Shown here: in pieces, positions 1 through 64,000 of the stretch
Numbering within the stretch: the first letter of the stretch is position 1
Layout of the letters: the number at the start of each line of letters is the position of its first letter
From: a phage
Length of the DNA: 64,000 nucleotides
Strand: one strand, 5' to 3'
Sequence record: PZ019085.1
Made by a program: the position numbers and the translations under genes
Notes under the pieces: model-generated
Seen by the model: only the letters and a program-made list of their open reading frames with translations
Databases searched by the model: none
Told to the model about the DNA's origin: nothing

Positions 1-1
1 C

Positions 2-877
2 CATGAAACATTCAAGTCTTTAGTATCTAAAGGAAAACTTCCTCATATTATTTTGCACTCTCCTTCTCCTGGTACAGGTAAAACAACCGTAGCAAAAGCA
101 TTATGTAATGATATCAATGCCGAAATGATGTTCGTCAACGGTTCTGATTGTAAGATTGATTTTGTGCGTGGTCCGTTAACTGCATTCGCTCGTTCGGTCT
201 CAATGGAAGGCAAGCCTAAAGTTATTGTTATTGATGAATTCGACCGTAGTGGCCTCGCCGAATCACAACGCCATCTTCGTACGTTTATGGAAGAATTCTC
301 TAGTAACTGCTCTATTGTTATTACTGCTAACAACATCGATGGAATTATTGAACCATTACGTAGTCGTTGTCGAGTTATCGAATTCGGACGTCCAACCGAA
401 GAAGATAAAATCTCGATGATGAAGAAAATGATTCATCGTATGGTTGAAATCTGTAAGAACGAAAATATCGAAATCGCTGATATGAAAGTTGTTGCAGCTC
501 TGGTTAAAAAGAACTTCCCGGACTTTCGTCGTACAATTGGCCAATTAGATCAGTACTCGTCTAAAGGTGTTCTTGATGCGGGTATTTTGTCTATCGTAAC
601 TAATGACCGTGGCACAGTCTCTGATGTTATCGAAGCAATGAAGAACAAAGATATTAAACAGCTTCGTGCATTAGCTCCAAAATATGCCGCAGATTATTCA
701 TGGTTCATCGATAAATTAGTTTCAGAATGTTATGACCAAGTTGCACCTGGTAAAAGTATTATTTCGCTTTATGAAATTGCAGGCGAAAATAATAAGTTTC
801 ATGGATTAGCAAGTAATATTGAATTACATGTTATGTATATGCTTCTTCAACTGACCTGCGAACTGACTTGGAAATAA
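2..877 (+). CDS. 44: Clamp-loader large subunit gp44 (AAA+ ATPase); 5' end lies outside the window
   Basis: Open frame runs from position 2 with no start codon; Walker [11 protein letters not shown]; near-colinear with T4 gp44 from memory; followed directly by gp62. Confidence 0.95.
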
Positions 878-878
878 T

Positions 879-1442
879 ATGAACTTATTTGATGATGACG
901 TCCAGCTTAACGAGCACCAAATTGCATGGAAGTCTAATGACGCTGATGCGATTCAAAAATGTGCTGATATGTTTAAAGAAAAACCTGAGAATGAATTCTT
1001 TAAAATCATTAATGCTATTAATGAAAAGAAATCTATGTCAATTGCTCAGGTCGACTACTCAAAATTTATGGTTGAGAACTCATTATCCCAGTTCCCAGAA
1101 TGTATGCCAGCTGTTTACATGATGAACTTAGTCGGTTCTGAATTAAGCGATGAAGCGCACTTCAACTATATGATGGCGGCAATTCCGCGTGGTCGTCGAT
1201 TCTCTAAATGGGCTAAACTAGTCGAAGACACTTCAGAGTTACTAGTTATCAAACTGTTGATGAAACGTTACACAATCAACATGAATGATGCTACTGAGTA
1301 TAAGCGGCTCCTTGAAAAAAATAACAAGTTGCCAATAGTCCTTAAAGAACTGAAGGCCATGGTCACTGATGAATTTCTCAAAGAAGTTACCAAAAACGTG
1401 AAAGAACAAAAACAATTTAAAAAATTAGCATTGGAATGGTAA
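879..1442 (+). CDS. 62: Clamp-loader small subunit gp62
   Basis: 187 aa, same length and position as T4 gp62, between 44 and regA. Confidence 0.9.
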
Positions 1443-1444
1443 AA

Positions 1445-1813
1445 ATGATTGAAATTAAATTGAAGAACCCTGAAGATTTTCTGAAAGTCAAAGAGACTTT
1501 GACCCGTATGGGCATCGCTAACAACAAGGATAAAGTCCTTTACCAGTCTTGTCATATCCTCCAAAAGCAAGGTAAGTACTATATCGTCCACTTTAAAGAA
1601 ATGCTGCGTATGGACGGACGTCAGGTTGATATTGATGGTGAAGACTATCAGCGACGTGATTCGATTGCTCAGTTGCTTGAAGACTGGGGCTTGATTGTTA
1701 TTGAAGACTCTGCTCGTGAAGATCTATTTAGCCTGACTAATAACTTCCGAGTTATCTCTTTTAAACAGAAAGATGACTGGACTTTGAAAGCAAAATATAC
1801 AATTGGTAATTAA
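1445..1813 (+). CDS. regA: Translational repressor RegA
   Basis: Translation MIEIKLKNPEDFLKVKETLTRMGIANNKDKVLYQSCHIL matches T4 RegA; ATG at 1445 immediately after the gp62 stop (track ORF begins 9 nt upstream). Confidence 0.9.
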   Translation: MIEIKLKNPEDFLKVKETLTRMGIANNKDKVLYQSCHILQKQGKYYIVHFKEMLRMDGRQVDIDGEDYQRRDSIAQLLEDWGLIVIEDSAREDLFSLTNNFRVISFKQKDDWTLKAKYTIGN

Positions 1814-1866
1814 AGCAATGGGACTTCGGTCCCATTTGGAGTATAATAAGTTCATCAACAAACAAA

Positions 1867-1888
1867 AGACAATAACTCGTCTAAAGGA
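1867..1888 (+). promoter_or_regulatory. gp43 translational operator: hairpin AGAC-AAUAACUC-GUCU followed by the Shine-Dalgarno AAAGGA
   Basis: 4-bp stem with 8-nt loop AAUAACUC a few nt upstream of the gene 43 SD; same architecture as the T4/RB69 gp43 autogenous operator. Confidence 0.6.
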
Positions 1889-1894
1889 AATTAA

Positions 1895-4606
1895 ATGAAA
1901 GAATTTTACTTAACGGTTGAACAGATTGGTGATTCAATTTTTGAACGTTACATCGATTCTAACGGCCGTGAACGTACTCGTGAAGTAGAATATAAACCAT
2001 CACTGTTTGCTCATTGTCCAGAAAGTCAGGCTACGAAATATTTCGATATCTACGGTAAGCCGTGTACTCGTAAGTTGTTCGCTAATATGCGTGATGCCTC
2101 CCAATGGATTAAACGCATGGAAGATATCGGACTTGAAGCACTTGGCATGGACGATTTCAAATTGGCGTATTTGTCTGACACTTATAACTATGAAATCAAA
2201 TACGACCATACAAAAATTCGTGTGGCCAACTTCGACATCGAAGTAACATCTCCTGACGGGTTCCCTGAGCCGTCACAAGCAAAACATCCGATTGATGCTA
2301 TCACCCATTATGACTCAATTGACGACAGGTTCTACGTATTTGATCTATTGAATTCTCCATATGGTAATGTGGAAGAATGGTCTATTGAAATCGCTGCTAA
2401 GCTTCAAGAACAAGGTGGTGATGAAGTTCCATCTGAAATTATCGATAAAATCATTTATATGCCATTCGATAATGAAAAAGAATTGTTGATGGAATATCTC
2501 AACTTCTGGCAACAGAAAACTCCTGTCATTTTGACTGGATGGAACGTTGAGTCATTTGATATTCCATATGTGTATAACCGAATCAAGAATATTTTTGGCG
2601 AATCTACTGCGAAACGTTTATCACCACATCGTAAAACTCGTGTTAAAGTTATCGAAAACATGTATGGTTCTCGTGAAATCATCACATTGTTTGGTATCTC
2701 TGTTCTTGATTATATTGACCTTTACAAAAAATTCTCTTTCACGAACCAACCGTCATATTCTCTGGATTACATTTCAGAATTTGAATTGAACGTTGGTAAA
2801 CTGAAATATGACGGCCCTATTTCTAAGCTTCGTGAAAGCAATCACCAACGATATATTTCTTATAACATCATCGACGTATATCGTGTATTGCAAATTGACG
2901 CTAAACGCCAGTTCATTAACTTGAGTTTGGACATGGGTTATTATGCTAAAATTCAGATTCAATCTGTGTTCAGTCCAATTAAAACTTGGGATGCTATTAT
3001 TTTTAATAGCCTTAAAGAACAAAACAAGGTGATTCCACAAGGTCGTTCTCACCCGGTTCAACCTTATCCTGGCGCTTTTGTTAAGGAACCTATTCCAAAT
3101 CGATACAAATATGTGATGAGCTTCGACCTCACATCTCTGTATCCAAGTATTATTCGCCAAGTGAATATTAGCCCAGAAACAATAGCAGGAACGTTTAAAG
3201 TAGCTCCATTGCATGATTATATTAACGCTGTTGCTGAACGTCCTTCTGATGTGTACAGTTGCTCTCCTAACGGCATGATGTATTATAAAGACCGTGATGG
3301 TGTAGTTCCAACTGAAATCACTAAAGTCTTTAATCAACGTAAAGAACATAAAGGTTATATGCTTGCAGCTCAACGTAATGGTGAAATAATTAAAGAGGCG
3401 TTGCATAATCCTAATCTTTCTGTTGATGAACCATTAGACGTTGATTATCGTTTTGACTTCACTGACGAGATTAAAGAAAAGATTAAAAAGTTGTCTGCTA
3501 AATCTCTTAATGAAATGTTGTTTAGAGCTCAACGTACTGAAGTTGCAGGTATGACTGCACAAATTAACCGTAAATTGCTTATCAACTCACTTTATGGTGC
3601 ACTTGGCAACGTTTGGTTCCGTTATTATGATTTACGTAATGCTACTGCAATCACAACATTCGGGCAAATGGCTTTACAGTGGATTGAACGTAAAGTTAAT
3701 GAATATCTGAATGAAGTTTGTGGTACAGAAGGCGAAGCTTTCGTTCTATATGGTGATACAGACTCCATTTACGTATCTGCTGATAAAATTATTGATAAGG
3801 TTGGTGAATCTAAATTCCGTGATACCAACCATTGGGTAGACTTCTTAGATAAGTTTGCACGTGAACGTATGGAACCAGCTATTGATAGAGGTTTCCGTGA
3901 AATGTGTGAATACATGAACAATAAACAACACTTAATGTTCATGGACCGAGAAGCTATCGCTGGACCTCCGCTTGGTTCTAAAGGTATTGGCGGATTTTGG
4001 ACAGGTAAGAAACGTTATGCATTAAACGTGTGGGATATGGAAGGAACCAGATACGCTGAACCTAAGCTTAAAATCATGGGTCTCGAAACACAGAAATCTT
4101 CGACCCCTAAAGCAGTACAGAAAGCTCTTAAAGAATGTATTCGTCGTATGCTTCAAGAAGGTGAAGAATCGTTACAAGAATATTTTAAAGAGTTTGAAAA
4201 AGAATTCCGTCAATTGAATTATATTAGCATCGCGTCGGTATCTTCTGCTAATAACATCGCTAAATATGATGTTGGTGGATTCCCTGGTCCTAAATGCCCG
4301 TTCCATATTCGTGGAATTCTAACGTATAACCGGGCTATCAAAGGTAATATCGATGCACCACAAGTTGTAGAAGGTGAAAAAGTATATGTTCTGCCTTTAC
4401 GTGAAGGAAACCCATTCGGTGATAAATGTATCGCATGGCCTTCTGGCACTGAAATCACAGATTTAATTAAAGACGACGTACTTCATTGGATGGACTACAC
4501 TGTTCTCCTTGAGAAGACATTTATTAAACCACTTGAAGGATTCACATCAGCAGCGAAACTCGATTACGAGAAGAAAGCATCTCTGTTCGATATGTTCGAT
4601 TTTTGA
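1895..4606 (+). CDS. 43: DNA polymerase gp43 (family B, 3'-5' exonuclease plus polymerase)
   Basis: 903 aa; exo motif FDIEV, polymerase motifs DLTSLYPSII and YGDTDS; sequence strongly resembles RB69 gp43 from memory. Confidence 0.97.
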   Translation: MKEFYLTVEQIGDSIFERYIDSNGRERTREVEYKPSLFAHCPESQATKYFDIYGKPCTRKLFANMRDASQWIKRMEDIGLEALGMDDFKLAYLSDTYNYEIKYDHTKIRVANFDIEVTSPDGFPEPSQAKHPIDAITHYDSIDDRFYVFDLLNSPYGNVEEWSIEIAAKLQEQGGDEVPSEIIDKIIYMPFDNEKELLMEYLNFWQQKTPVILTGWNVESFDIPYVYNRIKNIFGESTAKRLSPHRKTRVKVIENMYGSREIITLFGISVLDYIDLYKKFSFTNQPSYSLDYISEFELNVGKLKYDGPISKLRESNHQRYISYNIIDVYRVLQIDAKRQFINLSLDMGYYAKIQIQSVFSPIKTWDAIIFNSLKEQNKVIPQGRSHPVQPYPGAFVKEPIPNRYKYVMSFDLTSLYPSIIRQVNISPETIAGTFKVAPLHDYINAVAERPSDVYSCSPNGMMYYKDRDGVVPTEITKVFNQRKEHKGYMLAAQRNGEIIKEALHNPNLSVDEPLDVDYRFDFTDEIKEKIKKLSAKSLNEMLFRAQRTEVAGMTAQINRKLLINSLYGALGNVWFRYYDLRNATAITTFGQMALQWIERKVNEYLNEVCGTEGEAFVLYGDTDSIYVSADKIIDKVGESKFRDTNHWVDFLDKFARERMEPAIDRGFREMCEYMNNKQHLMFMDREAIAGPPLGSKGIGGFWTGKKRYALNVWDMEGTRYAEPKLKIMGLETQKSSTPKAVQKALKECIRRMLQEGEESLQEYFKEFEKEFRQLNYISIASVSSANNIAKYDVGGFPGPKCPFHIRGILTYNRAIKGNIDAPQVVEGEKVYVLPLREGNPFGDKCIAWPSGTEITDLIKDDVLHWMDYTVLLEKTFIKPLEGFTSAAKLDYEKKASLFDMFDF

Positions 4607-4646
4607 TATAATGCCAAGGACGGCCAACTAATTAAATGAGAGAAAT

Positions 4647-5282
4647 ATGAAAACTACACCAATCACTATCGCTATTGACGCAATCGTAAAACAAGCTTCA
4701 TCTCTTGCCACTATGGCTAAAGTAATTAGTCAAAACCCTGCCCGATATAATGCTATTCTTGAAACTCTTCGTCGCCCTGGACTGAGTAATTATGAAAGCC
4801 GAGTAATTATTACAGGTGTTGGTAAGAATGCTAATATTGCAACTAAAGCTTCTGAGACATTTGCTTCATTAGGTATTCCTAGCATGTATTTGAACACTGG
4901 GCATTATTCTCATGGTGACGCAGGATTTATTGCACCTAATGATGTATTAGTTCACATCAGTCGTTCTGGTAAGACTGAAGAAATGATAGGTGTTGCTAAA
5001 CATCTTCGTATGATTCGTCCTCAGGTTAAACAGATTCTGTTACATTGTAACCCTGACATTCCACAAGAATACGAAGCTCTTTTTGATTATACGTTCTGTA
5101 CCGGTATCGCGGTAGAAGTTGACGAGAACTCTTTAGCTCCGACGATGTCTACTACATTGTTGTTAGCGCTTATCGATACGTTCGCTATCAACCTTTCATC
5201 TGAACGTGGATTTACCTCTAATGATTTCCTTAAGTTCCATCCAGGCGGTGCACTAGGTGCCATGTTACGAGGCGAGCAATGA
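4647..5282 (+). CDS. SIS-domain sugar-phosphate isomerase (arabinose-5-phosphate isomerase / KdsD-GutQ-like, single SIS domain, no CBS)
   Basis: 211 aa; motif VIITGVGKNANIATKASETFASLGIPSMYL...HGDAGFIAPNDVLVHISRSGKTEE typical of SIS isomerases; no T4 counterpart at this position. Confidence 0.7.
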   Translation: MKTTPITIAIDAIVKQASSLATMAKVISQNPARYNAILETLRRPGLSNYESRVIITGVGKNANIATKASETFASLGIPSMYLNTGHYSHGDAGFIAPNDVLVHISRSGKTEEMIGVAKHLRMIRPQVKQILLHCNPDIPQEYEALFDYTFCTGIAVEVDENSLAPTMSTTLLLALIDTFAINLSSERGFTSNDFLKFHPGGALGAMLRGEQ

Positions 5283-5422
5283 AAGCAATAACAATAGGAC
5301 TTTTACTATTGATGCTTGTCATGACTATCTATTGGAGCTTAACGGCTCCAGTAATGATTCCAACACTTGTAATTGGATGGATTATGATTGGACTACAAGC
5401 AAAGTATGAATGCTTTAACTAG
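5279..5422 (+). CDS. Small hydrophobic membrane peptide (47 aa)
   Basis: ATG overlaps the preceding stop (ATGA); MKAITIGLLLLMLVMTIYWSLTAPVMIPTLVIGWIMIGLQ; below the ORF-track length cutoff. Confidence 0.4.
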   Translation: MKAITIGLLLLMLVMTIYWSLTAPVMIPTLVIGWIMIGLQAKYECFN

Positions 5423-5435
5423 AATAGTGTACAAT
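5411..5435 (+). promoter_or_regulatory. MotA-box middle promoter (TGCTTTA, 12-bp spacer, TACAAT) upstream of the nucleotidyltransferase/kinase gene
   Basis: MotA box TGCTTTA at 5411-5417 and -10 TACAAT at 5430-5435; spacing fits T4 middle promoters. Confidence 0.45.
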
Positions 5436-5463
5436 ACTCCTACTTACCAATGAGGACCACAAC

Positions 5464-7149
5464 ATGAAAAAAGCTGTTATTCTTGGTGCTGGACTGGCAA
5501 CTCGTTTGTATCCAATAACGCATCATATTCCTAAGGTGCTTGTTAACTATAAACAAGACACTATTCTGAGCAATTTGTATACAATTTATTCTGACCTTGG
5601 CGCAGATGAAATTATTGTAGTAGTTCATTCAAAATTTGCTGAAACTGTTCGAGCTTATTGTGAGCAAGAAGGGTTCAATGTGACTATTCGTACAGTTGAT
5701 GAAGCATACGGATCTGCTTATGCTCTTGCTAAATTACACAAAGATTTAGACGGCCATAATGTAATTGTTAACTGGTGCGATATTATTCCTGATTTTGGTT
5801 CATGGTCTTGGAATGTTAACGCAATCTATGTTAAGGGTGACGAATGTCGGTATAATTTCGACGGTGAAAATATCACTAACGTAGGTTCAACAGGTGGTAA
5901 TGTTGTAGGAATTTATCAGTTCAAAGACTGGGAATTCTATATGGGTTCTACCGATGAGGAAATTCATGAATACTGCAAAGGACGTGATTTCGTAGAATTC
6001 CTTTACAGCGGCGCATTCAATAAATCAGAGCTTATGAATATAATTGATTTAGGTGATATGCCTAAACTTGAAAAAGCTCATGAAGTTCGTGAACTTAATC
6101 GTAGTTTTAATGCAGTTGAAATTGGTGAAGAAACTGTAACTAAATTCGCATTAACCGAACAGGGCCGAGCTCTTCAGAAAGATGAGATTTCATGGTATCT
6201 TAAAGTGAAATCAGATTCAGTTCCTCAGTTAGTTTCTGTTAATGAAAATAACTTTGAAATGGAACGCATTAAAGGTAAGCCGGCATTTGAATATATTAAA
6301 TCCAAATCAAGTCTTGCTCGTCCACAAATTGTTGATGCAATTTTAGATGCACTGAAATTCAGCACAGACACTTATTTTGTAAGTCCTGAAACTGTTCGTC
6401 GTGATTTCACTAAAGAATTCTATACGAAAGTTATTGATCGTTGTGAAAGTATTCAACCATTGATTGATTCATTTGGTAAAATCACACATGTGAACTACAC
6501 TAAGATTGGACGTCTGAAGCCAATGCTGAAACAAGCTTTAGAACACCTTATTCGTTATCATAACCGTTCTCAGGGACAGTACTCTGTTATTCATGGTGAC
6601 CCTAACTTCAGTAATACTATGATTACTGATAACGGCGAAGTCAAGTTTATCGACCCTCGTGGATATTTTGGTGAAACCAAGATTTACGGGCCAAAATTGT
6701 ATGACGAAGCTAAAGTGCTTTATGCTGTTTCAGGTTATGATGAATTCAATGCTAATCCGACCTGGGGACAGTTTACTATTGATGAAACAACTTGTAATGT
6801 GACTATTAACATCAATCCATTAATTTACAAATATGGAAAGATGAGTTCGTTTAACGAGTATCATCATTTGGCGGTGGCAATTATCTGGATTGCATTGGGT
6901 GGTTATTTCAAGAATAATCCACTTAAAGCGGTAGCCGCATATTATAAAGGTATGGAACTTCTGACTAAGCAATTACGTAACATGGGCCGTGTACTTCAGG
7001 ACGGCTCTATTAGTTATGACGTAGCAGAACCTGTAACGGCTACTCTGATTACAAAAAATCCTGGTAAATGGGTACTAACTGATAAAGAAACTGGTGTTTC
7101 TTATCGTCCAATCGGTGGCGATATCACTCATCAATGGGAACGAATCTAA
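5464..7149 (+). CDS. Bifunctional sugar-1-phosphate nucleotidyltransferase (N-terminal) / APH-choline-kinase-fold kinase (C-terminal)
   Basis: N-terminus MKKAVILGAGLATRLYPIT is the RmlA/LicC-type G-x-G-x-R-L signature; C-terminus has Brenner motif HGDPNFSN and IDPRG (APH/NahK/LicA-like); 561 aa. Confidence 0.75.
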   Translation: MKKAVILGAGLATRLYPITHHIPKVLVNYKQDTILSNLYTIYSDLGADEIIVVVHSKFAETVRAYCEQEGFNVTIRTVDEAYGSAYALAKLHKDLDGHNVIVNWCDIIPDFGSWSWNVNAIYVKGDECRYNFDGENITNVGSTGGNVVGIYQFKDWEFYMGSTDEEIHEYCKGRDFVEFLYSGAFNKSELMNIIDLGDMPKLEKAHEVRELNRSFNAVEIGEETVTKFALTEQGRALQKDEISWYLKVKSDSVPQLVSVNENNFEMERIKGKPAFEYIKSKSSLARPQIVDAILDALKFSTDTYFVSPETVRRDFTKEFYTKVIDRCESIQPLIDSFGKITHVNYTKIGRLKPMLKQALEHLIRYHNRSQGQYSVIHGDPNFSNTMITDNGEVKFIDPRGYFGETKIYGPKLYDEAKVLYAVSGYDEFNANPTWGQFTIDETTCNVTININPLIYKYGKMSSFNEYHHLAVAIIWIALGGYFKNNPLKAVAAYYKGMELLTKQLRNMGRVLQDGSISYDVAEPVTATLITKNPGKWVLTDKETGVSYRPIGGDITHQWERI

Positions 7150-7535
7150 TGCATCGTGTAGAAAACATGCTTAATCTTTGTTTTGATGTCGACGATTGTA
7201 TAACAGAGTGGAATAACAATCGTGATTACGTGAACTTCAAGCCAGACGTCGAAATGGTGTCTGCCATTAATGCCCTGTATGATGCAGGGCATACCATAAC
7301 GCTTTACACTGCTCGTGGTATGAAGTCAGTAGGTCCTGGTCGTATAGCAATTGACATTCTCCCAAGTCTGATTCAGAACTTGGCAAACATTGGCTTGAAG
7401 TACCATAATTTGCTAACACATAAACCAGTATATGATTGGATTATCGACGACAAAGCTATGCGTCCCGACGAATTCAAAGCTCTTATGAATAAAGGCGAAT
7501 TCGAAACATTTAAATCATATAAACCGAATCTATAA
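7149..7535 (+). CDS. Small HAD-superfamily phosphatase-like protein
   Basis: Motif I FDVDDCIT near the N-terminus, motif IV IIDDK; start taken at the ATG overlapping the upstream stop (TAATG); track ORF starts at 7134. Confidence 0.5.
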   Translation: MHRVENMLNLCFDVDDCITEWNNNRDYVNFKPDVEMVSAINALYDAGHTITLYTARGMKSVGPGRIAIDILPSLIQNLANIGLKYHNLLTHKPVYDWIIDDKAMRPDEFKALMNKGEFETFKSYKPNL

Positions 7536-7589
7536 TAATTTAAGTAAGACCTGCAAAAACCATCGCATAAATTAACGCGAGATGCAAAA

Positions 7590-8750
7590 ATGAATACTTT
7601 TAAAATCGGAACGAATTTTGATTTAGCTCTTCTTGATAAAATCGTAGAGCTCAATAAAACTTATCCTAATAGCTTGATAAACGAAGTATACGGCTCTACA
7701 AGAGAAATGGCTTTTGTAGCAGCCAGACCTGATTTTAGGCTTCCTGACGTTGACAAAAAGATGTTAGAAGATTACGTTAAACGTTGTAATGAATTAGGTA
7801 TTTGCTTTAACTATACACTCAACACGATAAATCCCGGTTCAAAAAGAGAACTAGTTGAGTGGAAGAAGAAAGCTATTCAGGATTATGTTCAGTATCTTTG
7901 GTCAATAGGCGTATGGCGTATTACTATCGCTAACCCTGTTGTTATGGAAATTGTTCGTGAAGTCAATAAAGACATTGAGATTGAAGTTTCAACAATTCTA
8001 CATGTCGATGCTGTAACTCAAATCAAATACTTACATGACCAATACAATATCAAAAAGGTCTGCTGTGGAATTCATAAGAACCGTTCAGTTTCTTTCCTGA
8101 AGCGTGCAGCAGAGTTTTGCAATAAGAACAATATAATATTTGAAGTTCTTGTAAATGAGTTCTGTTCTAATGCTGGTAAAGGGTATACAACACATTGTAG
8201 CTATCGTGACTCTTGCTATATTTTCCATAGTACTGATGTTACAGCTGATGATGCTAAATCCTTAAACGGGTATCCAATGCAACACTGCATTAAAGCTCGT
8301 GATACAGACCCATTTAACTGGTTGAGAACTCGTTTTGTTCGTCCTCAAGATTTGAAACTTTATAATGATATTGGTATCACTCAATTCAAAGTTTCAGGAC
8401 GTACAGGTAGCACAGACTACATTTTGAAAGTTCTTGAAGCATACGCTTCTGAAAAGTTTGAAGGTAATTTGTTAGAACTGTGGAAGCCTTTAGAGACTAT
8501 TTTCACTCTTGAAAACGAAACTGAGTTTTCACATACAGTAAATATTGAAACCTCTTTGTTAGATGGCTTTTTAGAAAAAAGGTGGTTCAGGCATCCAGAT
8601 TTCGATTGTGCTAATGAAATCTGTGGGACGACGTGTACATATTGTGAAAGATATTATAAACGTCAGTTATCTAAAAACGGGTTAGCAGAAAACTCTATAT
8701 CTATTATTGATATAACTAACTCTGATGACGCTTTGAGGTACCCAGAATGA
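7590..8750 (+). CDS. Cys-rich enzyme, possibly peptidase-U32-family / Fe-S TIM-barrel-like; function unknown
   Basis: 386 aa; segments GICFNYTLNTIN and EIEVSTILHV resemble U32-family strands as I remember them; C-terminal Cys cluster C-x4-C-x3-C-x2-C (CANEICGTTCTYC). Confidence 0.3.
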   Translation: MNTFKIGTNFDLALLDKIVELNKTYPNSLINEVYGSTREMAFVAARPDFRLPDVDKKMLEDYVKRCNELGICFNYTLNTINPGSKRELVEWKKKAIQDYVQYLWSIGVWRITIANPVVMEIVREVNKDIEIEVSTILHVDAVTQIKYLHDQYNIKKVCCGIHKNRSVSFLKRAAEFCNKNNIIFEVLVNEFCSNAGKGYTTHCSYRDSCYIFHSTDVTADDAKSLNGYPMQHCIKARDTDPFNWLRTRFVRPQDLKLYNDIGITQFKVSGRTGSTDYILKVLEAYASEKFEGNLLELWKPLETIFTLENETEFSHTVNIETSLLDGFLEKRWFRHPDFDCANEICGTTCTYCERYYKRQLSKNGLAENSISIIDITNSDDALRYPE

Positions 8751-8829
8751 TTTCTAGAAAAACTTTTAACCACCAACTTAATGAAGAGATTTTGACTATG
8801 AAACTGAACACTAACGAACAAATTCTTAA

Positions 8830-8850
8830 AAAGGCCCTTATGGGGGCCTG
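8830..8850 (+). other. GC-rich stem-loop (AGGCCC-loop-GGGCCT) in the 280-nt non-coding gap before gene 42
   Basis: Inverted repeat seen directly; no U-tract follows, so terminator function is uncertain. Confidence 0.3.
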
Positions 8851-9030
8851 TTTGAAACCAAAGCGGCTAAAGTGATTAAAGAACCTGTTCAATTGGAATA
8901 CTACGCTGATGCATTTCTTCATAGTGTTCTTGGAAGTATCGATGCTGAAGCTTTACGGTATATCAACACTGCCAAGAAATTCAAATAAGCTTTACGAATC
9001 GAGTATATAATAAATTGTATTGAGGTAAAC

Positions 9031-9747
9031 ATGGGAAAACATAACACAATGAAATATATCAAAGCCGCAGATTTTCAAACCGCATTTAAAGCAGTCAATC
9101 GTGAAATTTTAGAAAACCCGGAATTCGTAACTGATTCTCGTATTGGACGTTGTAATGAAATTGGGTCTATGACAGTAGTTGTTGACACTCCATCGTCATT
9201 CAAAATGACCGACCCACGTATTAACCGCATCTCTTATGAATATGCCGAAGACTTCTGGAAGTTTATGATTTCTGGTGGTACTGATGCAGAAGAAGCGTTT
9301 AAGGCATATCCTAATGTCGCTAAATTTATTTCTAAACCAAAATCGGATGCTTTGCCTGCAAACTTCAACACTTTCTATGGTCCTCGCATTGCGGCCCAAT
9401 TACCAACTCTTCTAAAAGAACTTAAAGAGAAACCTAACTCTCGAAGAGTTGTGTTCCAAATTCTAGAAAGTTCAGATCAGGCTTTGCTTGATTCGGACGA
9501 AACACTTGAATATCCATGTACTGACTCAGTGACTTATTATATTCGTGATGGTAAGCTTTATACCCACTGTCATATGCGTTCTCAGAACTGTGCTGTTGTT
9601 ATGCAGTTGGATTTTTATCTCCAAGGAAAATTACTTCATTATATCGCTAACGAATGCGGTGTAGAAGTAGGTGATTATACTCATACCATGGTAAGTGCCC
9701 ATGTGTTTGAACGTGATTTTGATTATGTTAAAGGATTCCTTGACTAA
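9031..9747 (+). CDS. 42: dCMP hydroxymethylase gp42 (thymidylate-synthase fold)
   Basis: 238 aa; NSRRVVFQIL and CTDSVTYYIRDGKLYTHCHMRSQN align with T4 gp42 DSRRGIMIYT and CTNTVQYLIRDKKINAVVNMRSND from memory. Confidence 0.85.
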   Translation: MGKHNTMKYIKAADFQTAFKAVNREILENPEFVTDSRIGRCNEIGSMTVVVDTPSSFKMTDPRINRISYEYAEDFWKFMISGGTDAEEAFKAYPNVAKFISKPKSDALPANFNTFYGPRIAAQLPTLLKELKEKPNSRRVVFQILESSDQALLDSDETLEYPCTDSVTYYIRDGKLYTHCHMRSQNCAVVMQLDFYLQGKLLHYIANECGVEVGDYTHTMVSAHVFERDFDYVKGFLD

Positions 9748-10646
9748 TGGCTATTTTCCGCGTACCTATCTTGAGTATGCGGTCTTATGAAACTGGTCAG
9801 TATGCTATCCTTAAGGATGGCAACTTCCAACTTCATTTGCACCGTGCTAATCCAGGCGATGTGATTACATATCCACGTAATGCATCTGATATTAAAGAAT
9901 GTGAACGTCTTTTCCCGGAATTTAAGTTTGTTCCATTATGGTATAAAGATAACGCGTATAACACTCGTAAATATTTCTGGTCTGAAAATGAATTTGTGGT
10001 TGATTCATTAATTGCTTATTATGATTGTGATTTTCTAATCACAGATATCACTGGATATGATGGCGCTTTTGACGTAGAATTCAATTTCAATATCACTGCA
10101 GACCCTAATAAACCACGTTTTTATATTGATGAATTCTTAAAAACCGACATGTTGTCTGTTAATCGTTCACTTCAAACTACTGTGTTGAATGAACGTCAAA
10201 AAGAAGTGCTGGTTAACGCAGGTGCAGATGGTAATAAGATTATCGTAACGCAGAAAGTTATACGTCCTTCCGTCATGCAGCGTCTTGTAGGTGATTTGGC
10301 TCCTATTCATCTAGATGGTATTTTTCATCCATTTCGAATTAGTGACCCATGCTATCGTTTTGAACAAGTTGTTGAATGCGCAATTCAATTAGGTCAACCG
10401 CTTTATATAACTGATCCAAATAATAGTTTCGACAGAAATAAGTATCCTGAAGAAGCGCTGATTCGAATTTTTAATCCAACTAAAACTGAGTACTATCAAA
10501 TTCTTAAAGGACGTCCGAAGATTCAATATTTCGAAAATCCTGAAGAAGTATTCCATCCAGGTCTTGGTGAGTTCATCTACTTTAATGCTTTAATTTCTTC
10601 ACCGTATAATATACCTAAATACGAAGATGTCGTAATCGAGGAATAA
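9747..10646 (+). CDS. Hypothetical protein occupying the T4 beta-glucosyltransferase slot (no recognisable beta-gt similarity)
   Basis: 299 aa; sits between 42 and uvsX where T4 has beta-gt; sequence does not resemble T4 beta-gt as I recall it. Confidence 0.5.
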   Translation: MAIFRVPILSMRSYETGQYAILKDGNFQLHLHRANPGDVITYPRNASDIKECERLFPEFKFVPLWYKDNAYNTRKYFWSENEFVVDSLIAYYDCDFLITDITGYDGAFDVEFNFNITADPNKPRFYIDEFLKTDMLSVNRSLQTTVLNERQKEVLVNAGADGNKIIVTQKVIRPSVMQRLVGDLAPIHLDGIFHPFRISDPCYRFEQVVECAIQLGQPLYITDPNNSFDRNKYPEEALIRIFNPTKTEYYQILKGRPKIQYFENPEEVFHPGLGEFIYFNALISSPYNIPKYEDVVIEE

Positions 10647-10647
10647 A

Positions 10648-11196
10648 ATGGCTAAAATTATTTTAGTAGACGGCCCGGATAATGCTGGTAAAACAACTTT
10701 CATTAATGACATAATGGAAATTAGTGAAAGATATGTAAAGATTGATTTCCCTAAACGAACAGTTGATGGACGTTTCGATGTTAAGTCTCGAAATGAAGTT
10801 GGCTGTTTCGAAACGATGTTGAATTATTTAGACCCTACTAAGATTTATCTGTTAGACCGTGGATATATTAGTAACTGGGTTTATGGACGTATTCGACAAG
10901 ATGTGGACTCGGTTCTTGACGTTTATGAACAGGATTATGTTCGTCTTTGCCAAAACCATGATGTGTTCACAATTATTTTAACACGTAACGAAATGACTGA
11001 AAGTTTTGAAGACGACCTTATTACTTTGTCTTCATTCGGTTTTAATACAGTCATTTCATATTTTGAAGAGTTTGCAATTCATAACAAAATCCAAACGTAT
11101 CAATTACTTAATCATGATGGTGCTAACAAAGTTATAGGATTTAATGCAAGCGAACGTAATTATTTGATTACAGAAATCATTAAATGGGCTCGTTAA
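10648..11196 (+). CDS. P-loop nucleoside/nucleotide kinase-like protein
   Basis: 182 aa; Walker A GPDNAGKTT at the N-terminus and an LDRG motif reminiscent of dNK/TMPK-type kinases. Confidence 0.5.
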   Translation: MAKIILVDGPDNAGKTTFINDIMEISERYVKIDFPKRTVDGRFDVKSRNEVGCFETMLNYLDPTKIYLLDRGYISNWVYGRIRQDVDSVLDVYEQDYVRLCQNHDVFTIILTRNEMTESFEDDLITLSSFGFNTVISYFEEFAIHNKIQTYQLLNHDGANKVIGFNASERNYLITEIIKWAR

Positions 11197-11214
11197 GAGC
11201 CATTTAAAGTTTTA

Positions 11215-11241
11215 AATGCTGTATAACCCTTAGTATATAAT
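11215..11241 (+). promoter_or_regulatory. MotA-box middle promoter upstream of uvsX (TGCTGTA, 12 bp, TATAAT)
   Basis: MotA-like box at 11217-11223 and -10 TATAAT at 11236-11241. Confidence 0.4.
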
Positions 11242-11294
11242 CATCTTATCCTTTAAACATGAGTAAAATATAATGATGCCTATGGAAAAATACA

Positions 11295-12467
11295 ATGTCT
11301 GATTTAAAATCTCGTCTGATTAAAGCTTCTACTTCTAAAATGACTGCAGACTTGACTAAGTCTAAGCTGTTTAATAATCGTGATGAAGTCCCTACTCGTA
11401 TTCCGATGTTGAATATTGCATTAGGTGGTGCACTGAATGCAGGGTTGCAATCAGGCTTAACTATTTTTGCTGCTCCTTCTAAACACTTTAAAACGTTGTT
11501 TGGACTAACTATGGTTGCAGCATATATGAAGAAATATAAAGATGCAATTTGTTTGTTCTATGATTCAGAATTTGGTGCTTCAGAATCTTATTTTCGTTCA
11601 ATGGGTGTTGATTTAGACCGTGTAGTTCATACTCCGATTCAATCTGTCGAACAACTTAAAGTTGATATGACTAATCAGCTTGACGCGATTGAACGCGGTG
11701 ATAAAGTTATTATCTTTATCGATTCAATCGGTAATACTGCATCTAAGAAAGAAACCGAAGATGCGTTGAACGAGAAAGTTGTAGGTGATATGTCTCGTGC
11801 TAAGGCACTTAAATCTCTTTTCCGTATTGTGACCCCGTATCTGACTATTAAAGATATCCCGTGTGTTGCAATCAACCATACAGCAATGGAAATCGGCGGA
11901 CTATATCCTAAAGAGATTATGGGTGGTGGTACAGGTATTCTTTACTCTGCTAACACCGTATTCTTTATCTCTAAACGTCAGGTTAAAGAAGGTACAGAAT
12001 TAACCGGTTATGACTTCACGTTGAAAGCAGAAAAATCTCGTACAGTTAAAGAGAAATCTACTTTCCCGATCACGGTTAATTTTGATGGCGGTATTGACCC
12101 ATTCAGTGGCTTGTTAGAAATGGCAACTGAAATCGGTTTTGTGGTTAAGCCTAAAGCTGGTTGGTATGCTCGTGAATTCCTTGACGAAGAAACAGGTGAA
12201 ATGATTCGTGAAGAAAAATCATGGCGTGCTAAAGCTACTGATTGTGTAGAATTCTGGGGACCATTGTTTAAACACAAACCTTTCCGAGATGCAATTGAAA
12301 CTAAATATAAACTAGGTGCTATCTCTTCTATTAAAGAAGTTGATGACGCTGTTAATGACCTTATTAATTGCAAAGCAACAACTAAAGTTCCGGTTAAAAC
12401 TTCTGATGCTCCATCCGCAGCAGATATAGAAAACGACCTTGACGAAATGGAAGATTTCGATGAATAA
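11295..12467 (+). CDS. uvsX: Recombinase UvsX (RecA/Rad51 family)
   Basis: 390 aa; colinear with T4 UvsX (MSDLKSRLIKASTSK..., acidic C-terminus). Confidence 0.95.
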   Translation: MSDLKSRLIKASTSKMTADLTKSKLFNNRDEVPTRIPMLNIALGGALNAGLQSGLTIFAAPSKHFKTLFGLTMVAAYMKKYKDAICLFYDSEFGASESYFRSMGVDLDRVVHTPIQSVEQLKVDMTNQLDAIERGDKVIIFIDSIGNTASKKETEDALNEKVVGDMSRAKALKSLFRIVTPYLTIKDIPCVAINHTAMEIGGLYPKEIMGGGTGILYSANTVFFISKRQVKEGTELTGYDFTLKAEKSRTVKEKSTFPITVNFDGGIDPFSGLLEMATEIGFVVKPKAGWYAREFLDEETGEMIREEKSWRAKATDCVEFWGPLFKHKPFRDAIETKYKLGAISSIKEVDDAVNDLINCKATTKVPVKTSDAPSAADIENDLDEMEDFDE

Positions 12468-12801
12468 TCTCGATGATTTAAATCTAGAAATCGTTGATGA
12501 ATCCCCTTCTTCGGAAGGGGAAGACATTCGCAAAGAACGAGTGTTTAATGAATCTCTTAAAATTATCCGTTCAGCAATGGAAAATGTCATTCAAGAGATT
12601 CTGATTACGCTTGAAGATGGTTCTCATCATATAGTCTATATTACAAAACTAGACTGGGTTGATGGTAAAATCGTAATGGACTTTGCAGTTCTTGACCAGG
12701 ACAGAAAAGCAGAACTTGCACCACATGTTGAAAAATGTGTTACAATGCAAGTACAACAAGCTTTTAATGAACGGACCAAGAAAAAATTTAAATTCTTTTA
12801 A
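12460..12801 (+). CDS. 40: gp40 (head vertex assembly chaperone)
   Basis: Position between uvsX and 41; first ATG at 12460 (track ORF uses an upstream TTG at 12439). Confidence 0.6.
   Translation: MNNLDDLNLEIVDESPSSEGEDIRKERVFNESLKIIRSAMENVIQEILITLEDGSHHIVYITKLDWVDGKIVMDFAVLDQDRKAELAPHVEKCVTMQVQQAFNERTKKKFKFF
12503..12520 (+). other. Stable intragenic hairpin CCCCTTC-UUCG-GAAGGGG inside the 5' end of gene 40
   Basis: Perfect 7-bp GC-rich stem with UUCG tetraloop, about 40 nt after the uvsX stop; no U-tract. Confidence 0.4.
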
Positions 12802-12810
12802 GGAGTTATC

Positions 12811-14253
12811 GTGGTAGAAATTATTTTGTCTCATCTCGTATATGACCAGGCTTATTTTTCTAAGGTCTGGCCTTATATGGATTCTGAGTATTTTGAGCGT
12901 GGACCGGCAAAAAATGTCTTTAAAATTATAAAGAGCCACGTTAACGAATATAATGCAATGCCATCTATCAATGCGTTAAAGGTGGCTTTAGATAACAGTT
13001 CTTTAACTGAAGCCGAATATAAAGGAACTTCAGACCTAATTGAAAAATTGGCTGATACTCCTGAAGACCACGAATGGTTGGTTAAAGAAACTGAGAAATA
13101 TGTCCAGCAAAAAGCGATGTATAATGCTACATCCAAAATCATTGAGATTCAGTCTAATGCTGAACTACCTCCAGAACAACGTAACAAGAAAATGCCTGAC
13201 GTAGGAGCTATTCCTGATATTATGCGTCAAGCACTTTCAATTTCGTTTGATAGTTATGTCGGACATGACTGGATGGAAGACTACGAAGCACGCTGGCTTT
13301 CTTATCTGAACAAAGCACGTAAGGTCCCGTTCAAATTAAACATTCTGAATAAAATCACTAAAGGTGGCGCTGAAACCGGTACACTGAATGTTTTAATGGC
13401 CGGTGTTAACGTTGGTAAATCTTTAGGCCTTTGTTCACTTGCTGCAGATTATCTTCAAACAGGTCATAATGTTCTTTATATTTCCATGGAAATGGCTGAA
13501 GAAGTTTGTGCTAAGCGTATAGATGCAAACATGCTCGACGTATCACTCGATGATATCGATGATGGTAACGTATCTTATGCTGAATATAAAGCCAAGATGG
13601 AAAAATGGCGTTCAAAAACAACATTAGGACGTTTAGTAGTTAAACAGTATCCTACTGGTGGAGCTAATGCTAATACATTCCGTGCATTGCTTAATGAATT
13701 GAAACTCAAGAAGAACTTTGTGCCATCTGTAATCATGGTTGATTACTTAGGTATTTGTGGGTCTTGTCGTATCAGAGTTTACACTGAAAATAGTTACACA
13801 TTAGTTAAAGCTATCGCAGAAGAACTTCGTGCATTAGCAGTAGAATCTGAAACAGTTCTATGGACTGCAGCTCAAGTAGGACGTGCAGCATGGGATGCTT
13901 CGGATATGAACATGAGCGATATTGCAGAATCAGCAGGTTTACCAGCAACGGCAGATTTCATGTTGGCCGTAATTGAAACCGAAGAACTTGCACAAGCTGA
14001 ACAACAACTTATCAAACAAATAAAATCACGATACGGTGATAAGAATAAGTGGAATAAATTCCTGATGGGTGTACGCAAAGGCAACCAGAAATGGATTGAG
14101 ATTGAGCAAGAAGGCATGAACACATCTAACACAGTAAATGAAAATGCAGGTGCTCAGATGCGTCAGGCAGAGGTGAATCGTACGGAACGCGTAGGTAAAG
14201 CCAAAACAACACGTGCTGACCTAGATAGCTTAGCCAATGAGTTAAAATTTTAA
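12811..14253 (+). CDS. 41: Replicative DNA helicase gp41 (DnaB-like)
   Basis: 480 aa; Walker A GVNVGKS; colinear with T4 gp41; GTG start preceded by AAGGAG. Confidence 0.95.
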   Translation: MVEIILSHLVYDQAYFSKVWPYMDSEYFERGPAKNVFKIIKSHVNEYNAMPSINALKVALDNSSLTEAEYKGTSDLIEKLADTPEDHEWLVKETEKYVQQKAMYNATSKIIEIQSNAELPPEQRNKKMPDVGAIPDIMRQALSISFDSYVGHDWMEDYEARWLSYLNKARKVPFKLNILNKITKGGAETGTLNVLMAGVNVGKSLGLCSLAADYLQTGHNVLYISMEMAEEVCAKRIDANMLDVSLDDIDDGNVSYAEYKAKMEKWRSKTTLGRLVVKQYPTGGANANTFRALLNELKLKKNFVPSVIMVDYLGICGSCRIRVYTENSYTLVKAIAEELRALAVESETVLWTAAQVGRAAWDASDMNMSDIAESAGLPATADFMLAVIETEELAQAEQQLIKQIKSRYGDKNKWNKFLMGVRKGNQKWIEIEQEGMNTSNTVNENAGAQMRQAEVNRTERVGKAKTTRADLDSLANELKF

Positions 14254-14260
14254 TAAAAAA

Positions 14261-14282
14261 GGAGCCTTCGGGCTCCTTTCGG
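14261..14282 (+). terminator. Intrinsic terminator (GGAGCC-UUCG-GGCUCC plus U-rich tail) after gene 41
   Basis: GC stem with UUCG tetraloop followed by TTTC. Confidence 0.6.
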
Positions 14283-14283
14283 G

Positions 14284-14313
14284 GTTTACATCTTCCTCTA
14301 GGCATGATATGAT
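14284..14313 (+). promoter_or_regulatory. Early sigma70-type promoter (GTTTAC, 18 bp, TATGAT)
   Basis: -35 GTTTAC at 14284-14289, -10 at 14308-14313; spacer TTCCTCT is complementary to the downstream SD AGAGGAA. Confidence 0.5.
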
Positions 14314-14342
14314 GTACTTACACCAACCAAGAGGAAAACACT

Positions 14343-14717
14343 ATGAATATGTCTCAAGCAATTTTTACTGCAATCACCGAAAACACAACTGTTGAAGTAG
14401 TTTCTCCGCTGGCAACCTACGTTATTCTTGCTCCTAAAACTATTGTATCTCGTATGGAAAACACGGGCAAACGTATTGTACAAATTGTTGGAGCTGGAAA
14501 TCAAAAACTTGATTATCTGCGAACTATCAAAGCTTACGAACATTTCCAAATCGAAAAAGGTTCTCCTATCCAGGTAGAACTCGTAAATGGTGATATCGTT
14601 CGAGCAATGTTCCATCATTTCTATGCATTGAATGACCAATCTAAAGCGGTTCGTTTAATTGCATACGACGCAAACCAAAACGAAATCAACGCAGACGTAT
14701 CTAAATTACGTTTTTAA
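14343..14717 (+). CDS. Hypothetical protein (124 aa)
   Basis: ORF with upstream SD AGAGGAA and its own promoter. Confidence 0.6.
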   Translation: MNMSQAIFTAITENTTVEVVSPLATYVILAPKTIVSRMENTGKRIVQIVGAGNQKLDYLRTIKAYEHFQIEKGSPIQVELVNGDIVRAMFHHFYALNDQSKAVRLIAYDANQNEINADVSKLRF

Positions 14718-14768
14718 GTTTACTTCTCCAGTAGTTGTGTTATTATAGACCTATCAACTACTGGAGAA
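14718..14768 (+). promoter_or_regulatory. Early promoter (GTTTAC, 17 bp, TATTAT) embedded in a 14-bp perfect inverted repeat that includes the SD
   Basis: Left arm TTCTCCAGTAGTTG 14724-14737, right arm CAACTACTGGAGAA 14755-14768; the -10 lies in the loop. Confidence 0.6.
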
Positions 14769-14772
14769 CAAA

Positions 14773-15090
14773 ATGAAAACCATCGATTGTAAAGCAGAAT
14801 TTAAGATTTTTTATCACGGTTCAAGTAGTTCAGCTAACATCGAAAACATGCTTTGTCCTCCTGAAGAAACAGGAGTTCTGTCTGAAACAGGACGTAAGAA
14901 AAACTTGGATCGTGTATTCTTTACTGAAGATATCGGTTTAGCAAAGATTTATGCAGGACGAGCAGCACGCTCTTATGGAGGTGAACCACGTCTCTATCGA
15001 GTAATTTCTCCGGTAGATGTAGTTCAAATGAATGATACTAAAGGCGCTACAGTTTATCACGCTGAATGGGCATTTTGCGAGGAAATATGA
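14773..15090 (+). CDS. Hypothetical protein (105 aa)
   Basis: ORF after the promoter/stem-loop cassette. Confidence 0.6.
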   Translation: MKTIDCKAEFKIFYHGSSSSANIENMLCPPEETGVLSETGRKKNLDRVFFTEDIGLAKIYAGRAARSYGGEPRLYRVISPVDVVQMNDTKGATVYHAEWAFCEEI

Positions 15091-15275
15091 GCAAATTAAC
15101 TAAAGTTACTTTTATCGGTTGGTTTAAAAGTGGTGAGATGTTCACTAAAGATATCATGTTATCAGGTGATCGCGAAGAAATCGAGTGGGTTGCGGTACAA
15201 CTTGCTGAAGTGAACAACGCATTAGTTAAAGCATTTGTTAATGACGAGAAAGTTTTCGAAGCAGATTTTCGATAA
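15087..15275 (+). CDS. Hypothetical protein (62 aa)
   Basis: ATG overlaps the upstream stop (ATGA); SD GAGGAAA. Confidence 0.45.
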   Translation: MSKLTKVTFIGWFKSGEMFTKDIMLSGDREEIEWVAVQLAEVNNALVKAFVNDEKVFEADFR

Positions 15276-15286
15276 TTTTAAAAACT

Positions 15287-15316
15287 GTTTACAAGCACTA
15301 CATACTGTGTTACTAT
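15287..15316 (+). promoter_or_regulatory. Early promoter (GTTTAC ... TACTAT)
   Basis: -35 at 15287-15292, -10 at 15311-15316. Confidence 0.5.
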
Positions 15317-15344
15317 CTTTCTATCAACTATAGAGGAAATTGAA

Positions 15345-15713
15345 ATGAAAAAATTAATCGCTTTAGCAATGGTATTTGGATTAACCGGATGTGGTGCCCA
15401 TGGCTTTATTCCTAATAATGTTGGCCAACTGATTTACAATCCGAATGTTAAACAATATGAACAACCTAAAGTTGAAGTGGAAGACCCGGTTACTGTAGGT
15501 AATCGAATGATTCAAGCTGATGCTCATGCTCAACGTTATCGTGATTCCGATACTGTAGCTATGTCAAAAGAACAGCGCGTTAAAGAACATTGCTTACAGG
15601 CTACTGAAATCGCATTCATTCGCTATGTTGAAACAACTGGTAAAGAGCCTACCCAGAAACAAATCGCGAATAACTACGTCCAGTGTATTGAACGTTTAAA
15701 CAAATTTAATTAA
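15345..15713 (+). CDS. Predicted lipoprotein (signal peptide with lipobox LTGC)
   Basis: N-terminus MKKLIALAMVFGLTGCG. Confidence 0.6.
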   Translation: MKKLIALAMVFGLTGCGAHGFIPNNVGQLIYNPNVKQYEQPKVEVEDPVTVGNRMIQADAHAQRYRDSDTVAMSKEQRVKEHCLQATEIAFIRYVETTGKEPTQKQIANNYVQCIERLNKFN

Positions 15714-15716
15714 TTG

Positions 15717-15746
15717 GTTTACACTAAAGTTAAAATAAGATACTAT
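15717..15746 (+). promoter_or_regulatory. Early promoter (GTTTAC ... TACTAT)
   Basis: -35 at 15717-15722, -10 at 15741-15746. Confidence 0.5.
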
Positions 15747-15774
15747 AAGCATAACAAATCAAGAGGAAATTAAC

Positions 15775-16023
15775 ATGGAATTATTCGTAGCTAGTTCAGT
15801 AGCAGTTTTAATCGCAGGTATTGGTTCAATCATCATTTACATGTTGCCTTGGGTAATCGCACTTATTCGTGGCACAAAAAGCACAACAGCAATCTTCTTT
15901 GTATCTTTACTCTTTAACTGGACGATGGTTGGTTGGATTGGAACTTTAATTTGGTCCATCGTTGCCGAAAAGAAATCGGCTCAGCAGCCTCAACAAGTAA
16001 TTATTATTCGCGAAAAAGAATAA
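15775..16023 (+). CDS. imm: Superinfection-immunity (Imm-like) inner-membrane protein
   Basis: 82 aa, two TM segments; NWTMVGWIGTLIWSIV resembles the Imm_superinfect family signature as I recall it. Confidence 0.5.
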   Translation: MELFVASSVAVLIAGIGSIIIYMLPWVIALIRGTKSTTAIFFVSLLFNWTMVGWIGTLIWSIVAEKKSAQQPQQVIIIREKE

Positions 16024-16027
16024 ACTT

Positions 16028-16057
16028 GTTTACATTATAGATGGACTATAGTATAGT
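16028..16057 (+). promoter_or_regulatory. Early promoter (GTTTAC ... TATAGT) with GGACTA/TAGTCC palindrome
   Basis: -35 at 16028-16033, -10 at 16052-16057. Confidence 0.5.
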
Positions 16058-16086
16058 AGTCCTATCAAATCAACTAAGGAGTTAAA

Positions 16087-16380
16087 ATGAAAAAGTTATC
16101 ATTGGCAGCAATCTTACTTGCAGTATCATGTGCACCGGCTCCAGTTACAGCAGGTTATGATAAAGACCTCTGTGAGTGGTCAATGACTGCAAATCAAGAA
16201 GATGTTGAACAACAAATCTTCTCTGATATCATGAACATCACTAAACGAGACCGTCCTAATATGGTTAATAAAGTTGTTGAACAACTTAAGTCTGGCGGTA
16301 TCATGCAGTACAACTATGTTTTGTATTGTGACCCTAATTTCGATAACAAAGATATCGTAACCGAAATCACAGGTGAATAA
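16087..16380 (+). CDS. sp: Spackle (Sp) periplasmic superinfection-exclusion protein
   Basis: 97 aa with signal peptide; AGYDKDLCEWSMTA...KRDRP...KSGGIMQYNYVLYCD matches T4 Sp from memory. Confidence 0.8.
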   Translation: MKKLSLAAILLAVSCAPAPVTAGYDKDLCEWSMTANQEDVEQQIFSDIMNITKRDRPNMVNKVVEQLKSGGIMQYNYVLYCDPNFDNKDIVTEITGE

Positions 16381-16381
16381 T

Positions 16382-17032
16382 ATGATTTATTATATGCACA
16401 AAAATGCGCCGTTTAAATATGGTAAATTTCCTAATGCACAATGTTATAATATAACGCCGAATGAAAATAATAATGGATACCATATTGGTGTAATTTTTGT
16501 AATTGTTAAAGATAATGAAATCGTTGCCTGGGCAGATTTTAAAGGTACAACGTATGATGTTAATCCTGTGCCTTTCACGTATTACAATATAATGGATTTG
16601 GCATATGATTATAATTGGTTTACTCATGACACGTTGGCTCATATTGAAGGTGTAGGATTTGACATCTCTTATTCTAGTTATTCACTATGTCCTATGAGCC
16701 GAGCTCACGGTAAAGATGTATCATATCTTTCAATTCGGAAACGTGTAAACTTCAAACGTAGCACAGAGTATGTTGGTGGACTCTTTGTTAAAGATAATAA
16801 AATAACCCGTATTAGTTATCCTTTAAGTGTAGGTCAAAAAGATGTTGATGTTGATTTAGACTTAACTGAAAGTAACATTAATCGTATTGCTTCTGTATAT
16901 TTTGATATCGATGAAAAAATTGTAGTGTGTGGATACGAATTACCACCTGAAGAAAAGGCTGAAGCAATTGAAGTCGAATTAGAAATTTCTGTCGATGACC
17001 AAATATTTAATGCATTTATGAATCGAGGTTAA
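16382..17032 (+). CDS. Hypothetical protein (216 aa), AT-rich
   Basis: ORF; first ATG after the sp stop (track ORF begins at an upstream GTG). Confidence 0.55.
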   Translation: MIYYMHKNAPFKYGKFPNAQCYNITPNENNNGYHIGVIFVIVKDNEIVAWADFKGTTYDVNPVPFTYYNIMDLAYDYNWFTHDTLAHIEGVGFDISYSSYSLCPMSRAHGKDVSYLSIRKRVNFKRSTEYVGGLFVKDNKITRISYPLSVGQKDVDVDLDLTESNINRIASVYFDIDEKIVVCGYELPPEEKAEAIEVELEISVDDQIFNAFMNRG

Positions 17033-17033
17033 A

Positions 17034-17231
17034 ATGACTACTGCAATTTGCACTGGTTCTAAAATTAGTGTTTTTACAAGTTTTGAAGATTACGAAGTTG
17101 TTTCAAAACACCAATGCCATATTAGCGTAAAAGCTAATGATGGTGTAATTTGGAATATTCCACAGTATGAAGGCACTACATATGAAGTCACGGATATAAA
17201 TGGTGACAAAGCAATCTTTGTAATTGATTAA
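17034..17231 (+). CDS. Hypothetical protein (65 aa)
   Basis: ORF tightly packed after the previous gene. Confidence 0.5.
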   Translation: MTTAICTGSKISVFTSFEDYEVVSKHQCHISVKANDGVIWNIPQYEGTTYEVTDINGDKAIFVID

Positions 17232-17250
17232 ATATACTCAGGAGGTACCT

Positions 17251-17718
17251 ATGGGTATTATTAACACTGCAATAGATTCTGTTTATGCATATAAGTTTAT
17301 TCGACTAATGCAAAAACCTTTTACCGAATGGAAAGCGTATGAAGCCAAAATCATCGATGAACGTGGAAGTGTTCTTAAACGTCCTTCTACTCCTGAAGAG
17401 AAAGCGGCTTATACACCTTTTCATGCTTCAGTTCGTTCAATGAAGCGAATGATGAGCACTGTTCCAGGTCTTAATGGAATGGCCTCAATGATGTCTGCCT
17501 GGAGTGCTGTAGCTTCACGCTATAACATTACGGAAGAACAACAGAAAGAAATATTTAAAGAACTCCCTTTATTTGAGGATATGGTTGCCGGCGATTCAGG
17601 CGGTAGTCCTCAAGCTATTGCATCAGGAACAACTACAGGTGCAGTAGTAAATAAAGGTCCAGAACAAATTCCTTCCAAGAAAAGAAAGCGAATTAAAGTA
17701 AATATTAATAAGTTGTGA
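17251..17718 (+). CDS. Hypothetical protein (155 aa) with basic C-terminus
   Basis: ATG preceded by AGGAGG; track ORF starts at an upstream TTG. Confidence 0.55.
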   Translation: MGIINTAIDSVYAYKFIRLMQKPFTEWKAYEAKIIDERGSVLKRPSTPEEKAAYTPFHASVRSMKRMMSTVPGLNGMASMMSAWSAVASRYNITEEQQKEIFKELPLFEDMVAGDSGGSPQAIASGTTTGAVVNKGPEQIPSKKRKRIKVNINKL

Positions 17719-17757
17719 TATGATGGCCTTATTAATTTAAGGCCTCTGGAGAATACT

Positions 17758-18780
17758 ATGGCTGAATGGATAGATAATGAATTTGCTTATCGTGCGTTTT
17801 CTCACCTACCTCGTTTTAGACAAATCAATAATTCAAGCACATTTAAATTAACATTTCGATGTCCAGTTTGTGGCGACTCCCAGACAGATGCAATGAAAGC
17901 TCGCGGATGGTATTATGGCGGTACTCCAGGTAATGTGCATTGCTATAACTGTCAATATCATAATACAATTTCCGGATACTTAAAAGAGTATGATGAAGAG
18001 CTTTATCGCGAATATCTAATGGAAGTTCGTAAAGAAAAAGCTAGAATGGAACCAAAGATTGAAAAGGTTCCTGAAGCTAAGCCGGAGCCAGAGAAAAAGA
18101 CTATAAATTCTTTGCCGTCTTGTTCTCGTCTGGACAAGCTGCCTGAAGAGCATCCTATTGTGAAATATGTTAAGTCTCGGTGTATTCCTAAAGAATCATG
18201 GAACAGATTATGGTTCACATTAGAATGGCCCAAATTGGTCAACAAGATTCAACCTGGTACGTATAAGAAAGAGATTCCCGAACCACGTTTAGTGATTCCT
18301 ATTTTTAATAAAGATGGTAAGGCCGAGTCATTCCAAGGACGTGCACTTCGTAAAGATGCTCCTCAGAAATATATCACTATTAAAGCGTTTGAGTCTGCAA
18401 CAAAAATTTATGGTGTTGAACGTGTTAAGGAAGGGGACGTCTGGGTAATGGAAGGTCCTATTGATAGTTTATTCATACCAAATGCAATCGCTATTACAGG
18501 CGGCTCAATAGATTTAGATGTGGTACCATTTAAAGAACGTCGGGTATGGGTAATGGATAATGAACCTAGGCATCCGGATACTATAGCTCGCATGAAGCGA
18601 TTAGTTGATGCAGGCGAACGTGTCATGTTCTGGGACCGAGCTCCATGGAGATCAAAGGATGTGAATGATATGGTAATGAAAGAAAATGCAACACCACAAG
18701 AAATTTTAGAATACATGAAACAGAATATTTCAAGTGGGTTGCATGCTAAAATGAGATTATCTCGTTATTCGAAGATTTAA
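17758..18780 (+). CDS. 61: DNA primase gp61
   Basis: 340 aa; zinc finger CPVCGDS...CYNC; TOPRIM-like region; colinear with T4 gp61. Confidence 0.9.
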   Translation: MAEWIDNEFAYRAFSHLPRFRQINNSSTFKLTFRCPVCGDSQTDAMKARGWYYGGTPGNVHCYNCQYHNTISGYLKEYDEELYREYLMEVRKEKARMEPKIEKVPEAKPEPEKKTINSLPSCSRLDKLPEEHPIVKYVKSRCIPKESWNRLWFTLEWPKLVNKIQPGTYKKEIPEPRLVIPIFNKDGKAESFQGRALRKDAPQKYITIKAFESATKIYGVERVKEGDVWVMEGPIDSLFIPNAIAITGGSIDLDVVPFKERRVWVMDNEPRHPDTIARMKRLVDAGERVMFWDRAPWRSKDVNDMVMKENATPQEILEYMKQNISSGLHAKMRLSRYSKI

Positions 18781-18974
18781 ACAAGCCCTATAATAGCAAA
18801 AGCTAGGTCAACTACAGTATCCAATGGAACAGAAGGAACCATAACACCATGGGCAACTAACAATGGTGCAATCCCGAAGTTCCATGAAATAATGCCACCT
18901 ACAACTATTGCGGCGATAGCAGTTTTCTTTTTATTGCCTTTAATAGCGTTTATTAACGATGGAAGTTTAAACAT
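18777..18974 (-). CDS. Small two-TM membrane protein encoded antisense to the flanking early genes
   Basis: 65 aa hydrophobic ORF; strong SD AAGGAG 6 nt upstream of its ATG on the minus strand. Confidence 0.5.
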   Translation of the reverse strand: MFKLPSLINAIKGNKKKTAIAAIVVGGIISWNFGIAPLLVAHGVMVPSVPLDTVVDLAFAIIGLV

Positions 18975-19064
18975 AATATCTCCTTAGTTACCTTATTATT
19001 TATTACGCTTTATAAAATTAATGTTAGAATTATCTCTCTTACTACTGAATTGAAAGGAAAAATT

Positions 19065-19586
19065 ATGGCGCACTTTAACGAATGTTCACAACTTATTTCT
19101 GGTGTTGATAAAGCAGAAGAAGCTTATTTTAATGCTCTGATTCATGAAGATAAAGACCCACTGCAGGTAATGCTTGATATGCAGAAATCTTTACAGGTTC
19201 GTCTGGCAAATGACAAGCCTGAATATAACAAACATCCTGATGAATTGGCTACCGCCGGTGATGTTGTTGATTGGCTGCGTAATCAGAAAGATTATATTGA
19301 TGATGAATTCCGTGAACTGCTGACTTCACTTGGCGGTATGAGCAATGGTGAAAAAGCCGCTAGCTCTGTATGGAAGCCGTGGAAAGCACAACATGCTGAA
19401 TATCGTAATCGTCGTATCGATGAACTGTCTCCTGAAGACCAGCTTGAAATTAAATTCGAGATGATTGATATCCTCCACTTTGTTCTGAATATGTTCCAAG
19501 GCCTTGGACTTACTGCTGAAGAAATCTTTAAACTGTATTACCTGAAAAATGCTGAAAACTTCGCACGTCAAGACCGAGGTTACTAA
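19065..19586 (+). CDS. 56: dCTP pyrophosphatase gp56 (MazG-like)
   Basis: MAHFNECSQLISGVDKAEE... matches the T4 gp56 N-terminus; track ORF starts at an upstream TTG. Confidence 0.85.
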   Translation: MAHFNECSQLISGVDKAEEAYFNALIHEDKDPLQVMLDMQKSLQVRLANDKPEYNKHPDELATAGDVVDWLRNQKDYIDDEFRELLTSLGGMSNGEKAASSVWKPWKAQHAEYRNRRIDELSPEDQLEIKFEMIDILHFVLNMFQGLGLTAEEIFKLYYLKNAENFARQDRGY

Positions 19587-19759
19587 TGGCTCGTTTAAAT
19601 AAACGACAGCTTAAGAAAGCCCACAAGAAACGTATTGACCGGCTATTTAAAAATTATGACAAGAAGCTCGTATGTGAGCTCTTATCTAATCAGCTTCAGC
19701 ATGTTAGTCAATTATCAGACCATCTACATATGGTTGATTGGGTTGCAAATGAAACTTGA
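19586..19759 (+). CDS. Hypothetical basic protein (57 aa)
   Basis: ATG overlaps the gp56 stop; below the ORF-track cutoff. Confidence 0.35.
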   Translation: MARLNKRQLKKAHKKRIDRLFKNYDKKLVCELLSNQLQHVSQLSDHLHMVDWVANET

Positions 19760-19973
19760 TTTTTATGCATGGCAAAAAGCCGGGAGACCGGCTAATAAAG
19801 CATTCGGCTCTGATGGATATAATACTAGACTCCACTGGAAATTTAATACTCAAGATGATTATTCTCCGGTAATCATTAATGGTGATGTTGTTATATTAGC
19901 TAAATTCGGATATTTTATTGTCCCGAAGAAATTCATTATAAATACACCTGTAATTAAACAACAAAGGAGTTAA
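19749..19973 (+). CDS. Hypothetical protein (74 aa)
   Basis: Internal ATG of the 19635..19973 track ORF, overlapping the upstream stop. Confidence 0.4.
   Translation: MKLDFYAWQKAGRPANKAFGSDGYNTRLHWKFNTQDDYSPVIINGDVVILAKFGYFIVPKKFIINTPVIKQQRS
19937..19944 (+). promoter_or_regulatory. Late promoter TATAAATA upstream of soc
   Basis: Exact T4 late -10 consensus about 30 nt upstream of the soc ATG. Confidence 0.6.
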
Positions 19974-19975
19974 TT

Positions 19976-20212
19976 ATGGGTGGTTATGTAAACATCAAAA
20001 CCTTTACGCATCCTGCTGGTGAAGGTAAAGAAGTTAAAGGTATGGAAGTTTCTGTACCGTTTGAGATTTATTCAAACGAACATCGGATTGCAGATTCTCA
20101 TTACCAAATCTTTCCATCAGAAAAGGCAGCTTATTCTGATGTCGTTTCTGATGCAGCAACTTGGAAAACTAAGAACGCAGCAATGTTTACCCCTACACCA
20201 GTAAGTGGTTAA
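19976..20212 (+). CDS. soc: Small outer capsid protein Soc
   Basis: YVNIKTF...HYQIFPSEKAAYS matches T4 Soc from memory; late promoter and terminator flank it. Confidence 0.8.
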   Translation: MGGYVNIKTFTHPAGEGKEVKGMEVSVPFEIYSNEHRIADSHYQIFPSEKAAYSDVVSDAATWKTKNAAMFTPTPVSG

Positions 20213-20220
20213 ATAATTTA

Positions 20221-20247
20221 AGGAATCCTTCGGGATTCCTTTTTTTG
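20221..20247 (+). terminator. Intrinsic terminator (AGGAAUCC-UUCG-GGAUUCCU plus U7)
   Basis: Perfect 8-bp stem, UUCG loop, TTTTTTT. Confidence 0.8.
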
Positions 20248-20255
20248 TTTCTACA

Positions 20256-20285
20256 GTTTACAACCACTAAAAACTGTGTTAAGAT
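20256..20285 (+). promoter_or_regulatory. Early promoter (GTTTAC ... TAAGAT)
   Basis: -35 at 20256-20261, -10 at 20280-20285. Confidence 0.45.
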
Positions 20286-20313
20286 ATTCTTACTTACTCA
20301 AGAGGAGAACAAT

Positions 20314-20541
20314 ATGTTAAATCGTTGGATTAAACCTAATAACACATTAGGTGCTTTGATTGCTCAAGAAGTTTCATTAAAGTACGGTCTTGGATATTAC
20401 GATGATGTAGTCGTACACTCATTCATGATGGATGGTGAAGACGTCAAATTTAATGCTGAAATCCGTTGGGATGATGGTGGTGTTCGTTTTGTTCGAGGAA
20501 CAATTAATGCTTACGATACTGAAGAAGTTGTTTTCTGTTAA
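20314..20541 (+). CDS. Hypothetical protein (75 aa)
   Basis: ATG after SD AGAGGAGA; the track ORF start lies inside the promoter. Confidence 0.55.
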   Translation: MLNRWIKPNNTLGALIAQEVSLKYGLGYYDDVVVHSFMMDGEDVKFNAEIRWDDGGVRFVRGTINAYDTEEVVFC

Positions 20542-20555
20542 ACCAGGCGAAGGTA

Positions 20556-20755
20556 TGATGCCTATTCCTGATACACATGAAAAAGGTTGGGAATATATCG
20601 GTGACGGCATGATGGAAGAAGTTGTTCGTCCAAAAACAAAACATGTTAATGCTTCAAGCTCTTCAAGTTATAATCATTCATACGTATCGTCTTGGTCTGG
20701 TGATTCCGGGTCAAGTTATTCTGATTGTGGTTCAAGCTCAGGGAGCTGCGAATGA
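20556..20755 (+). CDS. Hypothetical protein with Ser-rich C-terminus (66 aa)
   Basis: Internal ATG with SD; start uncertain. Confidence 0.35.
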
Positions 20756-20931
20756 ACAAGATAGTTAAATGGTTTAAAAGCTGGGACGATGGTGTCGGTC
20801 CAGAAGATTGGCTGGATGTTCTTGAAGAGAATATGGCTAAAGAATTCCAGAAACATGAAGAAAAGCTCGTCGAAGATGAAGGCGAACGTATTGTAAAACT
20901 TTATATGGGTGAACCATCGAGGAAATTATAA
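20752..20931 (+). CDS. Hypothetical protein (59 aa)
   Basis: ATGA overlap with the upstream stop. Confidence 0.4.
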   Translation: MNKIVKWFKSWDDGVGPEDWLDVLEENMAKEFQKHEEKLVEDEGERIVKLYMGEPSRKL

Positions 20932-21395
20932 TGGATGCTATGCTATTTAAAATGTATTTGCTTGAAGCCAAGTCATTTAAACATATACCAGTGGAAGATA
21001 AGACTCCACTAGAAATAGCTATTCTCATTAATAAAAGTCTAAATAATCCGCAATATATTGTAGAAGAATTCTGTAAATTGCAGATTCCTAAAGGTTACAA
21101 AATTCGTGTAGAGCGAGTTGGAGCTATTACTCGTTCTAAAAATTCTCCGTTTAGTCTTGAAGAAGGCATAAAGGACTTAGGTTATGAATCTACGGAAAAT
21201 GCAGTTTATGTGAATCCTGAAAAGCGTTTAGACTTGTTTGAAAAGCGAGACCATAAGTATTTTGCCAAAAAATACTTTATTACATCATTAGCAGATTTAG
21301 TCCATTTGCAACGTGCTATTTGGAAATTTTTTAAGACAAAAGGTGTAGCACTAGAAACATTCTCTGAACCAGCTAGTTTTTATCTAGGTGAATAA
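20931..21395 (+). CDS. Hypothetical protein (154 aa), at the T4 mrh/srh position
   Basis: ORF; synteny only. Confidence 0.55.
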   Translation: MDAMLFKMYLLEAKSFKHIPVEDKTPLEIAILINKSLNNPQYIVEEFCKLQIPKGYKIRVERVGAITRSKNSPFSLEEGIKDLGYESTENAVYVNPEKRLDLFEKRDHKYFAKKYFITSLADLVHLQRAIWKFFKTKGVALETFSEPASFYLGE

Positions 21396-21396
21396 T

Positions 21397-21576
21397 ATGG
21401 ACCTTATGAGTATGTTTGACGAGCCTGAAGTTGAGGCTCCTAAAGTGCATCGTAGTGAACTTATTGATGAACTAGATAGTATTATACAACGACACGGCTT
21501 TAGTTTACCTGTTGAAGCCCTGAAAGACCTTGCCTCTTATTATGACGACCCGCCACCATGGAGTCCTTGGAAATGA
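21397..21576 (+). CDS. Hypothetical protein (59 aa)
   Basis: First ATG after the upstream stop; track ORF begins at GTG 21388. Confidence 0.45.
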   Translation: MDLMSMFDEPEVEAPKVHRSELIDELDSIIQRHGFSLPVEALKDLASYYDDPPPWSPWK

Positions 21577-21737
21577 AAGAAAAATTTAAAGAGAAATTCT
21601 TACTAGAAATCAAGGAAAAAGACTTTGAGACATGGTACCGAATGGTGAAAGGGTTGACATTGCTTTTTAAAGCGTCCTTATTCATGTTAGAACAACCTGG
21701 TCCTGATGGACCTTTAGTAGGAAAGCTTAAAAAGTAG
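21573..21737 (+). CDS. Hypothetical protein (54 aa)
   Basis: ATGA overlap; below the track cutoff. Confidence 0.35.
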   Translation: MKEKFKEKFLLEIKEKDFETWYRMVKGLTLLFKASLFMLEQPGPDGPLVGKLKK

Positions 21738-21764
21738 TTTACATTCCCTCCTCTCGTGTTATGA
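21736..21764 (+). promoter_or_regulatory. Early promoter (GTTTAC, 17 bp, TATGAT)
   Basis: -35 at 21736-21741, -10 at 21759-21764; downstream inverted repeat GATAGAC/GTCTATC spans the SD. Confidence 0.5.
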
Positions 21765-21792
21765 TAGACTTATCTTTAAATGGAGGTCTATC

Positions 21793-22374
21793 ATGACATG
21801 TCAATCTGAACTTCAAGAACGCGAATACCTAACAAATCTGATTGATAGCAAATTCACCCGCCAAGAACAAAACATTCTCTGGGCTTGCACTGATTCTAAG
21901 GAAGACCCGGATTTCCACTATGAATTAGACCATCTTGTTCGTAAGCATATGACTTCTACAGTACCAGTAGAACTCTACCGTGGTGTAACTCCAGAAGAAA
22001 TAGAACGTCTTTCACTTCTTTCTGTTGGATGCCATTGGTCTCCTGGACGAGTAACATCGTTCACAACTGATTTCAACACAGCTCGTCAATTCTCTGGGAG
22101 TTGGGAATATCAGACGTACACTATTCTTAGTCTCAGGAATGCTCCATTCATTTTTGATTACTACCAAAACATGGTTAACATTGTACTCGCCGGAAAGAAC
22201 CCTAAGCATGTTATGGAAGAAACGCGTGTTGACGTCCTAGATATGATTGAATCTGAACAAGAGTACATGGTCTCAGGTATCTCTAGATTTGAGATTGTGG
22301 AAATTGAAGAGTTAGAGTATGACCCTTTGTCTCGAGTATACAAAATCATTCACTTAAAGATGTTGAATTTTTAG
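21793..22374 (+). CDS. ADP-ribosyltransferase, ModA/ModB family (first paralog)
   Basis: 193 aa; R-S-E-type motifs ELYRG, SFT and EQE; paralogous to the next gene; at the T4 modA/modB position. Confidence 0.6.
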   Translation: MTCQSELQEREYLTNLIDSKFTRQEQNILWACTDSKEDPDFHYELDHLVRKHMTSTVPVELYRGVTPEEIERLSLLSVGCHWSPGRVTSFTTDFNTARQFSGSWEYQTYTILSLRNAPFIFDYYQNMVNIVLAGKNPKHVMEETRVDVLDMIESEQEYMVSGISRFEIVEIEELEYDPLSRVYKIIHLKMLNF

Positions 22375-22403
22375 TGTACAAACTCTACCTACGATGATAC
22401 TAT
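22374..22403 (+). promoter_or_regulatory. Early promoter (GTGTAC ... TACTAT)
   Basis: Degenerate -35, -10 at 22398-22403. Confidence 0.4.
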
Positions 22404-22431
22404 ACTTTTATCAACCACAGGAGAAACCTAA

Positions 22432-23040
22432 ATGTTTATGCCGTATAACGAGTGTGAAATTGAAGAAATGGTTCGTCGTGCTCAAAACCCCGAATATCAA
22501 GATGTATTGCAGTACGAAATTGATAGTCAATTCAGCGACATTGAACAAAGTGTACTATGGCAGTGTATGGAAAACAAGCCAGACTGTATTCAACAGGAGT
22601 TAAGTTCAATCGTTCGTAGAAATTGGACGTCTTCTGTTCCTGAGACAATGTATCGCGGAATCTCTAAGAAAACTATGGCCACACTCGATGATAAAGGCGT
22701 TGGTAGTATTATTAAATTTGACAGAGTAATGAGCTTTAGTCCGGTGTTTGGTGTAGCACGTAACTTCGCTTCATATAATTTTTATGGAACATTTAATATG
22801 TTCTGCATCAAAGATGCACCATTTGCTTTCAACTTCCGTGAACATATGCTTAATATGATTCTGGCTGCACCATCTTGTGAGTTCAATGGAGCTTTCCCTG
22901 AAGCGACAAGACGGTCTAATGCTAGACTTATATCTGACGAATGTGAATTTATGCTCCCTATAGGGACTACACTGCGTGTAGATTCTATTATTCAAGATGG
23001 ACGTTATACAATCTGGAATCTGTCTATTGTCAGTTACTGA
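22432..23040 (+). CDS. ADP-ribosyltransferase, ModA/ModB family (second paralog)
   Basis: 202 aa; MYRG, SFS and ECE motifs; shares the SVLWxC ... DAPFxF pattern with the preceding gene. Confidence 0.6.
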   Translation: MFMPYNECEIEEMVRRAQNPEYQDVLQYEIDSQFSDIEQSVLWQCMENKPDCIQQELSSIVRRNWTSSVPETMYRGISKKTMATLDDKGVGSIIKFDRVMSFSPVFGVARNFASYNFYGTFNMFCIKDAPFAFNFREHMLNMILAAPSCEFNGAFPEATRRSNARLISDECEFMLPIGTTLRVDSIIQDGRYTIWNLSIVSY

Positions 23041-23115
23041 CTGGATTGGAATAACCGGATGGAACTCAGAACCATTATAACACATAAAAAATTAAAGCAT
23101 TTTACGAAAAAAGAG

Positions 23116-23143
23116 TGTACACTACCTGAGGGCATGATATTAT
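23116..23143 (+). promoter_or_regulatory. Early promoter (GTGTAC ... TATTAT)
   Basis: -35-like at 23116-23121, -10 at 23138-23143. Confidence 0.4.
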
Positions 23144-23193
23144 AAGACCTATCAGCTAAATGATCTAACGTCCGTAAGACAGAGGAAAATATT

Positions 23194-23940
23194 ATGTTAT
23201 CAAATAATAAAATTAACAAAATCAATCGTCGTCTTGACCATACCAGAGCTTCTGCGAAGAGACGCTCTAAGGATTTTAACTTAGATTTTAATTACCTTAA
23301 AAACATTCTTGATCAAAAGGTCTGCGCTTACTCAGGTGAATCTTTCAATAACTCTGTTGAAGGTGAGAAATTATCCTTAGAACGTTTTAATAATGATATC
23401 GGCTACATTAAAGGTAATGTTATCCCAGTTAAGAAAAAATATAACACGGCTCGTTCTGATTTAACATTAGAAGAACTTATTGAGAAACGTGATGCCATTG
23501 CAAGACGTATCGCTAATCCTTCTGCCCGTAAAGTAGAGAAACTTAATCTCGACGAGAAGAAATGGACCCAAATTAAAAAGGTTTATGGTACTATTTTAAA
23601 AATACGAGCAAAACGTGAAAATCGTGTTAAGCATATGGCGAACATGATGAAAAATCAACCTTTATCTAACGAATCTAAACTTAGAATTGTTGCTTTGAAA
23701 GCACGCATTAATGGCTCACATCAGGCAGAAGGCCATGAACTTACTAAACTCAACGTTCTTCTTAAAGGCTCTGACTGGAAAACTAAAACTAAATTAACTG
23801 ACGCTGAATCGCTTTTCGATACATATGATAAAGTTATCCAAGGTCTGCAACGTTTTGAAAAGATTGGTTTCATTGGTAAATTAAAATTGAAACGTGGCTT
23901 ACCACTTAGCGCATCATTATTCCAACTGATTAAAGGTTAA
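23194..23940 (+). CDS. Hypothetical basic protein (248 aa), at the T4 srd position
   Basis: Synteny only (between the mod genes and dda); I cannot confirm it by sequence. Confidence 0.5.
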   Translation: MLSNNKINKINRRLDHTRASAKRRSKDFNLDFNYLKNILDQKVCAYSGESFNNSVEGEKLSLERFNNDIGYIKGNVIPVKKKYNTARSDLTLEELIEKRDAIARRIANPSARKVEKLNLDEKKWTQIKKVYGTILKIRAKRENRVKHMANMMKNQPLSNESKLRIVALKARINGSHQAEGHELTKLNVLLKGSDWKTKTKLTDAESLFDTYDKVIQGLQRFEKIGFIGKLKLKRGLPLSASLFQLIKG

Positions 23941-23942
23941 TT

Positions 23943-24254
23943 ATGGTTTATGTATATGCAATAGTTTATCGAGATATGGAAGGATTTACTATCCCGGTTC
24001 CACTTGATGAGCATCGTCCTGCAGTATTTTTTAGAAAGGATATTGCAGATAAAGTTTTCGATACTTTGAAAACACAGTATAAAACAGATTTAAAATTGGG
24101 AGCTCTAAGAATGGTCGAAACTCCGCGTAAGTTCTGGTTTAATAAGCTTGAAATGAAACACGTTAAACTAGATGCGGAGACGCAAAGATTGTATCAACGA
24201 ATCCTGGACACAGGCCGTATTGTTAGTATTCCAATTGCAGGGACTTTACGATGA
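23943..24254 (+). CDS. Hypothetical protein (103 aa), dda.1 position
   Basis: ORF; synteny. Confidence 0.55.
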   Translation: MVYVYAIVYRDMEGFTIPVPLDEHRPAVFFRKDIADKVFDTLKTQYKTDLKLGALRMVETPRKFWFNKLEMKHVKLDAETQRLYQRILDTGRIVSIPIAGTLR

Positions 24255-25564
24255 CATTTGATGATTTGACTGAAGGCCAGAAAAATGCCTTCAACGTTGT
24301 TATGGAAGCTATTAAAGAAAAGAAACATCATGTAACTATTAATGGACCTGCTGGTACAGGTAAAACAACCCTTACTAGATTCATCGTTGAAGCCCTTATT
24401 TCTTCTGGAGAATCAGGTATTATTTTAGCAGCCCCTACACATGCTGCTAAAAAGGTTCTAAGCAAACTTGCAGGTCAAGAAGCATCGACTATTCATAGCA
24501 TTCTTAAAATCAACCCAACCACATACGAAGAAAACGTATTATTTGAACAGAAAAAGGTTCCCGACTTAGCCTTGTGTCGTGTACTGTTATTTGATGAAGC
24601 GTCAATGTGCGACCGTTCTCTGTTTAAAATAATGTTAGCTAGTATCCCTAAATGGTGTACAGTAATTGGAATCGGCGACCGATGCCAGATTCGTCCGGTA
24701 GACCCAGGCGAATCAACTGCGTATCTAAGTCCTTTCTTCACTCACAAAGACTTCGTGCAATGCAACCTTACAGAAGTTAAACGTAGCAATGCACCAATTA
24801 TTGATGTTGCGACTGATATTCGTAACGGCAAATGGATTTACGATAAAGTAGTTGATGGGCACGGTGTTCATGGATATACAGACCTTAAATCGTATATGAT
24901 GAACTATTTTAACGTCGTTAAAACTCCTGAAGACCTTTTCGAAAATCGAATGATGGCATTCACAAATAAGTCGGTGGACAAGTTAAATTCAATTATTCGC
25001 CGAAAACTTCTTGAAACAGAAAAACCATTTATTAAAGACGAAGTCATTGTTCTACAAGAGCCATTTACTAAGACATATAAGCTAGACGGTAAAAATATGA
25101 CCGAAATGCTTTTCAATAATGGGCAATTCGTTCGTATTCGAGACGCCGTAGAAACGTCTACATTCGTTAAAGCACGTGGTGTTTCAGGCGAATATATGAT
25201 ACGATACTGGAATCTTACAGTAGAAACATATGGTGATGATGAAGAATATATCCGCGAAGATATAAAGGTTATTTCTTCTGAAGAAGAGCTTTATAAATTC
25301 AATTTGTTTTTGGCTAAGACCGCAGAAACATACAAATTCTGGAATAAAGGTGGTAAAGCTCCATGGAGCGAATTCTGGGATGCTAAACGTATGTTCACTA
25401 AGGTGAAGGCACTACCGGTATCAACCTTCCATAAGGCCCAGGGTATGTCTGTTGACACGGCCTTTGTTTATACACCGTGTATCCATTATGCCGATTCAGA
25501 ATTAGCTAAACAGTTATTGTATGTCGGCACAACTCGTGGTCGGTTTGACGTCCATTTTATTTGA
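24251..25564 (+). CDS. dda: Dda DNA helicase (SF1B)
   Basis: 437 aa; MTFDDLTEGQKNAFN...GPAGTGKTT colinear with T4 Dda. Confidence 0.95.
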   Translation: MTFDDLTEGQKNAFNVVMEAIKEKKHHVTINGPAGTGKTTLTRFIVEALISSGESGIILAAPTHAAKKVLSKLAGQEASTIHSILKINPTTYEENVLFEQKKVPDLALCRVLLFDEASMCDRSLFKIMLASIPKWCTVIGIGDRCQIRPVDPGESTAYLSPFFTHKDFVQCNLTEVKRSNAPIIDVATDIRNGKWIYDKVVDGHGVHGYTDLKSYMMNYFNVVKTPEDLFENRMMAFTNKSVDKLNSIIRRKLLETEKPFIKDEVIVLQEPFTKTYKLDGKNMTEMLFNNGQFVRIRDAVETSTFVKARGVSGEYMIRYWNLTVETYGDDEEYIREDIKVISSEEELYKFNLFLAKTAETYKFWNKGGKAPWSEFWDAKRMFTKVKALPVSTFHKAQGMSVDTAFVYTPCIHYADSELAKQLLYVGTTRGRFDVHFI

Positions 25565-25573
25565 GAGAAAATT

Positions 25574-26251
25574 ATGAGCACTGATGTTATTATAGATTTT
25601 GAAACATTCGGCAATACATCAAAAGCGGCTGTTATTGACCTTGCGGTTATTGCATATAATTCCGACCCTGAAGTTGTTGAATCATTTGAAGAACTTGTTC
25701 AACGTGGTAAGCGAATTAAATTTAATTTAGCTTCTCAAAAAGGGAAGCGAGTTTTCGCTAAATCCACTATGAAATGGTGGAAAGAACAATCAGCAGAAGC
25801 ACGTAAAAACTTGGCTCCGTCTGAAGACGATGTCACTACGCTTGAAGGCATAAAAATCTTTTTAGATTATTGCCGAGCTAATAAAGTTGACCAATGGAAA
25901 TCACAGATGTGGTGCCGTGGTATGAGCTTTGACTTCCCGATCTTGGTCGATTTGATTCGTGACCTCTATCGTGATGAAGGTGTTCTTGAACCAGATATTG
26001 ATACTGATAAATTAGAACCGGTTAAATTCTGGGCTCAACGCGATATTCGTACGGCAATCGAAGCTTACTCGTTGACACGAGGATTAAGTATGTGTCCATT
26101 ACCAATGGGTACACTAAAAGGATTCGTTGCCCATGATAGTATTCATGATTGTGCTAAAGATATTTTGATGTTAAAATATGCTCAGCGTTATGCGCTTGGT
26201 CTTGAAGATGTCCCTGAGAATCCTGACCCGTTAAGTGTAAAACAGCGATAA
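25574..26251 (+). CDS. dexA: Exonuclease A (DexA, DnaQ-like 3'-5' exonuclease)
   Basis: 225 aa; DFETFG exo motif; position after dda. Confidence 0.85.
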   Translation: MSTDVIIDFETFGNTSKAAVIDLAVIAYNSDPEVVESFEELVQRGKRIKFNLASQKGKRVFAKSTMKWWKEQSAEARKNLAPSEDDVTTLEGIKIFLDYCRANKVDQWKSQMWCRGMSFDFPILVDLIRDLYRDEGVLEPDIDTDKLEPVKFWAQRDIRTAIEAYSLTRGLSMCPLPMGTLKGFVAHDSIHDCAKDILMLKYAQRYALGLEDVPENPDPLSVKQR

Positions 26252-26256
26252 AATCA

Positions 26257-26286
26257 GTTTACAACCAAGGATGGTTGTGGTATAAT
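26257..26286 (+). promoter_or_regulatory. Early promoter (GTTTAC, 18 bp, TATAAT) with spacer hairpin ACAACCA-AGGA-TGGTTGT
   Basis: Consensus -35 and -10; near-duplicate of the promoter at 26815. Confidence 0.6.
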
Positions 26287-26317
26287 CTTTCTATCTTAAC
26301 TAAACAGGAAAAACATT

Positions 26318-26812
26318 ATGAATATCAATACTACGGCTACTTACATCCTGAAAGACGAAAAACAAATCAACTGGTACGGTGCTTCAGTGCGAGCTTATGA
26401 AAAGTTTTGTGAAATTTTAGGTGCCACTCAAGGTAATAGTTTCACTATTGTTAACTTCATCAAACAAGCTGAAGGTCCTTGGTTATTCTTAGAAATTAAA
26501 AATTCATACGGTACAATTTCTACTACCGCCCTTCCAAGCACCGACTTTGAACTGTTGATTGAAGAAGCACCTGTTAAAGATGGTCTCCACTTTGATATGG
26601 ACATCGCTTGTATGTACGGTACTCTGATTAAGCCTATTGAGCCTACTGATTTGTTGTGTAAAGCCGTTTCAATTCGACGTCCGTTCGCAGGTCCAGTGAG
26701 TGGATGGGTAACTGACCAGTGGATTGAAGATGGTGTTGAACTTCTGAACGTAGTTCATGCAGGTGATTTTAGTGTAGTTCCTCGTAGTGCTGTGGTTAAT
26801 ATTCTTAATTAA
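26318..26812 (+). CDS. Hypothetical protein, paralog 1 of a tandem triplet
   Basis: C-terminus GWVTDQWIEDGVELLNVVHAGDFSVVP is shared with the next two genes. Confidence 0.65.
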   Translation: MNINTTATYILKDEKQINWYGASVRAYEKFCEILGATQGNSFTIVNFIKQAEGPWLFLEIKNSYGTISTTALPSTDFELLIEEAPVKDGLHFDMDIACMYGTLIKPIEPTDLLCKAVSIRRPFAGPVSGWVTDQWIEDGVELLNVVHAGDFSVVPRSAVVNILN

Positions 26813-26814
26813 TG

Positions 26815-26844
26815 TTTTACATCCAAGGATGGATGGAGTATAAT
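26815..26844 (+). promoter_or_regulatory. Early promoter (TTTTAC, 18 bp, TATAAT), duplicate of the 26257 promoter
   Basis: Shares the CCAAGGATGG spacer core with the promoter at 26257. Confidence 0.5.
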
Positions 26845-26874
26845 GAATTCAACTTAAACAAAGAGAGAAAAAAT

Positions 26875-27330
26875 ATGATTAATATTGGTGAAATTAAACG
26901 TGTATCAACAGTGTCTCGTTCTAAAGCTGCAGGAAAGCTGGTTGAAGTAGTAGGACTTCGTACTAATGGCATGGGTCGTATTAAAGAAGTTAAAGTTCGA
27001 ATCATCCCCAGTTTTGGCGGACAAGATGCCCAGTATGCTTACGTAAGTCCTAAATTCCTGGAAACTCATGTGAGTGCTCATTTTGCTTCTACTGAACCTA
27101 ATGTACAGTTCAAATGGACCTTGTGTAAAGGTGTTGAATTCCAGACTGATAAAGAATTTGACTTCATCGATGAATACGGTTATCCAAGCAAAACTGATAT
27201 TATGTGTGGCTTCATTAGTGACCAATGGGTTGAAGATGGTGAAAAGTTATACAATATCGTATTCTTAGGTGACTTCCGAGTTGTTAAAGAATCTGAAATC
27301 ACTCGCTATGTGTCTCCTCGTAAAGCTTAA
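26875..27330 (+). CDS. Hypothetical protein, paralog 2 of the tandem triplet
   Basis: GFISDQWVEDGEKLYNIVFLGDFRVV; start trimmed to the ATG after the SD (the track ORF includes the promoter). Confidence 0.6.
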   Translation: MINIGEIKRVSTVSRSKAAGKLVEVVGLRTNGMGRIKEVKVRIIPSFGGQDAQYAYVSPKFLETHVSAHFASTEPNVQFKWTLCKGVEFQTDKEFDFIDEYGYPSKTDIMCGFISDQWVEDGEKLYNIVFLGDFRVVKESEITRYVSPRKA

Positions 27331-27339
27331 GGAATTATT

Positions 27340-27759
27340 ATGAATATTGCAAATCTCTCTATTGGTGATTATGTACACGTATCAGATGCTTCTCGCTCTA
27401 AAGTTGCTGGTAAGTTGGTCGAAGTTCTTTCTGTGAGTGATCCGGTTTTTGGACGTAACGAAGTTAAAGTTCGTGACGCTGATGGTAACATTGGTTACGT
27501 TAAAAGCCAATTCATCGAGCCAGAAGAACGCGCGTTCAAATGGAAACTGTGCAGATCGGTTTTAGTTGTAAAAGACCACGAGTTCACCATTGCTGCGGCA
27601 ACAGATGGAACACCGTGGACAACGAATCAAGTTGCTGGTTTTATTTCGGACCAATGGGTAGAAGATGGTGTTAAGCTTTATAACATCGTTTTCGCTGGAC
27701 AGTTCATAGTAGTTCCTGAGTTCCAAATCAAAAAATATTGTCCAGCATCTTTTGCATAA
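27340..27759 (+). CDS. Hypothetical protein, paralog 3 of the tandem triplet
   Basis: GFISDQWVEDGVKLYNIVFAGQFIVVP; N-terminal SRSKVAGKLVEV shared with paralog 2. Confidence 0.65.
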   Translation: MNIANLSIGDYVHVSDASRSKVAGKLVEVLSVSDPVFGRNEVKVRDADGNIGYVKSQFIEPEERAFKWKLCRSVLVVKDHEFTIAAATDGTPWTTNQVAGFISDQWVEDGVKLYNIVFAGQFIVVPEFQIKKYCPASFA

Positions 27760-27763
27760 AGTT

Positions 27764-27815
27764 GTTTACTTCTCCTCTGGTTTTGATATTATACCCATAT
27801 CAACCAGAGGAGAAT
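27764..27815 (+). promoter_or_regulatory. Early promoter (GTTTAC, 17 bp, TATTAT) inside an 11-bp perfect inverted repeat that includes the SD
   Basis: Left arm TTCTCCTCTGG 27770-27780, right arm CCAGAGGAGAA 27805-27815. Confidence 0.6.
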
Positions 27816-27818
27816 AAT

Positions 27819-28343
27819 ATGTTAGTTTACCGCGTAGAACGTAGTTTTTGTACTCAACGTGAATCATTACCAGGAATTGCTATTGAAGACGGTAAAGCCG
27901 TCAGAATTTGGGAAACCTCTTGGAATAAAGAACCTCGCTCGCCGTACGGTTGGTCGGGCACCGACAACTCTGAAGAAACATGGGAGTTCCTTGATAAGCA
28001 TGGAATACTCTCAGGTAACTTCTACCATCATGGCGACAACTATAATGTCCCTAATCGTCCTACAGTAAATGAAGACAAACTCCTTGAACAAAATATCTTA
28101 AGATACTATAGAATTGAGCACACATTTGAATTGAGTGAAGATTGGGCTCAATGGTTCTATTTTGGATTTGAAAGTGTTGACGCGGTTTATGCATGGTTTG
28201 ATGACCAGGTGGATGTTGAACTCTTGAAAGCTAAAGGATACTACATCGCTGTCTATGAAGCACCTGATTTCATCCTCGGAAGTTGTCAATTAATGTTTAG
28301 ACGTTCATTGGCAGAACAAGTTGATTTTATTTTGCTAAAATGA
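27819..28343 (+). CDS. Hypothetical protein (174 aa)
   Basis: ATG after SD GAGGAGAA; the track ORF start lies inside the promoter. Confidence 0.6.
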   Translation: MLVYRVERSFCTQRESLPGIAIEDGKAVRIWETSWNKEPRSPYGWSGTDNSEETWEFLDKHGILSGNFYHHGDNYNVPNRPTVNEDKLLEQNILRYYRIEHTFELSEDWAQWFYFGFESVDAVYAWFDDQVDVELLKAKGYYIAVYEAPDFILGSCQLMFRRSLAEQVDFILLK

Positions 28344-28400
28344 TGTACAACAACTATGGTCTATGATACTATAGACCTATCAAAACAAGAGGAGAATATT

Positions 28401-28628
28401 ATGAAACGTCAAATCATTAAAAACGTAACTACTGATTCAAACATCGATGAGTTTGAAGATGTTCTGTTTAATCCTGATTTAGTTGTTGTACAGAAAAACT
28501 GGACTGAATTTTTATGCTACACTGAAGTGGTTTACGTTTACGAAAAACTCGGCGATGAAATGCCTATCTATGGTATCTTCCGTGAAATCACTGAAAACGG
28601 TACAACTTATTGGAAGGAAACTTACTAA
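28401..28628 (+). CDS. Hypothetical protein (75 aa)
   Basis: ATG after SD AGAGGAGAA; the upstream promoter-like region (about 28345-28373) has a degenerate -35. Confidence 0.5.
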
Positions 28629-29041
28629 TGGCTAATAAATTTGAAGTTAATAAATGGTATCAGTTCATAGATAAACGTGCCCAAGAAGAGTTTATTAAAG
28701 ACCACACTGATAATGGGATTTATGCACGCCGTCTTGGCATGGAGCCATTTAAAATATTAGATGTTGACCATCTTGGACGTCCTACTAAACTTGTGACATC
28801 TACTGGCACGGTTGGGTACGCAACAGGCGGTGATATTCTTGATGAAAACTTTATCTGGCTCTCCACGAATGAAGCAGAGTTCTTTGACGAAGTTGGAAAT
28901 CCATATCAAGATTCTGAAGAGCAAGATTCTGATGAACTTGGCGAATTGTCTGAATTTCCTGCGATGACGATTACTATCGAAAATAACGACCAGGCATGGT
29001 CTTTGTATCAAATGTTGAAAGCACATTTTAAGGAACAATAA
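28628..29041 (+). CDS. Hypothetical acidic protein (137 aa)
   Basis: ATG overlapping the upstream stop (TAATG). Confidence 0.5.
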
Positions 29042-29220
29042 TGCCTTTATACGACTATAAATGTCAATCTGAAGATTGTGGTCATGAATATGAAAAAATT
29101 AAAAGGATTTCTGAACGAGAAAACGATGTTTGCCCTGAATGTCATCGTCTGTCTACTCGTCGGGTTTCTGCTCCTAAACATGTGAACGGTGGTTTTTACG
29201 ACTTACTTAAGAAGGGTTAA
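29041..29220 (+). CDS. FmdB-family zinc-ribbon protein (59 aa)
   Basis: [18 protein letters not shown] ... CPECH: two CxxC pairs and the FmdB-like N-terminal signature; missed by the ORF track. Confidence 0.55.
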   Translation: MPLYDYKCQSEDCGHEYEKIKRISERENDVCPECHRLSTRRVSAPKHVNGGFYDLLKKG

Positions 29221-29222
29221 TT

Positions 29223-29669
29223 ATGGCTTTTAATACGTCTTTTAAAGGTTTTAAAGGTTTTGAAGTTGGTAAGAAATATCGTATTATCAAAGGACAGGAA
29301 GATAATTTCTTGAGAATTCTTAATACGACCGGTAAACGTCTTAATACTAATCTGCATACTACTTTATTGTCTAAAGATTTTATTGTGGAAGAGATGATTG
29401 GTTATGGTGTTTCAGTGATTGCCGTAGAAGCCGTAGGTGATTATGGCCGAACTATTCATAGTATGCAAGGTGATATTCTGATTTATGGTGCAGAATTTAA
29501 ATTCTTTGAAGAAGTTCCGGAACCAGATACAGCTGTCGATTTCAAAAAAGGCTCTATAGAATTTGTTGATGGTTCGGTGATCGTATCAGGCGATGTGGTC
29601 ATTACAGTTAAAAGTGAACAAGGGCGTTTAGCTGCAATTGATACACTTCAGAAAATTAAATTTAAATAA
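29223..29669 (+). CDS. Hypothetical protein (148 aa)
   Basis: ORF followed by a terminator. Confidence 0.6.
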   Translation: MAFNTSFKGFKGFEVGKKYRIIKGQEDNFLRILNTTGKRLNTNLHTTLLSKDFIVEEMIGYGVSVIAVEAVGDYGRTIHSMQGDILIYGAEFKFFEEVPEPDTAVDFKKGSIEFVDGSVIVSGDVVITVKSEQGRLAAIDTLQKIKFK

Positions 29670-29688
29670 GGGCTTAGGCCCTTTTTGC
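29668..29688 (+). terminator. Intrinsic terminator (AAGGGC-UUAG-GCCCUU plus U-run)
   Basis: GC stem followed by TTTTTG. Confidence 0.6.
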
Positions 29689-29732
29689 TTTAGATTTCGG
29701 ATGATAGAATACCTTCATAACGAGGAGACAAC

Positions 29733-31550
29733 ATGATTAAAAATGAAATTAAGGTATTGTCAGATGTAGAACATATTAAGAAACGTAGTGGTATGTATAT
29801 TGGTTCTTCGGCCAAAGAAGCACATGAGCGTTTTTTGTTCGGTAAATATCAACAAGTTGAATATGTTCCTGGTCTGGTTAAATTAATCGATGAGATTATT
29901 GACAACTCGGTTGATGAAGCTATTCGTACATCATTTAAGTTTGCAAATAAAATTGATGTGCAAATTAAAAATAATCAAGTTTCGGTGGAAGATAACGGAC
30001 GTGGTATTCCTCAAGGTTTAGTTACCGACCAAACAGGTGAACAAATTCCTGGGCCTGTAGCAGCCTGGACTATTCCAAAGGCCGGTGGTAACTTTGGTGA
30101 TGACTCTGAACGCAAGACCGGTGGTATGAACGGCGTCGGGAGTAGTTTAACCAATATCTTCTCTACGTTGTTTACAGGCATTACGTCAGATGGCGAAAAT
30201 GAAATCACTGTTAACTGTTCAAATGGAATGGAAAACAAATCATGGTCTTCTAAGAAATCTAAAGGTAAAGGCACTAAAGTAATCTTCACTCCTGATTTCA
30301 CTTCATTTGAAGAGCATAATTTATCTCAAATTTATTTAGATATTACTTTAGACCGACTTCAAACATTGGCAGTCGTTTATCCTGATATCAAGTTCACATT
30401 TAATGGTAAAAAGGTTGATGGTAATTTTAAACGATTTGCTAAACAATTTGGTGAAGATAACATCATTCAAGAAAATGATAAAGTCTCTATAGCATTCACA
30501 ACATCACCAGATGGCTTCCGTCATTTAACTTATGTGAATAACATCCATACTAAAAACGGCGGTCATCATGTTGAATGTGTAATGGATGATATCTGCGAAC
30601 ATCTTTTGCCTGGTATCAAAAAGAAATATAAGGGTATTGAAGTCACTAAAGCTCGTGTTAAAGAATGCCTCACAATGTTGATGTTTATTAGAGACATGAG
30701 CAACATGCGTTTTGATTCTCAGACTAAAGAACGTTTAACGTCAACGTACGGTGATATTCGTAATCATATCCAATTAGATGCTAAGAAAATTGCTCAGGCA
30801 CTTCTTAAAAACGAAGCCTTGATTATGCCTATTGTTGAAGCAGCATTAGCTCGTAAATTGGCGGCAGAAAAGGCTGCAGAAACTAAAGCGGCTAAAAAGG
30901 CAACTAAAGCTAAGGTTCATAAGCATATTAAAGCTAACCAATGTGGTAAAGATGCAGATACGACATTGTTCTTAACAGAAGGTGATTCGGCAATTGGTTA
31001 TCTCATTGATGTTCGTGACCGTGAACTACATGGTGGATTCCCATTACGTGGTAAGGTGATGAATAGCTGGGGTATGTCATATGCTGATATGATGAAGAAC
31101 AAAGAGCTCTTTGATATCTGTGCTATCACAGGTCTTATTCTTGGTGAAAAGGCAGAGAATACGAACTATCGTAATATTGCAATTATGACCGATGCCGATC
31201 ATGACGGTCTTGGAAGTATCTATCCGGCTTTGCTTGCTTTCTTTAGTAATTGGCCTGAATTGTTTGAACAAGGACGTATTCGCTTTGTTAAAACGCCTGT
31301 AATTATTGCACAAATTGGCAAAACTCAAAAATGGTTTTATACTGTAGCTGAGTATGAAGAAGTTAAAGATACACTGCCTAAGCATAGTATTCGATACATC
31401 AAGGGATTAGGCTCCCTTGAAAAGTCAGAATATCGTGAAATGATTCAGAACCCTGTGTACGACGTAGTTAAACTTCCTGAAAATTGGAAAGAACTCTTTG
31501 AAATGTTGATGGGTGACGATTCAGAACTTCGTAAAGAATGGATGTCCTAA
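29733..31550 (+). CDS. 39: Topoisomerase II large subunit gp39 (GyrB-like ATPase), continuous 39+60-equivalent ORF
   Basis: 605 aa; GHKL ATPase motifs; one uninterrupted ORF, unlike the split T4 39/60 arrangement. Confidence 0.9.
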   Translation: MIKNEIKVLSDVEHIKKRSGMYIGSSAKEAHERFLFGKYQQVEYVPGLVKLIDEIIDNSVDEAIRTSFKFANKIDVQIKNNQVSVEDNGRGIPQGLVTDQTGEQIPGPVAAWTIPKAGGNFGDDSERKTGGMNGVGSSLTNIFSTLFTGITSDGENEITVNCSNGMENKSWSSKKSKGKGTKVIFTPDFTSFEEHNLSQIYLDITLDRLQTLAVVYPDIKFTFNGKKVDGNFKRFAKQFGEDNIIQENDKVSIAFTTSPDGFRHLTYVNNIHTKNGGHHVECVMDDICEHLLPGIKKKYKGIEVTKARVKECLTMLMFIRDMSNMRFDSQTKERLTSTYGDIRNHIQLDAKKIAQALLKNEALIMPIVEAALARKLAAEKAAETKAAKKATKAKVHKHIKANQCGKDADTTLFLTEGDSAIGYLIDVRDRELHGGFPLRGKVMNSWGMSYADMMKNKELFDICAITGLILGEKAENTNYRNIAIMTDADHDGLGSIYPALLAFFSNWPELFEQGRIRFVKTPVIIAQIGKTQKWFYTVAEYEEVKDTLPKHSIRYIKGLGSLEKSEYREMIQNPVYDVVKLPENWKELFEMLMGDDSELRKEWMS

Positions 31551-31575
31551 GCTCCTTCGGGAGCTTCATTTTAAT
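31550..31575 (+). terminator. Intrinsic terminator (GCUCC-UUCG-GGAGC plus U-rich tail)
   Basis: Stem-loop directly after the gp39 stop. Confidence 0.55.
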
Positions 31576-31592
31576 TTTAATAAGGCTTAATT

Positions 31593-32693
31593 ATGAAAGT
31601 TATGTTTATCCCATCTCGTGCAGTCCCATTTAATCCTGACCGTGTACAAGGTGGTCTTGAGGCAGTACATTTAAATGTGTTGAAATATCTTGTGTCCATC
31701 GGTGCTGATATTGATTATATCGGCTTTGATAATGACACGTTTGGTGACTGGAAAGTTACACACCATCCTGTTGGTCATCTGACTAAATTCAGTCTAGGTA
31801 TGAGTTATACTATGGCCCGTAAGATTGTTGAACTAGCCGGCATCCATGAATACGATTTTGTTGTTACTATGGAACCGACTAAACTAACCGTTCAGGCAAT
31901 TAAAGACGCAGGTCTCTCTAAAGTTCATAAGAATTTTATGGCTACGCCGTTTGAACCGGTGTCTCGTGGTATTGTTCAAATTTGGGATCAGACTATCCAG
32001 ATTCACAAGAACGGTGGGAAGAGCTATGCTCCTACTAAAGCATTCCGTGAATTTGAACGTAAATATTGTCATATGACTTCAGCTCTTACTGACAAAATTG
32101 ATTATGACTACTGGCGTGAAAATCCATTATTTGAACCTGATGACTACCCAGTTATTTGTTTGAATGAAAAACCTGAAGTTCTTCCGGCAACTGATTTGAT
32201 TATTAGTGCTCAACGTTATGACACTAAGATGCGTCGCACTGATGTTGCTCTTGAAGCAATTAAAGCACTAGGCGAAAATGGTATTGGTTATTGTCCAAGC
32301 AAATGGGCACCACCAGCTAAATATCCTGTTATTATTGATGCTCCACATAGTGAAATCATGGAACGTCTTAAAACAGCTAAAGCACTTATTAATACGTGTC
32401 CTGACACAGGTACGGTAGAGAATAGTTCTATTGAAGCCATCTCTAAAGGTGTCCCTGTAATCCAGTTAGTTTTTAAGGATTATCCTCATGCGACATTCGA
32501 ATACGACCCAGATACTGTGCGTGTAGAAATTGATTCCTCTACTCCTAAGAAAGAAGTAGTTGCGCTTTACACAAAAGCTGTATTAGAATTCACTGACACA
32601 TACGAAGCTCGAGTTAAACGTGCTGAAGCAGTATGGAAGAAGTATAATCGAGATGCAGTTGTTGCGATGTGGGATAAAATCTTCACAGCGTAA
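31593..32693 (+). CDS. GT-B-fold glycosyltransferase (GT4-like), candidate DNA hmC glycosyl (arabinosyl) transferase
   Basis: 366 aa; C-terminal TGTVENSSIEAISKGVPVI resembles the GT-B donor-binding E-x7-E region; sits between 39 and rIIA. Confidence 0.6.
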   Translation: MKVMFIPSRAVPFNPDRVQGGLEAVHLNVLKYLVSIGADIDYIGFDNDTFGDWKVTHHPVGHLTKFSLGMSYTMARKIVELAGIHEYDFVVTMEPTKLTVQAIKDAGLSKVHKNFMATPFEPVSRGIVQIWDQTIQIHKNGGKSYAPTKAFREFERKYCHMTSALTDKIDYDYWRENPLFEPDDYPVICLNEKPEVLPATDLIISAQRYDTKMRRTDVALEAIKALGENGIGYCPSKWAPPAKYPVIIDAPHSEIMERLKTAKALINTCPDTGTVENSSIEAISKGVPVIQLVFKDYPHATFEYDPDTVRVEIDSSTPKKEVVALYTKAVLEFTDTYEARVKRAEAVWKKYNRDAVVAMWDKIFTA

Positions 32694-32709
32694 ATCCTGA
32701 ATAGCCTGA

Positions 32710-32760
32710 GGCACTATTACACATAAGATGATAAATTATACGGTCTTTAGTAATAGTGCC
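32710..32760 (+). repeat. 11-bp perfect inverted repeat GGCACTATTAC ... GTAATAGTGCC with a 29-nt AT-rich loop
   Basis: Seen directly between the glycosyltransferase gene and the rIIA.1-position ORF. Confidence 0.6.
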
Positions 32761-32785
32761 CTAGGAATCTACTGAAGAGAATATT

Positions 32786-32986
32786 ATGAGAACGTATAAC
32801 GTGGACTTGGAACTTTTTGATAAAGCGGTGCTCCGAGAATTCCGGCTTATCCAAAGATTTTTTGATATCGAATCAGCTGAAGCCTTTAAAGAACGCTTTA
32901 AGGAAATTCGATATAAAATACAAACCGATACAGCTACTAAAGAAGAACTTCTTGAAGTAGCAGAAATTTTTAAACGTAACTTGTGA
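32786..32986 (+). CDS. Hypothetical protein (66 aa), rIIA.1 position
   Basis: ORF upstream of rIIA. Confidence 0.5.
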   Translation: MRTYNVDLELFDKAVLREFRLIQRFFDIESAEAFKERFKEIRYKIQTDTATKEELLEVAEIFKRNL

Positions 32987-32998
32987 TGAGAGAAAAAT

Positions 32999-35212
32999 AT
33001 GATTATTGAAACGGCTAAAGAAACGATTATTGGTTCAGGCGGTAAGAGCACAGCATTCACTATTCAAGGCAATAGCAAAGTTTATAAGATTTTGTCTAAC
33101 GACCTTTATACAAACAAAGAATTGGCTTGTGTACGTGAATTAATCACAAACTGTATCGATGGACAAATTCTTAATGGTTGCACTGATAAGTTTATTGTTC
33201 AGGCTCCAGGTCGTTTAGACCCACGTTTTGTAGTTCGAGACTTTGGTCCTGGTATGAGTGATTTCACCATTCGAGGTAATGACGAAGAGCCAGGAATCTA
33301 TAACTCATATTTTGCTTCAACTAAAACATCGAGTAACGATTTCATTGGTGGTTTCGGTCTCGGCTCTAAAGCTCCACTAGCATATACCGATACGTTTAAC
33401 CTTACGTCTTATCACAACGGTGAAGTTCGTGGTTACGTAATCTACCAAGATGACAGTGGTCCACAGATTAAGCCAACCTTTGTAGATAAGATGGGCCCTG
33501 ATGACCGTACAGGTGTTGAAGTAGTTGTACCGGTTAACCCAGAAGATTTTGAAAAGTTCGCATCTGAAATTGCATATGTTATGCGTCCTCTAGGTGATAT
33601 TGCAGAAGTTCGTGGTGTTAAAGATATTAAATACTTTCCTGAATTTGACGATGTATATTTAGCCAAGGAAGCTCCATGGGGTGAACGTGGTAATATCATG
33701 GCTGTTTATGGTGGTATTGTATATCCAATCGGAAGTGTTATTAAAGAACAAACATGGATGATGACGCGATGCACTACAGCTTATATTAAATTCCCTATGG
33801 GTGAACTAGATGTAGCCCCGTCTCGTGAAGCATTGTCATTTGATAAACGTACAGTAGCAAATATCCATAAACGTGTTGCAGAAATCGATGCTAAATTGTT
33901 CGCTGAAGATTCTAAGAAATGGATTGATTGTAAATACCCACGTCATGTATTCCGTGAAATAGATTCTCTTGGCTATACCGCTCGTAAATACATGGAAAAG
34001 GCCGGGTCTAATATTGAATCACTGAAATACTCTAAAGAACAACTAACTTATTCTGAGTTGTACAAACGTTTTAAAATGGGACCCGAATGGTGTAATCTTG
34101 GCGTCGTATACGATATCGTTGAATCCCCTCGTCTTCGTCGTATTCGTGAAAGTGGTAGCTCATCAACAACCATTTCAATTAACAGCCTGATCGGCATTAA
34201 CATTAAAAACGTTGAAATTGTTATTGACGACGTTAAGGGACGCGTTCCATTAATGCGAGCTCTTAATTCGATTGAAATGTCTAAAGACGAGGTTAAATTA
34301 ACCGGTAAAGTTCCACGCGGTTTTGGTAAAAGCGTACTATTCGTTGACCCTACAGACGAAGATGCAATGAAACTTCTTGAACGTCTTAAAGTTATCTTTG
34401 ATGGCGACAACATTAACATGTACAAGACTTCAGAGCTTTTACAAATCGTTAAGCCATGGATTGAAGTCAGGAAACGGACTAATGAGCCTCGCCCTAAATC
34501 ACCGAGTGCCCATCGTTTCTTCAAGAACGAAAACGATGTTTGGGTATCGGAAGATCTCTTTATTCCAGCGAGTGAAGCTGATGAAATCCAAGGTTATGCT
34601 ATAGTTCGTAATCGTTCTAATGCTGAATGTCTTGACGCAGATAAAGGTTGGTTGAACTATGACTCCAATTTCTTGACCCGTATTGCTGATTTGTCAGGTA
34701 TTAAAGAGTTCACTGTAGTTCGCCCACAAATTGCTAAGAAAGTTCGTAAACTTGGTGAAGTAGAATGTTTGTTTGAAAAATCAATTAATGACTATATTAT
34801 GCTAATCGATAAAGTAGATTATGATGAGTATGTATCACCAAGTCGTAGAGCACAGCCTTATTTGAATCATATTACTCGTAATGAAGAGCTTAACTTCCTT
34901 AGTAAGTATTTTAGCTCTAAGAACAAAGAAATCAGTAAAGACTTTGCAAAACTCTCAACAGTAAATAATCGCTGGGGATGGAATCGATTCGCAGGTGCTG
35001 ATAACAGAGACCTTAACAGGAAGTTAGAATTGTGTGCTAAAATTTTCGATAAGCTTAAAGATAATGCTTACGATAATGATGATAAAATGGTTATTGAATT
35101 TGAAACCAATTATCATATTGTGTCAGAATACATGGGACGACGTGGTACTCTTTCCAAAGAACAGGTCGCTCAAATCGTTAAATTCATGAAGGCCGTGGAA
35201 GCGGCCAAATAA
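32999..35212 (+). CDS. rIIA: rIIA membrane-associated protein (GHKL ATPase-like N-terminus)
   Basis: 737 aa; N-terminal ELITNCIDG ... DFGPGM ATPase-like motifs; precedes rIIB. Confidence 0.9.
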   Translation: MIIETAKETIIGSGGKSTAFTIQGNSKVYKILSNDLYTNKELACVRELITNCIDGQILNGCTDKFIVQAPGRLDPRFVVRDFGPGMSDFTIRGNDEEPGIYNSYFASTKTSSNDFIGGFGLGSKAPLAYTDTFNLTSYHNGEVRGYVIYQDDSGPQIKPTFVDKMGPDDRTGVEVVVPVNPEDFEKFASEIAYVMRPLGDIAEVRGVKDIKYFPEFDDVYLAKEAPWGERGNIMAVYGGIVYPIGSVIKEQTWMMTRCTTAYIKFPMGELDVAPSREALSFDKRTVANIHKRVAEIDAKLFAEDSKKWIDCKYPRHVFREIDSLGYTARKYMEKAGSNIESLKYSKEQLTYSELYKRFKMGPEWCNLGVVYDIVESPRLRRIRESGSSSTTISINSLIGINIKNVEIVIDDVKGRVPLMRALNSIEMSKDEVKLTGKVPRGFGKSVLFVDPTDEDAMKLLERLKVIFDGDNINMYKTSELLQIVKPWIEVRKRTNEPRPKSPSAHRFFKNENDVWVSEDLFIPASEADEIQGYAIVRNRSNAECLDADKGWLNYDSNFLTRIADLSGIKEFTVVRPQIAKKVRKLGEVECLFEKSINDYIMLIDKVDYDEYVSPSRRAQPYLNHITRNEELNFLSKYFSSKNKEISKDFAKLSTVNNRWGWNRFAGADNRDLNRKLELCAKIFDKLKDNAYDNDDKMVIEFETNYHIVSEYMGRRGTLSKEQVAQIVKFMKAVEAAK

Positions 35213-35221
35213 GGAAACATT

Positions 35222-36169
35222 ATGTACAATATCAAATGCTTGTCCCAAGAAGAACAGTTAGAAGCTTACGGCCTTGTTGAATCAGGCAAATGGACTCGTA
35301 AAGAAATTGCCGATTACTTCGACATTTCAACAGATACTCTTCGTAAGATTGTTAAGAATTTTAAAGCTGAAGGCGTTGTCCCTGAAGCAAACGATGCCTC
35401 TTATGTAATCGAAGAAGTTCCAGAAAATAATGAACCTATTATTACAGGTCATCGTCCAGAAATCGTATGGAACGCGTCATCTAAATTTATTTCAATCATT
35501 GAAGGACGCGTAGCATACAATGCGACTCCATCAAGTCATGCAAATTTTGAAGAAATTAAAGCTAATCTGGTCGCAGGAAACCTTAGTAAAGCTGTCGAAC
35601 TTATTAACATCAAGAAAGCTATTAGTAAGTTTGTTGACGGTAATGTTACTATTGAAGGTGGTAGTTTATTTTATCAAGGTATAGAAATTCGTTCAGGACT
35701 GGTTAATCGTATTATTGATTCCATGGAAAAAGGTGAAGACTTTAAATTCTATCTGCCGTTCCTTGAAAACCTGTTAGAAAACCCAAGCGAAAAAGCTGTA
35801 CAACGTTTATTCGACTTCTTGGTTGCAAATGATATTGAAATCACTGAAGATGGGTATTTCTATGCATGGAAAGTAGTTCGTAAGGACTATTTAGACTGCT
35901 ATAGTGGCACATTTGATAACTCGCCTGGTAAAGTTGTTTCAATGCCTCGTACTCGAGTTAACGACGATGATACACAAACTTGTTCCCGTGGTCTACACGT
36001 TTGTGCTAAATCATATATTCGTTACTTCGGTTCAAGCTCAGATAAAGTTGTTAAGGTTAAAGTTCATCCACGTGATGTTGTATCCATCCCAGTTGACTAT
36101 GGTGATGCTAAGATGCGTACTTGTCGTTATGAAGTAATTTCAGACGTTACTGAATTATTTGCAGAATAA
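35222..36169 (+). CDS. rIIB: rIIB protein
   Basis: 315 aa (T4 rIIB is about 312 aa); directly downstream of rIIA. Confidence 0.85.
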   Translation: MYNIKCLSQEEQLEAYGLVESGKWTRKEIADYFDISTDTLRKIVKNFKAEGVVPEANDASYVIEEVPENNEPIITGHRPEIVWNASSKFISIIEGRVAYNATPSSHANFEEIKANLVAGNLSKAVELINIKKAISKFVDGNVTIEGGSLFYQGIEIRSGLVNRIIDSMEKGEDFKFYLPFLENLLENPSEKAVQRLFDFLVANDIEITEDGYFYAWKVVRKDYLDCYSGTFDNSPGKVVSMPRTRVNDDDTQTCSRGLHVCAKSYIRYFGSSSDKVVKVKVHPRDVVSIPVDYGDAKMRTCRYEVISDVTELFAE

Positions 36170-36174
36170 TAATT

Positions 36175-36197
36175 GGGGACTTCGGTCCCCTTTTTTT
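36175..36197 (+). terminator. Intrinsic terminator (GGGGAC-UUCG-GUCCCC plus U7)
   Basis: Perfect stem, UUCG loop, TTTTTTT. Confidence 0.8.
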
Positions 36198-36211
36198 CTT
36201 TAGGGGTAATT

Positions 36212-36499
36212 ATGATTCATCCATTTGACGTATCAGAATCCAAAATTGCTAATCTTCGTGGTCATCATAAGTGTAAATCAGTTTATTGTGCTAAATTGGT
36301 AAAACATCCTGGTGATGCACACTACGGCTGGTTAGAATGTGACGAAGTTGTTATTGAAATCCCACCTGTAGATGCAGAATATCTTGAAGAAGGTGACCGC
36401 ATTTATTTTGGCGAACTACACATCAGAGGTATCTATGGTAAAGACGAACTTGGGACTGTTGAGACTGAAGAATCTTCCGACATTTATCCTGTCGAATGA
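36212..36499 (+). CDS. Hypothetical protein (95 aa)
   Basis: ATG after the terminator; the track ORF start at 36173 lies inside the terminator. Confidence 0.5.
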   Translation: MIHPFDVSESKIANLRGHHKCKSVYCAKLVKHPGDAHYGWLECDEVVIEIPPVDAEYLEEGDRIYFGELHIRGIYGKDELGTVETEESSDIYPVE

Positions 36500-36515
36500 G
36501 TTTTTGACTGGTGAA

Positions 36516-36992
36516 ATGAAGGTGAAGATTGCTGACACTGCTCGGTATTCCCTGAGCCAAAATCCTGACCAAAACAAAGAAGATGTAGTTCGACGTTGTA
36601 AGGTTGCGGTCTTTGCAGAGTATGTGGTAGCAAATTGGCTAGACGGATATGTTAATAAAGGTATTGAAGACGTAGAAGACCCGTACACGTATGCGTGGGA
36701 CGTGTTAGCCCATCCCAAGTATTGTGGAATTCGTGTAGAAGTCAAGACACACCAGATAGATTCTAAATGGATTTCAGTTACCACAGGATACAGTGGTGAT
36801 TATCCGGGTGGTAATGGAATCAATATAGGGCCCTTCTTGAACCATCGAGTCGCAGATTGCATTATTATATTAGATGTCAAAGAAACCTCACCTGACGTCT
36901 TCTCTTATTCTATAAAGTTTGTGGGAGACCATGAAGACCTAAAGAAAATCGTCCGCAAGAGCAACTACAACGGGTGGTATCTTCATCTTTAA
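36516..36992 (+). CDS. Hypothetical protein (158 aa), at the T4 denB position
   Basis: Internal ATG of the 36372 track ORF; start uncertain; synteny only. Confidence 0.4.
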   Translation: MKVKIADTARYSLSQNPDQNKEDVVRRCKVAVFAEYVVANWLDGYVNKGIEDVEDPYTYAWDVLAHPKYCGIRVEVKTHQIDSKWISVTTGYSGDYPGGNGINIGPFLNHRVADCIIILDVKETSPDVFSYSIKFVGDHEDLKKIVRKSNYNGWYLHL

Positions 36993-37004
36993 TTTCATAA
37001 AAGT

Positions 37005-37034
37005 GTTTACAACTAAGTAGGACTATGTTATAGT
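37005..37034 (+). promoter_or_regulatory. Early promoter (GTTTAC ... TATAGT) with AGGACTA/TAGTCCT palindrome
   Basis: -35 at 37005-37010, -10 at 37029-37034. Confidence 0.5.
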
Positions 37035-37060
37035 AGTCCTATCTAAAAGAGGATAACATT

Positions 37061-37324
37061 ATGAAATTTAAATTTTTCTACGCAAAACATAAAGTAACAG
37101 GCGAATTTGTTTCAATGTACAACACTGCAGATGACGAAGGGATGATTTATACCCATTTGGGACTATCTCATTGGGACTCAGACGTGCCTTATATGTCATC
37201 TGAAGCCGAAATAACTCGTTTAGTTAATGGACATATGAACGACCATTTTAGTGTTATTCTTTCTAAAGACCTTAAAGAGGTTATCAACAAAGGATATATG
37301 GAACTGGCGGAAGTTGAGCTATGA
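37061..37324 (+). CDS. Hypothetical protein (87 aa)
   Basis: ORF with SD AGAGGA. Confidence 0.6.
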   Translation: MKFKFFYAKHKVTGEFVSMYNTADDEGMIYTHLGLSHWDSDVPYMSSEAEITRLVNGHMNDHFSVILSKDLKEVINKGYMELAEVEL

Positions 37325-37516
37325 GCTCTAAAATGTGGATCGGAATATGGTTGCTTAGTATCCCTATGATTTGTATAATATTTTCAATTGCATTGAGGTA
37401 CTTATGAAAAATGCACTTCTTATTGTACTAAGAACAATTTGCGATACGGGTTTTTACATTGCGTGTTCGTTCACAGGAACATGGTTGGCTTTAACATATT
37501 TTAATGTAATTTAATT

Positions 37517-37546
37517 GTTTACAACAAGGTAGGATTATGGTATAGT
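37517..37546 (+). promoter_or_regulatory. Early promoter (GTTTAC, 18 bp, TATAGT)
   Basis: Near-duplicate of the promoters at 16028, 37005 and 57137. Confidence 0.5.
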
Positions 37547-37574
37547 AGTCCTATCAAAACACGAGGAACACAAA

Positions 37575-37775
37575 ATGGCTAAGCTTTTTAAAGATGTTGA
37601 AATTGGTGAAAAATTTGTCCTGAATAATGGCCAGCAGCTTATTCGTGTAGCTTCTATCGCCGGACAAACTCATAACTGTATCGCCCCAACGTGTTGGACT
37701 CGATTCTTTATTGAAGATGACACTGAATGTTTAACTGTTGAAGAGCTTTTTGAACGTTCTGATATGGCCGAATAA
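37575..37775 (+). CDS. Hypothetical protein (66 aa)
   Basis: ORF with SD. Confidence 0.55.
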   Translation: MAKLFKDVEIGEKFVLNNGQQLIRVASIAGQTHNCIAPTCWTRFFIEDDTECLTVEELFERSDMAE

Positions 37776-37777
37776 AA

Positions 37778-37815
37778 TTGTACAAACTCTTGAGAGCAGA
37801 GTATAATGCTCTCAT
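37778..37815 (+). promoter_or_regulatory. Early promoter (TTGTAC, 18 bp, TATAAT) with the -10 in the loop of inverted repeat TGAGAGCA/TGCTCTCA
   Basis: -10 TATAAT at 37802-37807 flanked by 8-bp arms. Confidence 0.5.
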
Positions 37816-37851
37816 GGATTACAAAAACATTAATCAATTGAGGAAATTAGT

Positions 37852-38298
37852 ATGTCTAAATATTTAACTCGTAAAGACCTTCTGGCAGTTGGTGGTGAAG
37901 TTGTTGCAGTAGTTCGTAATGGCGAATACGGTTCCGAAGTTTCTAAAGAGTTTCGTTCTCGTGAAGGTTTTTACTTCTTTGTTAAAGGTTCATCCGATTG
38001 GCGACAAGTAGCAGCACGATTCTTTGTAGGACGTCAACGTTCTAAACAAGGGTTGGATGCAATTCTTTCTCACATTCGTCAAGGCCGTTCGCAACTAGCC
38101 CGTACCATGGGTACTAACAATATTGAATATGATGTAATCTTTGTTGCAGCTAAGAACATGAAACCACTGACTACTGGTTATGGTAAAGGACAATTGGCTC
38201 TGGCATTCACTCGCAATCATACATCAGAATATCAAACACTCACTGAAATGAACCGTCTTCTGGCAGATAATTTCAAATTCATTCTGCAGAGTTACTAA
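37852..38298 (+). CDS. ndd: Nucleoid disruption protein Ndd
   Basis: [33 protein letters not shown] ... [33 protein letters not shown] matches T4 Ndd from memory. Confidence 0.85.
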
Positions 38299-38305
38299 TT
38301 TATAT

Positions 38306-38338
38306 AGGCCTATTAAGCTAGGCCTTTAATTTATTTTT
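38306..38338 (+). terminator. Terminator-like hairpin (AGGCCUA-loop-UAGGCCU) followed by a U-rich stretch
   Basis: 7-bp stem then TTTAATTTATTTTTG. Confidence 0.5.
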
Positions 38339-38350
38339 GAGGTAATTAAA

Positions 38351-38497
38351 ATGGTAGCATGGATTATTGCATTACTGTGTTGGTCGTTTTTATTCGTTAA
38401 CACTTTAGTTACAGGCGAAACATCAGTATTTCAACAGGCGGTGTCACAAGGTACCTTAGCAGTCTTAGCTCTTATTAACGTATTAAAAGGCGAGTAA
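38351..38497 (+). CDS. Small membrane peptide (48 aa)
   Basis: Hydrophobic ORF between ndd and 52 (the region where T4 carries ac/stp); identity not established. Confidence 0.35.
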   Translation: MVAWIIALLCWSFLFVNTLVTGETSVFQQAVSQGTLAVLALINVLKGE

Positions 38498-38637
38498 TGA
38501 TTAAGAAAATCTTAGCAGGAGCCTTCGGGCTCTTGTTGTTGCTTACGGTTCTGTACTATGGTGTGTTGTTTGGACTAATCCAAGTAGTGCTTTTCATTTC
38601 AGATGTTATAATGGTTATTCGTTCATTAATATGGTGA
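38497..38637 (+). CDS. Small membrane peptide (46 aa); contains a GGAGCC-UUCG-GGCUC hairpin
   Basis: TAATG overlap with the previous ORF; could instead be an RNA element. Confidence 0.3.
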   Translation: MIKKILAGAFGLLLLLTVLYYGVLFGLIQVVLFISDVIMVIRSLIW

Positions 38638-38641
38638 AAAT

Positions 38642-39967
38642 ATGCAATTGAATTCTCGTAATCTAAAAAGTATTATTGATAACGAAGCCTTAGCATATGC
38701 GATGTACACCGTTGAAAACCGTGCAATCCCAAACATGATTGATGGATTTAAGCCGGTTCAACGTTTTGTGGTTCATCGTGCATTAGATTTGGCTCGTGGT
38801 AATAAAGAAAAATTTCATAAACTTGCGTCAATTGCAGGCGGTGTTGCAGATTTAGGTTATCACCATGGTGAATCTTCTGCACAAGATGCAGGTGCATTAA
38901 TGGCTAACACGTGGAACAACAACTATCCACTGTTAGATGGTCAAGGCAACTTTGGTTCTAGAACAGTCCAAAAAGCTGCAGCGTCTCGTTATATTTTTGC
39001 TCGTGTAAGTAAAAATTTCTATAACGTATATAAAGATACTGAATATGCTCCAGCTCATGAAGATAAAGAACACATTCCACCAAAATTCTATCTTCCTATT
39101 ATTCCGACAGTTCTTTTGAATGGCGTCTCTGGTATTGCAACCGGTTACGCAACAAATATTCTGCCTCATAGTTTTAAATCAGTCAAAAAGGCTGTATTAC
39201 AAGCTCTTCAAGGTAAAAATGTCACTAAGCCAAAAGTTGAATTCCCGGAATTCCGTGGTGAAGTACATGAAGTTGATGGGCGTTATGAGATTCACGGAAC
39301 ATATAAGTTCACATCTCGAACTCAAATGCAGATAACTGAAATCCCGTATAAATTTGACCGTGAAACGTATGTGAGTAAGGTTCTTGACCCGTTGGAAGAC
39401 AAAGGTCTAATCTCATGGGAAGATGATTGTGGTGAACATGGCTTTGGGTTTAAGGTGAAGTTCCGTAAAGAGTACTCGCTTCCTGATGATGAAGAGCTAC
39501 GTCATGAAAAAATCATGAAAGATTTTAGTCTCATCGAACGTCGTTCACAAAACATCACAGTGATTAATGAAAAGGGTAAATTAGCGGTCTATGATAACGT
39601 AGTGGACTTAATCAAAGATTTTGTTGAAGTCCGTAAGACTTACGTTCAGAAACGTATTGACAACAAAATCCTTGAATCTGAAAAAGCATTTAAACTTGCT
39701 TTTGCTAAGGCACACTTCATCAAAAAAGTTATTACAGGTGAAATTGTGATTCAGGGCAAGACTCGTAAAGCTTTGACTGAAGAGCTAGCACAAATCGAAA
39801 TGTATAAAGAACATGTCGATAAACTGGTAGGTCTTAACATCTTCCATATCACTTCCGACGAAGCACGTAAACTGGCAGAAGAAGCTAAAGCTAAGAAAGA
39901 AGAAAATGAGTATTGGAAGTCTACTGATGTTGTGACAGAGTACACTAAAGACTTGGAGGCACTTTGA
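38642..39967 (+). CDS. 52: Topoisomerase II medium subunit gp52 (GyrA-like)
   Basis: 441 aa (T4 gp52 is about 442 aa); topo-II cleavage-core-like sequence; position before motA. Confidence 0.9.
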   Translation: MQLNSRNLKSIIDNEALAYAMYTVENRAIPNMIDGFKPVQRFVVHRALDLARGNKEKFHKLASIAGGVADLGYHHGESSAQDAGALMANTWNNNYPLLDGQGNFGSRTVQKAAASRYIFARVSKNFYNVYKDTEYAPAHEDKEHIPPKFYLPIIPTVLLNGVSGIATGYATNILPHSFKSVKKAVLQALQGKNVTKPKVEFPEFRGEVHEVDGRYEIHGTYKFTSRTQMQITEIPYKFDRETYVSKVLDPLEDKGLISWEDDCGEHGFGFKVKFRKEYSLPDDEELRHEKIMKDFSLIERRSQNITVINEKGKLAVYDNVVDLIKDFVEVRKTYVQKRIDNKILESEKAFKLAFAKAHFIKKVITGEIVIQGKTRKALTEELAQIEMYKEHVDKLVGLNIFHITSDEARKLAEEAKAKKEENEYWKSTDVVTEYTKDLEAL

Positions 39968-40043
39968 GTGCCCTAGCCTTAGGATTTCTCGGTGCAATAG
40001 CTGCACTAGTGATTTGGCTATATTGGTTGGACAAACATGATTA

Positions 40044-40063
40044 GGGAGCTTCGGCTCCTTTTT
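40044..40063 (+). terminator. Intrinsic terminator (GGAGC-UUCG-GCUCC plus U5)
   Basis: Stem, UUCG loop, TTTTT. Confidence 0.7.
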
Positions 40064-40086
40064 GTGCATTTTTTTCTAACAAAACA

Positions 40087-40115
40087 GTTTACATGTGCTT
40101 CAAACATGATAGTAT
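40087..40115 (+). promoter_or_regulatory. Early promoter (GTTTAC, 17 bp, TAGTAT) for motA
   Basis: -35 at 40087-40092, -10 at 40110-40115. Confidence 0.5.
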
Positions 40116-40154
40116 AGACCTATCAAAACAAAACAACCAAATTGGAGAAATAAA

Positions 40155-40787
40155 ATGTCTAAAGTTACTTACATCATCAAAGCTTCTGAAAACGCTCTGA
40201 ATGAAAAAACTGCTGCAATAATGGTTTATATCATTAAGAACAACTTCACCACTGCTGCCAATGTCCGTGAAGCTCTGGAAGCGGAATACAATGCATCGGT
40301 TGTTAACTCTAACATTGGTGTATTGATTAAGAAAGGTTTAGTCGAAAAATCTGGTGATGGACTTATAGCAACAGGTGAAGCAATGGATATTATCCAAAAA
40401 GCTGCAGACCTATTTGCTCAAGAAAATGCTCCAGAACTTCTTCAGAAACGTAACACCAGAAAAGCACGTGGAGTTACTCCTGAAATGCATGAACTAGCAA
40501 ACTTTGTTTTTGAAAATATTAAAGATAAAGTTGAAGTTAAAGAAATTGGTGAAAACCGTAGTAACTTGGAAGTTCGATTTGCAAAACGAGTTCTAGGTAT
40601 TCGTCAGATCGAAATTCGTCGAAATGGTTCTCTTAGAATCTTTGCATACAACATGTCAGAAACTGAATCAAAGCTGTTTACTTCTCTTGAAAATGATGTT
40701 AAGATTAAGATCGGTGGTAAATATACTTACATTGACTTCCCTAATGTGTCCAAAGAAATCATTACTCTTGTAACTAACGTACTGTGA
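40155..40787 (+). CDS. motA: Middle-transcription activator MotA
   Basis: MSKVTYIIKAS ... VVNSNIGVLIKKGLVEKSGDGLI matches T4 MotA from memory. Confidence 0.9.
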   Translation: MSKVTYIIKASENALNEKTAAIMVYIIKNNFTTAANVREALEAEYNASVVNSNIGVLIKKGLVEKSGDGLIATGEAMDIIQKAADLFAQENAPELLQKRNTRKARGVTPEMHELANFVFENIKDKVEVKEIGENRSNLEVRFAKRVLGIRQIEIRRNGSLRIFAYNMSETESKLFTSLENDVKIKIGGKYTYIDFPNVSKEIITLVTNVL

Positions 40788-40797
40788 GGAATACATA

Positions 40798-41142
40798 ATG
40801 AATAAGCTGAATATTATTAACGAACTTCGTAAATGCGCAGAACCTACTCAGGAAGGATGGGATATTTGGTACCACGGGGCTTATTTAGGGACAATTGTAA
40901 AGGTTAAAGCTGGGTTATATTTAATTATTCGCGAAAATTCCGAATTCCCTAATGGAGTAGCTCCTGGTGGTCTTCGTAAAAACTATATGGCCGCGATCAG
41001 TTCATTTGTTGATGCAGCTTACGAAATCTATAAAGAAGATTATAAAGAATATCAGCAGTCGCAACCGGTTATTCGTTCGATTGGTGTAAATAAACAAGCA
41101 CAAAAATCTATTTGGCAACGTATTAAGGAATGGTTTAAATGA
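40798..41142 (+). CDS. Hypothetical protein (114 aa)
   Basis: ORF. Confidence 0.55.
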
Positions 41143-41600
41143 AATCATTTAAAGAACGTTTAGAGCTATTAGATTTGGCCTTGTCTCGTGAGACTCCTGA
41201 AAGTCTAGCAGAAAAATTCCAGTCCTACGGTTATAATTATTCTGCTGATGATATAATGAATGAAGTTCCTGAAATCTGTTGGCAAACATGCTATTGGAAT
41301 AATGACCAAAAAGTTCAACGTGTTATAGTATGTGCAGCCAATAGGTTTAAATTGAAGAGTGGTGGAACTCTGGTTATTCCTGGAGTTCGTCATTACTCTA
41401 AAGATATGGCTGAAGTACTTGATATAGTTGGTCCTCAATTAGTCTCACAACAAGTTTGTGGTGACGACCAAGGCTTTATCGACCAATACTCTAATTACTG
41501 GACTCGTGAAGAAGCAATGATTATTGCAACATATGCTGGACAGGTGCGTATTGAACGTGGCGGAAGTGAGAAAGAACTTTATTCAGAGGACCTTTATTAA
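41139..41600 (+). CDS. Hypothetical protein (153 aa)
   Basis: ORF with ATGA overlap. Confidence 0.55.
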
Positions 41601-41881
41601 TGAATATTAAACAACTCCAGAAAGATGCTATTGAAACACGTATCCAAGATATCAAACGTCTTAATCATATGATGGAAGAAAACTATGGTATGTATGCTAA
41701 TCAGCCTGGTTGGGATGCTTTAGATCATCCTTATTTGGTCAATTTATGTAAAGGTGATAAGTTAGCAATTATTCGTGACGGGTTAAAACCTTTCTTGCGT
41801 GACATGTATATTAAAATGAACGAAGAAATTATTAGCTCGTTGCAATATCAATTAAGGAAATTAGATGATGAGAATAATTGA
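41600..41881 (+). CDS. Hypothetical protein (93 aa)
   Basis: ORF. Confidence 0.5.
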   Translation: MNIKQLQKDAIETRIQDIKRLNHMMEENYGMYANQPGWDALDHPYLVNLCKGDKLAIIRDGLKPFLRDMYIKMNEEIISSLQYQLRKLDDENN

Positions 41882-42083
41882 TTCTAAAGCAGATTATTTT
41901 AATTCTGTTAATGATAAGAATAAAGCTTTAATTCGCCACTTTATTACTGAGATGGGTTATACTGACTCTAAAGATTTGAAAGAGCACATTATCGAATGTT
42001 CTGTGGCTAAAAAGTTTTCTTTTACCGATAAATGCTTAAATGAGGTTATAAATCATTATGAACAATCTTGTAGCAAAACATGA
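41865..42083 (+). CDS. Hypothetical protein (72 aa)
   Basis: ORF. Confidence 0.45.
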   Translation: MMRIIDSKADYFNSVNDKNKALIRHFITEMGYTDSKDLKEHIIECSVAKKFSFTDKCLNEVINHYEQSCSKT

Positions 42084-42166
42084 TTTCAATAAGGCTTCTG
42101 TCCATAAGGACAAGAAGAAATCAGAACTTCAATCTAAACGCAAACAAAAACATAAGGGTAAAGACT

Positions 42167-42466
42167 ATGCTTACTAAAATCAAAGAAAATCCTGCCACTG
42201 AACTTGTTATTCGATGTGAAGAACTTGCAGAGCTTTATCAGGTTAACCGAGAAGTGTATCGTAGTGTTGTTGCGGATATGGCAGACGAAGTATGTTCTCG
42301 TATTCCTTTTAGTGTTGATTTCAATCACATGAAGCCTGGTGAAATCACTATCGTCTTTGGTTCCGACTATACTGAAGAACGGGCTCTTAATGCCCTAGAA
42401 TATGAAATGTCGTTCTTCGACATACAGGACTACATTGATAGTTATAAGGAACGATATGAGTCATAA
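42167..42466 (+). CDS. Hypothetical acidic protein (99 aa), at the T4 arn position
   Basis: Internal ATG with SD AAGGG; synteny only. Confidence 0.4.
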   Translation: MLTKIKENPATELVIRCEELAELYQVNREVYRSVVADMADEVCSRIPFSVDFNHMKPGEITIVFGSDYTEERALNALEYEMSFFDIQDYIDSYKERYES

Positions 42467-42599
42467 TCTTCAGAACGTAGTAGAGGCCGAACGTGAGCGT
42501 GAGGCTTTAGTCTATAATGAACTATTAGTTCCGTTCTTGGTCTTACACTCGTACGAACAGGAAGACTACGCCAATTACGTTAAAAGCGTAGAAAAAGCT

Positions 42600-42629
42600 G
42601 TTTACAATCAACACTGATAATGGTACTAT
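42600..42629 (+). promoter_or_regulatory. Early promoter (GTTTAC, 18 bp, TACTAT) for asiA
   Basis: -35 at 42600-42605, -10 at 42624-42629. Confidence 0.5.
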
Positions 42630-42663
42630 ATCCATATCAACTAAGTAGAATGAATAAAACGTT

Positions 42664-42936
42664 ATGAATAAAGATATTGAAATTGTACGTGAAATTATTA
42701 CTATTGCTTCTATTTTGATTAAATTCTCTAGGGAAGATATTGTTGAAGACCGAGCAAGTTTCATCGGATTCTTGAATGAGATTGGAATTAAAAAAGATGG
42801 TCGGCAGCTAAATCAGAATTCTTTTAGAAAACTAATTACAAATTTAACTGCCGAAGAAAAGAAAACACTGATTAGTGAATTCAATGAAGGTTTTGAAAAT
42901 ATTTATCGTCATTTAGCGATGTATTCTAACAACTAA
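42664..42936 (+). CDS. asiA: Anti-sigma70 factor AsiA
   Basis: 90 aa; VREIITIASILIKFSREDIVE ... KLNQNSFRK nearly identical to T4 AsiA from memory. Confidence 0.95.
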   Translation: MNKDIEIVREIITIASILIKFSREDIVEDRASFIGFLNEIGIKKDGRQLNQNSFRKLITNLTAEEKKTLISEFNEGFENIYRHLAMYSNN

Positions 42937-43599
42937 TTATTTAGCCCTTCCTAGTATTCGGATCGCTTGGTTGCATATAGCCGCTAAGCGATCTTCCTCA
43001 AGTATATTATTATTCCCCTTATACCAATACATCGCCACAGTTCCAGCATAGATGTTATCCAAATTAAAGTATGGACAACTATACATATAAGAAAGTTCGG
43101 CAGTCTTAGATTTTGTAGGCAAAAATGCAAATTCTGATTTAGATGAGAAATGACGGCCACTTAAATGAATTATATATTCATCGGCCGTTTTATCCACTGG
43201 GAATCCGCCAAGGGACTTTTCAGAAATTGTGCTAGGTAGTTTGCCTTCATAAGCTATAAGGTCGACAAAATAATTTAAGTTTTTAGGTCTGAAAGAATAC
43301 ACAGCACTAAAATCTGCACCAGATGAGATATGAACTATTTGCAGTTGTTCTAGAGCCGCAGATTCAAAACGTAAAGCTCGTTCTTTTTGGATTATTTCAG
43401 TATAAGTATCATACTTAGCTCTTACATAATAATCCAGCAAAATACTTCCTTTGTACCATATTAGTGCCATTAGGAACAAAAGAATAATTACCGCTACTCG
43501 GGACATTAAAACCTTTCCAGTAGCGTTATCTTTGAAAATACGATCTAGCAACCCAAATAGAATATCACTAAGCGAAAATGATACTTTTGGTGTTGCCAT
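42937..43599 (-). CDS. t: Holin T
   Basis: 220 aa; FSAVYSFRPKNLNYFVDLIAYEGKLPSTISEKSLGG ... MYSCPYFNLDNIYAG matches T4 holin from memory. Confidence 0.95.
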   Translation of the reverse strand: MATPKVSFSLSDILFGLLDRIFKDNATGKVLMSRVAVIILLFLMALIWYKGSILLDYYVRAKYDTYTEIIQKERALRFESAALEQLQIVHISSGADFSAVYSFRPKNLNYFVDLIAYEGKLPSTISEKSLGGFPVDKTADEYIIHLSGRHFSSKSEFAFLPTKSKTAELSYMYSCPYFNLDNIYAGTVAMYWYKGNNNILEEDRLAAICNQAIRILGRAK

Positions 43600-43608
43600 A
43601 ATACCTCC

Positions 43609-44160
43609 TTACTTAAAGATATTTATAATCGCTTTGACAATAGATTTGTTTTCAAGGTCAGGGAATTTAGGGAATTCACAGCCAAGATGTTCATGTTTTT
43701 CTAAAAGGGCAAAGAATTTTTTGAGCTCTTTAAATTTTCGTTTTTCTTCTCTATTAGCAACCTCTGCGTCAATAAGAGAACTTAAAACACTGAATAATTT
43801 ATAGAGTTCATGAATTTTCTTATCACGTTGAACTACGCGTTTATATGCTTCATCTTCCTTCCACCCGTCGCCGGTCCAAATGTCAAATTCACCAGGTTCT
43901 TCTGTAGTAACATTTTGAAGAGCACCTGGGGTGTCAATAACAATTTTTTGCTTATCATAAGTCCATACTGTTTTTCCACGATGGTCTTCAACATATACCC
44001 ATTCTTGCTCGCGTTCGTCAAATATAACAGCATAGCCTTCTTTAGGGTCTAAAGGTTTTTTTGGTGTTGAATGAGCCGGAAATCCTACGCCTTTTAATGG
44101 TTTATAATTTTCTTCTTTGTAAAATTCTTTAGTGTCAAAATAATAATGATAGAGTTTCAT
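43609..44160 (-). CDS. 38: gp38, T4-type tail-fibre assembly chaperone
   Basis: 183 aa; MKLYHYYFDTKEFYKEENYKP ... LLEKHEHLG matches T4 gp38 from memory. Confidence 0.9.
   Translation of the reverse strand: MKLYHYYFDTKEFYKEENYKPLKGVGFPAHSTPKKPLDPKEGYAVIFDEREQEWVYVEDHRGKTVWTYDKQKIVIDTPGALQNVTTEEPGEFDIWTGDGWKEDEAYKRVVQRDKKIHELYKLFSVLSSLIDAEVANREEKRKFKELKKFFALLEKHEHLGCEFPKFPDLENKSIVKAIINIFK
43620..43627 (-). promoter_or_regulatory. Late promoter TATAAATA (minus strand) for t
   Basis: Plus-strand TATTTATA about 20 nt upstream of the t start, inside the 3' end of gene 38. Confidence 0.55.
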
Positions 44161-44165
44161 ATTAT

Positions 44166-44184
44166 AAAAAGGGACCGAAGTCCC
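44166..44184 (-). terminator. Intrinsic terminator on the minus strand (GGGAC-UUCG-GUCCC plus U5) after gene 37
   Basis: Reverse complement of the plus strand 44166-44184. Confidence 0.6.
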
Positions 44185-44190
44185 TTCTCC

Positions 44191-47100
44191 TTATGCTAAA
44201 CGAACGATATAGTTAAAAGCAACGTTTTTAACAGTGTTTTCTGTATTTCCTGTGGCATTTACAGTTATTGTATGTCCATGGGAACCAATTGCAACAGTAT
44301 GAGAATGAGCACCAATACCTACAGTATGAGAATGAGCACCAATACCTACCGTATGAGCATGGTTACCTGTAGTGCTTGTAGTACCAGACCAACTATGAGT
44401 ATGGTTACCTTCTGTTGACGACTTTGCAATATATTGGCTTGTGCCAGGCACGACACCGTTGCTTAGGCCAAAACCAACAACCTGAGACCCACTAATTAGA
44501 GTAGCCCCATTAGGAAATATCCCGGTCGGTTGGTTACTAGGTCCTCTTGGGCCTGTCTGTGAGTGCTGGTGGTTACCAGCGGCACTAGTATTACCACTCA
44601 CTGTATGGTTATGGTTACCAGTGGTATTACTGGTCTTAGTACCATAATCAAAGCTTGAAGTCGTTTTGCTACCGTAATCAAAACTTGACGTATTTTTAGT
44701 ACCCAAATCTGTGCTTGATGCACTTGCACTATGGCTATGTGACTTAACACCGTCTGCTTCTGTACTTAATACAGCACGCCCAGATGGTTTACCCTTGATA
44801 GTTTGACCACGCATATCAGGCAGTGCGCCGGAAGGATACACAGCAGCTAACTTAGGATACAAGTCAGCATCAAATGTTTGCCCTTCCATTATGGCATAAC
44901 CTTCAGGAGGTGTATCAGTAGGCCAAGGAATCGGAGCACCAATTGGATAACTCGACACAATATCCGTCTTAAGGTTATTTATTGTGGTATTCAAGTTAGC
45001 AAAATTACCAGAACCACCAGTAATATTACCATCAGTTCCTAGTTGTGCATCTCCGACTTTAAGAGGTTTACTGACTTCCACGAAATTATCGCTTATAACA
45101 AGACCGTGTCCATACGATTGGCTATAAAGTGATAAATCATTTCCAGAACCACCAAGACCAACATACCAAGATCTAGTTCCAGCTTTAGAACCCTGCAAAT
45201 AATTAGCAGAAGAAGATGAAGGAGAATCTAGAGTAAGCGCTGCATTACGTTCATTAATAGTTACTGGACATATCATTTTAATAGTTTTAAGACTATTACT
45301 TACTTGTAATAATCCTGTACCGGATCCAGAATCCCCCAAATGAACATCATGCGACATTTTAACTGTGCCGGTGTTCAGTTCTATTATCAATGGTCTAAGA
45401 TTACTTATACCGCCTGATTCTCCAGCATCTTTAGGAGTAGGGATAATATAAAGATTACTTTCTGAACGACGGAAAATAGCCCCGTATTCAGCATTCCAAA
45501 TTCTTAATGCATCAGCTGTTCCACCAATTTTAACTTGTCCAGTAATAGAAGAACCACCTTGTAAAAACAAGCCGTTCTTCATTGTAACATTGCCACCAAA
45601 AGAACCTGTACCGGAGGCACTTATATTACCAAGGCCTACGATATGGCCTGTTTCGACAGTTCCGTTAAATTTAAAGTTAACCGGACCTACTGTTTCACCA
45701 GAAGCCGGGTTGGTACGTTGAGCATAAAAATAATAACCTTGTGAATCTGATACTTCAAATACAGTTTCTCTATTACCCTTTTCAGCGTTAAATGAGTTAC
45801 CCCATGCTTTAATGGTTACAGTATTTTTATTCTGACCATTACGAGTACCTGCATCCCAGTTAATGGGTTTTGTCCCGTCAACACCTGTAGGCGCTTTAAA
45901 TGACAAAGCATTGGTATTGTCATCACCTGATAAAAATAACCCAGTACGCATTGAAATACGTTGGGTTGAGTCAAATGTACCATCTGCTCTAATAGCAACC
46001 TTATTGGAACTGGTTTTAATATCTAAAATGCCAGGCTCAACAAGAAGCCCATCACCCATACTAACGGACATACGGCCAGTGCCACGGAAATAGTGATACA
46101 TCTTGGCATTGCTACTATAGCCAATATGAGTCTGACCGTCACCGTTATTATTACCATCAACATCGGTACGCGCAGTAAACATTGCTTGGTTGTTATTTGG
46201 GTAATCCCAAGTAGAACCAGAATCTCGACTATAACCAACCATCAATTTTTTAGTACTGTTAATACCGTTATTAAGAATAGTGCCGGCAGAAATACCATTC
46301 GCAACTAAATCGATAACCCCGTCACGAACCCATTTAATACCGGTATCATTGTCACCAATTGCAATACCTTTACCAAACGAAACCAATGGATAACGTCCTT
46401 GGTCACCAACATCAGCAAGACCTATACCTATCGAATTAGCAACAGACATACGCCCATCTGTGGTATAAGACCATTGATAAACTTCAGCATTACGTCCCGT
46501 CCAATACGAAATATTCTGTGGTTTACCTGAACGAGCATCAGCAACTTCATGGAAAATAGCAGAAGAAACATGTCCGCGGAATTTACGAAGGTAGTTTATA
46601 CCATTAGTATCCAAATCTGTTTCGGTTGGAGTATACTGCCAAGTCGGTAGTGAAACTAAATCATATGCAGTATCAATATTAGTGTCCCAAGATTTAGTGC
46701 TCACATTGATATTTTTGGTAATAACTTTAGGACCAATTAAAGAACCAGCTTTAGTTTCAATATTACTTTGAGTAACTAAATATCCATTAGATACTAATAA
46801 ACTTCCGGAATCAACTTGAAAATTACCGTTTCGATTAAAAGTCCAGTATTTTGAAGTCCCGGTTTCATCAATATAATGGAATTTAAAACTACCTTCGTTT
46901 ACTAATGTACCAGCAGAAAAAGTTCCATCTTTATAGCGTTGTTTAATCAGTGGATGGTATTCTGAAACAGAAGTAGTTGAACTTAAATCTGTAAAGATAG
47001 GGGCTTTATTCGAATGTTGGTTAGCCCAAGCGCCATTTCCAGTGGTTTTAGGTAAAAATTCAATGTATTTTCCTGCATAAACAAACTGATTTCCATTGAG

Positions 47101-47325
47101 ATTATATGTGCCGTTTTGTAAATAATCACCAGTTTGAGTTACATTACCGTTAATATCCCCACCCTTAGCAAAGCCTAGGCTAATAATATTACCGAGGTCA
47201 TCTTTAGTAAAAAGAGTTCGATCTTTTAAGTTTATCGCTAATTCGCCTTCGGCTAATTGTGCTGCAGTAGGATTAACTCCTGCTACTTTGCTTCTTTTAA
47301 ATTGTATCTGTTTTAATGTAGCCAT
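44191..47325 (-). CDS. 37: Long tail fibre distal subunit gp37 with His-rich receptor-binding tip
   Basis: 1044 aa; C-terminal HxH repeats (GNHTHSWSG ... [18 protein letters not shown]) as in the T4 gp37 needle domain. Confidence 0.9.
44281..44345 (-). repeat. Tandem DNA repeats encoding the GIGAHSHTV HxH units of the gp37 tip
   Basis: Directly repeated ATGAGAATGAGCACCAATACCTAC-like units on the plus strand; approximate coordinates. Confidence 0.5.
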
Positions 47326-47333
47326 AAGTCCTC

Positions 47334-47999
47334 TTAATAATAGCCGAAATCTTGAACAGAATCTTTAATTACAATCTGGTCGAAACGAGGAACATGATTA
47401 GCCTCGGATGCCGGATTCTGTGAGAAAAAGTTTGGTGCTGTTAAAGTACCAGTCATGGTATCGCCTTTACGCAATACACGAGAATTTGCGTTATCCGTAA
47501 CAATATTTATTCGTCCATCAACATAATCTTTTCTTGTGAGATCATTTGCTGCAACCGGAGCAGTCATATCGCTTCTTACTTGTCCTGAAGCAGATACAAC
47601 GCCTTTTGTACTAATATCACCATTACGTGCATTAATTACAACAGTTCGAGCTGCTGAACCTTGCGATGATTTAAAACCAATACCATTCCACGAAACAATA
47701 TCGATATTTGCTACAGCAAAAGTAGCATTATCACCGTTGCCTGGGAAAATACCGCTTTGATTTGTGTTATTTACGGCATAAGGTACTTGTACACCGTTAT
47801 TAAATGTTACTCGAGCGGCATACGTACCACCATTTGCTTTAGAAACGAAATCATTATCAGCAGCTTGTGGCTTATTATATTCTGAATAGAGTTTAAACGT
47901 TTTATACAGGACGTCATCACCTGCTGGCATTAAAGGGAAATTACCTTGATGCCATATAACAGCACCGCCAGTTGTACTACCAGCTTTTAAATCGGCCAT
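47334..47999 (-). CDS. 36: Long tail fibre subunit gp36
   Basis: 221 aa (same as T4 gp36); between 35 and 37. Confidence 0.85.
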
Positions 48000-48023
48000 A
48001 GTTGTCTCCTTATATGTATACCA

Positions 48024-48031
48024 TATTTATA
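48024..48031 (-). promoter_or_regulatory. Late promoter TATAAATA (minus strand) for gene 36
   Basis: Plus-strand TATTTATA; followed on the minus strand by SD AAGGAGA and the gene 36 ATG. Confidence 0.6.
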
Positions 48032-48032
48032 C

Positions 48033-48056
48033 AAAAATGGGAGACCGAAGTCTCCC
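48033..48056 (-). terminator. Intrinsic terminator on the minus strand (GGGAGAC-UUCG-GUCUCCC plus U5) after gene 35
   Basis: Perfect 7-bp stem with UUCG loop. Confidence 0.7.
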
Positions 48057-48061
48057 TAAAT

Positions 48062-49189
48062 TTATTCTGATGCTTCTTTAAATTCTTGTCCAAATACCTT
48101 ACCAGTATCAGTTGAAGATTGAGTAGGTAGTGTCATTATGTCTGGAGTATTTAAAGATTCTGAAACATAATTTACACGAATACCATTTATACCAAACTCG
48201 GCAGGTTTTGAAACGCTTCCATTACATGATACTTCAGTGAATATAACGTTTCTTAATCCACCTTGCCCGACTGGAGCTGTACGATAACAATAAATCGTGA
48301 ACCCGTCAGCACCAGCAGGAATTTCTATGTAGTCTTCATATATCTTCCATTCACCTGCACCCCCATCAAAGTTTATATCCTTAAACGAAATAGGTGAAGT
48401 AGAAGGAGATTTAAAGAAACGAATAGAAAGTCGTGTCGTCCCTTGTGCTAACAAATCGGCATCGGCCATTAGTTGGAATTTCATATAAAGGAAATCTCCA
48501 GGCTTCAATTTATACCCAGCGAGAGGTGTAATAATGGATGTTGTAGGCATCCTTTTAATTTCATTATTAGTACCTCCAATGGCAGATAAAAATGTGTCTG
48601 TCGATTCGTACGTACGTCTAGGGAAGCCGGTAGCACCAATATCATCAATCGTGTCGTACACAACATCAAGTGGTGTACTATAGTCGGTTGAAGTTTTCTT
48701 ATTACTATACTTAATATGTTCTAGTGCTATAGCATTCTTACCAGAAATATAAAATGCCGAATAGGAAATGTCCACTATATTTAAAACTTGTTGAGCTAAT
48801 GGAATAACAGAACTCCCAGCTTTAGTAAACCATGCGAGAACTTCAGGTGGAAAGTTTGTTTTAGCGTTAGTAACAAGAGCAAATATAAAATTTGAAGCAT
48901 ATGTGTCCATGTAAGTAACAAATGCACTTGACGTGGCGTCGTTTTCAGTAGAGAAATTATATGACTTAGATTCAACTACTGCACCTGTTGTAGGATTTAT
49001 TACACGAACGTTTAATCCAACGGAAAAAACCTGGGACCCAAGTGGATTATCTTGAAACTTAATATAAGCAGGAGATGTTGATAGCGGGCAAGATCCCGCT
49101 ATGCTTAATTTAAATCGTACTGAATTGCTTTCCGATAAAAATGGCGTTTGGACGTATCCTTGTCCAAACTTAGCCATAAATTTTTCCAT
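48062..49189 (-). CDS. 35: Long tail fibre hinge protein gp35
   Basis: 375 aa; position between 34 and 36. Confidence 0.85.
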   Translation of the reverse strand: MEKFMAKFGQGYVQTPFLSESNSVRFKLSIAGSCPLSTSPAYIKFQDNPLGSQVFSVGLNVRVINPTTGAVVESKSYNFSTENDATSSAFVTYMDTYASNFIFALVTNAKTNFPPEVLAWFTKAGSSVIPLAQQVLNIVDISYSAFYISGKNAIALEHIKYSNKKTSTDYSTPLDVVYDTIDDIGATGFPRRTYESTDTFLSAIGGTNNEIKRMPTTSIITPLAGYKLKPGDFLYMKFQLMADADLLAQGTTRLSIRFFKSPSTSPISFKDINFDGGAGEWKIYEDYIEIPAGADGFTIYCYRTAPVGQGGLRNVIFTEVSCNGSVSKPAEFGINGIRVNYVSESLNTPDIMTLPTQSSTDTGKVFGQEFKEASE

Positions 49190-49197
49190 AATACCTC

Positions 49198-52100
49198 TTA
49201 TTCAATCCACTCGAATTTAACGGATTTATTCACAGGGTCTGGAATAATGCGGACATTACCAATCCTTAAGAAATCCCTTATTGTCAAGTTTCCGATTGTT
49301 GCATTATCAGAAGGTAAAGCGCCAATATCAGAAGGTTGAGGAGGGTTTCCACCATCAAATACCTGAACAAAACTTGACCAAGAATTTTTAGTTTTCTGCC
49401 ATGTACGTGTCCAACGGGTTGTACGTGCTTCTGGAGTTGTCGGATAAGTAATCCAATCTTGGTAAAGCGAATCAAGCGTATTACCAAACTGAGTCAATGT
49501 ACCAGGAGATTTAACTTCTTCACCACGTTCTAAGTATGGAAGTCCAGTCACTTCATTAGTTTTTTCAACCATTTTAAAATAACCTGGGAACTGGTTATAA
49601 GTGGCTGAATCGTTAATATCTATTGACCAGAATCCTACAGTATCAGATGTTGGTGCACGGGTATATAAATCAGATGTTTTAGTACCCTGAGAACGAATTC
49701 TCGAGTTAACAGTTAAACCACCTGAATTTATAGTAGCACCTTTGGCGATGATTAAGCTTTCACCAATCGTTACTTGACCAGATGCATTATTAATAGCCAA
49801 AGGACGTAATCCATTAAATCCGCCGGTCTGATCACCAGATGCAGTGAGCATAAAATAGGTATTAGCAGCATCATTACGAATAAAGAATCCGTAATCACCG
49901 TTTATTGCTCTGAAAGCATTTGCAGACTTGCTGATGAATTCGCCATTAGCAGTAACTGAACTACCAAATGTTGCTACGCCATTCGCATTCAATGAACCCG
50001 AAGCGTTAACATTTATTGGCATTACAGTACCATTAATGCTAAACGTTATATTACCAGCTTTATTACGTTGAGAATAAAAGTGATTAGACGTTTCATCGCC
50101 AACTTCAAATACGGTAGAACGTGTTGTATCTGAACCACCACCAAACTGATTTCCCCAAACTCTGATAGTCATCGTCTGTACTGGGTTAGTTCCAGTCTGA
50201 GGTCCTTTTTCAAAAATCAGACGAGTTGCCGTTCCAGTATTAGAAATAGTTAATGTACTATTTGCCGAAACTGATCCACCAAACGTAGCGGTACTAGATG
50301 ATACAAGAGGGGCACTCAGATTTGTTTGTTGGGTTAAGGTTAGTGAACCATTAACCGTCTGTGCAATGTCCCTACGAATGAACTGAGATGAATCTAGGCC
50401 ATCCAATAAATTCGTGTCGGCAGCTTTTGCTTTTAATGGCAAGTAATTTGCTAATACACGGTTTAATTCATACGGTGATACTGCATAGCTATTTTTCTCG
50501 TATAGCTCTAAGTTCTGTGTAGAACCGACTGTATCATTACCAACGAATGTAATTGAACCGGATGAAGTTTTAACAAAACCTCTTATCGCCGTAGTAGCAG
50601 CCCATGTCGGTTCACTCTGCACAATCCATTTTAAATTTTTTGGAGATACAGCAGTATTTGCTGACGTTCCTGTTACAGTTTCAGCCCGAGTAGCAACCTT
50701 AATTACGCCTTCAGACGTTTCAGTGGACTTAGTCCCTAAAAGCTTTTTAGGAGTAATAAGAACATCATCTAAAGTTCCTGCATTAGATTCTGCCTGGGTC
50801 GCTACGCGAAGTGTACCACGTTGTGTTTCATTTGCTTTAGAAATATCAAGAGTATAATGGTTCCACAAGGTTCCTTCTTCAATAAGTCCGGAATCAGAAT
50901 TAACACTGGTACGGTCAGAAGAATCAAAATGAGTTTTAATTTTCAGTGGAGTCGAGATACGAGTATCATCAGTTCCAGTATCAAATTCAACTTGCGTAGC
51001 AATTTCGGCTATGCCGGATAATCCTTCCGTCGCTCTCCTATCATTTAACGTCTTAGGCGTTACTGCACGTGTATAATCAGTCCCAGCATTAGTTTCTGCT
51101 TGCGTAGCAATTTCAATTAAACCAATACGTCCATCAGTAGAAGTTTTCTTATGTAGTGTTTCAGGAGTTACTACAGCGTGAGAATAACCTGCTTGTGATT
51201 GACCAGCAATTACTTCACTATCAACAGCTAAAATTACTGCACCTTGTTGAGCATAAGTTGCTTTATATTGGTCAAGGGCTTTAGGAGAAATAGTTAAATT
51301 ATTTACGGTTTTATTATAAACGTTAGTGCCTGCAGTGCCACGAGTTTCAGCAGGAGTAGCAGAAGTAGTCGATACATATTTAACTATACCAGACAGCGTT
51401 TCAGAGCCCTGACGTGCCTGCAATTTCTTAGGTGTAATAATCGTTGTGTCATCAAGACCAGCATCGGTTTCGGTCTGAGTAGCAATTTCAGCAAGACCGC
51501 GACGAGTTTCAGTTGCTGTACGTTCATTTAGTTTTTTAGGCGTAACAATAGTATCGTCCACAAATGATGCTGTGGAATTCTGGTTAACTTGCGCTGTTGT
51601 AGCAATTTTGGCGATACCACGTCGAGATTCAGTTGCTGTACGATTTGCCAATGTTTCAGGAGTAATAGCAACTTCTTTAGCTGGAGTATTCTCTAAATCA
51701 ACATTTGCTTGCGCTTGAGTAGCAAGAGCAATAACACCTAAACGAGCTCGTGTAGCATCAGATCCAGCATCAACACGTTCTACCGTAGGGACGTTTTGTT
51801 GAACAACCCAATAACGTGTACCAGCAACGGTGTCTTCGATATACGATAATTCTAATACAGGAACATATGAAGTAGTGCCATTGAATTCTAGTTCAGTAAC
51901 AGAGACCCATTGAGCATCAGGTGGATATTCAGAACGTTTAGGGAACTGAAGCAATGCAACAGAAGAAGCAATTGTATCACCAGTAGCTGCTTTAATTTTT
52001 ACTGTTTGGCCTTTACGCATGTAGTTCATTGAAATTTTAACAGTGTCACCACTCAAAATTCCGGTAGGCAGCGTAAGATTAATAGTTCCAGTTGTAGCAT

Positions 52101-53073
52101 TATTTGTGCCAAAAATAAGAACTTCTTCATTTGGACGAATATTTGAATCCGCACGGATAATACGAAGACGCGATTTCTGGTCGCCTTCCCATATACGCCA
52201 TAAACTATTTGAAGCATCAAAAACAAAAAACGCGTCAGAGTCATTTCTGCCTTCGGCAATATGAGTCCCGACTTCACCAATAGACGTTGTATCATCAAAT
52301 GTTTTAACAATTGTATGATACAGTGGGTTTAATCTATCTAAATCGACTAGACTGATTATATCACCATTGTTAGCATTACGTGGAAGTGTAATGTTGATTG
52401 GTGCTGCACTAGTAAAACGACGAACGATAAAATCATTTGCTTGTGCTTGATATGGTGTCGCAGGTGTAACAGTGATTGATTCTTTACCATAATCGGTAAT
52501 ATACATCTGCCACAAACGATTACTAAATACAAACAATAGTTGTGAACGTGGGCGCGTCATTAAAACTGTACGAACTTGTTCACCTCTAAAGTTTAAAATA
52601 CTCTGCACAGACGCGTTAATCTGTACTTTAACTGTCCCGGTTCTTCCACCAATATCAGCCAAAACAACAGTATCACCATCAACCGGCGCATTTGGCAACG
52701 TGAAAACCATATCATTGCCGGCCCCAGTGTTAACCGAAATCGATTCACCTGAAGAAAGTTGATAAGTCCCAGAAGAGACAGTTATCCATTGTGCATCGGT
52801 ACGAACTGCACGCCATTGTAAAAGGTTAAATGCCCCGGAAGGAGACACGATATCATTTATTGCTTGATATAGACGGTTGTCATAAAGAACAACAAATCCT
52901 TTGTTGTATCCACGCGTAGAATCATATACTTGAACGGTGTTTTCTTGTACCAGGAAGTCAACGTTTACGCCATCAGTACCTACTGTACGGTCGGCTAATG
53001 CTACGTTAACAATCTTGTCGCCACCGGCGTCCAGACCGTCTTCGGCTCTGAACTTACGTTTGATGTCGGCCAT
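49198..53073 (-). CDS. 34: Long tail fibre proximal subunit gp34
   Basis: 1291 aa (T4 gp34 is about 1289 aa); repetitive beta-rich sequence. Confidence 0.9.
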   Translation of the reverse strand: MADIKRKFRAEDGLDAGGDKIVNVALADRTVGTDGVNVDFLVQENTVQVYDSTRGYNKGFVVLYDNRLYQAINDIVSPSGAFNLLQWRAVRTDAQWITVSSGTYQLSSGESISVNTGAGNDMVFTLPNAPVDGDTVVLADIGGRTGTVKVQINASVQSILNFRGEQVRTVLMTRPRSQLLFVFSNRLWQMYITDYGKESITVTPATPYQAQANDFIVRRFTSAAPINITLPRNANNGDIISLVDLDRLNPLYHTIVKTFDDTTSIGEVGTHIAEGRNDSDAFFVFDASNSLWRIWEGDQKSRLRIIRADSNIRPNEEVLIFGTNNATTGTINLTLPTGILSGDTVKISMNYMRKGQTVKIKAATGDTIASSVALLQFPKRSEYPPDAQWVSVTELEFNGTTSYVPVLELSYIEDTVAGTRYWVVQQNVPTVERVDAGSDATRARLGVIALATQAQANVDLENTPAKEVAITPETLANRTATESRRGIAKIATTAQVNQNSTASFVDDTIVTPKKLNERTATETRRGLAEIATQTETDAGLDDTTIITPKKLQARQGSETLSGIVKYVSTTSATPAETRGTAGTNVYNKTVNNLTISPKALDQYKATYAQQGAVILAVDSEVIAGQSQAGYSHAVVTPETLHKKTSTDGRIGLIEIATQAETNAGTDYTRAVTPKTLNDRRATEGLSGIAEIATQVEFDTGTDDTRISTPLKIKTHFDSSDRTSVNSDSGLIEEGTLWNHYTLDISKANETQRGTLRVATQAESNAGTLDDVLITPKKLLGTKSTETSEGVIKVATRAETVTGTSANTAVSPKNLKWIVQSEPTWAATTAIRGFVKTSSGSITFVGNDTVGSTQNLELYEKNSYAVSPYELNRVLANYLPLKAKAADTNLLDGLDSSQFIRRDIAQTVNGSLTLTQQTNLSAPLVSSSTATFGGSVSANSTLTISNTGTATRLIFEKGPQTGTNPVQTMTIRVWGNQFGGGSDTTRSTVFEVGDETSNHFYSQRNKAGNITFSINGTVMPINVNASGSLNANGVATFGSSVTANGEFISKSANAFRAINGDYGFFIRNDAANTYFMLTASGDQTGGFNGLRPLAINNASGQVTIGESLIIAKGATINSGGLTVNSRIRSQGTKTSDLYTRAPTSDTVGFWSIDINDSATYNQFPGYFKMVEKTNEVTGLPYLERGEEVKSPGTLTQFGNTLDSLYQDWITYPTTPEARTTRWTRTWQKTKNSWSSFVQVFDGGNPPQPSDIGALPSDNATIGNLTIRDFLRIGNVRIIPDPVNKSVKFEWIE

Positions 53074-53103
53074 TCGTTTTTCCTTTATTGTTTCAATAAT
53101 ACT

Positions 53104-53111
53104 TATTTATA
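53104..53111 (-). promoter_or_regulatory. Late promoter TATAAATA (minus strand) for gene 34
   Basis: Plus-strand TATTTATA about 30 nt upstream of the gene 34 ATG. Confidence 0.6.
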
Positions 53112-53113
53112 CC

Positions 53114-53144
53114 AGTTTACGCTTTCAAATGAGTATGTTACTAT
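53114..53144 (+). promoter_or_regulatory. Possible early promoter for rnh (GTTTAC ... TACTAT, long spacer)
   Basis: -35 GTTTAC at 53114-53119; the -10 assignment is ambiguous. Confidence 0.3.
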
Positions 53145-53176
53145 AGACAAGTTGACTAACTGAACAAGAGGTTCAT

Positions 53177-54094
53177 ATGGATTTAGAAATGATGTTGGAT
53201 GAAGATTACAAAGAAGGTATTGCACTTGCCGACTTTAGTAACATTGCATTGGCAGCTGCATTAAACAACTTTGAAGATGGCGATAAAATTACTGTTCCGA
53301 TGGTTCGTCATGTAATCTTGAATTCAATTCGTAAAAACGTAGTGATGTTCCGTAAGCAAGGCTATACAAAATTTGTATTGTGTATGGATAATGCTACTTC
53401 AGGTTATTGGCGTCGTGACTTTGCTTACTATTACAAGAAAAATCGTAAAACCGATCGTGAAGCTTCAAAGTGGGATTGGGAAGGATATTTTACTGCACTC
53501 CGTCAAGTTGTTGATGAGATTAAGAAATACATGCCGTACGTTGTAATGGATATTGACAAGTATGAAGCGGATGACCATATTGGTGTATTAACCAAATATT
53601 TGTCATTAGCTGGACATAAGGTATGTATTGTTGCATCAGATGGTGACTTTACACAATTACATAAATATCCTAACGTTAAACAGTGGTCACCACCACAGAA
53701 AAAATGGGTTAAAATTAAGAACGGTTCTGCCGAAATTGATTGCATGACTAAAATTCTTAAAGGCGACCGTAAAGACGGCGTTGCGTCGGTTCGAGTTCGT
53801 GGCGACTTCTGGTTTACTAGAGTTGATGGTGAACGAACTCCGAGCATGAAAACATCAATTATTGAAGCAATTGCTAACGACCGTTCTCAAGCTGAAGTAT
53901 TATTAAGTGCTGAAGAATATAAACGGTATCAAGAAAATTTGGTTCTCATTGATTTTGATTATATCCCTGATAATATTGCTTCAACCATTATAGAGTATTA
54001 TAACTCATATAAACCACAACCTAAAGGCAAGATTTATTCATACTTTGTAAAATCTGGTCTTTCTAAATTAACAAGTGTAATTAATGAATTCTGA
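53177..54094 (+). CDS. rnh: RNase H (5'-3' exonuclease / flap endonuclease)
   Basis: 305 aa; MDLEMMLDEDYKEG ... colinear with T4 RNase H. Confidence 0.95.
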   Translation: MDLEMMLDEDYKEGIALADFSNIALAAALNNFEDGDKITVPMVRHVILNSIRKNVVMFRKQGYTKFVLCMDNATSGYWRRDFAYYYKKNRKTDREASKWDWEGYFTALRQVVDEIKKYMPYVVMDIDKYEADDHIGVLTKYLSLAGHKVCIVASDGDFTQLHKYPNVKQWSPPQKKWVKIKNGSAEIDCMTKILKGDRKDGVASVRVRGDFWFTRVDGERTPSMKTSIIEAIANDRSQAEVLLSAEEYKRYQENLVLIDFDYIPDNIASTIIEYYNSYKPQPKGKIYSYFVKSGLSKLTSVINEF

Positions 54095-54101
54095 GGTAAA
54101 C

Positions 54102-54371
54102 ATGGCTAAGAAAGAAGCAGTTGAATTTAATCAAGATGTGCATGGTGAAGAACTGGCTAAACTAGTCAAGGAAGCTTCCGATAACAAACTTAAAATTTCT
54201 GGTTATAATGAACTGATTAAAGACATTCGTACTCGTGCTAAAGAAGAGCTTGGCGTCGATGGAAAAATGTTTAATCGTTTGTTAGCTCTTTATCATAAAG
54301 ATGCTCGTGACCAATTTGAAGCTGAAAACGAAGAGGTAGTCGAGCTTTATGACACAGTTTTCACTAAGTGA
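54102..54371 (+). CDS. dsbA: Double-stranded DNA-binding protein DsbA
   Basis: MAKKEAVEFNQDVHGEELAKLVKEASDNKLKISGYNELIKDIR matches T4 DsbA from memory; start trimmed from the track ORF. Confidence 0.85.
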   Translation: MAKKEAVEFNQDVHGEELAKLVKEASDNKLKISGYNELIKDIRTRAKEELGVDGKMFNRLLALYHKDARDQFEAENEEVVELYDTVFTK

Positions 54372-54687
54372 TATTAAACCGGTTGATGAGGCCGGTTTAT
54401 CTGAACAAGAATTAGCAGTAAAACATGATAAAGATGATATCGCTAAATTGCTTGACCGACAAGAAAACGGATTCATTATCGAATCCATGGTTGAACAATT
54501 TGGTATGTCTTATTTAGAAGCAACAACTGCTTTCTTGGAAGAAAATTCTATTCCAGAAACACAATTTGCTAAATTTATTCCTACAGGAATTGTTGAAAAA
54601 ATTACAAGCGAAGCAATTGACGAAAACATGCTTCGCCCATCAGTTGCTCGTGGTGAAAAAACTAATACGTTAGATTTCTTATTATGA
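54349..54687 (+). CDS. 33: Late transcription co-activator gp33
   Basis: 112 aa; MTQFSLSDIKPVDEAGLSEQEL ... matches T4 gp33. Confidence 0.9.
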   Translation: MTQFSLSDIKPVDEAGLSEQELAVKHDKDDIAKLLDRQENGFIIESMVEQFGMSYLEATTAFLEENSIPETQFAKFIPTGIVEKITSEAIDENMLRPSVARGEKTNTLDFLL

Positions 54688-55337
54688 TTAAAATACGCAT
54701 GCCTCCTGATGGAGAACGTTATATTAACGGAAAATCGGTATACAAACTATACTTGATGTGCAAACAACATTTTAATGGTCGGTATGACGTAATCAAATAT
54801 AACTGGTGCATGCGTGTTTCGGATAATGCGTATCAAAAACGCCGAGATAAATATTTCTTTGAAAAACTAGCAGAGAAATATAAATTGAAGGAACTCACCT
54901 TGATATTCATAAGCAACTTAGTTGCTAACCAAGACGCATGGATTGGTGAGATATCAGACGCTGATGCATTAGTTTTCTATAGGGAATATATTGGACGTCT
55001 CAAACAAGCCAAGGAGACGTTTGCTGAAGATGTACGTAACATCTACTATTTCAGTAAGAAAGTTGAAGTTAGTGCGCTTCAAGAGATATTTGATTATAAT
55101 AACAACGTTCAGTCGAGCTACATATTCAAATTGCTACAAAGCAATATAATTTCATTTGAGACTTTCTTATTGTTGGACTCATTTTTGAATATTATAGATA
55201 AGCACGACGAACTCACCGATAATTTAGTCTGGCAAAATTATTCTACCAAATTAAAGGCATATCGAAAAATACTTCAAATCGATGTAAATGCTGCTAAGAA
55301 ATTGTTCATAGAAACAATCAAATCATGTAAGTATTAA
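54684..55337 (+). CDS. 59: Helicase loader gp59
   Basis: 217 aa (same as T4 gp59); between 33 and 32. Confidence 0.85.
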   Translation: MIKIRMPPDGERYINGKSVYKLYLMCKQHFNGRYDVIKYNWCMRVSDNAYQKRRDKYFFEKLAEKYKLKELTLIFISNLVANQDAWIGEISDADALVFYREYIGRLKQAKETFAEDVRNIYYFSKKVEVSALQEIFDYNNNVQSSYIFKLLQSNIISFETFLLLDSFLNIIDKHDELTDNLVWQNYSTKLKAYRKILQIDVNAAKKLFIETIKSCKY

Positions 55338-55366
55338 GCTTTATTTCTTGTGTGTTAAAATTACTT

Positions 55367-55374
55367 TATAAATA
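55367..55374 (+). promoter_or_regulatory. Late promoter TATAAATA upstream of gene 32
   Basis: Exact consensus in the 32 leader. Confidence 0.55.
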
Positions 55375-55384
55375 AATCATACCA

Positions 55385-55450
55385 GCTACGAGGTATAAGT
55401 GTCGTAGCAACCAACTGTAAATAAATTAAATAATCTAAATAAAAGGTAAT
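55385..55450 (+). promoter_or_regulatory. Gene 32 translational operator: hairpin (GCTACGA/TCGTAGC) plus AU-rich unstructured tract before the start codon
   Basis: 7-bp stem followed by AAATAAATTAAATAATCTAAATAAAAGG, like the T4 gene 32 autoregulatory leader. Confidence 0.55.
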
Positions 55451-55455
55451 AATCC

Positions 55456-56355
55456 ATGTTTAAACGTAAATCTACTGCTGACCTCGCTGCTCAAATGGCT
55501 AAACTGAATGGTAACAAAGGTTTCTCTTCAGAAGATAAAGGCGAATGGAAGCTGAAGCTAGATGCATCCGGTAATGGTCAAGCGGTAATTCGTTTCTTGC
55601 CAGCAAAAACTGATGATGCACTACCATTTGCAATTCTTGTTAACCACGGTTTCAAGAAAAATGGTAAATGGTATATTGAAAATTGCTCTTCTACACATGG
55701 TGATTATGACTCTTGTCCTGTATGTCAGTACATTAGTAAAAATGACCTGTACAATACTAACAAAACTGAATATTCTCAACTGAAACGTAAAACTTCTTAT
55801 TGGGCTAATATTCTGGTTGTTAAAGACCCTCAAGCTCCAGATAATGAAGGTAAAGTATTTAAATATCGTTTCGGTAAAAAGATTTGGGACAAAATCAATG
55901 CAATGATTGCTGTTGATACCGAAATGGGTGAAACTCCAGTTGATGTTACTTGTCCGTTTGAAGGTGCTAACTTCGTTCTGAAAGCTAAGCAGGTTTCTGG
56001 TTTTAGCAACTATGACGAATCTAAATTCTTGGGTCAATCTGAAATTCCTCGTATTAATGACGAAGCATTCCAGAAAGAACTATATGACCAGATGGTAGAC
56101 CTTACTACTTTGACGGCTAAAGACCAGTTTAAATCCTTTGAAAAATTAAATGAATCTTTCGCTAAGGTTCTTGGTACTGCCGCTCTTGGTGGTGCAGCAG
56201 CCGCAGCAGCTTCTGTTGCAGATAAAGTTGCTTCTGACCTTGACGATTTTGATAAAGACATGGAAGCCTTTAGTTCTGCAAAAACTGAAGATGACTTCAT
56301 GAGTTCCTCGTCTTCTGACGATGGCGACCTCGATGACCTGTTAGCCGGTCTATAA
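55456..56355 (+). CDS. 32: Single-stranded DNA-binding protein gp32
   Basis: 299 aa; [36 protein letters not shown] ... matches T4 gp32. Confidence 0.97.
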
Positions 56356-56361
56356 TAAATC

Positions 56362-56383
56362 GGGAGACTTCGGTCTCCCTTTT
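56362..56383 (+). terminator. Intrinsic terminator (GGGAGAC-UUCG-GUCUCCC plus U4)
   Basis: Perfect stem and UUCG loop after gene 32. Confidence 0.75.
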
Positions 56384-56411
56384 GAGTATCTGTAAATTGC
56401 CAAAAAAAGTT

Positions 56412-56450
56412 GTTTACTTTTCCTTTAAACATGATACTATAGACTTATCA
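56412..56450 (+). promoter_or_regulatory. Early promoter (GTTTAC, 17 bp, TACTAT); spacer TTTTCCT is complementary to the SD AGGAAAA
   Basis: -35 at 56412-56417, -10 at 56435-56440. Confidence 0.5.
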
Positions 56451-56470
56451 ACAAATTAGAGGAAAATAAA

Positions 56471-56722
56471 ATGATTTTTATTATTCAAAGAAGTATGGAT
56501 TACTGCGGTAGCAAAAACGTTGCAGCTTTCACTGACCCAGTTGCGACATACAATGAATGCCTGAAGCCGGAAAACGTAGCATGTATTTCGTCTGATTACG
56601 AAGCTCTTATCGTACAGATGTTCTATTCTTCGGGTGATAATCATGCAGTTCGCATTAAAGAAGAACACCTAGAATCATATGAGACGTTTGCAGAATCTTT
56701 ATTACAACACATCAACAAATGA
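56471..56722 (+). CDS. Hypothetical protein (83 aa)
   Basis: ORF with SD AGAGGAAAA. Confidence 0.55.
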   Translation: MIFIIQRSMDYCGSKNVAAFTDPVATYNECLKPENVACISSDYEALIVQMFYSSGDNHAVRIKEEHLESYETFAESLLQHINK

Positions 56723-56732
56723 GGAAATCAAA

Positions 56733-57137
56733 ATGGAAATCGGAAAATCTTATATCATTAACCCTTTGTTTAAAGACGACTTTGTTCAAGAAGCACCACA
56801 CAATAATGCTAAGATGTTAAAATTGATTGAGCTCCATGGGCCTAGTTTTGTTGTAAATGGAATGGAACCTGATTATGATGGCGATACGCCAAACGTAGTA
56901 AGTGTAACCATGGAAGACGGTACTGTATGTTCTGCTGGTGGTGAAATTGAAACTTATTTTGAGATTTATCCTGACGAGTTCAAATACTTTATTGAGTACT
57001 TTACTGAGGTAGATTTAGTAAAACCTCAACCTACTAACGAAGGTATAACTTTAGGTGTAACAAAAATCCATTGTATCGTAGATGAAACCAACGTCGACGA
57101 AATCATCAAACTTTTGCAAAAAACTTTTAAAAAGTAG
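56733..57137 (+). CDS. Hypothetical protein (134 aa)
   Basis: ATG after SD GAGGAAA; the track ORF begins upstream. Confidence 0.55.
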   Translation: MEIGKSYIINPLFKDDFVQEAPHNNAKMLKLIELHGPSFVVNGMEPDYDGDTPNVVSVTMEDGTVCSAGGEIETYFEIYPDEFKYFIEYFTEVDLVKPQPTNEGITLGVTKIHCIVDETNVDEIIKLLQKTFKK

Positions 57138-57166
57138 TTTACAACAAGATAGGGCTATGTTATAGT
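57137..57166 (+). promoter_or_regulatory. Early promoter (GTTTAC, 18 bp, TATAGT)
   Basis: Same promoter family as 16028, 37005 and 37517. Confidence 0.5.
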
Positions 57167-57200
57167 AGTCCTATCAAATAAAAGTGAAGAGGAGAATAAA

Positions 57201-58896
<1,696 letters not shown>

Positions 58897-58897
58897 A

Positions 58898-59152
58898 ATG
58901 ATTTTACGTTTTATTAATTCATATGGCACCACAATTTTTGAAATGAAAAATCCAAGTGAACTGGATATACCTTCACCGAATAGTGAAATCACAGTTAAAG
59001 GTGAACGATTCATTTGCTATTCACACGAACGAATTTATGACTATCGTGAATTTTGTGGTGGTTACGGTATAGAAAAAGAACCGTTGGTTTATTTCGATAT
59101 CACAGTCTTGACACCTAAAGAATACAAAGAAATTATTGCTGAGAATAATTAA
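58898..59152 (+). CDS. Hypothetical protein (84 aa)
   Basis: ORF between td and nrdA. Confidence 0.5.
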   Translation: MILRFINSYGTTIFEMKNPSELDIPSPNSEITVKGERFICYSHERIYDYREFCGGYGIEKEPLVYFDITVLTPKEYKEIIAENN

Positions 59153-59183
59153 CGCTTCAGTTTAAAAGTGTATAATAAATTAA

Positions 59184-59206
59184 CGGGATAAATACTATCC
59201 CGTTTG
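59184..59206 (+). terminator. Terminator-like hairpin (CGGGAUA-loop-UAUCCCG) followed by UUUGG
   Basis: Inverted repeat seen directly; weak U-tract. Confidence 0.4.
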
Positions 59207-59239
59207 GAGTAATGTTTATCAACCTATACTGAGGAATAT

Positions 59240-61495
59240 ATGCAAGTAACTAAGAGCAGTGGTGTATCCCAAAATTTTGATGCACAGAAAATTATTCAAG
59301 TCTTAACTTGGCAATGTGAAGGAACACAAATTGACCCATATGAATTGTACGAAGAAATTAAAACCCATCTTGTCGATGGGATGAGCACCAAAGATATTCA
59401 GAAGATTTGTATTAAAGTTGCAGCTAACTCGATTTCTGTCGAAGAACCTGATTATCAGTATGTCGCCGCCAAAGGGCTAATGTTTGCACTTCGTAAAGAT
59501 GTATACGGACAGTTTGAACCTCCTGCTTTTATCGACCATATCTCGTATTGTGTTAATGAAGGCAAATACGATCCTGAGTTGTTGTCTAGATATTCTGCAG
59601 AAGAAATCATTTATCTTGATTCTCGGATTAAACATGAGCGAGATTTTGACCTGACTTATGCTGGTGCTATGCAGCTTAAAGAAAAATATCTAGTTAAAGA
59701 TAAAACAACTGGGAAGATTTATGAAACTCCTCAGTTTGCTATCATGGCTATTGGCATGGCCTTACACCAAGACGAAACTCATGACCGTTTGAAACATATT
59801 ATTCGTTTTTATGATGCCGTTTCTACTCATCAAGTTTCATTGCCTACCCCAATTATGGCAGGTGCTCGTACTCCGACTCGCCAGTTCTCTAGTTGTGTAG
59901 TTATTGAAGCAGGTGATTCGTTAAAATCTATTAACAAAACTTCAGCATCAATTATTGAATATATTTCTAAACGAGCTGGCATCGGTATCAACGTTGGTAT
60001 GCTTCGTGCAGAAGGTTCTAAGATCGGTATGGGTGAAGTTCGACATACGGGTGTTATTCCATTCTGGAAACATTTCCAAACTGCAGTAAAATCTTGTTCT
60101 CAAGGTGGTATTCGCGGTGGTGCTGCTACAGCATATTATCCGATGTGGCACTTAGAAGTAGAGAACCTATTAGTTCTGAAAAATAACAAAGGTGTGGATG
60201 AAAACCGTATTCGACATATGGACTACGGAATTCAGATTAATGACCTCATGATGGAACGCCTTGGTAAAAATGATTATATTACTTTATTTAGCCCTCACGA
60301 AATGTCAGGCGAACTATACTACTCGTTCTTTGAAGATCAAGATAAATTCCGTGAGCTTTATGAGAAAGCTGAAAAAGACCCAACAATCAGAAAGAAAAGA
60401 ATCAAAGCACTAGAACTCTTTGAATTGTTCATGACTGAACGTTCTGGTACTGCTCGAATTTATCCACAGTTTGTTGATAACACGAACAACTACACTCCAT
60501 TTATTCGTGAAAAGGCTCCAATTCGTCAGAGTAACTTATGTTGTGAAATCGCTATTCCGACTAATGATGTGAATGGTCCTGATGCTGAAATTGGTTTATG
60601 CACATTATCTGCTTTTGTATTAGATAAATTTGATTGGCAAGACCAAGATAAAATTAATGAACTTGCTGAAGTACAAGTACGTGCACTTGATAATCTGTTA
60701 GACTATCAAGATTATCCGGTTCCAGAAGCTTTAAAAGCCAAAAAGCGTCGTAATCTTGGTGTTGGTGTTACGAACTATGCTGCATGGTTAGCTTCTAACT
60801 TCGCTTCATATGAAGACGCTAACGATTTGACTCATGAATTGTTTGAGAGATTGCAATATGGCCTTATCAAAGCTTCAATCAAACTCGCCAAAGAAAAAGG
60901 ATGTTGCGAGTATTATTCAGACACTAAATGGTCTAGAGGCGAATTACCTATCGACTGGTACAATAAAAAGATTGACCAAATCGCAGCCCCGAACTACGTA
61001 TGTGATTGGGAAGAACTTCGAGCTGAACTCAAAGAACACGGAATTCGTAACTCAACGTTGTCTGCACTCATGCCTTGTGAGTCAAGCAGTCAAGTATCGA
61101 ACTCTACAAATGGGATTGAACCGCCGCGTGGTCCAGTGAGTATTAAAGAATCTAAAGAAGGCAACTTCCGTCAGGTTGTTCCTAATATAGAACATAACAT
61201 GAGTCTTTACGACTACGCGTGGAAACTTGCTAAGAAAGGTAATAAACCTTATTTGACCCAAGTTGCTATCATGTTGAAATGGGTGTGCCAATCTGCTTCT
61301 GCTAATACTTACTATGACCCTGCAGTATTTGAGAAAGGTAAAGTGCCAATGTCGGTAATGCTTGACGATCTGCTTTACTTCTGGTACTTTGGCGGAAAAA
61401 ACCTCTACTATCATAACACTCGTGATGGGTCAGGTACAGATGACTATGAATTAGAAACACCTAAAGCTGAAGATTGTTCTGCTTGTAAGCTTTAA
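59240..61495 (+). CDS. nrdA: Aerobic ribonucleotide reductase large subunit NrdA
   Basis: 751 aa; class I RNR catalytic region (NLCCEI ...). Confidence 0.95.
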   Translation: MQVTKSSGVSQNFDAQKIIQVLTWQCEGTQIDPYELYEEIKTHLVDGMSTKDIQKICIKVAANSISVEEPDYQYVAAKGLMFALRKDVYGQFEPPAFIDHISYCVNEGKYDPELLSRYSAEEIIYLDSRIKHERDFDLTYAGAMQLKEKYLVKDKTTGKIYETPQFAIMAIGMALHQDETHDRLKHIIRFYDAVSTHQVSLPTPIMAGARTPTRQFSSCVVIEAGDSLKSINKTSASIIEYISKRAGIGINVGMLRAEGSKIGMGEVRHTGVIPFWKHFQTAVKSCSQGGIRGGAATAYYPMWHLEVENLLVLKNNKGVDENRIRHMDYGIQINDLMMERLGKNDYITLFSPHEMSGELYYSFFEDQDKFRELYEKAEKDPTIRKKRIKALELFELFMTERSGTARIYPQFVDNTNNYTPFIREKAPIRQSNLCCEIAIPTNDVNGPDAEIGLCTLSAFVLDKFDWQDQDKINELAEVQVRALDNLLDYQDYPVPEALKAKKRRNLGVGVTNYAAWLASNFASYEDANDLTHELFERLQYGLIKASIKLAKEKGCCEYYSDTKWSRGELPIDWYNKKIDQIAAPNYVCDWEELRAELKEHGIRNSTLSALMPCESSSQVSNSTNGIEPPRGPVSIKESKEGNFRQVVPNIEHNMSLYDYAWKLAKKGNKPYLTQVAIMLKWVCQSASANTYYDPAVFEKGKVPMSVMLDDLLYFWYFGGKNLYYHNTRDGSGTDDYELETPKAEDCSACKL

Positions 61496-61513
61496 GACTT
61501 TTGATTATAATTT

Positions 61514-61527
61514 ACTCATGGATGAGT
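61514..61527 (+). repeat. Palindrome ACTCAT-GG-ATGAGT between nrdA and nrdB
   Basis: 6-bp arms with a 2-nt centre; more likely a DNA-level site than an RNA hairpin. Confidence 0.4.
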
Positions 61528-61550
61528 TAATAACTAAGTGAGAAAATATA

Positions 61551-62729
61551 ATGAGTACAGTTTTTAACACGCAACAAGTCGATGTTTTGAATGAACCGAT
61601 GTTCTTTGGTTCTGGTCTTGGCCTCGCACGTTATGATATTCAGCGTCATAAAGTTTTTGAAGAACTTATAGAAAAATCCTTATCATTTTTCTGGCGTCCC
61701 GAAGAGGTAAACTTGATGTTGGACTCTGCGCAGTTCAATAAGCTTCCTCAGTTCCAACAGGACATCTTTACAAACAATCTTAAGTATCAATCATTATTAG
61801 ATTCTATCCAAGGCAGAGCCCCATCTGCGGTACTTATGGCACTGATTTCCGACCCTTCATTAGATACGTGGGTTGCAACATGGACATTCAGTGAAACTAT
61901 TCACTCTCGTTCGTACACTCATATTATGCGAAATCTTTATACCGATCCATCCAAAGTATTTGATGAGATTGTATTAGACGAAGCAATCATGAAACGAGCT
62001 GAATCCATTGGACGTTATTATGATGACGTTCTGATTAAAACCCGTGAATGGGAAAATGCTAAAGAAATTTTTAAATGTTTTTCCGAAAATGAATATGATT
62101 TAGATGCGTATTCAAATAGTCTTATGCACATGGAAGAATGTAAACATGACCTAATGAAGTCTCTTTATCTCTGTTTGCATGTTATCAACGCCTTAGAAGC
62201 TATTCGTTTTTACGTATCATTTGCATGTACTTTCAACTTCCATAAAAATATGGAAATTATGGAAGGTAATGCAAAGATTATGAAGTTCATTGCTCGTGAC
62301 GAACAACTCCATCTCAAGGGTACTCAGTACATTATCCGTCAACTTCAATCTGGTACTGACGGTGATGAGTGGGTTCAAATTGCTAAAGAATGTGAACAAG
62401 AAGCAGTTGACATTTTTATGGAAGTAAATAGTCAAGAGAAGGAATGGGCTGCACACCTCTTTAAAGATGGTACATGTCCAGGTATCAATACGCAGAGTAT
62501 GTGTGCTTTTGTTGATTACTTGACTGTGTCTCGTATGAAACAGTGTGGTTTGCCATGCCCAATCACTGATGCTCCGACCAAGCATCCGTATCCTTGGATT
62601 CGTGAATATCTGAACTCCGATTTAGTTCAAGCAGCTCCTCAGGAAGTTGAAATCAGTTCTTATCTTGTCGCACAAATTGATAATGATGTAGACCAAAATG
62701 TAATCAATTCATACAAAAAATATTTCTAA
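61551..62729 (+). CDS. nrdB: Ribonucleotide reductase small subunit NrdB, uninterrupted
   Basis: 392 aa continuous ORF; position and length match T4 NrdB; sequence similarity not checked residue by residue. Confidence 0.9.
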   Translation: MSTVFNTQQVDVLNEPMFFGSGLGLARYDIQRHKVFEELIEKSLSFFWRPEEVNLMLDSAQFNKLPQFQQDIFTNNLKYQSLLDSIQGRAPSAVLMALISDPSLDTWVATWTFSETIHSRSYTHIMRNLYTDPSKVFDEIVLDEAIMKRAESIGRYYDDVLIKTREWENAKEIFKCFSENEYDLDAYSNSLMHMEECKHDLMKSLYLCLHVINALEAIRFYVSFACTFNFHKNMEIMEGNAKIMKFIARDEQLHLKGTQYIIRQLQSGTDGDEWVQIAKECEQEAVDIFMEVNSQEKEWAAHLFKDGTCPGINTQSMCAFVDYLTVSRMKQCGLPCPITDAPTKHPYPWIREYLNSDLVQAAPQEVEISSYLVAQIDNDVDQNVINSYKKYF

Positions 62730-62733
62730 GGAC

Positions 62734-62757
62734 GGGACTTCGGTCCCACTTTATTAT
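62734..62757 (+). terminator. Terminator-like hairpin (GGGAC-UUCG-GUCCC) with a weak U-tract
   Basis: Overlaps the denA start region. Confidence 0.4.
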
Positions 62758-63166
62758 GAAAGATATTGCCGCCGAATATTCCTTTATTAAATATACAGAA
62801 TTGGAGCTATTAGAAGATGCAACAATTAAAACAGTTGATGTCCCTAATAAGAAAAATGTCATATATGCTATTGCTATAGATGACGAACTTGTGTATATTG
62901 GTAAAACCAAGAATTTAAAGAAACGCATTAACTATTATCGAACAGCCATAAATCGAAAAGACCAGACTTCAGATTCAAGAAAATCACTTATGATTTTGGA
63001 TGCCTTAATGCAAGGCAAAAAGGTTGAATTCTGGGCCCGCCAATGTTTTGACCTTTCAGTCACCAACGAACTTGGTTCAATGACCATCGCAACAATGGAC
63101 CTTGAAGAACCGCTTTTTATCAAAAAGTTCAACCCGCCTTGGAATATCCAACATAAGAAAAAGTAG
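62756..63166 (+). CDS. denA: Endonuclease II (DenA, GIY-YIG-like)
   Basis: 136 aa; YSFIKYTELEL ... VYIGKTKNLKKRINYYRTAINRKD matches T4 DenA from memory. Confidence 0.9.
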   Translation: MKDIAAEYSFIKYTELELLEDATIKTVDVPNKKNVIYAIAIDDELVYIGKTKNLKKRINYYRTAINRKDQTSDSRKSLMILDALMQGKKVEFWARQCFDLSVTNELGSMTIATMDLEEPLFIKKFNPPWNIQHKKK

Positions 63167-63195
63167 TTTACACACCACAAGGATTGTGGTACAAT
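63166..63195 (+). promoter_or_regulatory. Early promoter (GTTTAC, 18 bp, TACAAT) with spacer hairpin CCACAA-GGA-TTGTGG
   Basis: -35 at 63166-63171, -10 at 63190-63195. Confidence 0.55.
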
Positions 63196-63213
63196 TTAAA
63201 AAAAACTAACTGA

Positions 63214-64000
<787 letters not shown>

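Follow-up and report, generated by a model that had tools for sequence, protein, structure and literature searches.

The probable sugar-donor arm of an arabinosyl-5-hydroxycytosine DNA hypermodification system in an RB69-like phage

Gene content of the locus

The window analysed here, a 64,000-nucleotide stretch of phage DNA (record PZ019085.1), belongs to a Mosigvirus with about 97% nucleotide identity to RB69. The ORF listing shows four large ORFs, all on the plus strand, flanked by the DNA polymerase on one side and a thymidylate-synthase homolog on the other (Table 1), confirming the four co-oriented genes that a preliminary description of this DNA had placed after the polymerase. Two small ORFs that the description did not mention, one of them broken, come in addition. 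Neighbouring genes share ATGA overlaps at 5279–5282 and 8747–8750, and the fusion and HAD ORFs overlap by 16 nt at 7134–7149. The block is conserved over its whole length in 153 phage records and is therefore no chance feature. Proteins of the window are 96.7–99.6% identical to RB69 gp55, gp53/52, gp51, gp50, gp48, gp47/46, gp45 and gp3. The cassette had been thought to replace imm, but imm is not missing; it is present at 15775–16023.

Table 1. Features of the cassette and associated genes in the window
Feature	Position	Strand	RB69 counterpart	Remarks
DNA polymerase	1895–4606			Upstream flank of cassette
Arabinose-5-phosphate isomerase, SIS domain	4647–5282	+	gp55 (ortholog)	211 aa; predicted ribulose-5-P to D-arabinose-5-P
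Hydrophobic ORF	5279–5422	+	gp54 region	47 aa; overlaps isomerase stop codon
Putative bifunctional kinase/uridylyltransferase fusion	5464–7149	+	gp53+gp52 in one ORF	561 aa; HY126 AfhE analog
Small HAD-type phosphatase	7134–7535	+	gp51	133 aa; HY126 AfhF analog; predicted Ara-1,5-bisphosphate to Ara-1-P
U32-family Fe-S protein	7590–8750	+	gp50	386 aa; candidate O2-independent, prephenate-dependent pyrimidine C5 hydroxylase
gp49 homolog, broken	8747–8988	+	gp49 (79 aa)	+2 bp in G run near 8842–8846
5-Hydroxy-dCMP synthase, thymidylate-synthase fold	9031–9747	+	gp48	Flavin/O2-dependent
First DNA arabinosyltransferase (proposed)	9747–10646	+	gp47+gp46 in one ORF	
Thymidylate-kinase-like nucleotide kinase	10648–11196	+	gp45	
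dCTPase, gene 56 homolog	19065–19586	+	gp28	Would clear dCTP from the precursor pool
Second DNA arabinosyltransferase (proposed)	31593–32693	+	ORF003c/gp3	Adjoins rIIA

The isomerase matches Pfam SIS with 39 bits (gathering cut-off 25), NCBIfam KpsF/GutQ (8.8e-32) and KdsD (3.8e-30), and the PDB sequences 3etn (9.6e-25) and 2xhz (2e-18). It is 96.7% identical to RB69 gp55 and carries the motifs G57VGKN and S107GKTEE. The 47-aa ORF that follows matches phrog_3610 (6.8e-27) and is also found in Yersinia phage TG1; its equivalent in Serratia phage LC53 carries a transmembrane-segment annotation.

The fusion protein is 98–99% identical to RB69 gp53 and gp52. Residues 3–99 match Pfam NTP_transferase (39.1 bits, cut-off 21.2), residues 308–409 give weak matches to the kinase-fold families Fructosamin_kin, EcKL and RIO1, and NCBIfam adds a weak match to HddC. 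Its motifs are G8AGLATRL, H377GDPNFSN and D397PRG. The HAD phosphatase (99.2% identical to RB69 gp51; motif D18VDDC) matches TIGR01689, a capsule-biosynthesis HAD phosphatase family (4.3e-13), as well as PDB entries 9iqw (E 7.8e-88, a near-identical solved structure) and 1xpj (5e-10). The fourth protein matches Pfam Peptidase_U32 (42.2 bits, cut-off 22.4). Profile searches thus bear out the four families named in the preliminary description, with SIS, NTP_transferase and Peptidase_U32 above their cut-offs and the kinase-fold matches weak.

The gene downstream of the cassette had been taken for the gene 42 dCMP hydroxymethylase. Instead, it encodes a 5-hydroxy-dCMP synthase that is 99.6% identical to RB69 gp48 and matches PDB entries 9iqc, 9ir2 and 9iqu (E 1.6e-161), 9iqc being a near-identical solved structure. 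It carries L143E and retains C146, and N169 and D177 lie in gapless register. The first arabinosyltransferase is 98–99% identical to RB69 gp47 and gp46 and matches phrog_3891 (1e-155), and the second is 97.8% identical to gp3 over 366 aa. The nucleotide kinase is 97.8% identical to gp45 and matches phrog_761, thymidylate kinase (7.9e-45); the dCTPase is 99.4% identical to gp28.

The arabinose donor and its acceptor

As a whole, the region is very likely the sugar-donor arm of the RB69-like arabinosyl-5-hydroxycytosine DNA hypermodification system. Mahler (2025) and He (2026) reportedly provide further studies on this pathway in RB69, HY126, Bas46 and LC53. The cassette and the supply route to UDP-D-arabinofuranose are already published (RB69 gp55, gp52:53 and gp51; HY126 AfhE/AfhF), and the finding of the preliminary description, as it was stated, is already known (Thomas 2018, PMC6024577; Lee 2026, PMC13326640). 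The assignment of these enzymes, which that description could not confirm, has in fact been made, with candidates in 2018 and biochemistry in 2025–2026.

The SIS isomerase would convert ribulose-5-P of the pentose phosphate pathway to D-arabinose-5-P (Ara5P). The C-terminal APH/choline-kinase-fold domain of the fusion would phosphorylate Ara5P at C1 to arabinofuranose-1,5-bisphosphate, the HAD phosphatase would take off the 5-phosphate, and the N-terminal nucleotidyltransferase domain would combine Ara-1-P with UTP to UDP-arabinofuranose. These four steps have been shown elsewhere, for near-identical proteins; the two activities of the fusion are taken from PMC13326640. There, citing He et al. 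2026, HY126 AfhE is reported to be an Ara5P kinase and AfhF to act on the 1,5-bisphosphate, giving the order Ara5P, Ara-1,5-bisphosphate, Ara-1-P, UDP-Araf. One or two arabinoses would then be transferred onto 5-hydroxycytosine in DNA by the two glycosyltransferases, whose roles are proposals (PMC13326640 for the first, PMC6024577 and PMC13326640 for the second). The precursor 5-hydroxy-dCMP would come from the thymidylate-synthase homolog.

The preliminary description had Ara5P dephosphorylated to free arabinose, phosphorylated at C1 and activated, with 5-hydroxymethylcytosine (hmC) from the gene 42 hydroxymethylase as the acceptor. Its start from ribulose-5-P to Ara5P, its NDP-pentose donor and its link to cytosine hypermodification stand. 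This route would be open to the same four enzyme families, the first RB69 study reported arabinosyl-hmC (PMC6024577), and a table in PMC13326640 still has gp51 removing the phosphate of Ara5P to give arabinose. However, NMR and mass spectrometry place ether-linked arabose on 5-hydroxycytosine, with the hmC report described as erroneous (PMC13326640, PMC13390438). The hydroxymethylase is at odds with the ThyA homolog, a flavin/O2-dependent enzyme that forms 5hodCMP with oxygen from 18O2 (PMC13326640), and the free pentose with the HY126 AfhE and AfhF activities given above. We therefore regard this version of the route as very unlikely.

There is next to no chance that the fusion works like LicA and LicC and turns a non-sugar alcohol into a CDP-diester, as had also been considered. 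LicC (1jyk, 2e-5) is the best solved-structure sequence match of its N-terminal domain, and the kinase domain is similar to choline kinases, one homolog giving a weak Choline_kinase match. Nevertheless, the arabinose identified chemically in RB69-type virion DNA excludes such a product (PMC6024577, PMC13326640, PMC13390438), this class of enzyme is reported to make UDP-arabinose (PMC13326640), and the fusion enzyme always clusters with an arabinose-5-P isomerase or relies on that of the host.

The U32-family protein

The Cys-rich gene, to which the preliminary description gave no role, is present in the cassette as described, but its protein takes no part in sugar activation: the pathway operates without this protein in Acinetobacter and Dhakavirus phages. 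Among records with the ThyA-type hydroxylase, none of the 57 from Acinetobacter phages has U32, against 222 of the 286 others; the contrast rests on one or two clades, and its p value is therefore no true probability. The E. coli Dhakaviruses VR5, JS98 and IME08 have the pathway and lack U32, which is therefore not obligatory in enteric hosts.

Within the cluster, U32 nevertheless shows the highest conservation of all proteins, with 79–89% identity across genera. It aligns with TrhP, RlhA, UbiU and UbiV (hhalign probability 96.7%, E 4.4e-10) and has no NCBIfam equivalog match. The AF2 model (pLDDT 91.4) predicts a TIM-like barrel, with the U32 protein 5d88 as the top PDB match. Ten cysteines are invariant in the close family, and 84–100% of 121 distant representatives retain C192, C233 and the C-terminal CX4CX3CX2C cluster. 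Of the four canonical Fe-S cysteines, just two can be aligned, and both vary in distant relatives.

In 56 phage records U32 is followed by a chorismate mutase that scores above the Pfam CM_2 cut-off and retains R11, R28, K39, E52, S84 and Q88 as catalytic residues. In Shewanella phage Thanatos the pair is relocated yet still together, and one contig of an unrelated phage has a DAHP synthase (NCBIfam 2.6e-70) after U32. The chorismate mutase is absent from Mosigviruses and from Klebsiella phage Biddle_MM4, although these carry U32. The slot that it takes in other genera is occupied in the window by the gp49 homolog, whose break is seen in the Bas46 alignment and in tblastn, which splits gp49 over two frames. 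We rejected this homolog as a chorismate mutase (no Pfam match; hhalign probability of 0.1% against the phage enzymes).

In every lineage sampled, U32 lies inside deoxynucleotide or DNA-modification clusters, with dCMP deaminase, dUTPase, thymidylate-kinase-like genes, TAGT and an arabinosyltransferase homolog as neighbours; no tRNA genes were found nearby. In six non-T4 phage contigs its immediate neighbours include first-arabinosyltransferase homologs (E 6e-13 to 9e-19). Most of the six also have the dedicated kinase beside it, one also has the isomerase and an AfhE-like enzyme, and none has a ThyA-type gene within about 7 kb.

We see an even chance that U32 is an Fe-S and prephenate-dependent, O2-independent pyrimidine C5 hydroxylase. 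To our knowledge, in vitro reconstitution has not been achieved for any U32 hydroxylase, and the family mechanism is therefore partly inferred. The three U32 functions characterised so far are all hydroxylations that need prephenate and Fe-S clusters but no O2, and two of the three target pyrimidine C5 (PMC5727448, PMC6599085, PMC10990095). The phage protein would hydroxylate C5 of a cytosine deoxynucleotide with prephenate as the oxygen donor, making the modified base available during infection in anoxic habitats such as the gut; dCMP, dCTP, DNA or RNA may be its substrate. The phage has a dCTPase, RB69 has an anaerobic ribonucleotide reductase, and the ThyA-type enzyme requires O2 (PMC13326640). 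In the window, host PheA/TyrA would be the necessary source of prephenate, since Mosigviruses do not have the chorismate mutase encoded beside U32 in other genera. The resulting O2-dependent and anoxic pair would parallel UbiIHF and UbiUV, TrhO and TrhP, and the phage's own NrdAB and NrdDG. The literature we read neither proposes O2-independent cytosine hydroxylation by U32 nor discusses a role for it; He et al. 2026 and Mahler et al. 2025 may assign or exclude one.

U32 is unlikely to be a reductase of sugars or heterocycles, or an epimerase, that would edit the sugar donor or the base. The label 'sugar or heterocycle reductase' stands in Table 1 of PMC13326640, and the cluster in PMC13390438 includes an 'epimerase', but neither paper backs its label with evidence. 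The TIM-like barrel is common to many sugar enzymes, and an Fe-S protein could pass electrons to the flavin hydroxylase. On the other hand, Acinetobacter phages without U32 still make tri-arabinosyl-5hoC (PMC13326640), so that no sugar step needs it, and a sugar role leaves unexplained both the coupling to chorismate mutase and DAHP synthase and the position beside transferase and kinase where no ThyA-type hydroxylase is present. Hydroxylation of host or phage RNA (tRNA U34 or rRNA C2501), the reaction carried out by TrhP and RlhA, as a means of tuning translation in infection is quite unlikely. The characterised pyrimidine-directed U32 enzymes act only on RNA (PMC5727448, PMC6599085), and prephenate coupling would be equally compatible with such a role; however, the phage protein is very far from RlhA and TrhP (BLAST E > 0.04), lacks their extra domains, and has the genomic surroundings described above. 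A protease, as suggested by the name of the Pfam family and by numerous GenBank annotations ('peptidase', 'collagenase-like'), is scarcely credible. The name is historical, U32 'peptidases' being without a known catalytic mechanism (PMC5727448), and conserved cysteine clusters, prephenate-pathway neighbours and a nucleotide-metabolism context all speak against it.

Comparison with known systems

The closest system is the RB69/HY126/Bas46/LC53 pathway, with the same gene set and order. ORFs 52/53 and 46/47 are split in the RB69 record, whereas each pair is a single ORF in the window, a separate isolate in which, unlike in RB69, the gp49 homolog is frameshifted.

The NDP-heptose route (GmhA, HddA/HldE, GmhB, HddC/HldE) shares folds and a four-step logic with the cassette: an SIS isomerase, an anomeric kinase that forms a bisphosphate, a HAD enzyme that removes the distal phosphate, and a nucleotidyltransferase. 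GmhB-like fold matches are reported in PMC13326640. The cassette differs in handling a pentose, in directing its product to DNA rather than to lipopolysaccharide or capsule, and in its kinase, an APH/choline-kinase-fold domain joined to the transferase in one protein. LicC (CTP:phosphocholine cytidylyltransferase) and LicA (choline kinase) have the same two folds as the fusion; in the phage protein these are joined in reversed order, and the reported substrates are a sugar phosphate and UTP.

The T4 glucosyl-hydroxymethylcytosine system (gp42, alpha- and beta-glucosyltransferases) likewise combines a thymidylate-synthase-fold dCMP modification, a dCTPase and glycosylation at the DNA level, at the same genome position between genes 43 and uvsX. 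T4 draws on host UDP-glucose and needs no donor cassette, and it makes hmC via folate, whereas 5hoC is made here via flavin and O2.

Finally, the phage U32 protein resembles RlhA, TrhP, UbiU and UbiV in its Pfam family, its K-x-x-G-R-T motif and its coupling to prephenate-supply genes, and shares a C-terminal Cys cluster with RlhA. It forms a separate subfamily of single proteins of about 360–390 aa, and its context is deoxynucleotide and DNA modification, whereas that of the four relatives is RNA or quinone.

Gene order and assignment to the arabinosyl-5-hydroxycytosine pathway

RB69 aligns to the window at about 97% nucleotide identity, and the 4.5-kb block 4600-9100 matches about 154 phage records at 95-99% identity (best, 98.1%). 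Adjacent ORFs of the cassette abut or overlap, which suggests that they are co-expressed. In a scan of 4500-11400, promoter-like sites were scarcer than in shuffled sequence and terminator-like sites about as numerous as expected, so that neither bears on operon structure. No tRNA genes were found in the window.

Positions of the cassette ORFs, their borders and further genes with RB69 counterparts
Feature	Position	Strand	Remark
DNA polymerase	1895-4606		upstream border of cassette
Isomerase	4647-5282	+	large cassette ORF
47-aa ORF	5279-5422		small ORF inside block
561-aa fusion	5464-7149	+	large cassette ORF
HAD phosphatase	7134-7535	+	large cassette ORF
U32 protein	7590-8750	+	large cassette ORF
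42-aa ORF	8747-8875		small ORF inside block
Thymidylate-synthase homolog	9031-9747		downstream border of cassette
First arabinosyltransferase	9747-10646		match to RB69
Nucleotide kinase	10648-11196		match to RB69
dCTPase	19065-19586		match to RB69
Second arabinosyltransferase	31593-32693		match to RB69

The window proteins are 96.7-99.6% identical to the pathway proteins of RB69. The isomerase is a KpsF/GutQ-type SIS arabinose-5-phosphate isomerase (96.7% identical to RB69 gp55). The 561-aa fusion joins an N-terminal sugar-1-phosphate nucleotidyltransferase, matched in both Pfam and NCBIfam, to a C-terminal APH-fold kinase in a single protein, 98-99% identical to RB69 gp53 and gp52. The small HAD phosphatase carries the motif DVDDC and is of the type of AfhF, the HAD phosphatase of phage HY126. 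Near-perfect matches link the cassette to recently solved structures: for the thymidylate-synthase homolog at its border, 9iqc/9ir2/9iqu (E = 1.6e-161), and for the phosphatase, 9iqw (E = 7.8e-88), all presumably from HY126. A record of the BASEL collection annotates the cassette genes as UDP-arabinose biosynthesis.

Published work accounts for most of this. Thomas et al. 2018 (PMC6024577) proposed that UDP-arabinose probably comes from the module flanked by genes 43 and uvsX, and Lee et al. 2026 (PMC13326640) found ether-linked mono- and di-arabinosyl-5-hydroxycytosine in RB69 DNA. The latter study assigned gp55 as isomerase, gp52:53 as kinase/pyrophosphorylase and gp51 as phosphatase, and it showed the thymidylate-synthase homolog gp48 to be a 5-hydroxy-dCMP synthase that binds flavin and uses O2 as its source of oxygen. 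According to the part of that paper that summarizes He et al. 2026, the HY126 fusion enzyme AfhE converts arabinose-5-phosphate to the 1,5-bisphosphate and later forms UDP-arabinose, with AfhF stripping one phosphate between the two AfhE steps. On the activities given in that summary, the window enzymes are a putative arabinose-5-phosphate 1-kinase, 1,5-bisphosphate 5-phosphatase and UDP-arabinofuranose pyrophosphorylase, and the remaining parts of the arabinosyl-5-hydroxycytosine system, as identified by homology, also lie within the window. The cassette is thus a pathway already known, to which the window adds one more isolate.

The preliminary description had found this pathway but misread three points of it. 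The positions and family guesses that it gave are correct: the SIS, NTP_transferase and Peptidase_U32 matches exceed the curated Pfam cut-offs, a match to TIGR01689 (4.3e-13), a model for capsule-biosynthesis HAD phosphatases, bears out the HAD-like phosphatase, and the APH/choline-kinase motifs HGDPNFSN and DPRG do the same for the kinase half of the fusion. It had taken hydroxymethylcytosine as the acceptor, but the base is 5-hydroxycytosine, and the report of hydroxymethylcytosine has been termed erroneous (PMC13390438). The free pentose that it placed between the isomerase and the nucleotidyltransferase is absent from the reported route. As an alternative it had offered activation of a non-sugar alcohol as a CDP-diester; the resemblance to LicC is real, yet the DNA chemistry rules this out.

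Since the modified base is 5-hydroxycytosine, the gene named as the dCMP hydroxymethylase gene 42 does not encode a hydroxymethylase. Its product carries the residue signature of 5-hydroxy-dCMP synthases (E. coli ThyA numbering: L143E, C146 retained, D169N, N177D). L143E and C146 are unambiguous. N169 and D177 are seen in each of the seven phages compared when the alignment is kept gapless from R166-S167; MAFFT instead places a compensated two-residue indel in this region.

Escherichia phage VR5 and Klebsiella phages Biddle_MM4 and PhiKpNIH-6 encode an AfhE-like enzyme and the phosphatase without an arabinose-5-phosphate isomerase of their own. They presumably rely on host KdsD/GutQ, and the phage isomerase would therefore be an optional booster and not a required part. 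The fusion and the first arabinosyltransferase are each encoded by one intact ORF in the window and by ORF53/52 and ORF47/46 in the RB69 record. This lends support to the published explanation of the RB69 splits as sequencing errors.

Some local features lie beside these genes. The conserved hydrophobic 47-aa ORF (phrog_3610) overlaps the isomerase stop codon, has counterparts in Serratia phage LC53 (annotated as transmembrane) and Yersinia phage TG1, and is predicted to be a small membrane protein amid a cytoplasmic sugar pathway. The imm gene is found at 15775-16023, between sp and imm.1, with about 11 kb separating it from the polymerase upstream; it lies between genes 43 and 42 in T4 and directly after the polymerase in Dhakavirus VR5. 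The RB69 alignment is broken near 15267, where a stretch of RB69 of about 200 nt (19770-19974, with gp61.4) has no window counterpart, and at 19588-19937, beside the dCTPase gene, where about 350 nt of the window (ORF 19635-19973) replace about 190 nt of RB69.

Sequence, fold and cysteines of the U32 protein

The remaining value of the cassette is the U32 gene. Its product belongs to the Peptidase_U32 family (PF01136; 42.2 bits against a cut-off of 22.4) and falls outside the characterized subfamilies RlhA, TrhP, UbiU and UbiV in NCBIfam and BLAST searches. The only NCBIfam match is to UbiU (E = 8.9e-4, 18.5 bits against a cut-off of 440), and BLAST against the four E. coli paralogs gives E > 0.04. 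The relation is visible by profile comparison alone: a profile of 121 family sequences matches E. coli TrhP, RlhA, UbiU and UbiV with 96.7% probability (hhalign). On these comparisons the phage proteins form a subfamily separate from the four characterized ones, with 475 cluster representatives at E ≤ 1e-30. Across nine genera the protein is 79-89% identical to the window copy, which exceeds the C-terminal part of the DNA polymerase (62-81%) and all other cluster proteins.

A sequence search against solved structures gave no match. The AlphaFold2 model (pLDDT 91.4) has as its predicted closest fold PDB entry 5d88, which we take to be the only solved U32 structure, with a target-normalized TM-score of 0.69; the other fold matches are generic TIM barrels.

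Ten cysteines are invariant in the close family, and C192, C233 and a C-terminal CX4CX3CX2C are retained in 84-100% of 121 more distant representatives. RlhA, TrhP and UbiU/V carry a four-cysteine 4Fe-4S motif (CX6CX15CX3C or the UbiU/V variants); the phage protein matches two of these cysteines and has others that are more widely conserved. In the hhalign alignment, C203 and C209 coincide with TrhP C170 and C177, both canonical Fe-S ligand positions; the third and fourth positions have no counterpart.

Prephenate-related neighbours and distribution of U32

The 5-hydroxycytidine of 23S rRNA depends on RlhA, which in turn needs prephenate and Fe-S biogenesis (PMC5727448). TrhP gives 5-hydroxyuridine in tRNA in a prephenate-dependent manner, beside the O2-dependent TrhO (PMC6599085), and in the O2-independent hydroxylation of ubiquinone precursors by UbiU/V prephenate is the oxygen donor (PMC10990095). 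For the phage protein the coupling to prephenate is genomic and comes from gene neighbourhoods. In Enterobacter phage Entb_45, U32 overlaps at its stop codon with a 79-aa ORF that encodes a type II (AroQ) chorismate mutase (40.9 bits against a cut-off of 27). Its homologs occur in 56 phage records from at least 12 host genera and, where annotation is listed, adjoin U32 ("peptidase") and/or thymidylate-synthase-homolog genes. Six homologs, each from a different genus, retain the residues that are catalytic in the E. coli enzyme; with the CM_2 profile, these residues place the proteins of Entb_45 and five other genera in AroQ type II. In Shewanella phage Thanatos, U32 and the chorismate mutase gene occupy another site within the cluster, yet they are still adjacent and overlapping. 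On an unrelated 80-kb phage contig (L021), the next gene after U32 encodes DAHP synthase, with which the shikimate pathway begins (2.6e-70 versus 2.9e-17 for KDO8P synthase).

The window encodes no chorismate mutase. The 79-aa Mosigvirus ORF that follows U32 was considered as a divergent one and rejected (BLAST E = 6.9, HMM E = 0.07, hhalign probability 0.1%); it has no Pfam match, CM_2 included. At 8747-8988 the window homolog of this ORF, RB69 gp49, is disrupted by two additional G in a G run (ATGGGGGCC versus ATGGGCC in phage Bas46), which leaves the 42-aa ORF and an out-of-frame remainder. The gene could truly be a pseudogene, the run could be prone to slippage, or the sequence could contain an error.

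U32 occurs in 222 of the 343 phage records with the ThyA-type hydroxylase. None of 57 records from phages of Acinetobacter, a strict aerobe, has U32, and the rest of the pathway is present there; the contrast is numerically strong but has few clades behind it. With NrdD as a control for genes of anaerobic lifestyle (2,911 records), Acinetobacter is outside the ten most frequent organism names, which bounds its count without giving it. The E. coli Dhakaviruses have no U32.

We also sampled the surroundings of ten homologs (47-56% identity) on phage-like contigs, most with a PolIII-alpha replicase and 25-40% GC. At six of the ten (L021-L026), U32 directly follows a homolog of the first arabinosyltransferase of the window (E = 6e-13 to 9e-19) and usually also a homolog of its nucleotide kinase. 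At L021 the isomerase (6e-22) and the AfhE-like enzyme (4e-45) have homologs too, and L022 further encodes dUTPase, UDP-galactopyranose mutase and a DNA glycosyltransferase of the TAGT type that exceeds the Pfam cut-off. Elsewhere U32 adjoins genes for dCMP deaminase, thymidylate-kinase-like proteins, dNK, NT5C and nucleoside deoxyribosyltransferase. Within about 7 kb on each side of U32, tblastn found no ThyA-type hydroxylase in L003, L004, L006 and L021-L024, and no gene of the thymidylate-synthase fold (PF00303) was called in L025-L027. From this gene content we infer that U32 stands in for the ThyA-type enzyme at these loci.

L004, which has the main U32 homolog, dNK, NT5C and nucleoside deoxyribosyltransferase, also holds a second, very divergent U32-like gene (13227-14360; 22% identity, 21.7 bits and thus slightly below the Pfam cut-off), directly preceded by a radical SAM/SPASM gene (12160-13185). 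Radical SAM genes adjoin U32 in L003, L024, L025 and L027 as well. In huge-phage-type contexts, a conserved protein of 247-254 aa lies directly 3' of U32 (L003 9175-9939, L006 9080-9826, L027 8089-8832); it has weak epimerase-like matches without a clear family and may be a partner of U32.

A possible anaerobic route to 5-hydroxycytosine

We give about an even chance to the reading that the U32 subfamily comprises prephenate-using, O2-independent C5 hydroxylases of a pyrimidine deoxynucleotide, in RB69-like phages the anaerobic twin of 5-hydroxy-dCMP synthase. The donor arm would proceed through its four steps and the ThyA-type enzyme would hydroxylate cytosine with O2, both as shown elsewhere; U32 would make the same hydroxylated nucleotide from prephenate without O2. 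This route would allow replication in anoxic hosts by a phage that replaces all cytosine and destroys dCTP. The phage of the window would draw on host prephenate, since its ORF in the chorismate-mutase slot, as in other Mosigviruses, is unrelated to that enzyme and is, moreover, frameshifted here. In many uncultivated low-GC PolIII-alpha phages U32 would be the sole hydroxylase; its partners there are a dedicated kinase and a glycosyltransferase, either arabinosyltransferase-like or of the TAGT type.

In PMC13326640, the description of RB69 gp50, the U32 protein, is confined to a table label, "sugar or heterocycle reductase". The text of that paper never mentions chorismate or prephenate. Where it discusses other, unrelated routes of pyrimidine hydroxylation it refers to the RlhA and TrhP papers, leaving the kinship of gp50 unremarked. 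Our literature search, whose coverage excluded He et al. 2026 and Mahler et al. 2025, found no paper joining U32, chorismate mutase, phage and thymidylate synthase, and no preprint or citing summary on the role of U32. A transposon-mutagenesis preprint mentioning LC53 and Bas46 gives no essentiality data on the cluster.

RB69-like phages are largely gut-dwelling. The published ThyA-type hydroxylase requires O2 (PMC13326640), and U32, if it acts as proposed, would explain how phages with full cytosine replacement and dCTP destruction replicate without O2. Glycosylated 5-hydroxypyrimidine DNA would then be predicted for phages of anoxic habitats, and the spread of U32 in phages without the ThyA-type enzyme would make it a sequence marker for new hydroxypyrimidine DNA modifications in metagenomes. 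To our knowledge, no U32 hydroxylase has been reconstituted in vitro to date, since those studied so far act on ribosome precursors, tRNA or a membrane quinone. A soluble, single-protein phage enzyme with a nucleotide as substrate could offer a tractable model for settling the chemistry of prephenate as an oxygen donor.

The doubling of an aerobic by an anaerobic enzyme has a precedent in RB69, where ribonucleotide reduction is duplicated in the same way (nrdD and nrdG). The donor arm, for its part, follows the same pathway logic as NDP-heptose synthesis by GmhA, HddA, GmhB and HddC, and the cassette contains a weak match to HddC.

Follow-up and report, generated by a model that had tools for sequence, protein, structure and literature searches.

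A U32-Family Protein of RB69-Like Phages as a Candidate Oxygen-Independent Hydroxylase of Cytosine Deoxynucleotides

Introduction

Proteins of the U32 family include UbiU and UbiV, which hydroxylate ubiquinone precursors independently of O2 with prephenate as the demonstrated oxygen donor, and which provide an anaerobic alternative to flavin monooxygenases. Experiments have shown that each of these proteins holds on four cysteines a [4Fe-4S] cluster, without which it is inactive. TrhP (YegQ) forms ho5U34 in tRNA in a prephenate-dependent, O2-independent manner and is paired with TrhO, an O2-dependent rhodanese. TrhO is absent from obligate anaerobes; anaerobes need the U32 route, and facultative organisms are suited to both. 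RlhA (YdcP) forms 5-hydroxycytidine at C2501 of 23S rRNA and is dependent on prephenate and iron, and independent of O2. Most U32 subfamilies have a CX6CX15CX3/4C motif in common, with UbiU and UbiV as variants in which non-canonical spacings are tolerated. Hydroxylase activity in vitro has so far been shown for no U32 protein, reconstitution having remained elusive because these enzymes act on lipids or large RNAs (PMC10990095).

A C5-hydroxylated pyrimidine is also found in phage DNA. The DNA of RB69 contains mono- and di-arabosylated 5-hydroxycytosine (5hoC), not arabinosyl-hmC, and cytosine is the only base replaced (Lee et al., NAR 2026; PMC13326640). The thymidylate-synthase homolog gp48 makes 5hodCMP, taking 18O from O2; it binds flavin, which it holds loosely and requires in the reduced form, and gp48 and a kinase alone yield 5hodC in E. 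coli (PMC13326640). For UDP-arabinofuranose an isomerase, a kinase/pyrophosphorylase, and a phosphatase suffice, and Acinetobacter phages carry mono- to tri-arabosylated 5hoC (PMC13326640). In phage hypermodification the reactive group is normally installed at the dNMP level.

RB69 also encodes a U32-family protein, RB69p050. Because the Pfam assignment of RB69ORF050c to U32 dates from 2006, the family call is not new. The protein appears in Lee et al. in Table 1 only, as a 'Sugar or heterocycle reductase' with structural hit 5d88, and is absent from the discussion in the text (PMC13326640). In the BASEL annotation it is a 'UDP-arabinose biosynthesis enzyme', and in the Thanatos paper TH1_065 is modelled and not discussed. 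The NAR paper cites He et al. (2026) and Mahler et al. (2025) and still lists a putative reductase, which suggests that both leave U32 unassigned. In the literature searched, which excludes these two papers, no link of phage chorismate mutase, U32, or prephenate to 5hoC was found, and a transposon-mutagenesis preprint mentioning Bas46 and LC53 holds no gene-level essentiality data for either phage. Here the U32 gene is analyzed in a stretch of phage DNA of 64,000 nucleotides (PZ019085.1), hereafter the window.

The U32 Gene and its Neighborhood

An earlier note on this DNA had described a cysteine-rich protein of 386 amino acids, and the gene is as reported, ATG-started, on the + strand, and encoding 13 cysteines (Table 1). 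The product is 99.5% identical to RB69p050 by sequence comparison, and a match to phrog_5757 ('peptidase') spans its full length (E 5e-267). Region 5400-12500 of the window shares 98-99% identity with many RB69-like phages of Escherichia (genus Mosigvirus). The dN/dS ratio against orthologs in other phage genera is 0.03-0.07, with synonymous sites near saturation, and by this measure the gene is under strong purifying selection. The window synthase is 99.6% identical to RB69 gp48. A Pfam search with the phosphatase ORF gave no match. The note had placed the U32 gene beside an hmC pathway; this did not hold, the modification in RB69 DNA being arabosylated 5-hydroxycytosine (PMC13326640).

Table 1. 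Positions of the U32 gene, its cysteine sites, and neighboring features in the window.
Feature	Position	Strand	Basis or remark
DNA polymerase	1895-4606		First in listed gene order
SIS-domain arabinose-5-phosphate isomerase, RB69 gp55 ortholog	4647..5282	+	PMC13326640
Bifunctional nucleotidyltransferase/kinase, AfhE-like, RB69 gp52:53 ortholog	5464..7149	+	PMC13326640
HAD-like phosphatase, AfhF-like, RB69 gp51 ortholog	7134..7535	+	Synteny with RB69p051; PMC13326640
U32-family gene, RB69p050 ortholog	7590..8750	+	ATG-started ORF, 386 aa
Pfam PF01136 Peptidase_U32 match	7869..8447	+	aa 94-286
Central Cys site, C192-x10-C203-x5-C209-x23-C233	8163..8288	+	Conservation; TrhP/RlhA alignment
C-terminal Cys motif, C340-x4-C345-x3-C349-x2-C352	8607..8645	+	Motif DC340ANEIC345GTTC349TYC352
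gp49-like small gene, RB69ORF049c homolog	8747..8988	+	Split in window
Thymidylate-synthase homolog (5hodCMP synthase), RB69 gp48 ortholog	9031..9747	+	Pfam Thymidylat_synt; PMC13326640
DNA arabinosyltransferase 1, RB69 gp46:47 ortholog	9747..10646	+	PMC13326640
Thymidylate-kinase-like nucleotide kinase, RB69 gp45 ortholog	10648..11196	+	Weak Pfam match; PMC13326640 Table 1
UvsX	11295-12467		Last in listed gene order
dCTP pyrophosphatase (dCTPase)	19050..19586	+	94% identical to annotated dhabil dCTPase

Family Membership and Fold

The resemblance to U32 proteins that the earlier note had drawn from TLNT/ST-type segments is borne out by both profiles and fold. The match to PF01136 lies above the gathering threshold (42.2 bits against a cutoff of 22.4), and the domain is also carried by 117 of the 120 listed homologs. 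Profile-profile alignment (hhalign, local mode) to a four-sequence profile of the E. coli U32 domains (TrhP, RlhA, UbiU, and UbiV) gave a probability of 96.5% and an E-value of 1e-9 over 283 columns (aa 10-329), with TrhP as the best profile match. The phage segment K267-V-S-G270-R271-T272 aligns with the KIEGR of TrhP, RlhA, and UbiU, and a set of 97 sequences shows no variation at K267, G270, R271, or T272. An AlphaFold2 (AF2) model built from a 97-sequence alignment (pLDDT 93.6, pTM 0.92) has a U32 TIM-barrel-like fold, and its top match in fold comparison is 5d88. Sequence and profile searches against PDB sequences returned no meaningful match, 5d88 being recovered by fold comparison only. 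This entry, Mk0906, is the only solved U32 structure; it is a 247-aa protein with 14% identity to phage U32 and no assigned function, and it does not cover the cysteine-bearing C-terminal extension of the phage protein. The NCBIfam UbiU equivalog NF047963 scores 18.5 bits, far below its cutoff of 440, and phage U32 is therefore no UbiU ortholog. Neither phage U32 nor the Phocaeicola U32 protein matches a PADLOC defense model, and the cellular U32 cassette has no PADLOC defense-system match except for a weak methyltransferase match.

Most GenBank records present the protein as a collagenase-type peptidase, in keeping with the family name and database annotations. The functionally characterized U32 members considered here (UbiU/V, TrhP, and RlhA) are hydroxylases and not proteases, however, the genomic context is one of nucleotide and DNA modification throughout, and a peptidase role does not account for the conserved putative metal sites. 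The peptidase reading was rejected on these grounds and is hardly credible.

Cysteine Sites

The 13 cysteines (3.4%) are located at positions 66, 72, 158, 159, 177, 192, 203, 209, 233, 340, 345, 349, and 352. Those at 158, 192, 203, 209, 233, 340, 345, 349, and 352 are invariant in 121 homologs down to ~48% identity, an invariance that puts the pattern beyond chance. Among 128 more divergent members, C192 is found in 126 and C233 in all 128, while the C203/C209 pair is kept, moved by two residues, or, in one subgroup, altered by replacement of C209 with His. C158 (72/128) and C177 (20/128) belong to the core in neither case. The C-terminal four cysteines are present in 107-113 of the roughly 113-115 divergent sequences that reach this region. 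Conservation of this extent implies two putative four-ligand metal sites in the subfamily.

At the central site, C203 and C209 (CX5C) align with C170 and C177, the first two [4Fe-4S] ligands of TrhP, and with the CX6C pair of RlhA. C193 and C197 of TrhP, the third and fourth canonical cysteines, have no aligned counterpart in phage U32, and C192 and C233 are therefore assigned by conservation only. C192 falls within a family-specific insertion modelled as a β-hairpin (E194-196/E199-201), whose geometry in the AF2 model places C192 opposite C203. The C-terminal motif is modelled past the barrel at a pLDDT of about 95. Judged by alignment, the central site shows partial homology to the site of the U32 cluster, and the C-terminal putative metal site is specific to the subfamily. 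The earlier note had described the C-terminal motif exactly, with all four positions now found invariant in the 121 homologs, and had raised it as a possible 4Fe-4S site; it is the central pair that aligns with the TrhP ligands. RlhA belongs to the same Pfam family and shares the proposed C5 hydroxylation of cytosine. It differs from phage U32 in having 653 aa, a CX6CX15CX3C motif, and a different C-terminal region, and in acting on a single rRNA nucleotide, whereas the phage protein has 386 aa, CX10CX5CX23C plus a C-terminal CX4CX3CX2C, and a free deoxynucleotide as predicted substrate.

The spacing C345-x3-C349-x2-C352 is that of radical-SAM enzymes, and radical SAM/SPASM genes occur near two divergent U32 homologs. 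Radical-SAM enzymes have three cysteine ligands only, with the CX3CX2C motif on the loop after β1 of the barrel. In phage U32 the motif lies past the barrel and includes a fourth invariant cysteine, C340; no PF04055 hit was obtained at E<=10, and the top structural matches of the model include no radical-SAM enzyme. A radical-SAM-like activity was rejected as a candidate and is extremely improbable. The main idea of the note, an Fe-S-like U32 protein possibly linked to C5 hydroxylation, is supported and made more precise; the hmC pathway, the choice of cysteine cluster, and the hint of radical SAM call for correction.

Proposed Function

On balance, phage U32 is probably an O2-independent, prephenate-dependent Fe-S enzyme that hydroxylates dCMP, or a close cytosine deoxynucleotide, at C5, with a [4Fe-4S] cluster at the central cysteines and possibly a second cluster at the C-terminal ones. 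Membership in U32, the fold, the conserved cysteine sites, the gene linkage, and the distribution are established by the analysis; we infer the Fe-S content, prephenate use, O2 independence, substrate, and nucleotide level alike. The enzyme would convert dCMP to 5-hydroxy-dCMP without O2 and would take the oxygen from prephenate, the donor proposed also for UbiU/V, TrhP, and RlhA. C192, C203, C209, and C233 would hold the [4Fe-4S] cluster that is canonical for U32. Since the UbiU-UbiV heterodimer has two clusters, the C-terminal four-cysteine site may, by analogy, hold a second one for electron transfer. The shared U32 domain notwithstanding, UbiU-UbiV is unlike the phage protein, which may hold two clusters in a single chain, in being a heterodimer that acts on a lipid quinone with UbiT as carrier. 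The 5hodCMP product would pass through kinase steps to incorporation, followed by arabinosylation of the 5-hydroxyl.

Phage U32 would thereby do under anaerobic conditions what the 5hodCMP synthase, whose gene lies two genes downstream, does with flavin and O2. The synthase (RB69 gp48, DLP3 gp80, HY126 synthase) shares the proposed product and the cluster with U32, but has an unrelated fold and occurs in phages of strict aerobes without U32. Such a pair resembles TrhP and TrhO, in which a prephenate-dependent U32 protein and an O2-dependent enzyme likewise lead to one C5-hydroxypyrimidine. TrhP and TrhO are cellular and act on a tRNA uridine, with a rhodanese as the O2-dependent partner, whereas in the phage the system is viral and that partner is a thymidylate-synthase homolog. 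Among T4-like phages there is precedent for aerobic and anaerobic enzymes serving one essential DNA-precursor step in NrdAB and NrdDG of T4, which differ from the U32/synthase pair in chemistry and in protein families. Since the phage dCTPase removes dCTP, replication needs modified dCTP, and in a gut host without oxygen the 5hodCTP would have to come from a source that does not use O2; a hydroxylase of this kind would make growth in anoxic hosts possible again. The T4 hydroxymethylase has no O2 requirement. The U32 backup is not obligatory, because Dhakaviruses carry the synthase without U32 in E. coli.

Two other roles may be considered at this point. It could be a hydroxylase acting on another substrate or at another level, namely cytosine in DNA, dCTP or dCDP, dUMP, or host RNA in order to manipulate translation. 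Known U32 pyrimidine hydroxylases do use polynucleotides, and in several divergent loci U32 follows a dCMP deaminase, which would give dUMP. This is nevertheless rather unlikely, as the gene is inside, and translationally linked to, a DNA-modification cluster, its recurrent neighbors are mononucleotide enzymes, dNMP-level installation is usual in phage hypermodification, and cytosine alone is replaced in RB69 DNA. Alternatively, U32 might not be a hydroxylase but an Fe-S electron-transfer partner, such as a flavin reductase, feeding the synthase. The loosely bound synthase flavin, which must be reduced, the two putative redox clusters of U32, and its place two genes upstream of the synthase, with the gp49-like gene (or this and a chorismate mutase) between, would all suit such a partner. 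That gp48 and a kinase suffice for 5hodC in E. coli, that Acinetobacter, Rhizobium, and Dhakavirus phages use the synthase without U32, and that about 37 divergent loci have U32 and no nearby synthase make it quite unlikely; nor would a simple reductase role account for the way in which chorismate mutase tracks U32.

If phage U32 is a dCMP hydroxylase, a gap is closed in the 5-hydroxycytosine DNA modification pathway, the one known hydroxylase of which needs O2, and prephenate-dependent U32 hydroxylation would extend beyond RNA and quinones to DNA precursors and viruses. The soluble substrate dCMP would make the U32 mechanism directly testable in vitro, and the presence of chorismate mutase and DAHP synthase genes in phages would be explained.

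Chorismate Mutase and a Possible Prephenate Supply

The product of chorismate mutase is prephenate. Entb_45, an Enterobacter phage, has between U32 and the synthase a gene that overlaps each of these neighbors by 4 nt. Its 79-aa product matches the Pfam chorismate mutase family CM_2 with 40.9 bits (cutoff 27). By tblastn the 79-aa chorismate mutase was found in 51 phage records, every time in the same U32-synthase interval. The hosts of these phages are Klebsiella, Serratia (including LC53 and 92A1), Yersinia, Enterobacter, Edwardsiella, Erwinia, Pectobacterium, Kosakonia, Morganella, Providencia, and Shewanella, as well as E. coli (EcS1). In alignments to the chorismate mutase domains of E. 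coli PheA and TyrA, compared at the EcCM residues R11, R28, K39, E52, S84, and Q88, all the aligned phage mutases have R11, R28, K39, S84, and Q88, and those of T4-like phages keep E52 as well. Among 30 viral contigs with the synthase, the mutase is present in 13 of the 15 with U32 and in none of the 15 without it (Fisher p = 1.8e-6, shared ancestry being ignored).

A second arrangement occurs in the divergent U32 loci described below. In 6 of 33 viral loci a DAHP synthase family gene lies directly beside U32, in five cases fused to CM_2 (PF00793 125 bits, PF01817 65 bits for the fusion), and in one further contig U32 is followed by DAHP synthase. With the small mutase in T4-like phages and the DAHP synthase-mutase fusion elsewhere, two structurally different sources of prephenate are found beside U32 in unrelated phage lineages, which lends indirect support to the proposed dependence on prephenate. 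The Mosigvirus lineage, including the window, is without chorismate mutase, and these phages would draw on host prephenate.

Distribution and Oxygen Lifestyle

U32 was found in 222 phage records, in which the visible hosts are Enterobacterales or Shewanella only. Homologs of the 5hodCMP synthase are present in 378 phage records, including those of 57 Acinetobacter and 22 Rhizobium phages. Apostate, a phage of Acinetobacter, has its phosphatase gene directly next to the synthase and lacks both U32 and chorismate mutase, as do viral contigs of the Acinetobacter type. In Dhakaviruses, which infect E. coli, the synthase is present and a kinase gene occupies the U32 slot; because these phages lack U32, the association of U32 with oxygen lifestyle is one-way only. 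In a scan of 100,044 species genomes the U32 subfamily occurred in eight assemblies only, those of Erysipelotrichales, Lachnospiraceae, Romboutsia (two), a Bacillota MAG, Tannerella, Phocaeicola faecalis, and BRC1, all of them obligately anaerobic lineages. The absence of U32 from phages of strict aerobes with the same pathway, and its occurrence alone in contigs tied to obligate anaerobes, lend indirect support to the proposed O2 independence. The assignment of the divergent contigs to anaerobes uses eight assembly labels, and binned phage may account for some of these. An exhaustive HMM search of the U32 subfamily returned 492 representatives at E<=1e-30, a number that rose to 1,156 at E<=1e-10.

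Divergent Loci

The divergent set comprises 33 viral loci with U32 homologs of 40-55% identity, for which 8-10 kb on each side was covered and neighboring genes were clustered; neighbor counts refer to 35 loci, these 33 together with L005 and L006. Within 8 kb of U32 no thymidylate-synthase homolog was detected in the 33 loci, bar one weak match in L027. A scan of the divergent contigs for 5hodCMP-synthase-type genes also found none, a weak negative, as the patterns used were clade-specific. Glycosyltransferases adjoin U32 in 23 of 35 loci, several being homologous to the RB69 5hoC arabinosyltransferase, and by tblastn homologs of DNA arabinosyltransferase 1 adjoin U32 in divergent phages. Other neighbors are AfhE-like nucleotidyltransferase/kinases (16/35), SIS isomerases (9/35), Tmk-like kinases (7/35), dCMP deaminases and dUTPases (6/35 each), and MazG-like pyrophosphatases (4/35). 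Recurrent among U32 neighbors are dCMP deaminase, Tmk-like and guanylate-kinase-like kinases, NT5C, and dNK. On Pfam-annotated contigs, L005 and L101 have a dCMP deaminase followed by U32 with the genes overlapping, and in L102 a TAGT-like DNA glycosyltransferase comes after U32, with UDP-galactopyranose mutase also present; none of the three has PF00303 nearby. By gene content, the divergent loci resemble clusters for pyrimidine hypermodification, with U32 standing where the dNMP-modifying enzyme would be.

The co-occurrence of U32 with SIS and AfhE-like sugar genes in distant phages (9-16 divergent loci) would fit a sugar-directed role as well, in which U32 acts on arabinose or its nucleotide carrier; its position among sugar genes and the published annotation guesses ('sugar or heterocycle reductase', 'UDP-arabinose biosynthesis enzyme') point the same way. 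The route Ru5P to A5P to Ara-1,5-P2 to Ara-1-P to UDP-Araf is, however, complete without U32, and Acinetobacter phages without U32 still make mono- to tri-arabosylated 5hoC. In L005, L101, and the cellular cassettes U32 occurs with nucleotide enzymes and no sugar genes nearby, no U32 member is known to have sugar activity, and the linkage to chorismate mutase would go unexplained. A role in sugar metabolism is very unlikely.

For the subfamily as a whole (about 500-1,100 clusters at 50% identity) we hold with even confidence that it comprises the first O2-independent hydroxylase known for a DNA precursor and, among U32 hydroxylases, the first from viruses. It would act as a backup to the synthase in T4-like phages of facultative anaerobes and provide the only route to 5-hydroxypyrimidine hypermodification in phages of obligate anaerobes, with the phage's own chorismate mutase or DAHP synthase-mutase fusion raising the supply of the oxygen donor. 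A large hidden set of 5-hydroxypyrimidine-modified phage genomes would then exist in anaerobic microbiomes, with bearing on restriction and CRISPR evasion and on gut phage therapy.

The gp49-Like Gene

In most related genera the interval occupied in the window by the gp49-like gene contains the 79-aa chorismate mutase. The gp49-like gene was rejected as a diverged chorismate mutase, having no similarity to it (BLASTP E = 7) and no Pfam hit; in four phages the two genes are present together. The start codon of the gp49-like gene and the stop codon of U32 overlap (ATGA). The window copy has a 2-base insertion (G5 at 8842-8846 versus G3) that results in two ORFs, 8747-8875 and 8872-8988, while the gene is intact, at 240 nt, in RB69, JK45, and F27.

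Divergent phage loci and a possible supply of prephenate

Several divergent phages carry homologs of the window's Peptidase_U32-family gene (hereafter U32, for the gene and its subfamily homologs). On the megaphage-like contig L005, U32 is accompanied by genes for MazG/dUTPase-like, radical SAM/SPASM and 402-aa proteins, Tmk, a UDG-like protein and PolIII alpha, followed by a dCMP deaminase gene that overlaps U32. Sugar genes are absent near U32 in L005, and the gene set suggests a pathway to hydroxylated uracil or cytosine. In locus L102, U32 occurs with genes for a TAGT-like DNA glycosyltransferase and dUTPase/DCD. A UDP-galactopyranose mutase is encoded there as well; it is also the sugar enzyme of the 5-hydroxycytosine (5hoC) phage RL38J1, and its presence in both hints at galactofuranosylated hydroxypyrimidine DNA in the L102 phage. 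Elsewhere, phages encode a DAHP synthase directly adjoining U32, mostly fused to a domain of chorismate mutase, the enzyme making prephenate, the proposed oxygen donor of U32. Phage genomes with shikimate-pathway entry enzymes are unusual in their own right. Dhakaviruses possess 5hodCMP synthase (the flavin/O2-dependent thymidylate-synthase homolog) and sugar genes without either U32 or chorismate mutase, and their DNA modification may be O2-dependent; in Escherichia phage dhabil the U32 slot is occupied by a Tmk-like kinase.

Locations of features in U32 loci and the window
Locus	Coordinates	Feature
L005 (466 kb)	944-11086	U32 region of megaphage-like contig
L101		dCMP deaminase gene overlapping U32
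L102	11098-16179	U32 region of divergent phage
L040	6321-7376	DAHP synthase-chorismate mutase fusion
L037, L038, L041, L051		DAHP synthase-chorismate mutase fusion
L025, L100		DAHP synthase alone
L010 (dhabil)	8468-9004	Tmk-like kinase
L065	3044-7137	Four-gene cassette
L063	4929-9086	Four-gene cassette
L006 (= L060)	7135-11098	Four-gene cassette
L006; also in L007, L060	11116-17428	Nucleotide gene island
L098 (RB69)	1492-2661	RB69p050
Window	9747-10646	Counterpart of RB69 46/47
Window	5464-7149	Counterpart of RB69 52/53
Window	8747-8988	RB69ORF049c homolog, 79 aa
Window	8842-8846	G5 run

Cellular cassettes and a possible cluster variant

A conserved cassette shared by Phocaeicola faecalis and two MAGs, one of BRC1 and one of Bacillota, ends in a U32 homolog, preceded in order by GP88 (PF17338), a guanylate-kinase-like and methyltransferase fusion, and a ~270-aa protein. 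The cassette has no PADLOC match; speculatively, it might carry out nucleotide hydroxylation followed by O-methylation. In L006, a deoxynucleoside/nucleotide gene island lies 3' of it, encoding an NT5C nucleotidase, a PnuC-type transporter, a deoxynucleoside kinase, an AlaX-like protein, a radical SAM/SPASM protein, a nucleoside 2-deoxyribosyltransferase, and a second, more distant U32-like protein of 377 aa. The two U32-like genes of this region recall the UbiU/UbiV pair. One divergent subgroup (e.g., P0136, P0164, P0170, P0187, and P0194) has the motif C-x3-4-C-P-x-R-x2-H-Y, with His replacing the conserved central-site residue C209, and may represent a Cys3His cluster variant.

Annotation of close relatives

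The annotated start of RB69p050 lies 9 nt upstream of that in the window and in Shigella phage JK45 (L099, MK962757.1), giving a protein of 389 aa instead of 386. Known sequencing errors divide genes 46/47 and 52/53 of RB69; their window counterparts are single ORFs. The JK45 record places this phage in Tequatrovirus, a label that looks at odds with its gene content, as it has a complete Mosigvirus-type 5hoC cluster and a U32 protein 100% identical to that of the window. The start of the RB69ORF049c homolog overlaps the U32 stop. This small gene is unbroken in RB69, JK45, and F27; in the window a 2-base insertion relative to F27, at the G5 run, breaks it into two ORFs, reflecting strain-specific inactivation or else an error in sequencing or assembly.

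Follow-up and report, generated by a model that had tools for sequence, protein, structure and literature searches.

Phages can put cytosine out of reach of restriction enzymes, CRISPR-Cas and DNA glycosylases by replacing it with arabinosyl-5-hydroxycytosine, and the system that does so is already described in work published from 2018 to 2026. The DNA of RB69, HY126, Bas46/47 and NP contains mono- and di-arabinosyl 5-hydroxycytosine. That of LC53 and Thanatos carries one arabinose, and the base-proximal arabinose is alpha-linked (Lee et al., PMC13326640). RB69 gp48 has been established by experiment as a flavin/O2-dependent dCMP 5-hydroxylase, making 5hodCMP. This product is phosphorylated by RB69 gp159, a dNMP kinase of the T4 gp1 type, and co-expression of gp48 with gp159 results in incorporation of 5hodC into DNA. 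Two further RB69 products have been named by prediction: gp46:47 (DLP3 homologue gp79) as 'arabinosyltransferase 1' and gp45 (DLP3 homologue gp78) as 'nucleotide kinase' (Lee et al., NAR 2026, PMC13326640).

The stretch of phage DNA analysed here (the window; 64,000 nucleotides, record PZ019085.1) belongs to a Mosigvirus, an RB69-like phage, and is 98–99% identical to Mosigvirus genomes. Two adjoining plus-strand genes are considered: GT1 (9747..10646), encoding a predicted 299-aa minimal GT-B glycosyltransferase that corresponds to RB69 gp47+gp46, and KIN (10648..11196), encoding a 182-aa protein that corresponds to RB69 gp45 and is predicted to be a divergent dNMP kinase with the thymidylate-kinase fold. 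Nothing substantive distinguishes them from RB69 gp46:47 and gp45 or from DLP3 gp79 and gp78, and they add nothing beyond the 2025–2026 literature. The RB69 reference record splits the GT1 orthologue into gp47 and gp46 through a 1-nt error; the ORF in the window is intact. Correct annotation matters because phage-therapy collections often include Mosigviruses. Apt names for the three consecutive genes, beginning with the ThyA homologue upstream of GT1, are dCMP 5-hydroxylase, arabinosyltransferase 1 and modified-dNMP kinase; the names to drop are thymidylate synthase, hypothetical protein and thymidylate kinase, the last being the label that PHROG 761 and many records give to the KIN family.

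Gene order and the ThyA homologue

The local order is ThyA homologue (9031..9747, plus strand; = RB69 gp48), GT1, KIN and, downstream of KIN, uvsX (11295-12467). In the annotated T4 record the order is 42, b-gt, segA and uvsX, and GT1 occupies the genomic slot of T4 beta-GT, between the ThyA homologue and uvsX. The stop codon of the ThyA homologue overlaps the GT1 start in the sequence TAATG, one base separates the GT1 stop from the KIN ATG, and a Shine-Dalgarno-like GAGGA precedes that ATG. A promoter/terminator scan of 8700-11400 gave no signal above shuffled expectation. Both ORFs lie where the first-pass annotation had placed them, and KIN contains the motifs reported there, GPDNAGKTT (residues 9-17) and LDR (residues 69-71). 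Their PHROG matches (GT1, PHROG 3891, E 1e-155; KIN, PHROG 761, E 8e-45) and their recurrence across phage genomes establish GT1 and KIN as real genes, not chance ORFs.

The upstream neighbour, previously described as the hydroxymethylase, is instead a dCMP 5-hydroxylase (5hodCMP synthase). This 238-aa protein is identical to RB69 gp48 at 237 of 238 positions (99.6%), matches three crystal structures from phage HY126 (9iqc, 9ir2 and 9iqu; E 1.6e-161), and carries the signature residues E160, C163, N186 and D194 (corresponding to E. coli L143E, C146, D169N and N177D). T4 gp42, taken as a control, keeps D169 and lacks the hydroxylase signature; a reading based on 5-hydroxymethylcytosine was rejected on these grounds. 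Nor does the modification rest on 5-hydroxymethylcytosine: it consists of arabinofuranose on 5-hydroxycytosine. The earlier inference from gene position was thus right as to the kind of function and wrong as to the chemistry.

Searches of 50,697 phage genomes with tblastn located GT1 in 349 and KIN in 344, with near-identical counts genus by genus, and at E <= 1e-5 KIN was confined to phage groups that also carry GT1. GT1, KIN and a hydroxylase-type ThyA homologue co-occur in 44/44 related viral loci, defined as viral contigs in which the flank is not truncated and the GT1 homologue is 33% or more identical, and D169N is present in the ThyA homologue at every one of them. Across related viral loci the kinase ORF usually abuts or overlaps GT1; loci of the Klebsiella and Dhakavirus types keep the kinase, but at another place in the cluster. 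In non-T4 contigs, GT1 and the kinase lie within a nucleotide-metabolism operon with the composition MazG-like / kinase / GT1 / U32. The genome counts and the 44 loci bear out the suggestion that the kinase is linked to base modification and is not a free-standing housekeeping enzyme. It is likely, with fairly high confidence in the gene assignments, that GT1, KIN and the ThyA homologue are the conserved core of the pathway by which RB69-like phages hypermodify their DNA with arabinosyl-5-hydroxycytosine.

Proposed sugar supply and second transferase

Further candidate pathway genes lie upstream on the plus strand. The ORF at 4647..5282 (= RB69 gp55) encodes a SIS-domain protein (Pfam SIS, E 8e-10) assigned as arabinose-5-phosphate isomerase, the label given to the gp55-type ORF in the RB69 and HY126 records; this enzyme is the first step of UDP-arabinofuranose supply (Lee et al., PMC13326640). 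A bifunctional, AfhE-like nucleotidyltransferase and kinase is encoded at 5464..7149 (= RB69 gp53+gp52; Pfam NTP_transferase, PHROG 4098), with additional weak kinase-family matches. By analogy, its product may act as an Ara5P 1-kinase and UDP-arabinose pyrophosphorylase, the activities that Lee et al. (PMC13326640) summarise for HY126 AfhE; the HY126 GenBank record contains no Afh gene names. An AfhF-like HAD-type phosphatase (7134..7535; = RB69 gp51; PHROG 1238), also given a pathway role by Lee et al. (PMC13326640), is followed by a U32-family Fe-S protein (7590..8750; = RB69 gp50; Pfam Peptidase_U32, 42 bits, cut-off 22.4). Ten cysteines of the U32 protein are invariant, among them those of a C-terminal CX4CX3CX2C. 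Lee et al. (PMC13326640, Table 1) label the protein only 'sugar or heterocycle reductase'.

A second transferase gene, GT2 (31593..32693, plus strand; = RB69 gp3), lies 21 kb from GT1. Its 366-aa GT4-like product is 97.8% identical to RB69 ORF003c, matches the PDB entries described as 'phage HY126 glycosyltransferase' (9iqz/9ir0; E 1.8e-250), and is proposed by Lee et al. (PMC13326640) to be the second (beta) arabinosyltransferase. GT2 was found in 212 phage genome records only, compared with 349 for GT1. Escherichia/Shigella phages, with two arabinoses, have one copy and Acinetobacter phages, with three, have two; Serratia and Shewanella phages, the groups of the one-arabinose phages LC53 and Thanatos, lack GT2. 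Because GT2 is rarer, follows the number of arabinoses in its copy number and is missing from one-arabinose groups, GT1 is the stronger candidate for the first transferase. The 299-aa protein had been proposed as a second transferase; it is most likely the first, universal one, and GT2 is the proposed second. The accompanying idea of a multi-sugar modification is sustained by the di-arabinosyl 5-hydroxycytosine of RB69-like phages.

The 299-residue protein GT1

GT1 is identical to RB69 gp47+gp46 at 293 of 299 positions. Searches with the single sequence and with a 37-sequence profile returned no Pfam family at E <= 0.1, no meaningful NCBIfam match and no match to PDB sequences, and the curated glycosyltransferase models Pfam Glycos_transf_1 and Glyco_trans_4 were without a match. 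A structure-based check of the fold, recommended in the first-pass annotation, was carried out with a predicted structure and fold searches, and revealed a glycosyltransferase fold of the GT-B type, with two facing Rossmann-like domains. The best structural neighbours are sucrose-phosphate synthase, BshA and MshA, and many of the Foldseek matches are UDP-GlcNAc 2-epimerases, which share a GT-B-like fold. Identity to retaining GT4-type GT-B enzymes (6kih sucrose-phosphate synthase, 6n1x BshA, 3c4q MshA, 2gej PimA) is 8–12%; GT1 is approximately 60–100 residues shorter than these enzymes and, unlike them, has a nucleobase as its putative acceptor. In the C-terminal domain, where GT4-like enzymes bind the nucleotide-sugar through an R/K pair and an EX7E-like Glu, the candidate residues by conservation are the invariant R197, K246 and H270-P-G and residue 275, which is mostly Glu/Asp.

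As claimed earlier, there is no detectable similarity to T4 beta-GT (BLASTP E 3.6; hhalign probability 0.1%). Aligned by hhalign, the GT1 family profile matched neither the GT2 of the window nor T4 alpha-GT or beta-GT. The T4 enzymes and GT1 are thus not detectably similar in sequence or profile, and the phage DNA transferases can be seen to be related only by their fold. GT1 is also smaller than the T4 glucosyltransferases (299 aa, compared with 351/400 aa) and differs from them in its sugar, arabinofuranose, and in its putative acceptor, which is 5-hydroxycytosine, with the ether formed directly on the ring, rather than 5-hydroxymethylcytosine.

GT1 is most likely the first, base-proximal alpha-arabinofuranosyltransferase, with 5-hydroxycytosine as its putative acceptor. 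The alpha linkage of the base-proximal arabinose fits the retaining GT4-type structural neighbours. Against this assignment, the purified DLP3 transferases, including the GT1 homologue gp79, did not arabinosylate 5hoC-DNA when each was assayed on its own with UDP-Araf or UDP-Arap (PMC13326640), and the literature surveyed contains no positive transferase assay for the GT1 family. A weak objection is the acidity of GT1, which has a pI of 5.05 and a net charge of -11, compared with a pI of 9.05 for T4 beta-GT. T4 alpha-GT is likewise mildly acidic, so pI and charge are a weak, non-discriminating proxy for DNA binding.

A further objection is that the Shewanella phage homologue, Thanatos TH1_063 (47.5% identical to GT1), has been reported to produce UDP-xylose in vitro when given UTP and xylose-1-phosphate. 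Taken with the frequency of UDP-GlcNAc 2-epimerases among the Foldseek matches, this raises the idea that GT1 makes or modifies a sugar nucleotide, as a UDP-pentose pyrophosphorylase or a UDP-sugar 2-epimerase-like enzyme, and is not a transferase. Such a role is most improbable. We know of no pyrophosphorylase chemistry on the GT-B fold, which speaks against the first of these activities. The cluster already has a dedicated nucleotidyltransferase, the HY126 orthologue of which makes UDP-arabinose in the summary of Lee et al., and Thanatos and Serratia-type phages would be left without a transferase despite their arabinosylated DNA. Moreover, the Thanatos protein had been expressed in E. coli with a His tag for the assay, and carry-over of a host enzyme is possible.

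The kinase KIN and the order of glycosylation

KIN is identical to RB69 gp45 at 178 of 182 positions. Structure prediction assigns it a thymidylate-kinase fold, and by this fold and the core motifs of NMP kinases (P-loop with Asp, FPxR, DR[YHF]) it groups with the thymidylate kinases. It nevertheless differs from members of that family (vaccinia 2v54, T. thermophilus 5x7j, human TMPK) in falling below the family HMM cut-offs, with no match to the Pfam model (PF02223) at E <= 0.1 and 16.1 bits against the TIGR00041 cut-off of 83.25. It also reads DRG where they have DR[YHF], has an acidic DDLI stretch in its lid region that is invariant, and occurs only in 5-hydroxycytosine modification clusters. 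KIN has no homology to T4 gp1. Like the T4 gp1-type RB69 gp159, which was shown to act on 5hodCMP, it is presumably a phage-encoded kinase for modified dCMP.

The thymidylate-kinase fold, the label of PHROG 761 and of many records, and the precedent of 5-HMUDK, since other hypermodification clusters contain P-loop kinases that phosphorylate a DNA base, would all suit a different assignment: an ordinary dTMP kinase, or a DNA or sugar kinase resembling the 5-hmU DNA kinase, with no specific role on modified dCMP. This is very unlikely. The restriction of KIN to GT1-carrying phage groups at E <= 1e-5 argues for a modification-specific substrate, and its failure to reach either thymidylate-kinase model weighs against a dTMP kinase. 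So does its invariant L58, which presumably replaces the thymine-O4-binding Arg of thymidylate kinases, judging from an alignment made by eye with the human TMPK sequence. A sugar kinase was rejected because the upstream bifunctional enzyme would already supply Ara5P 1-kinase activity, and a DNA-base kinase because the mature modified base is without phosphate and the P-loop Asp and FPxR of KIN are mononucleotide-binding features.

In the preferred pathway, dCMP would be hydroxylated at C5 by the ThyA homologue, as shown for RB69 gp48, and KIN would phosphorylate the modified dCMP to the diphosphate, after which host NDP kinase and phage polymerase would place 5-hydroxy-dC in DNA. With UDP-arabinofuranose from the products of the 4647-7535 genes as donor, GT1 would then attach the first alpha-D-arabinofuranose to the 5-OH of 5-hydroxycytosine, and GT2 would add the second, beta-linked arabinose, as proposed by Lee et al. 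(PMC13326640). For the T4-like order assumed here, in which GT1 acts on DNA after replication, the chances are about even. One difficulty is that a second kinase for the 5hodCMP step looks redundant, since RB69 gp159 already phosphorylates 5hodCMP; the kinase in the co-expression experiment was gp159, not KIN.

It is possible, though rather doubtful, that glycosylation instead precedes replication, with GT1 arabinosylating the mononucleotide 5hodCMP, the polymerase using a glycosylated dCTP, and only the second arabinose being added on DNA. KIN would then exist because a gp1-type kinase cannot handle the bulky ara-5hodCMP. This order would account for three things: these phages retain a second dNMP kinase, their virion DNA has no bare 5-hydroxycytosine, a substrate of host repair, and the GT1 homologue is inactive on 5hoC-DNA in vitro. 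If true, it would be the first natural pre-replicative DNA glycosylation, overturning the T4 paradigm, and would reveal natural enzymes capable of making and polymerising glycosylated dNTPs. In its favour, the kinase is strictly coupled to GT1 although a gp1-type kinase active on 5hodCMP is present, and is kept even where relocated within the cluster. The MazG-like / kinase / GT1 / U32 context in non-T4 contigs and the tolerance of C5-glycosylated dNTPs by family-B polymerases in vitro point the same way, as do the structural neighbours of GT1: sucrose-phosphate synthase, BshA and MshA take small, anionic acceptors. In DNA, free 5-hydroxycytosine is mutagenic and is acted on by E. coli Nth, Nei and Fpg, so it would be advantageous never to expose it. 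By their own account, Lee et al. (PMC13326640) cannot distinguish the mononucleotide from DNA as acceptor.

Other evidence favours glycosylation after replication. As gp48 and gp159 alone put 5hodC into DNA, 5hodCTP must be made and be polymerisable. To our knowledge, all characterised DNA glycosylation, in T-even phages and in base J, is post-replicative. The pockets of thymidylate kinases are usually tight around C5, and there is no report of any ara-nucleotide. Finally, the third arabinose has been shown to be added on DNA (Lee et al., PMC13326640).

Gene layout and the hydroxylase neighbor

The DNA of this region is 98–99% identical to that of many Mosigvirus phages, among them JS09, Shf125875, Bas46, Bas47, and the LF82 series. 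Three closely packed genes, encoding a thymidylate synthase-like protein (ThyA homolog, 9031-9747), a 299-residue protein (GT1, 9747-10646, + strand), and a 182-residue kinase (10648-11196, + strand), precede uvsX (11295-12467). The ThyA homolog stop codon and the GT1 ATG have one base in common at a TAATG junction, and a single base lies between the GT1 stop codon and the ATG of the kinase gene, with GAGGA ahead of that ATG. Both reading frames lie where the first-pass annotation placed them, and the kinase contains the motifs GPDNAGKTT (residues 9-17) and LDR (residues 69-71). The annotated T4 record, with gene order 42/b-gt/segA/uvsX, likewise agrees with the position claimed for T4 beta-gt between 42 and uvsX, and GT1 has, as had been remarked, no sequence similarity to T4 beta-GT (BLASTP E 3.6; profile comparison 0.1%). 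A GC-rich hairpin of 5 bp (GGCTC-GTTAA-GAGCC, 11187-11201) covers the stop codon of the kinase gene; an A/T-rich stretch comes next, before the 98-bp gap to uvsX. A terminator scan did not call this hairpin.

The three products correspond to RB69 gp48 (ThyA homolog, 237/238 identical), gp47 joined to gp46 (GT1, 293/299), and gp45 (kinase, 178/182). Across 2.2 kb the sole indel falls at window position 10290, where the RB69 record has one T more. This base splits the GT1 gene, intact in the window, into ORF046c and ORF047c of the reference NC_004928, a split ascribed to sequencing error by Lee et al. (NAR 2026, PMC13326640). The gene for a 561-residue nucleotidyltransferase-kinase (5464-7149) is likewise split in RB69, as ORF052c/053c. 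In many GenBank relatives, genes of the cluster are still labeled ‘hypothetical protein’, ‘thymidylate synthase’, or ‘dCMP hydroxymethylase’.

RB69 was initially reported to contain arabinosyl-hmC (PMC6024577). In a later revision the sugar was placed directly on ring C5 via an ether oxygen derived from 5-hydroxycytosine, the base being beta-D-Araf-(1-3)-alpha-D-Araf-5-hydroxy-dC (Araf, arabinofuranose). RB69 gp48 converts dCMP to 5-hydroxy-dCMP in vivo, as shown with 18O2 labeling, and has a bound flavin; a crystal structure was obtained for its homolog from phage HY126. The HY126 entries (PDB 9iqc, 9ir2, and 9iqu) match the window ThyA homolog with an E-value of 1.6e-161. Where E. coli has L143, C146, D169, and N177, the ThyA homolog has Glu, Cys, Asn, and Asp, and T4 gp42, an aligned control of only 24% identity, keeps Asp at 169. 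D169N has been proposed as diagnostic for 5-hydroxy-dCMP synthases (Lee et al., PMC13326640). Given this signature, the HY126 structure match, and the near-identity to gp48, the neighbor of GT1 is a hydroxylase and not the hydroxymethylase it had been taken for. Nor is the modification based on hmC; the RB69 sugar sits on the 5-hydroxycytosine oxygen.

Fold and rank of GT1

GT1 has no match in Pfam or among PDB sequences, even with a 37-member profile, and none of meaning in NCBIfam; it matches PHROG 3891, a family without assigned function. A large protein database yielded 138 homologs at E ≤ 0.001, with identities down to 36% among the 120 listed, and strongly conserved motifs include SMRS close to the N-terminus, KDGN, FPFRxSD, TDPN, and HPG. 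The AlphaFold2 model built from the homolog alignment is confident (pLDDT 94.7, pTM 0.89) and has two halves in which strands alternate with helices. Its structural neighbors include BshA, PglA, HepE, PimA, and many further GT-B enzymes, with T4 beta-GT outside the top 60. In a Foldseek search MshA (3c4q) is the top match, and UDP-GlcNAc 2-epimerases, a group with the same fold, are found as well. The model thus predicts a glycosyltransferase fold, consistent with the transferase first suggested. Its fold neighbors are those given for RB69 gp46:47 by Lee et al. (PMC13326640), who named gp46:47 ‘arabinosyltransferase 1’ and gp45 ‘nucleotide kinase’ on structure prediction alone. A different activity has been published for TH1_063 of Shewanella phage Thanatos, a database homolog 47.5% identical to GT1 (9747-10646), namely UDP-xylose pyrophosphorylase in vitro, in an assay without a 5-hydroxycytosine acceptor. 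It is unlikely that GT1 is such a pyrophosphorylase, a role hard to square with the GT-B fold of TH1_063 and with the presence of a separate nucleotidyltransferase gene in the cluster.

The window encodes another transferase, GT2 (366 residues, 31593-32693, + strand), between the topoisomerase and rIIA genes. GT2 has no Pfam or NCBIfam match, and is near-identical to RB69 ORF003c and to the crystallized ‘phage HY126 glycosyltransferase’ (9iqz; 9ir0 with UDP). It occurs in only 212 phage records, as a single copy in Escherichia and Shigella phages and at two sites per record in those of Acinetobacter; it is missing from phages of Klebsiella, Serratia, Enterobacter, Proteus, Yersinia, and Shewanella in which GT1 and the kinase occur. 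Its copy number of 0, 1, or 2 parallels the reported number of arabinoses, LC53 and Thanatos having one, RB69, Bas46/47, and NP two, and DLP3 three. GT1 is the sole GT-fold gene common to all these arabinosylating phages, and the base-proximal sugar is therefore assigned to GT1 by elimination. This sugar is alpha-linked, which would fit GT1 as a retaining GT4-like enzyme. The 299-residue protein, proposed earlier as a second transferase, is thus probably the first, the proposed second being the product of 31593-32693.

Linkage and substrate of the kinase

A viral-contig scan with the GT1 family alignment returned 58 loci. The linkage set comprised 44 loci, from roughly a dozen lineages, in which the flank is untruncated and the GT1 homolog reaches 33% identity or more. 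All 44 contain the kinase, and in all 44 the adjoining ThyA homolog has the hydroxylase signature. The kinase usually lies directly downstream of GT1, in an overlapping ORF; this arrangement extends to divergent contigs at 38% identity, in whose 6-kb flanks we detected no sugar-activation genes. In Klebsiella (Marfa-like), Dhakavirus (JS98-like), and related loci (L005-L007, L011-L015, L020, L025, and L026; e.g., L005, 3371-3910) it is found upstream, right after a HAD phosphatase. These relocated kinases are only 37–42% identical to that of the window, and have moved within the cluster, never being lost. Of 50,697 phage genomes, 349 records carry GT1 and 344 carry the kinase, with near-equal counts per genus (GT1/kinase: Escherichia 177/177, Acinetobacter 57/57, Shigella 15/15, Enterobacter 9/9, Proteus 7/7, Yersinia 6/6). 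The kinase therefore belongs to the modification module rather than to housekeeping metabolism. Of the first-pass annotation, the transferase and the modification-linked kinase have been borne out, while the hmC chemistry and the transferase rank were wrong.

The kinase matches PHROG 761, ‘thymidylate kinase’, falls short of the curated model TIGR00041 (16 bits, cut-off 83), has only a weak Pfam match (AAA_14), and is unrelated to T4 gp1 apart from the P-loop. In a profile comparison its GPDNAGKTT...FPKR aligns with GVDRAGKST...FPER of what we take to be the human TMPK sequence (93.7% probability). Among the residues invariant across the family are the P-loop Asp, FPK, D70-R71, and R113, along with an unusual, acidic segment, DDLI. 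Thymidylate kinases use the P-loop Asp and the FPxR Arg to contact the 3'-OH of the deoxyribose and the 5'-phosphate of their mononucleotide, which points to a dNMP as the probable substrate here. A plain dTMP kinase, as the PHROG name would suggest, is an unlikely reading for an enzyme so strictly tied to GT1, as is a DNA or sugar kinase. The kinase that Lee et al. tested on 5-hydroxy-dCMP was the gp1-type gp159, not gp45 (PMC13326640).

Acceptor of GT1 and the U32-family protein

With good confidence, GT1 is the first arabinosyltransferase on 5-hydroxycytosine, accompanied by a kinase for modified dCMP. The arabinosyl-5-hydroxycytosine system was described in papers from 2018–2026; the main interest lies in which acceptor GT1 uses and what the kinase phosphorylates. 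In a T4-like order GT1 would act on DNA. This order, to which we give an even chance, is favored by precedent and the shared genomic slot, by the sufficiency of gp48 and gp159 for 5-hydroxy-dC in DNA, and by the third arabinose, which alone has been reconstituted and was added on DNA (Lee et al., PMC13326640). The same authors cannot say whether the first arabinosylation takes place on the mononucleotide or on DNA (PMC13326640).

A pre-replicative order, in which 5-hydroxy-dCMP would be glycosylated and then phosphorylated by the 182-residue kinase, is possible but somewhat doubtful. It would account for an otherwise puzzling second dNMP kinase, kept and strictly linked to GT1. Also in its favor, the acceptors of the best structural neighbors of GT1 are small and anionic, and bare 5-hydroxycytosine in DNA is open to attack by host Nth, Nei, and Fpg. 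Family-B polymerases tolerate C5-glycosyl dNTPs in vitro, and in non-T4 contigs the genes have a nucleotide-metabolism setting. The DLP3 transferases, purified and tested singly, were also inactive on 5-hydroxycytosine DNA (Lee et al., PMC13326640).

In three such viral contigs, with a polymerase of the PolIII-alpha type, a compact operon encodes, in order, a MazG-like pyrophosphatase, a small P-loop kinase, a GT1-like protein, and a U32-family protein (L049, 5466-8051; L051, 4301-6865; L055, 5439-7973). Their kinases match the kinase family weakly, and the GT1-like proteins (24–28% identity) keep SMRS. No ThyA homolog was detected within 6 kb, consistent with U32 in place of the ThyA-type hydroxylase. 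A U32-family protein (386 residues, 7590-8750, + strand, equivalent to RB69 gp50) is also encoded inside the 5-hydroxycytosine cluster of the window, and ten cysteines are invariant in the phage homologs, those of a C-terminal CX4CX3CX2C among them. Lee et al. label it only ‘sugar or heterocycle reductase’ (PMC13326640), and our literature search found no paper linking U32 to arabinosyl-5-hydroxycytosine modification. Hydroxylation that depends on prephenate and not on O2 has been linked to U32 proteins (RlhA, TrhP, and UbiU/V), with targets that include C5 of cytidine in rRNA and of uridine in RNA, and ubiquinone precursors. Since the demonstrated ThyA-type hydroxylase needs O2, the phage U32 protein could be an anaerobic route to 5-hydroxycytosine.

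Follow-up and report, generated by a model that had tools for sequence, protein, structure and literature searches.

Some T4-type early (sigma-70) promoter cassettes probably double as anti-Shine-Dalgarno (anti-SD) elements, with the likely function of blocking the translation of read-through RNA. The stretch from the -35 element to the start site would act as a promoter on the DNA and, when transcribed from upstream, as the anti-SD strand of an RNA helix. Read-through RNA, which holds both arms of the helix, would fold such that the ribosome-binding site is closed. With the -10 element and the start site located in the loop, the local RNA is predicted to start 2–3 nt before the right arm, without the left arm and with its ribosome-binding site open. 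The gene would be translated from its own promoter only, i.e. in the first minutes of infection while the early promoters fire, and later read-through from upstream early or middle promoters would carry it in a closed, untranslatable form. Both the geometry and the gating logic had been proposed in a preliminary description of this DNA, and they are supported here, within the reach of folding models, by the positions of the arms, the predicted opening costs and the comparative evidence.

Inverted repeats link early promoters to ribosome-binding sites

The window, i.e. the whole stretch of 64 kb that was analyzed (sequence record PZ019085.1), is derived from an RB69-like Mosigvirus, a T4-like phage. 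The 2 kb around the cassette at position 14718 share 97–98% identity with many genomes of Mosigvirus (RB69-like T-even phages). The best match, SA79RD, displays the local gene order uvsX, 40, 41, RB69ORF041c, RB69ORF040c, dmd, imm, sp ... 61. Early genes are located on the plus strand in the orientation of the window, as are all cassette features described below.

The cassette at 14718 directly follows an RB69ORF041c-like open reading frame (14343–14717), the TAA stop codon of which (14715–14717) adjoins a -35 motif of the T4 early promoter type, GTTTAC (14718–14723). The same type of motif is annotated as a T4 early promoter elsewhere in the record of a relative. The promoter spacer contains the left, anti-SD arm, TTCTCCAGTAGTTG (14724–14737), which is present only in RNA started upstream. 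The -10 element TATTAT (14741–14746), preceded by TGT, is placed in the hairpin loop, and the start site predicted from the spacing is the A at 14753. The right arm, CAACTACTGGAGAA (14755–14768), is a perfect reverse complement of TTCTCCAGTAGTTG, and its GGAG (14763–14766) is located 6 nt before the ATG at 14773. The two arms form a helix of 14 bp with a loop of 17 nt. The preliminary description had reported a perfect 14-bp inverted repeat right after GTTTAC with the SD in one arm, which is exact. The gene predicted to be gated by this helix (14773–15090) codes for an RB69ORF040c-like protein of 105 aa (phrog_2110) with unknown function. At its ribosome-binding region, GGAGAACAAAA fits the consensus GGAGRAYARAA for targets of RegB/S1 (PMC1702504).

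A cassette of the same design is located downstream of a motB-like gene that ends at 27759. It consists of the -35 element GTTTAC (27764–27769), the left arm TTCTCCTCTGGTT (27770–27782), the -10 element TATTAT in the loop (27787–27792), the predicted start site at A 27799 and the right arm AACCAGAGGAGAA (27802–27814), which includes the SD motif GGAG (27809–27812). The gene predicted to be gated is motB.2 (27819–28343), which codes for 174 aa. The repeat previously placed at 27770/27805 is thus real, but its length is 13 bp and not 11 bp. In both this cassette and the one at 14718, the left arm follows the -35 element, the -10 element and the predicted start site are in the loop, and the SD is located within the right arm.

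A third strong case, which had been overlooked in the preliminary description, has its -35 element GTTTAC at 21737–21742. Here, the left arm TGTTATGATAGACTT (21757–21771) overlaps the -10 element (21760–21765) and ends 1 nt before the predicted start site at 21772, and the right arm AGGTCTATCATGACA (21784–21798) covers the end of the SD motif GGAGG (21782–21786) as well as the ATG at 21793. The helix consists of 15 bp including two G.U pairs, such that the -10 region itself pairs and the ATG is buried. The predicted gated gene (21793–22374) codes for a ModB-like RNA polymerase ADP-ribosyltransferase of 193 aa. Common to all three cassettes is a left arm upstream of the predicted start site and a right arm over the SD and/or the AUG.

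Two other repeats are weaker. A moderate case has its -35 element at 56412–56417, the left arm TTTTCCTTTAA at 56418–56428, the predicted start site at 56447 and the right arm TTAGAGGAAAA, with the SD, at 56456–56466, upstream of the ATG at 56471. The arms can pair over 7 bp perfectly (56418–56424 with 56460–56466) or over 11 bp with one G.U pair (along their full length). The 7-bp repeat had been given as 56420/56447; the 7 bp exist, but the second coordinate is the predicted start site rather than the arm. At the promoter at 14284, a 7-bp repeat noted at 14292/14330 is also present, with TTCCTCT (14293–14299) pairing with AGAGGAA (14330–14336) upstream of the ATG at 14343, but its predicted effect is negligible (1.2 kcal/mol).

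The two longest repeats are not expected by chance. Perfect inverted repeats of at least 10 bp with loops of 3–40 nt occur at just five places in the whole 64 kb, and the repeats at 14718 and 27764 are the longest of these. Two repeats of at least 13 bp were observed, as compared to 0.07 expected per window in first-order Markov simulations. The 7-bp repeats at 56412 and 14284 are individually not significant, as 24 of 380 non-cognate pairs of promoters and leaders in the window (6%) reach at least 7 bp.

Predicted folding of read-through and local transcripts

We surveyed the window for early promoters, defined as GTTTAC or one mismatch, N17-18 and TAnnnT directly upstream of plus strand genes, and identified 20 T4-type early promoters. 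The seventh base after the -10 element is an A in 18 of the 20 promoters, usually within the context ctAtc. This A was taken as the predicted start site, and start sites are inferred from this spacing throughout. For each promoter, we calculated the free energy needed to open the region from the SD to the AUG (-13 to +3), both in read-through RNA and in RNA from the predicted start site.

In this thermodynamic calculation, which leaves out ribosomes, S1 and co-transcriptional kinetics, the opening cost in read-through versus local RNA was 18.9 versus 3.6 kcal/mol at 14718, 19.0 versus 3.1 kcal/mol at 27764 and 15.9 versus 4.4 kcal/mol at 21737. The differences were largest at 27764 (15.9 kcal/mol), 14718 (15.2 kcal/mol) and 21737 (11.5 kcal/mol), followed by 56412 (6.2 kcal/mol) and 37005 (4.6 kcal/mol), and were below 3 kcal/mol for the remaining promoters. 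Folding with ViennaRNA and shuffling controls yielded z-scores for read-through RNA of -4.6 at 14718, -5.8 at 27764, -4.2 at 21737 and -3.3 at 56412. None of 200 shuffles was equally stable for the read-through RNA at 14718, 27764 and 21737. The local transcripts at these three promoters showed positive z-scores and were unstructured, and the local z-score at 56412 was -1.2. At 14718 and 27764, read-through RNA is thus predicted to fold stably over the SD and promoter-initiated RNA to be open, which is the behavior that the preliminary description had anticipated.

As a control, the same truncation was applied to 45 plus strand gene starts without such promoters. The mean difference was 1.3 kcal/mol and the maximum 7.9 kcal/mol, with no value of 10 kcal/mol or more. 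The maximum was obtained for a homologue of soc with 57% identity to T4 Soc, at which (19937–19982) a late promoter, TATAAATA (19937–19944), adjoins a hairpin that buries the ATG. Since this is a textbook case from T4, the opening-energy method recovers a known example.

The earlier suggestion that many small early genes are gated in this manner is too strong for the window, where 3 of the 20 early promoters are strong cases and one is a moderate case. About three quarters of the early promoters are without a strong helix. A search against Rfam gave no family match anywhere in the window.

Statistical evidence for selection on the pairing

We extracted cassettes in the same way from T4 (NC_000866) and from the window (n = 51) and used RNAduplex to pair the segment from the -35 element to the end of the -10 element with the segment from ATG-18 to ATG+6, both for cognate and for non-cognate combinations. 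Energies of -16 kcal/mol or lower were reached by 7 cognate pairs, as compared to 0.44 expected (permutation p = 5e-5), and -12 kcal/mol or lower by 12 cognate pairs, as compared to 2.9 expected. The T4 promoters with a helix are those of regB (15 bp, two G.U pairs), denV (10 bp), nrdC.8, alc, alt.-3, motB.2, modB and 30.8, and one in the ndd region.

A larger set of 149 non-redundant cassettes was obtained by combining a pattern scan of IMG/VR with the earlier loci. In this set, the number of cognate pairs was 21 versus 1.4 expected at a threshold of -16 kcal/mol, and 10 versus 0.07 expected at -20 kcal/mol. Because the scan pattern demanded a CTCC/GGAGAA core, the test was redone after exclusion of all cassettes matching the pattern, which left 115, and the excess was again observed (5 cognate pairs versus 0.32 expected, p ~0.001). 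Among the 37 cassettes that share a CTCC/GGAG core, the pairing extends beyond the core by a mean of 3.3 bp, as compared to 0.74 bp for non-cognate pairs. Extensions of at least 5 bp were found in 15 of these 37 cassettes, as compared to 2.3% of the non-cognate pairs. The extensions all differ (AGTAGTTG/CAACTACT, ATTTGGTT/AACCAAAT, TCTTTTCT/AGAAAAGA, TGTAGATG/CATCTACA, etc.), with several types of base pairs per position. Three or more nucleotides of the SD are paired in each of the 27 strong helices among the 149 cassettes, and no cognate excess was obtained against the start of the coding sequence (ATG+6 to +30).

The mismatches inside the helices distinguish between pairing in RNA and symmetry in DNA. 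The search for the best helix treated G.T and A.C transition mismatches alike, and the internal mismatches in the 15 best helices were of the G.U type in 14 cases and of the A.C type in 2. This asymmetry points to an RNA helix on the sense strand, as a DNA palindrome gives no reason for it. Cruciforms, recombination sites for the shuffling of cassettes, or operators at which a dimeric protein turns off the early promoters would be the corresponding explanations at the DNA level. Such functions could be imagined, since promoter-early stem-loop (PeSL) cassettes recombine, as exemplified by TH58 (see below), and the mechanism of early promoter shut-off in T4 is unknown (PMC2988021). However, in addition to the asymmetry, the lengths of the loops vary from 16 to 35 nt, and the arm sequences differ between promoters, so that no single protein could read them. 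We consider a DNA-level function highly improbable, and we rejected the operator and the cruciform based on the G.U/A.C asymmetry and the diversity of the arms. Thus, based on the statistics of these sequences, we conclude that the pairing is under selection, that it acts in sense-strand RNA and that it is specific to the ribosome-binding region.

Conservation and mobility of the cassettes

The promoter of motB.2 is predicted to sequester the ribosome-binding site in all five lineages retrieved, and the sequences of the arms and even their positions differ. The left and right arms are TTCTCCTCTGGTT and AACCAGAGGAGAA in Mosigvirus, TTCTCCTCATG and CATGAGGAGAA in Dhakavirus (JS98), and TCCTCGGT-AGTTGTGGT and ACCATAGCT-ACTGAGGA in T4-like phages. 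The remaining two lineages are more distant, and the SD and the AUG are paired there with the -10 region. The modB arrangement is also present in T4 (ATGATAGCTTCT / GGAGGCTATCAT), and the window has an extra base pair that is inserted in both arms, i.e. a compensatory change.

Deep conservation was not found for the 14-bp helix at 14718, which is limited to the nearest relatives; other genera have 5–6 bp or none. The orthologues in Dhakavirus-like and other phages display the pairs TTCTCC/GGAGAA, ATCTCC/GGAGAT and TCCTC/GAGGA, and in some relatives the right arm is kept behind a terminator, without the -35 element and without the left arm. Judging from these comparisons, the 14-bp helix is evolutionarily young. 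The orthologues with 5–6 bp or no left arm also suggest that strong sequestration is not essential for this particular gene.

The closest paralogue of the 14718 cassette is the T4 denV promoter, with one compensatory change from T-A to A-T. Matches to the 111-nt cassette were obtained at 821 positions across 266 phage records, the denV and regB promoters among them, and a related genome has 3–6 such matches. In the recombinant TH58, the same upstream gene end, -35 element and TTCTCCTCT are joined to a different -10 half and a different downstream gene.

Read-through from upstream and the role of the helix

The upstream open reading frames end 0–4 nt before the -35 element, and there is no terminator-like site in between at 14718 and 27764. 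Read-through into the cassettes is plausible, and in T4 early transcripts are generally extended (PMC2988021). We found no association between the presence of a helix and a missing upstream terminator among the 51 cassettes from T4 and the window (11/3 versus 29/8, Fisher p = 1), and on this result the idea that the helix substitutes for an upstream intrinsic terminator was dropped. The idea of such a trade-off came from the strong helices at 14718 and 27764, which are without a terminator, and the weak ones at 14284 and 56412, which have one. A model of pure insulation from read-through might predict a relation between helices and terminators, and none was seen.

The hairpins might themselves be transcription terminators or attenuators that halt upstream transcription before the next cassette, in line with the published reading of PeSL stem-loops. 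One such stem-loop in RB49 reduces the expression of a downstream lacZ like a strong terminator (Arbiol 2010), and the cassettes in the window are PeSL-like in composition. However, the right arm is followed by CAAAATGAAAACC at 14769 and by TAATATGTTAG at 27815, neither of which is a U-tract, none of these hairpins was called in a terminator scan, and the loops, of 16–35 nt, hold the -10 element. Pairing with the SD is not needed for termination, yet it is a feature of all the strong helices, and their partner strand comes specifically from the ribosome-binding region. Moreover, the phage has classical terminators with UUCG loops as distinct elements, e.g. at 14261–14276. An intrinsic terminator is unlikely, and we assign a low probability to termination and attenuation taken together.

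An effect on translation could also be brought about by coupling, in which a ribosome that ends at the upstream stop codon melts the SD-holding base of the helix, such that the downstream gene depends on upstream translation. The geometry at 14718 is suggestive in this respect: the stop codon is 7 nt from the left arm, the SD-pairing TTCTCC is located at the 5' end of the arm, and a terminating ribosome could cover approximately 4 nt of TTCTCC, according to established footprint sizes. However, the GG of the SD would remain paired anyway. At 27764, the first base of the stop codon is 13 nt upstream of the start of the left arm, and at 21737 and in several cases from T4 (nrdC.8, the ndd region and alc) the distance between stop codon and left arm is approximately 20 nt or larger, out of reach. 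Coupling is an unlikely explanation for the helices.

It is also conceivable that the helices serve RNA processing or stability, either by shielding the GGAG of long transcripts from RegB or as a hairpin that protects the 3' end of the upstream message after cleavage, and that the effect on translation is secondary. The target of RegB is an 11-nt single-stranded RNA, GGAGRAYARAA, and structure protects from cleavage (PMC1702504, PMC3014915). The ribosome-binding region of the gene at 14773 fits the RegB consensus exactly and that of the gene at 27819 nearly, and regB and motB.2 in T4, which are both cut by RegB, carry the helix. On the other hand, the modB-type helices cover the AUG and not the RegB site, and their SD is off the consensus. 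Furthermore, an untranslated message that is protected from RegB would simply persist in silent form, for which there is no obvious use. There is little probability that stability is the primary function, and it is compatible with a block of read-through translation rather than an alternative to it. Since the RegB target must be single-stranded, the closed read-through form should resist RegB. With a perfect RegB/S1 target at 14773, the open local transcripts should soon be inactivated, whereas the closed long ones would be neither cut nor translated. The helices are also unlikely as substrates of RNase III, since they are no longer than 13–15 bp.

Comparison with known systems

Sequestration of the ribosome-binding site in long transcripts by a hairpin that contains a promoter is known from T4 e, soc, 49 and I-TevI, and also from segB and mobE of Aeh1 (PMC3014915, PMC2988022). 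The mechanism has been shown experimentally for gene e and I-TevI (PMC3014915, PMC2988022). As in those T4 genes, the 5' arm of the early cassettes is located upstream of the predicted start site and the 3' arm over the SD and/or the AUG; the silence of the long transcripts is known there and predicted here. The embedded promoter in the known genes is late, or middle in a few endonuclease genes, whereas it is an early sigma-70 promoter (GTTTAC-N17-TAnnnT) in the cassettes described here. With an early rather than a late promoter, the predicted time window is reversed to immediate-early only. Another difference is that the anti-SD strand doubles as the promoter spacer.

A review of mobile elements from 2010 states that all genes known to be so regulated are late (PMC2988022). 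We found no description of such sequestration with an embedded early promoter in the literature searched; an earlier mention is possible in the 2003 T4 genome review or in older subscription literature, which were outside the search.

PeSL cassettes have been described for RB49/phi1, PST/T4 and nt-1/KVP40 (Arbiol 2010; Comeau 2014). Their stem-loops are compact and either end before the start site, with five positional classes, or precede the promoter altogether. The positions include the spacer, the -35 or -10 element, the AT-rich tract and the stretch just before the start site. These stem-loops have been interpreted as terminators or attenuators and as recombination sites, with no mention of SD masking (Arbiol 2010; Comeau 2014). 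The match to PeSL cassettes that had been suggested in the preliminary description does not hold for the hairpins, since the right arm is located within the transcribed leader and the loop is 16–35 nt, as compared to a compact hairpin upstream of the start site. The resemblance lies in the composite cassette only, i.e. in the stop codon, AT-rich tract, -35 element, -10 element, SD and ATG. It includes a strong early promoter of the sigma-70 type in a short intergenic cassette that is conserved, repeated around the genome and associated with gene shuffling in hyperplastic regions. Compact hairpins of the PeSL type are present at other promoters in the window (26257, 26815, 63166, 16028 and 37005). 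The early cassettes are best filed as a variant of promoter-in-hairpin sequestration of the ribosome-binding site, carried by PeSL-like cassettes, and not as a plain member of that class.

There is also a likeness to the RegB/S1 system, which involves the same ribosome-binding regions (GGAGAAYAAAA), and with either of them, the proteins would be made in a brief burst early on. RegB acts in trans, as a nuclease on single-stranded sites, whereas the element described here is a cis RNA structure set by the start of the transcript. The promoter cassette of T4 regB itself carries a 15-bp helix.

Implications for early gene expression in T4-like phages

For the timing of gene expression in phages, T4 serves as the reference. 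In the T4 reviews covered here, the rapid end of early protein synthesis is ascribed to promoter shut-off, by an unknown mechanism, and to cleavage by RegB, and hairpins that mask the ribosome-binding site are listed for late genes only. A helix built from an early promoter would set a rule in cis for which transcripts of an early gene are translatable, and it would link the idea of PeSL as mobile cassettes to a role in expression. Where the -10 element is located in the loop, the promoter and the helix would be separately mutable. For annotation, a note of caution is that abundant transcripts of such genes late in infection need not mean that the protein is synthesized.

We suggest, as a generalization about which we are somewhat less than evenly confident, that approximately a fifth to a quarter of the early promoter cassettes in T-even phages may be self-insulating modules, the genes of which are translated from their own promoter only, whatever enters from upstream. 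If so, the set in T4 would include regB, alc, modB, motB.2 and denV, and part of the "extra consensus" of T4 early promoters would reflect RNA pairing and not contacts with RNA polymerase. Self-insulation would further account for how a cassette can move to another genomic context and be expressed there independently of its new neighbors. Finally, such modules would represent a third, cis-encoded layer that limits a set of genes to the first minutes of infection, beside the shut-off of early promoters and RegB.

Hairpins at other positions in early promoters

Compact hairpins were found in the spacer between the -35 and -10 elements of three early promoters, at 26261-26278, 26820-26835 and 63174-63190. 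They have stems of 6-7 bp and loops of AGGA or GGA; the hairpin at 63174-63190 extends to the -10 at 63190, and the other two end 2-3 nt before it. The Shine-Dalgarno (SD) sequence is untouched by all three, which correspond in placement to a published positional class of promoter-early stem-loop (PeSL) cassettes. The same type of spacer hairpin is present in T4, at rIIA.1 and near ndd.6. The ORF at 26812-27330, taken from a mechanical listing, begins within a promoter (TTTTAC at 26815), and its true start is probably the ATG at 26875, upstream of which lies an SD-like AGAGAGA.

At other early promoters, an inverted repeat (TAGGACTA..TAGTCCTA) straddles the -10, as seen at 16043-16062 and 37018-37041 and also at 37530-37553 and 57148-57175. 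These repeats do not mask the SD either. In T4, a repeat of the same kind reaches up to 14 bp at ipII, and -10-straddling repeats of 10-13 bp are present at dmd, at ipI and at Pe 57990, the promoter that precedes mobD.2.

The third longest perfect inverted repeat of the window is intergenic (32710-32760), with 11-bp arms, GGCACTATTAC and GTAATAGTGCC, and a loop of 29. It precedes a small ORF at 32786-32986 and lies upstream of the gene of rIIA size; it leaves the SD untouched and has no U-tract.

Terminators, RegB targets and the soc homologue

Intrinsic terminators with UUCG tetraloops are located directly upstream of early promoters at 14261-14276, 20220-20241 and 56362-56379. The stems at 14261-14276 and 56362-56379 contain GGAG, the motif cut by the T4 nuclease RegB; they fall into a class noted in PMC1702504, structured sites that resist RegB. 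Two ribosome-binding regions, those of gene 14773 (14763-14773) and gene 57201 (57187-57197), agree with the RegB/S1 target consensus GGAGRAYARAA over its full length, and those of genes 20314, 27819 and 37061 match it in part.

Among the promoter-less control genes, scored for the cost of opening the region from SD to AUG, the top outlier was the soc homologue (19976-20212). Its late promoter, TATAAATA (19937-19944), adjoins a 13-bp hairpin (arms 19945-19957 and 19970-19982) that buries the ATG, which is the classical arrangement of T4 soc.

Cassette changes in relatives

Three IMG/VR T4-like contigs (L010, L014 and L015) retain the right arm, CAACTACTGGAGAA, upstream of the ORF040c homologue. 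Both GTTTAC and the left arm are absent upstream of this gene in the three contigs, where only a -10-like TATAAT accompanies a GC-rich terminator hairpin.

In phage TH58 (MT446423, locus L060, 215-275), the motB end, the -35 and TTCTCCTCT are identical to those at 27764-27821 of the window, whereas the -10 half and the downstream gene differ. TH58 still has 9 bp of pairing with the SD, since the core is generic. This comparison points to recombination inside the cassette.
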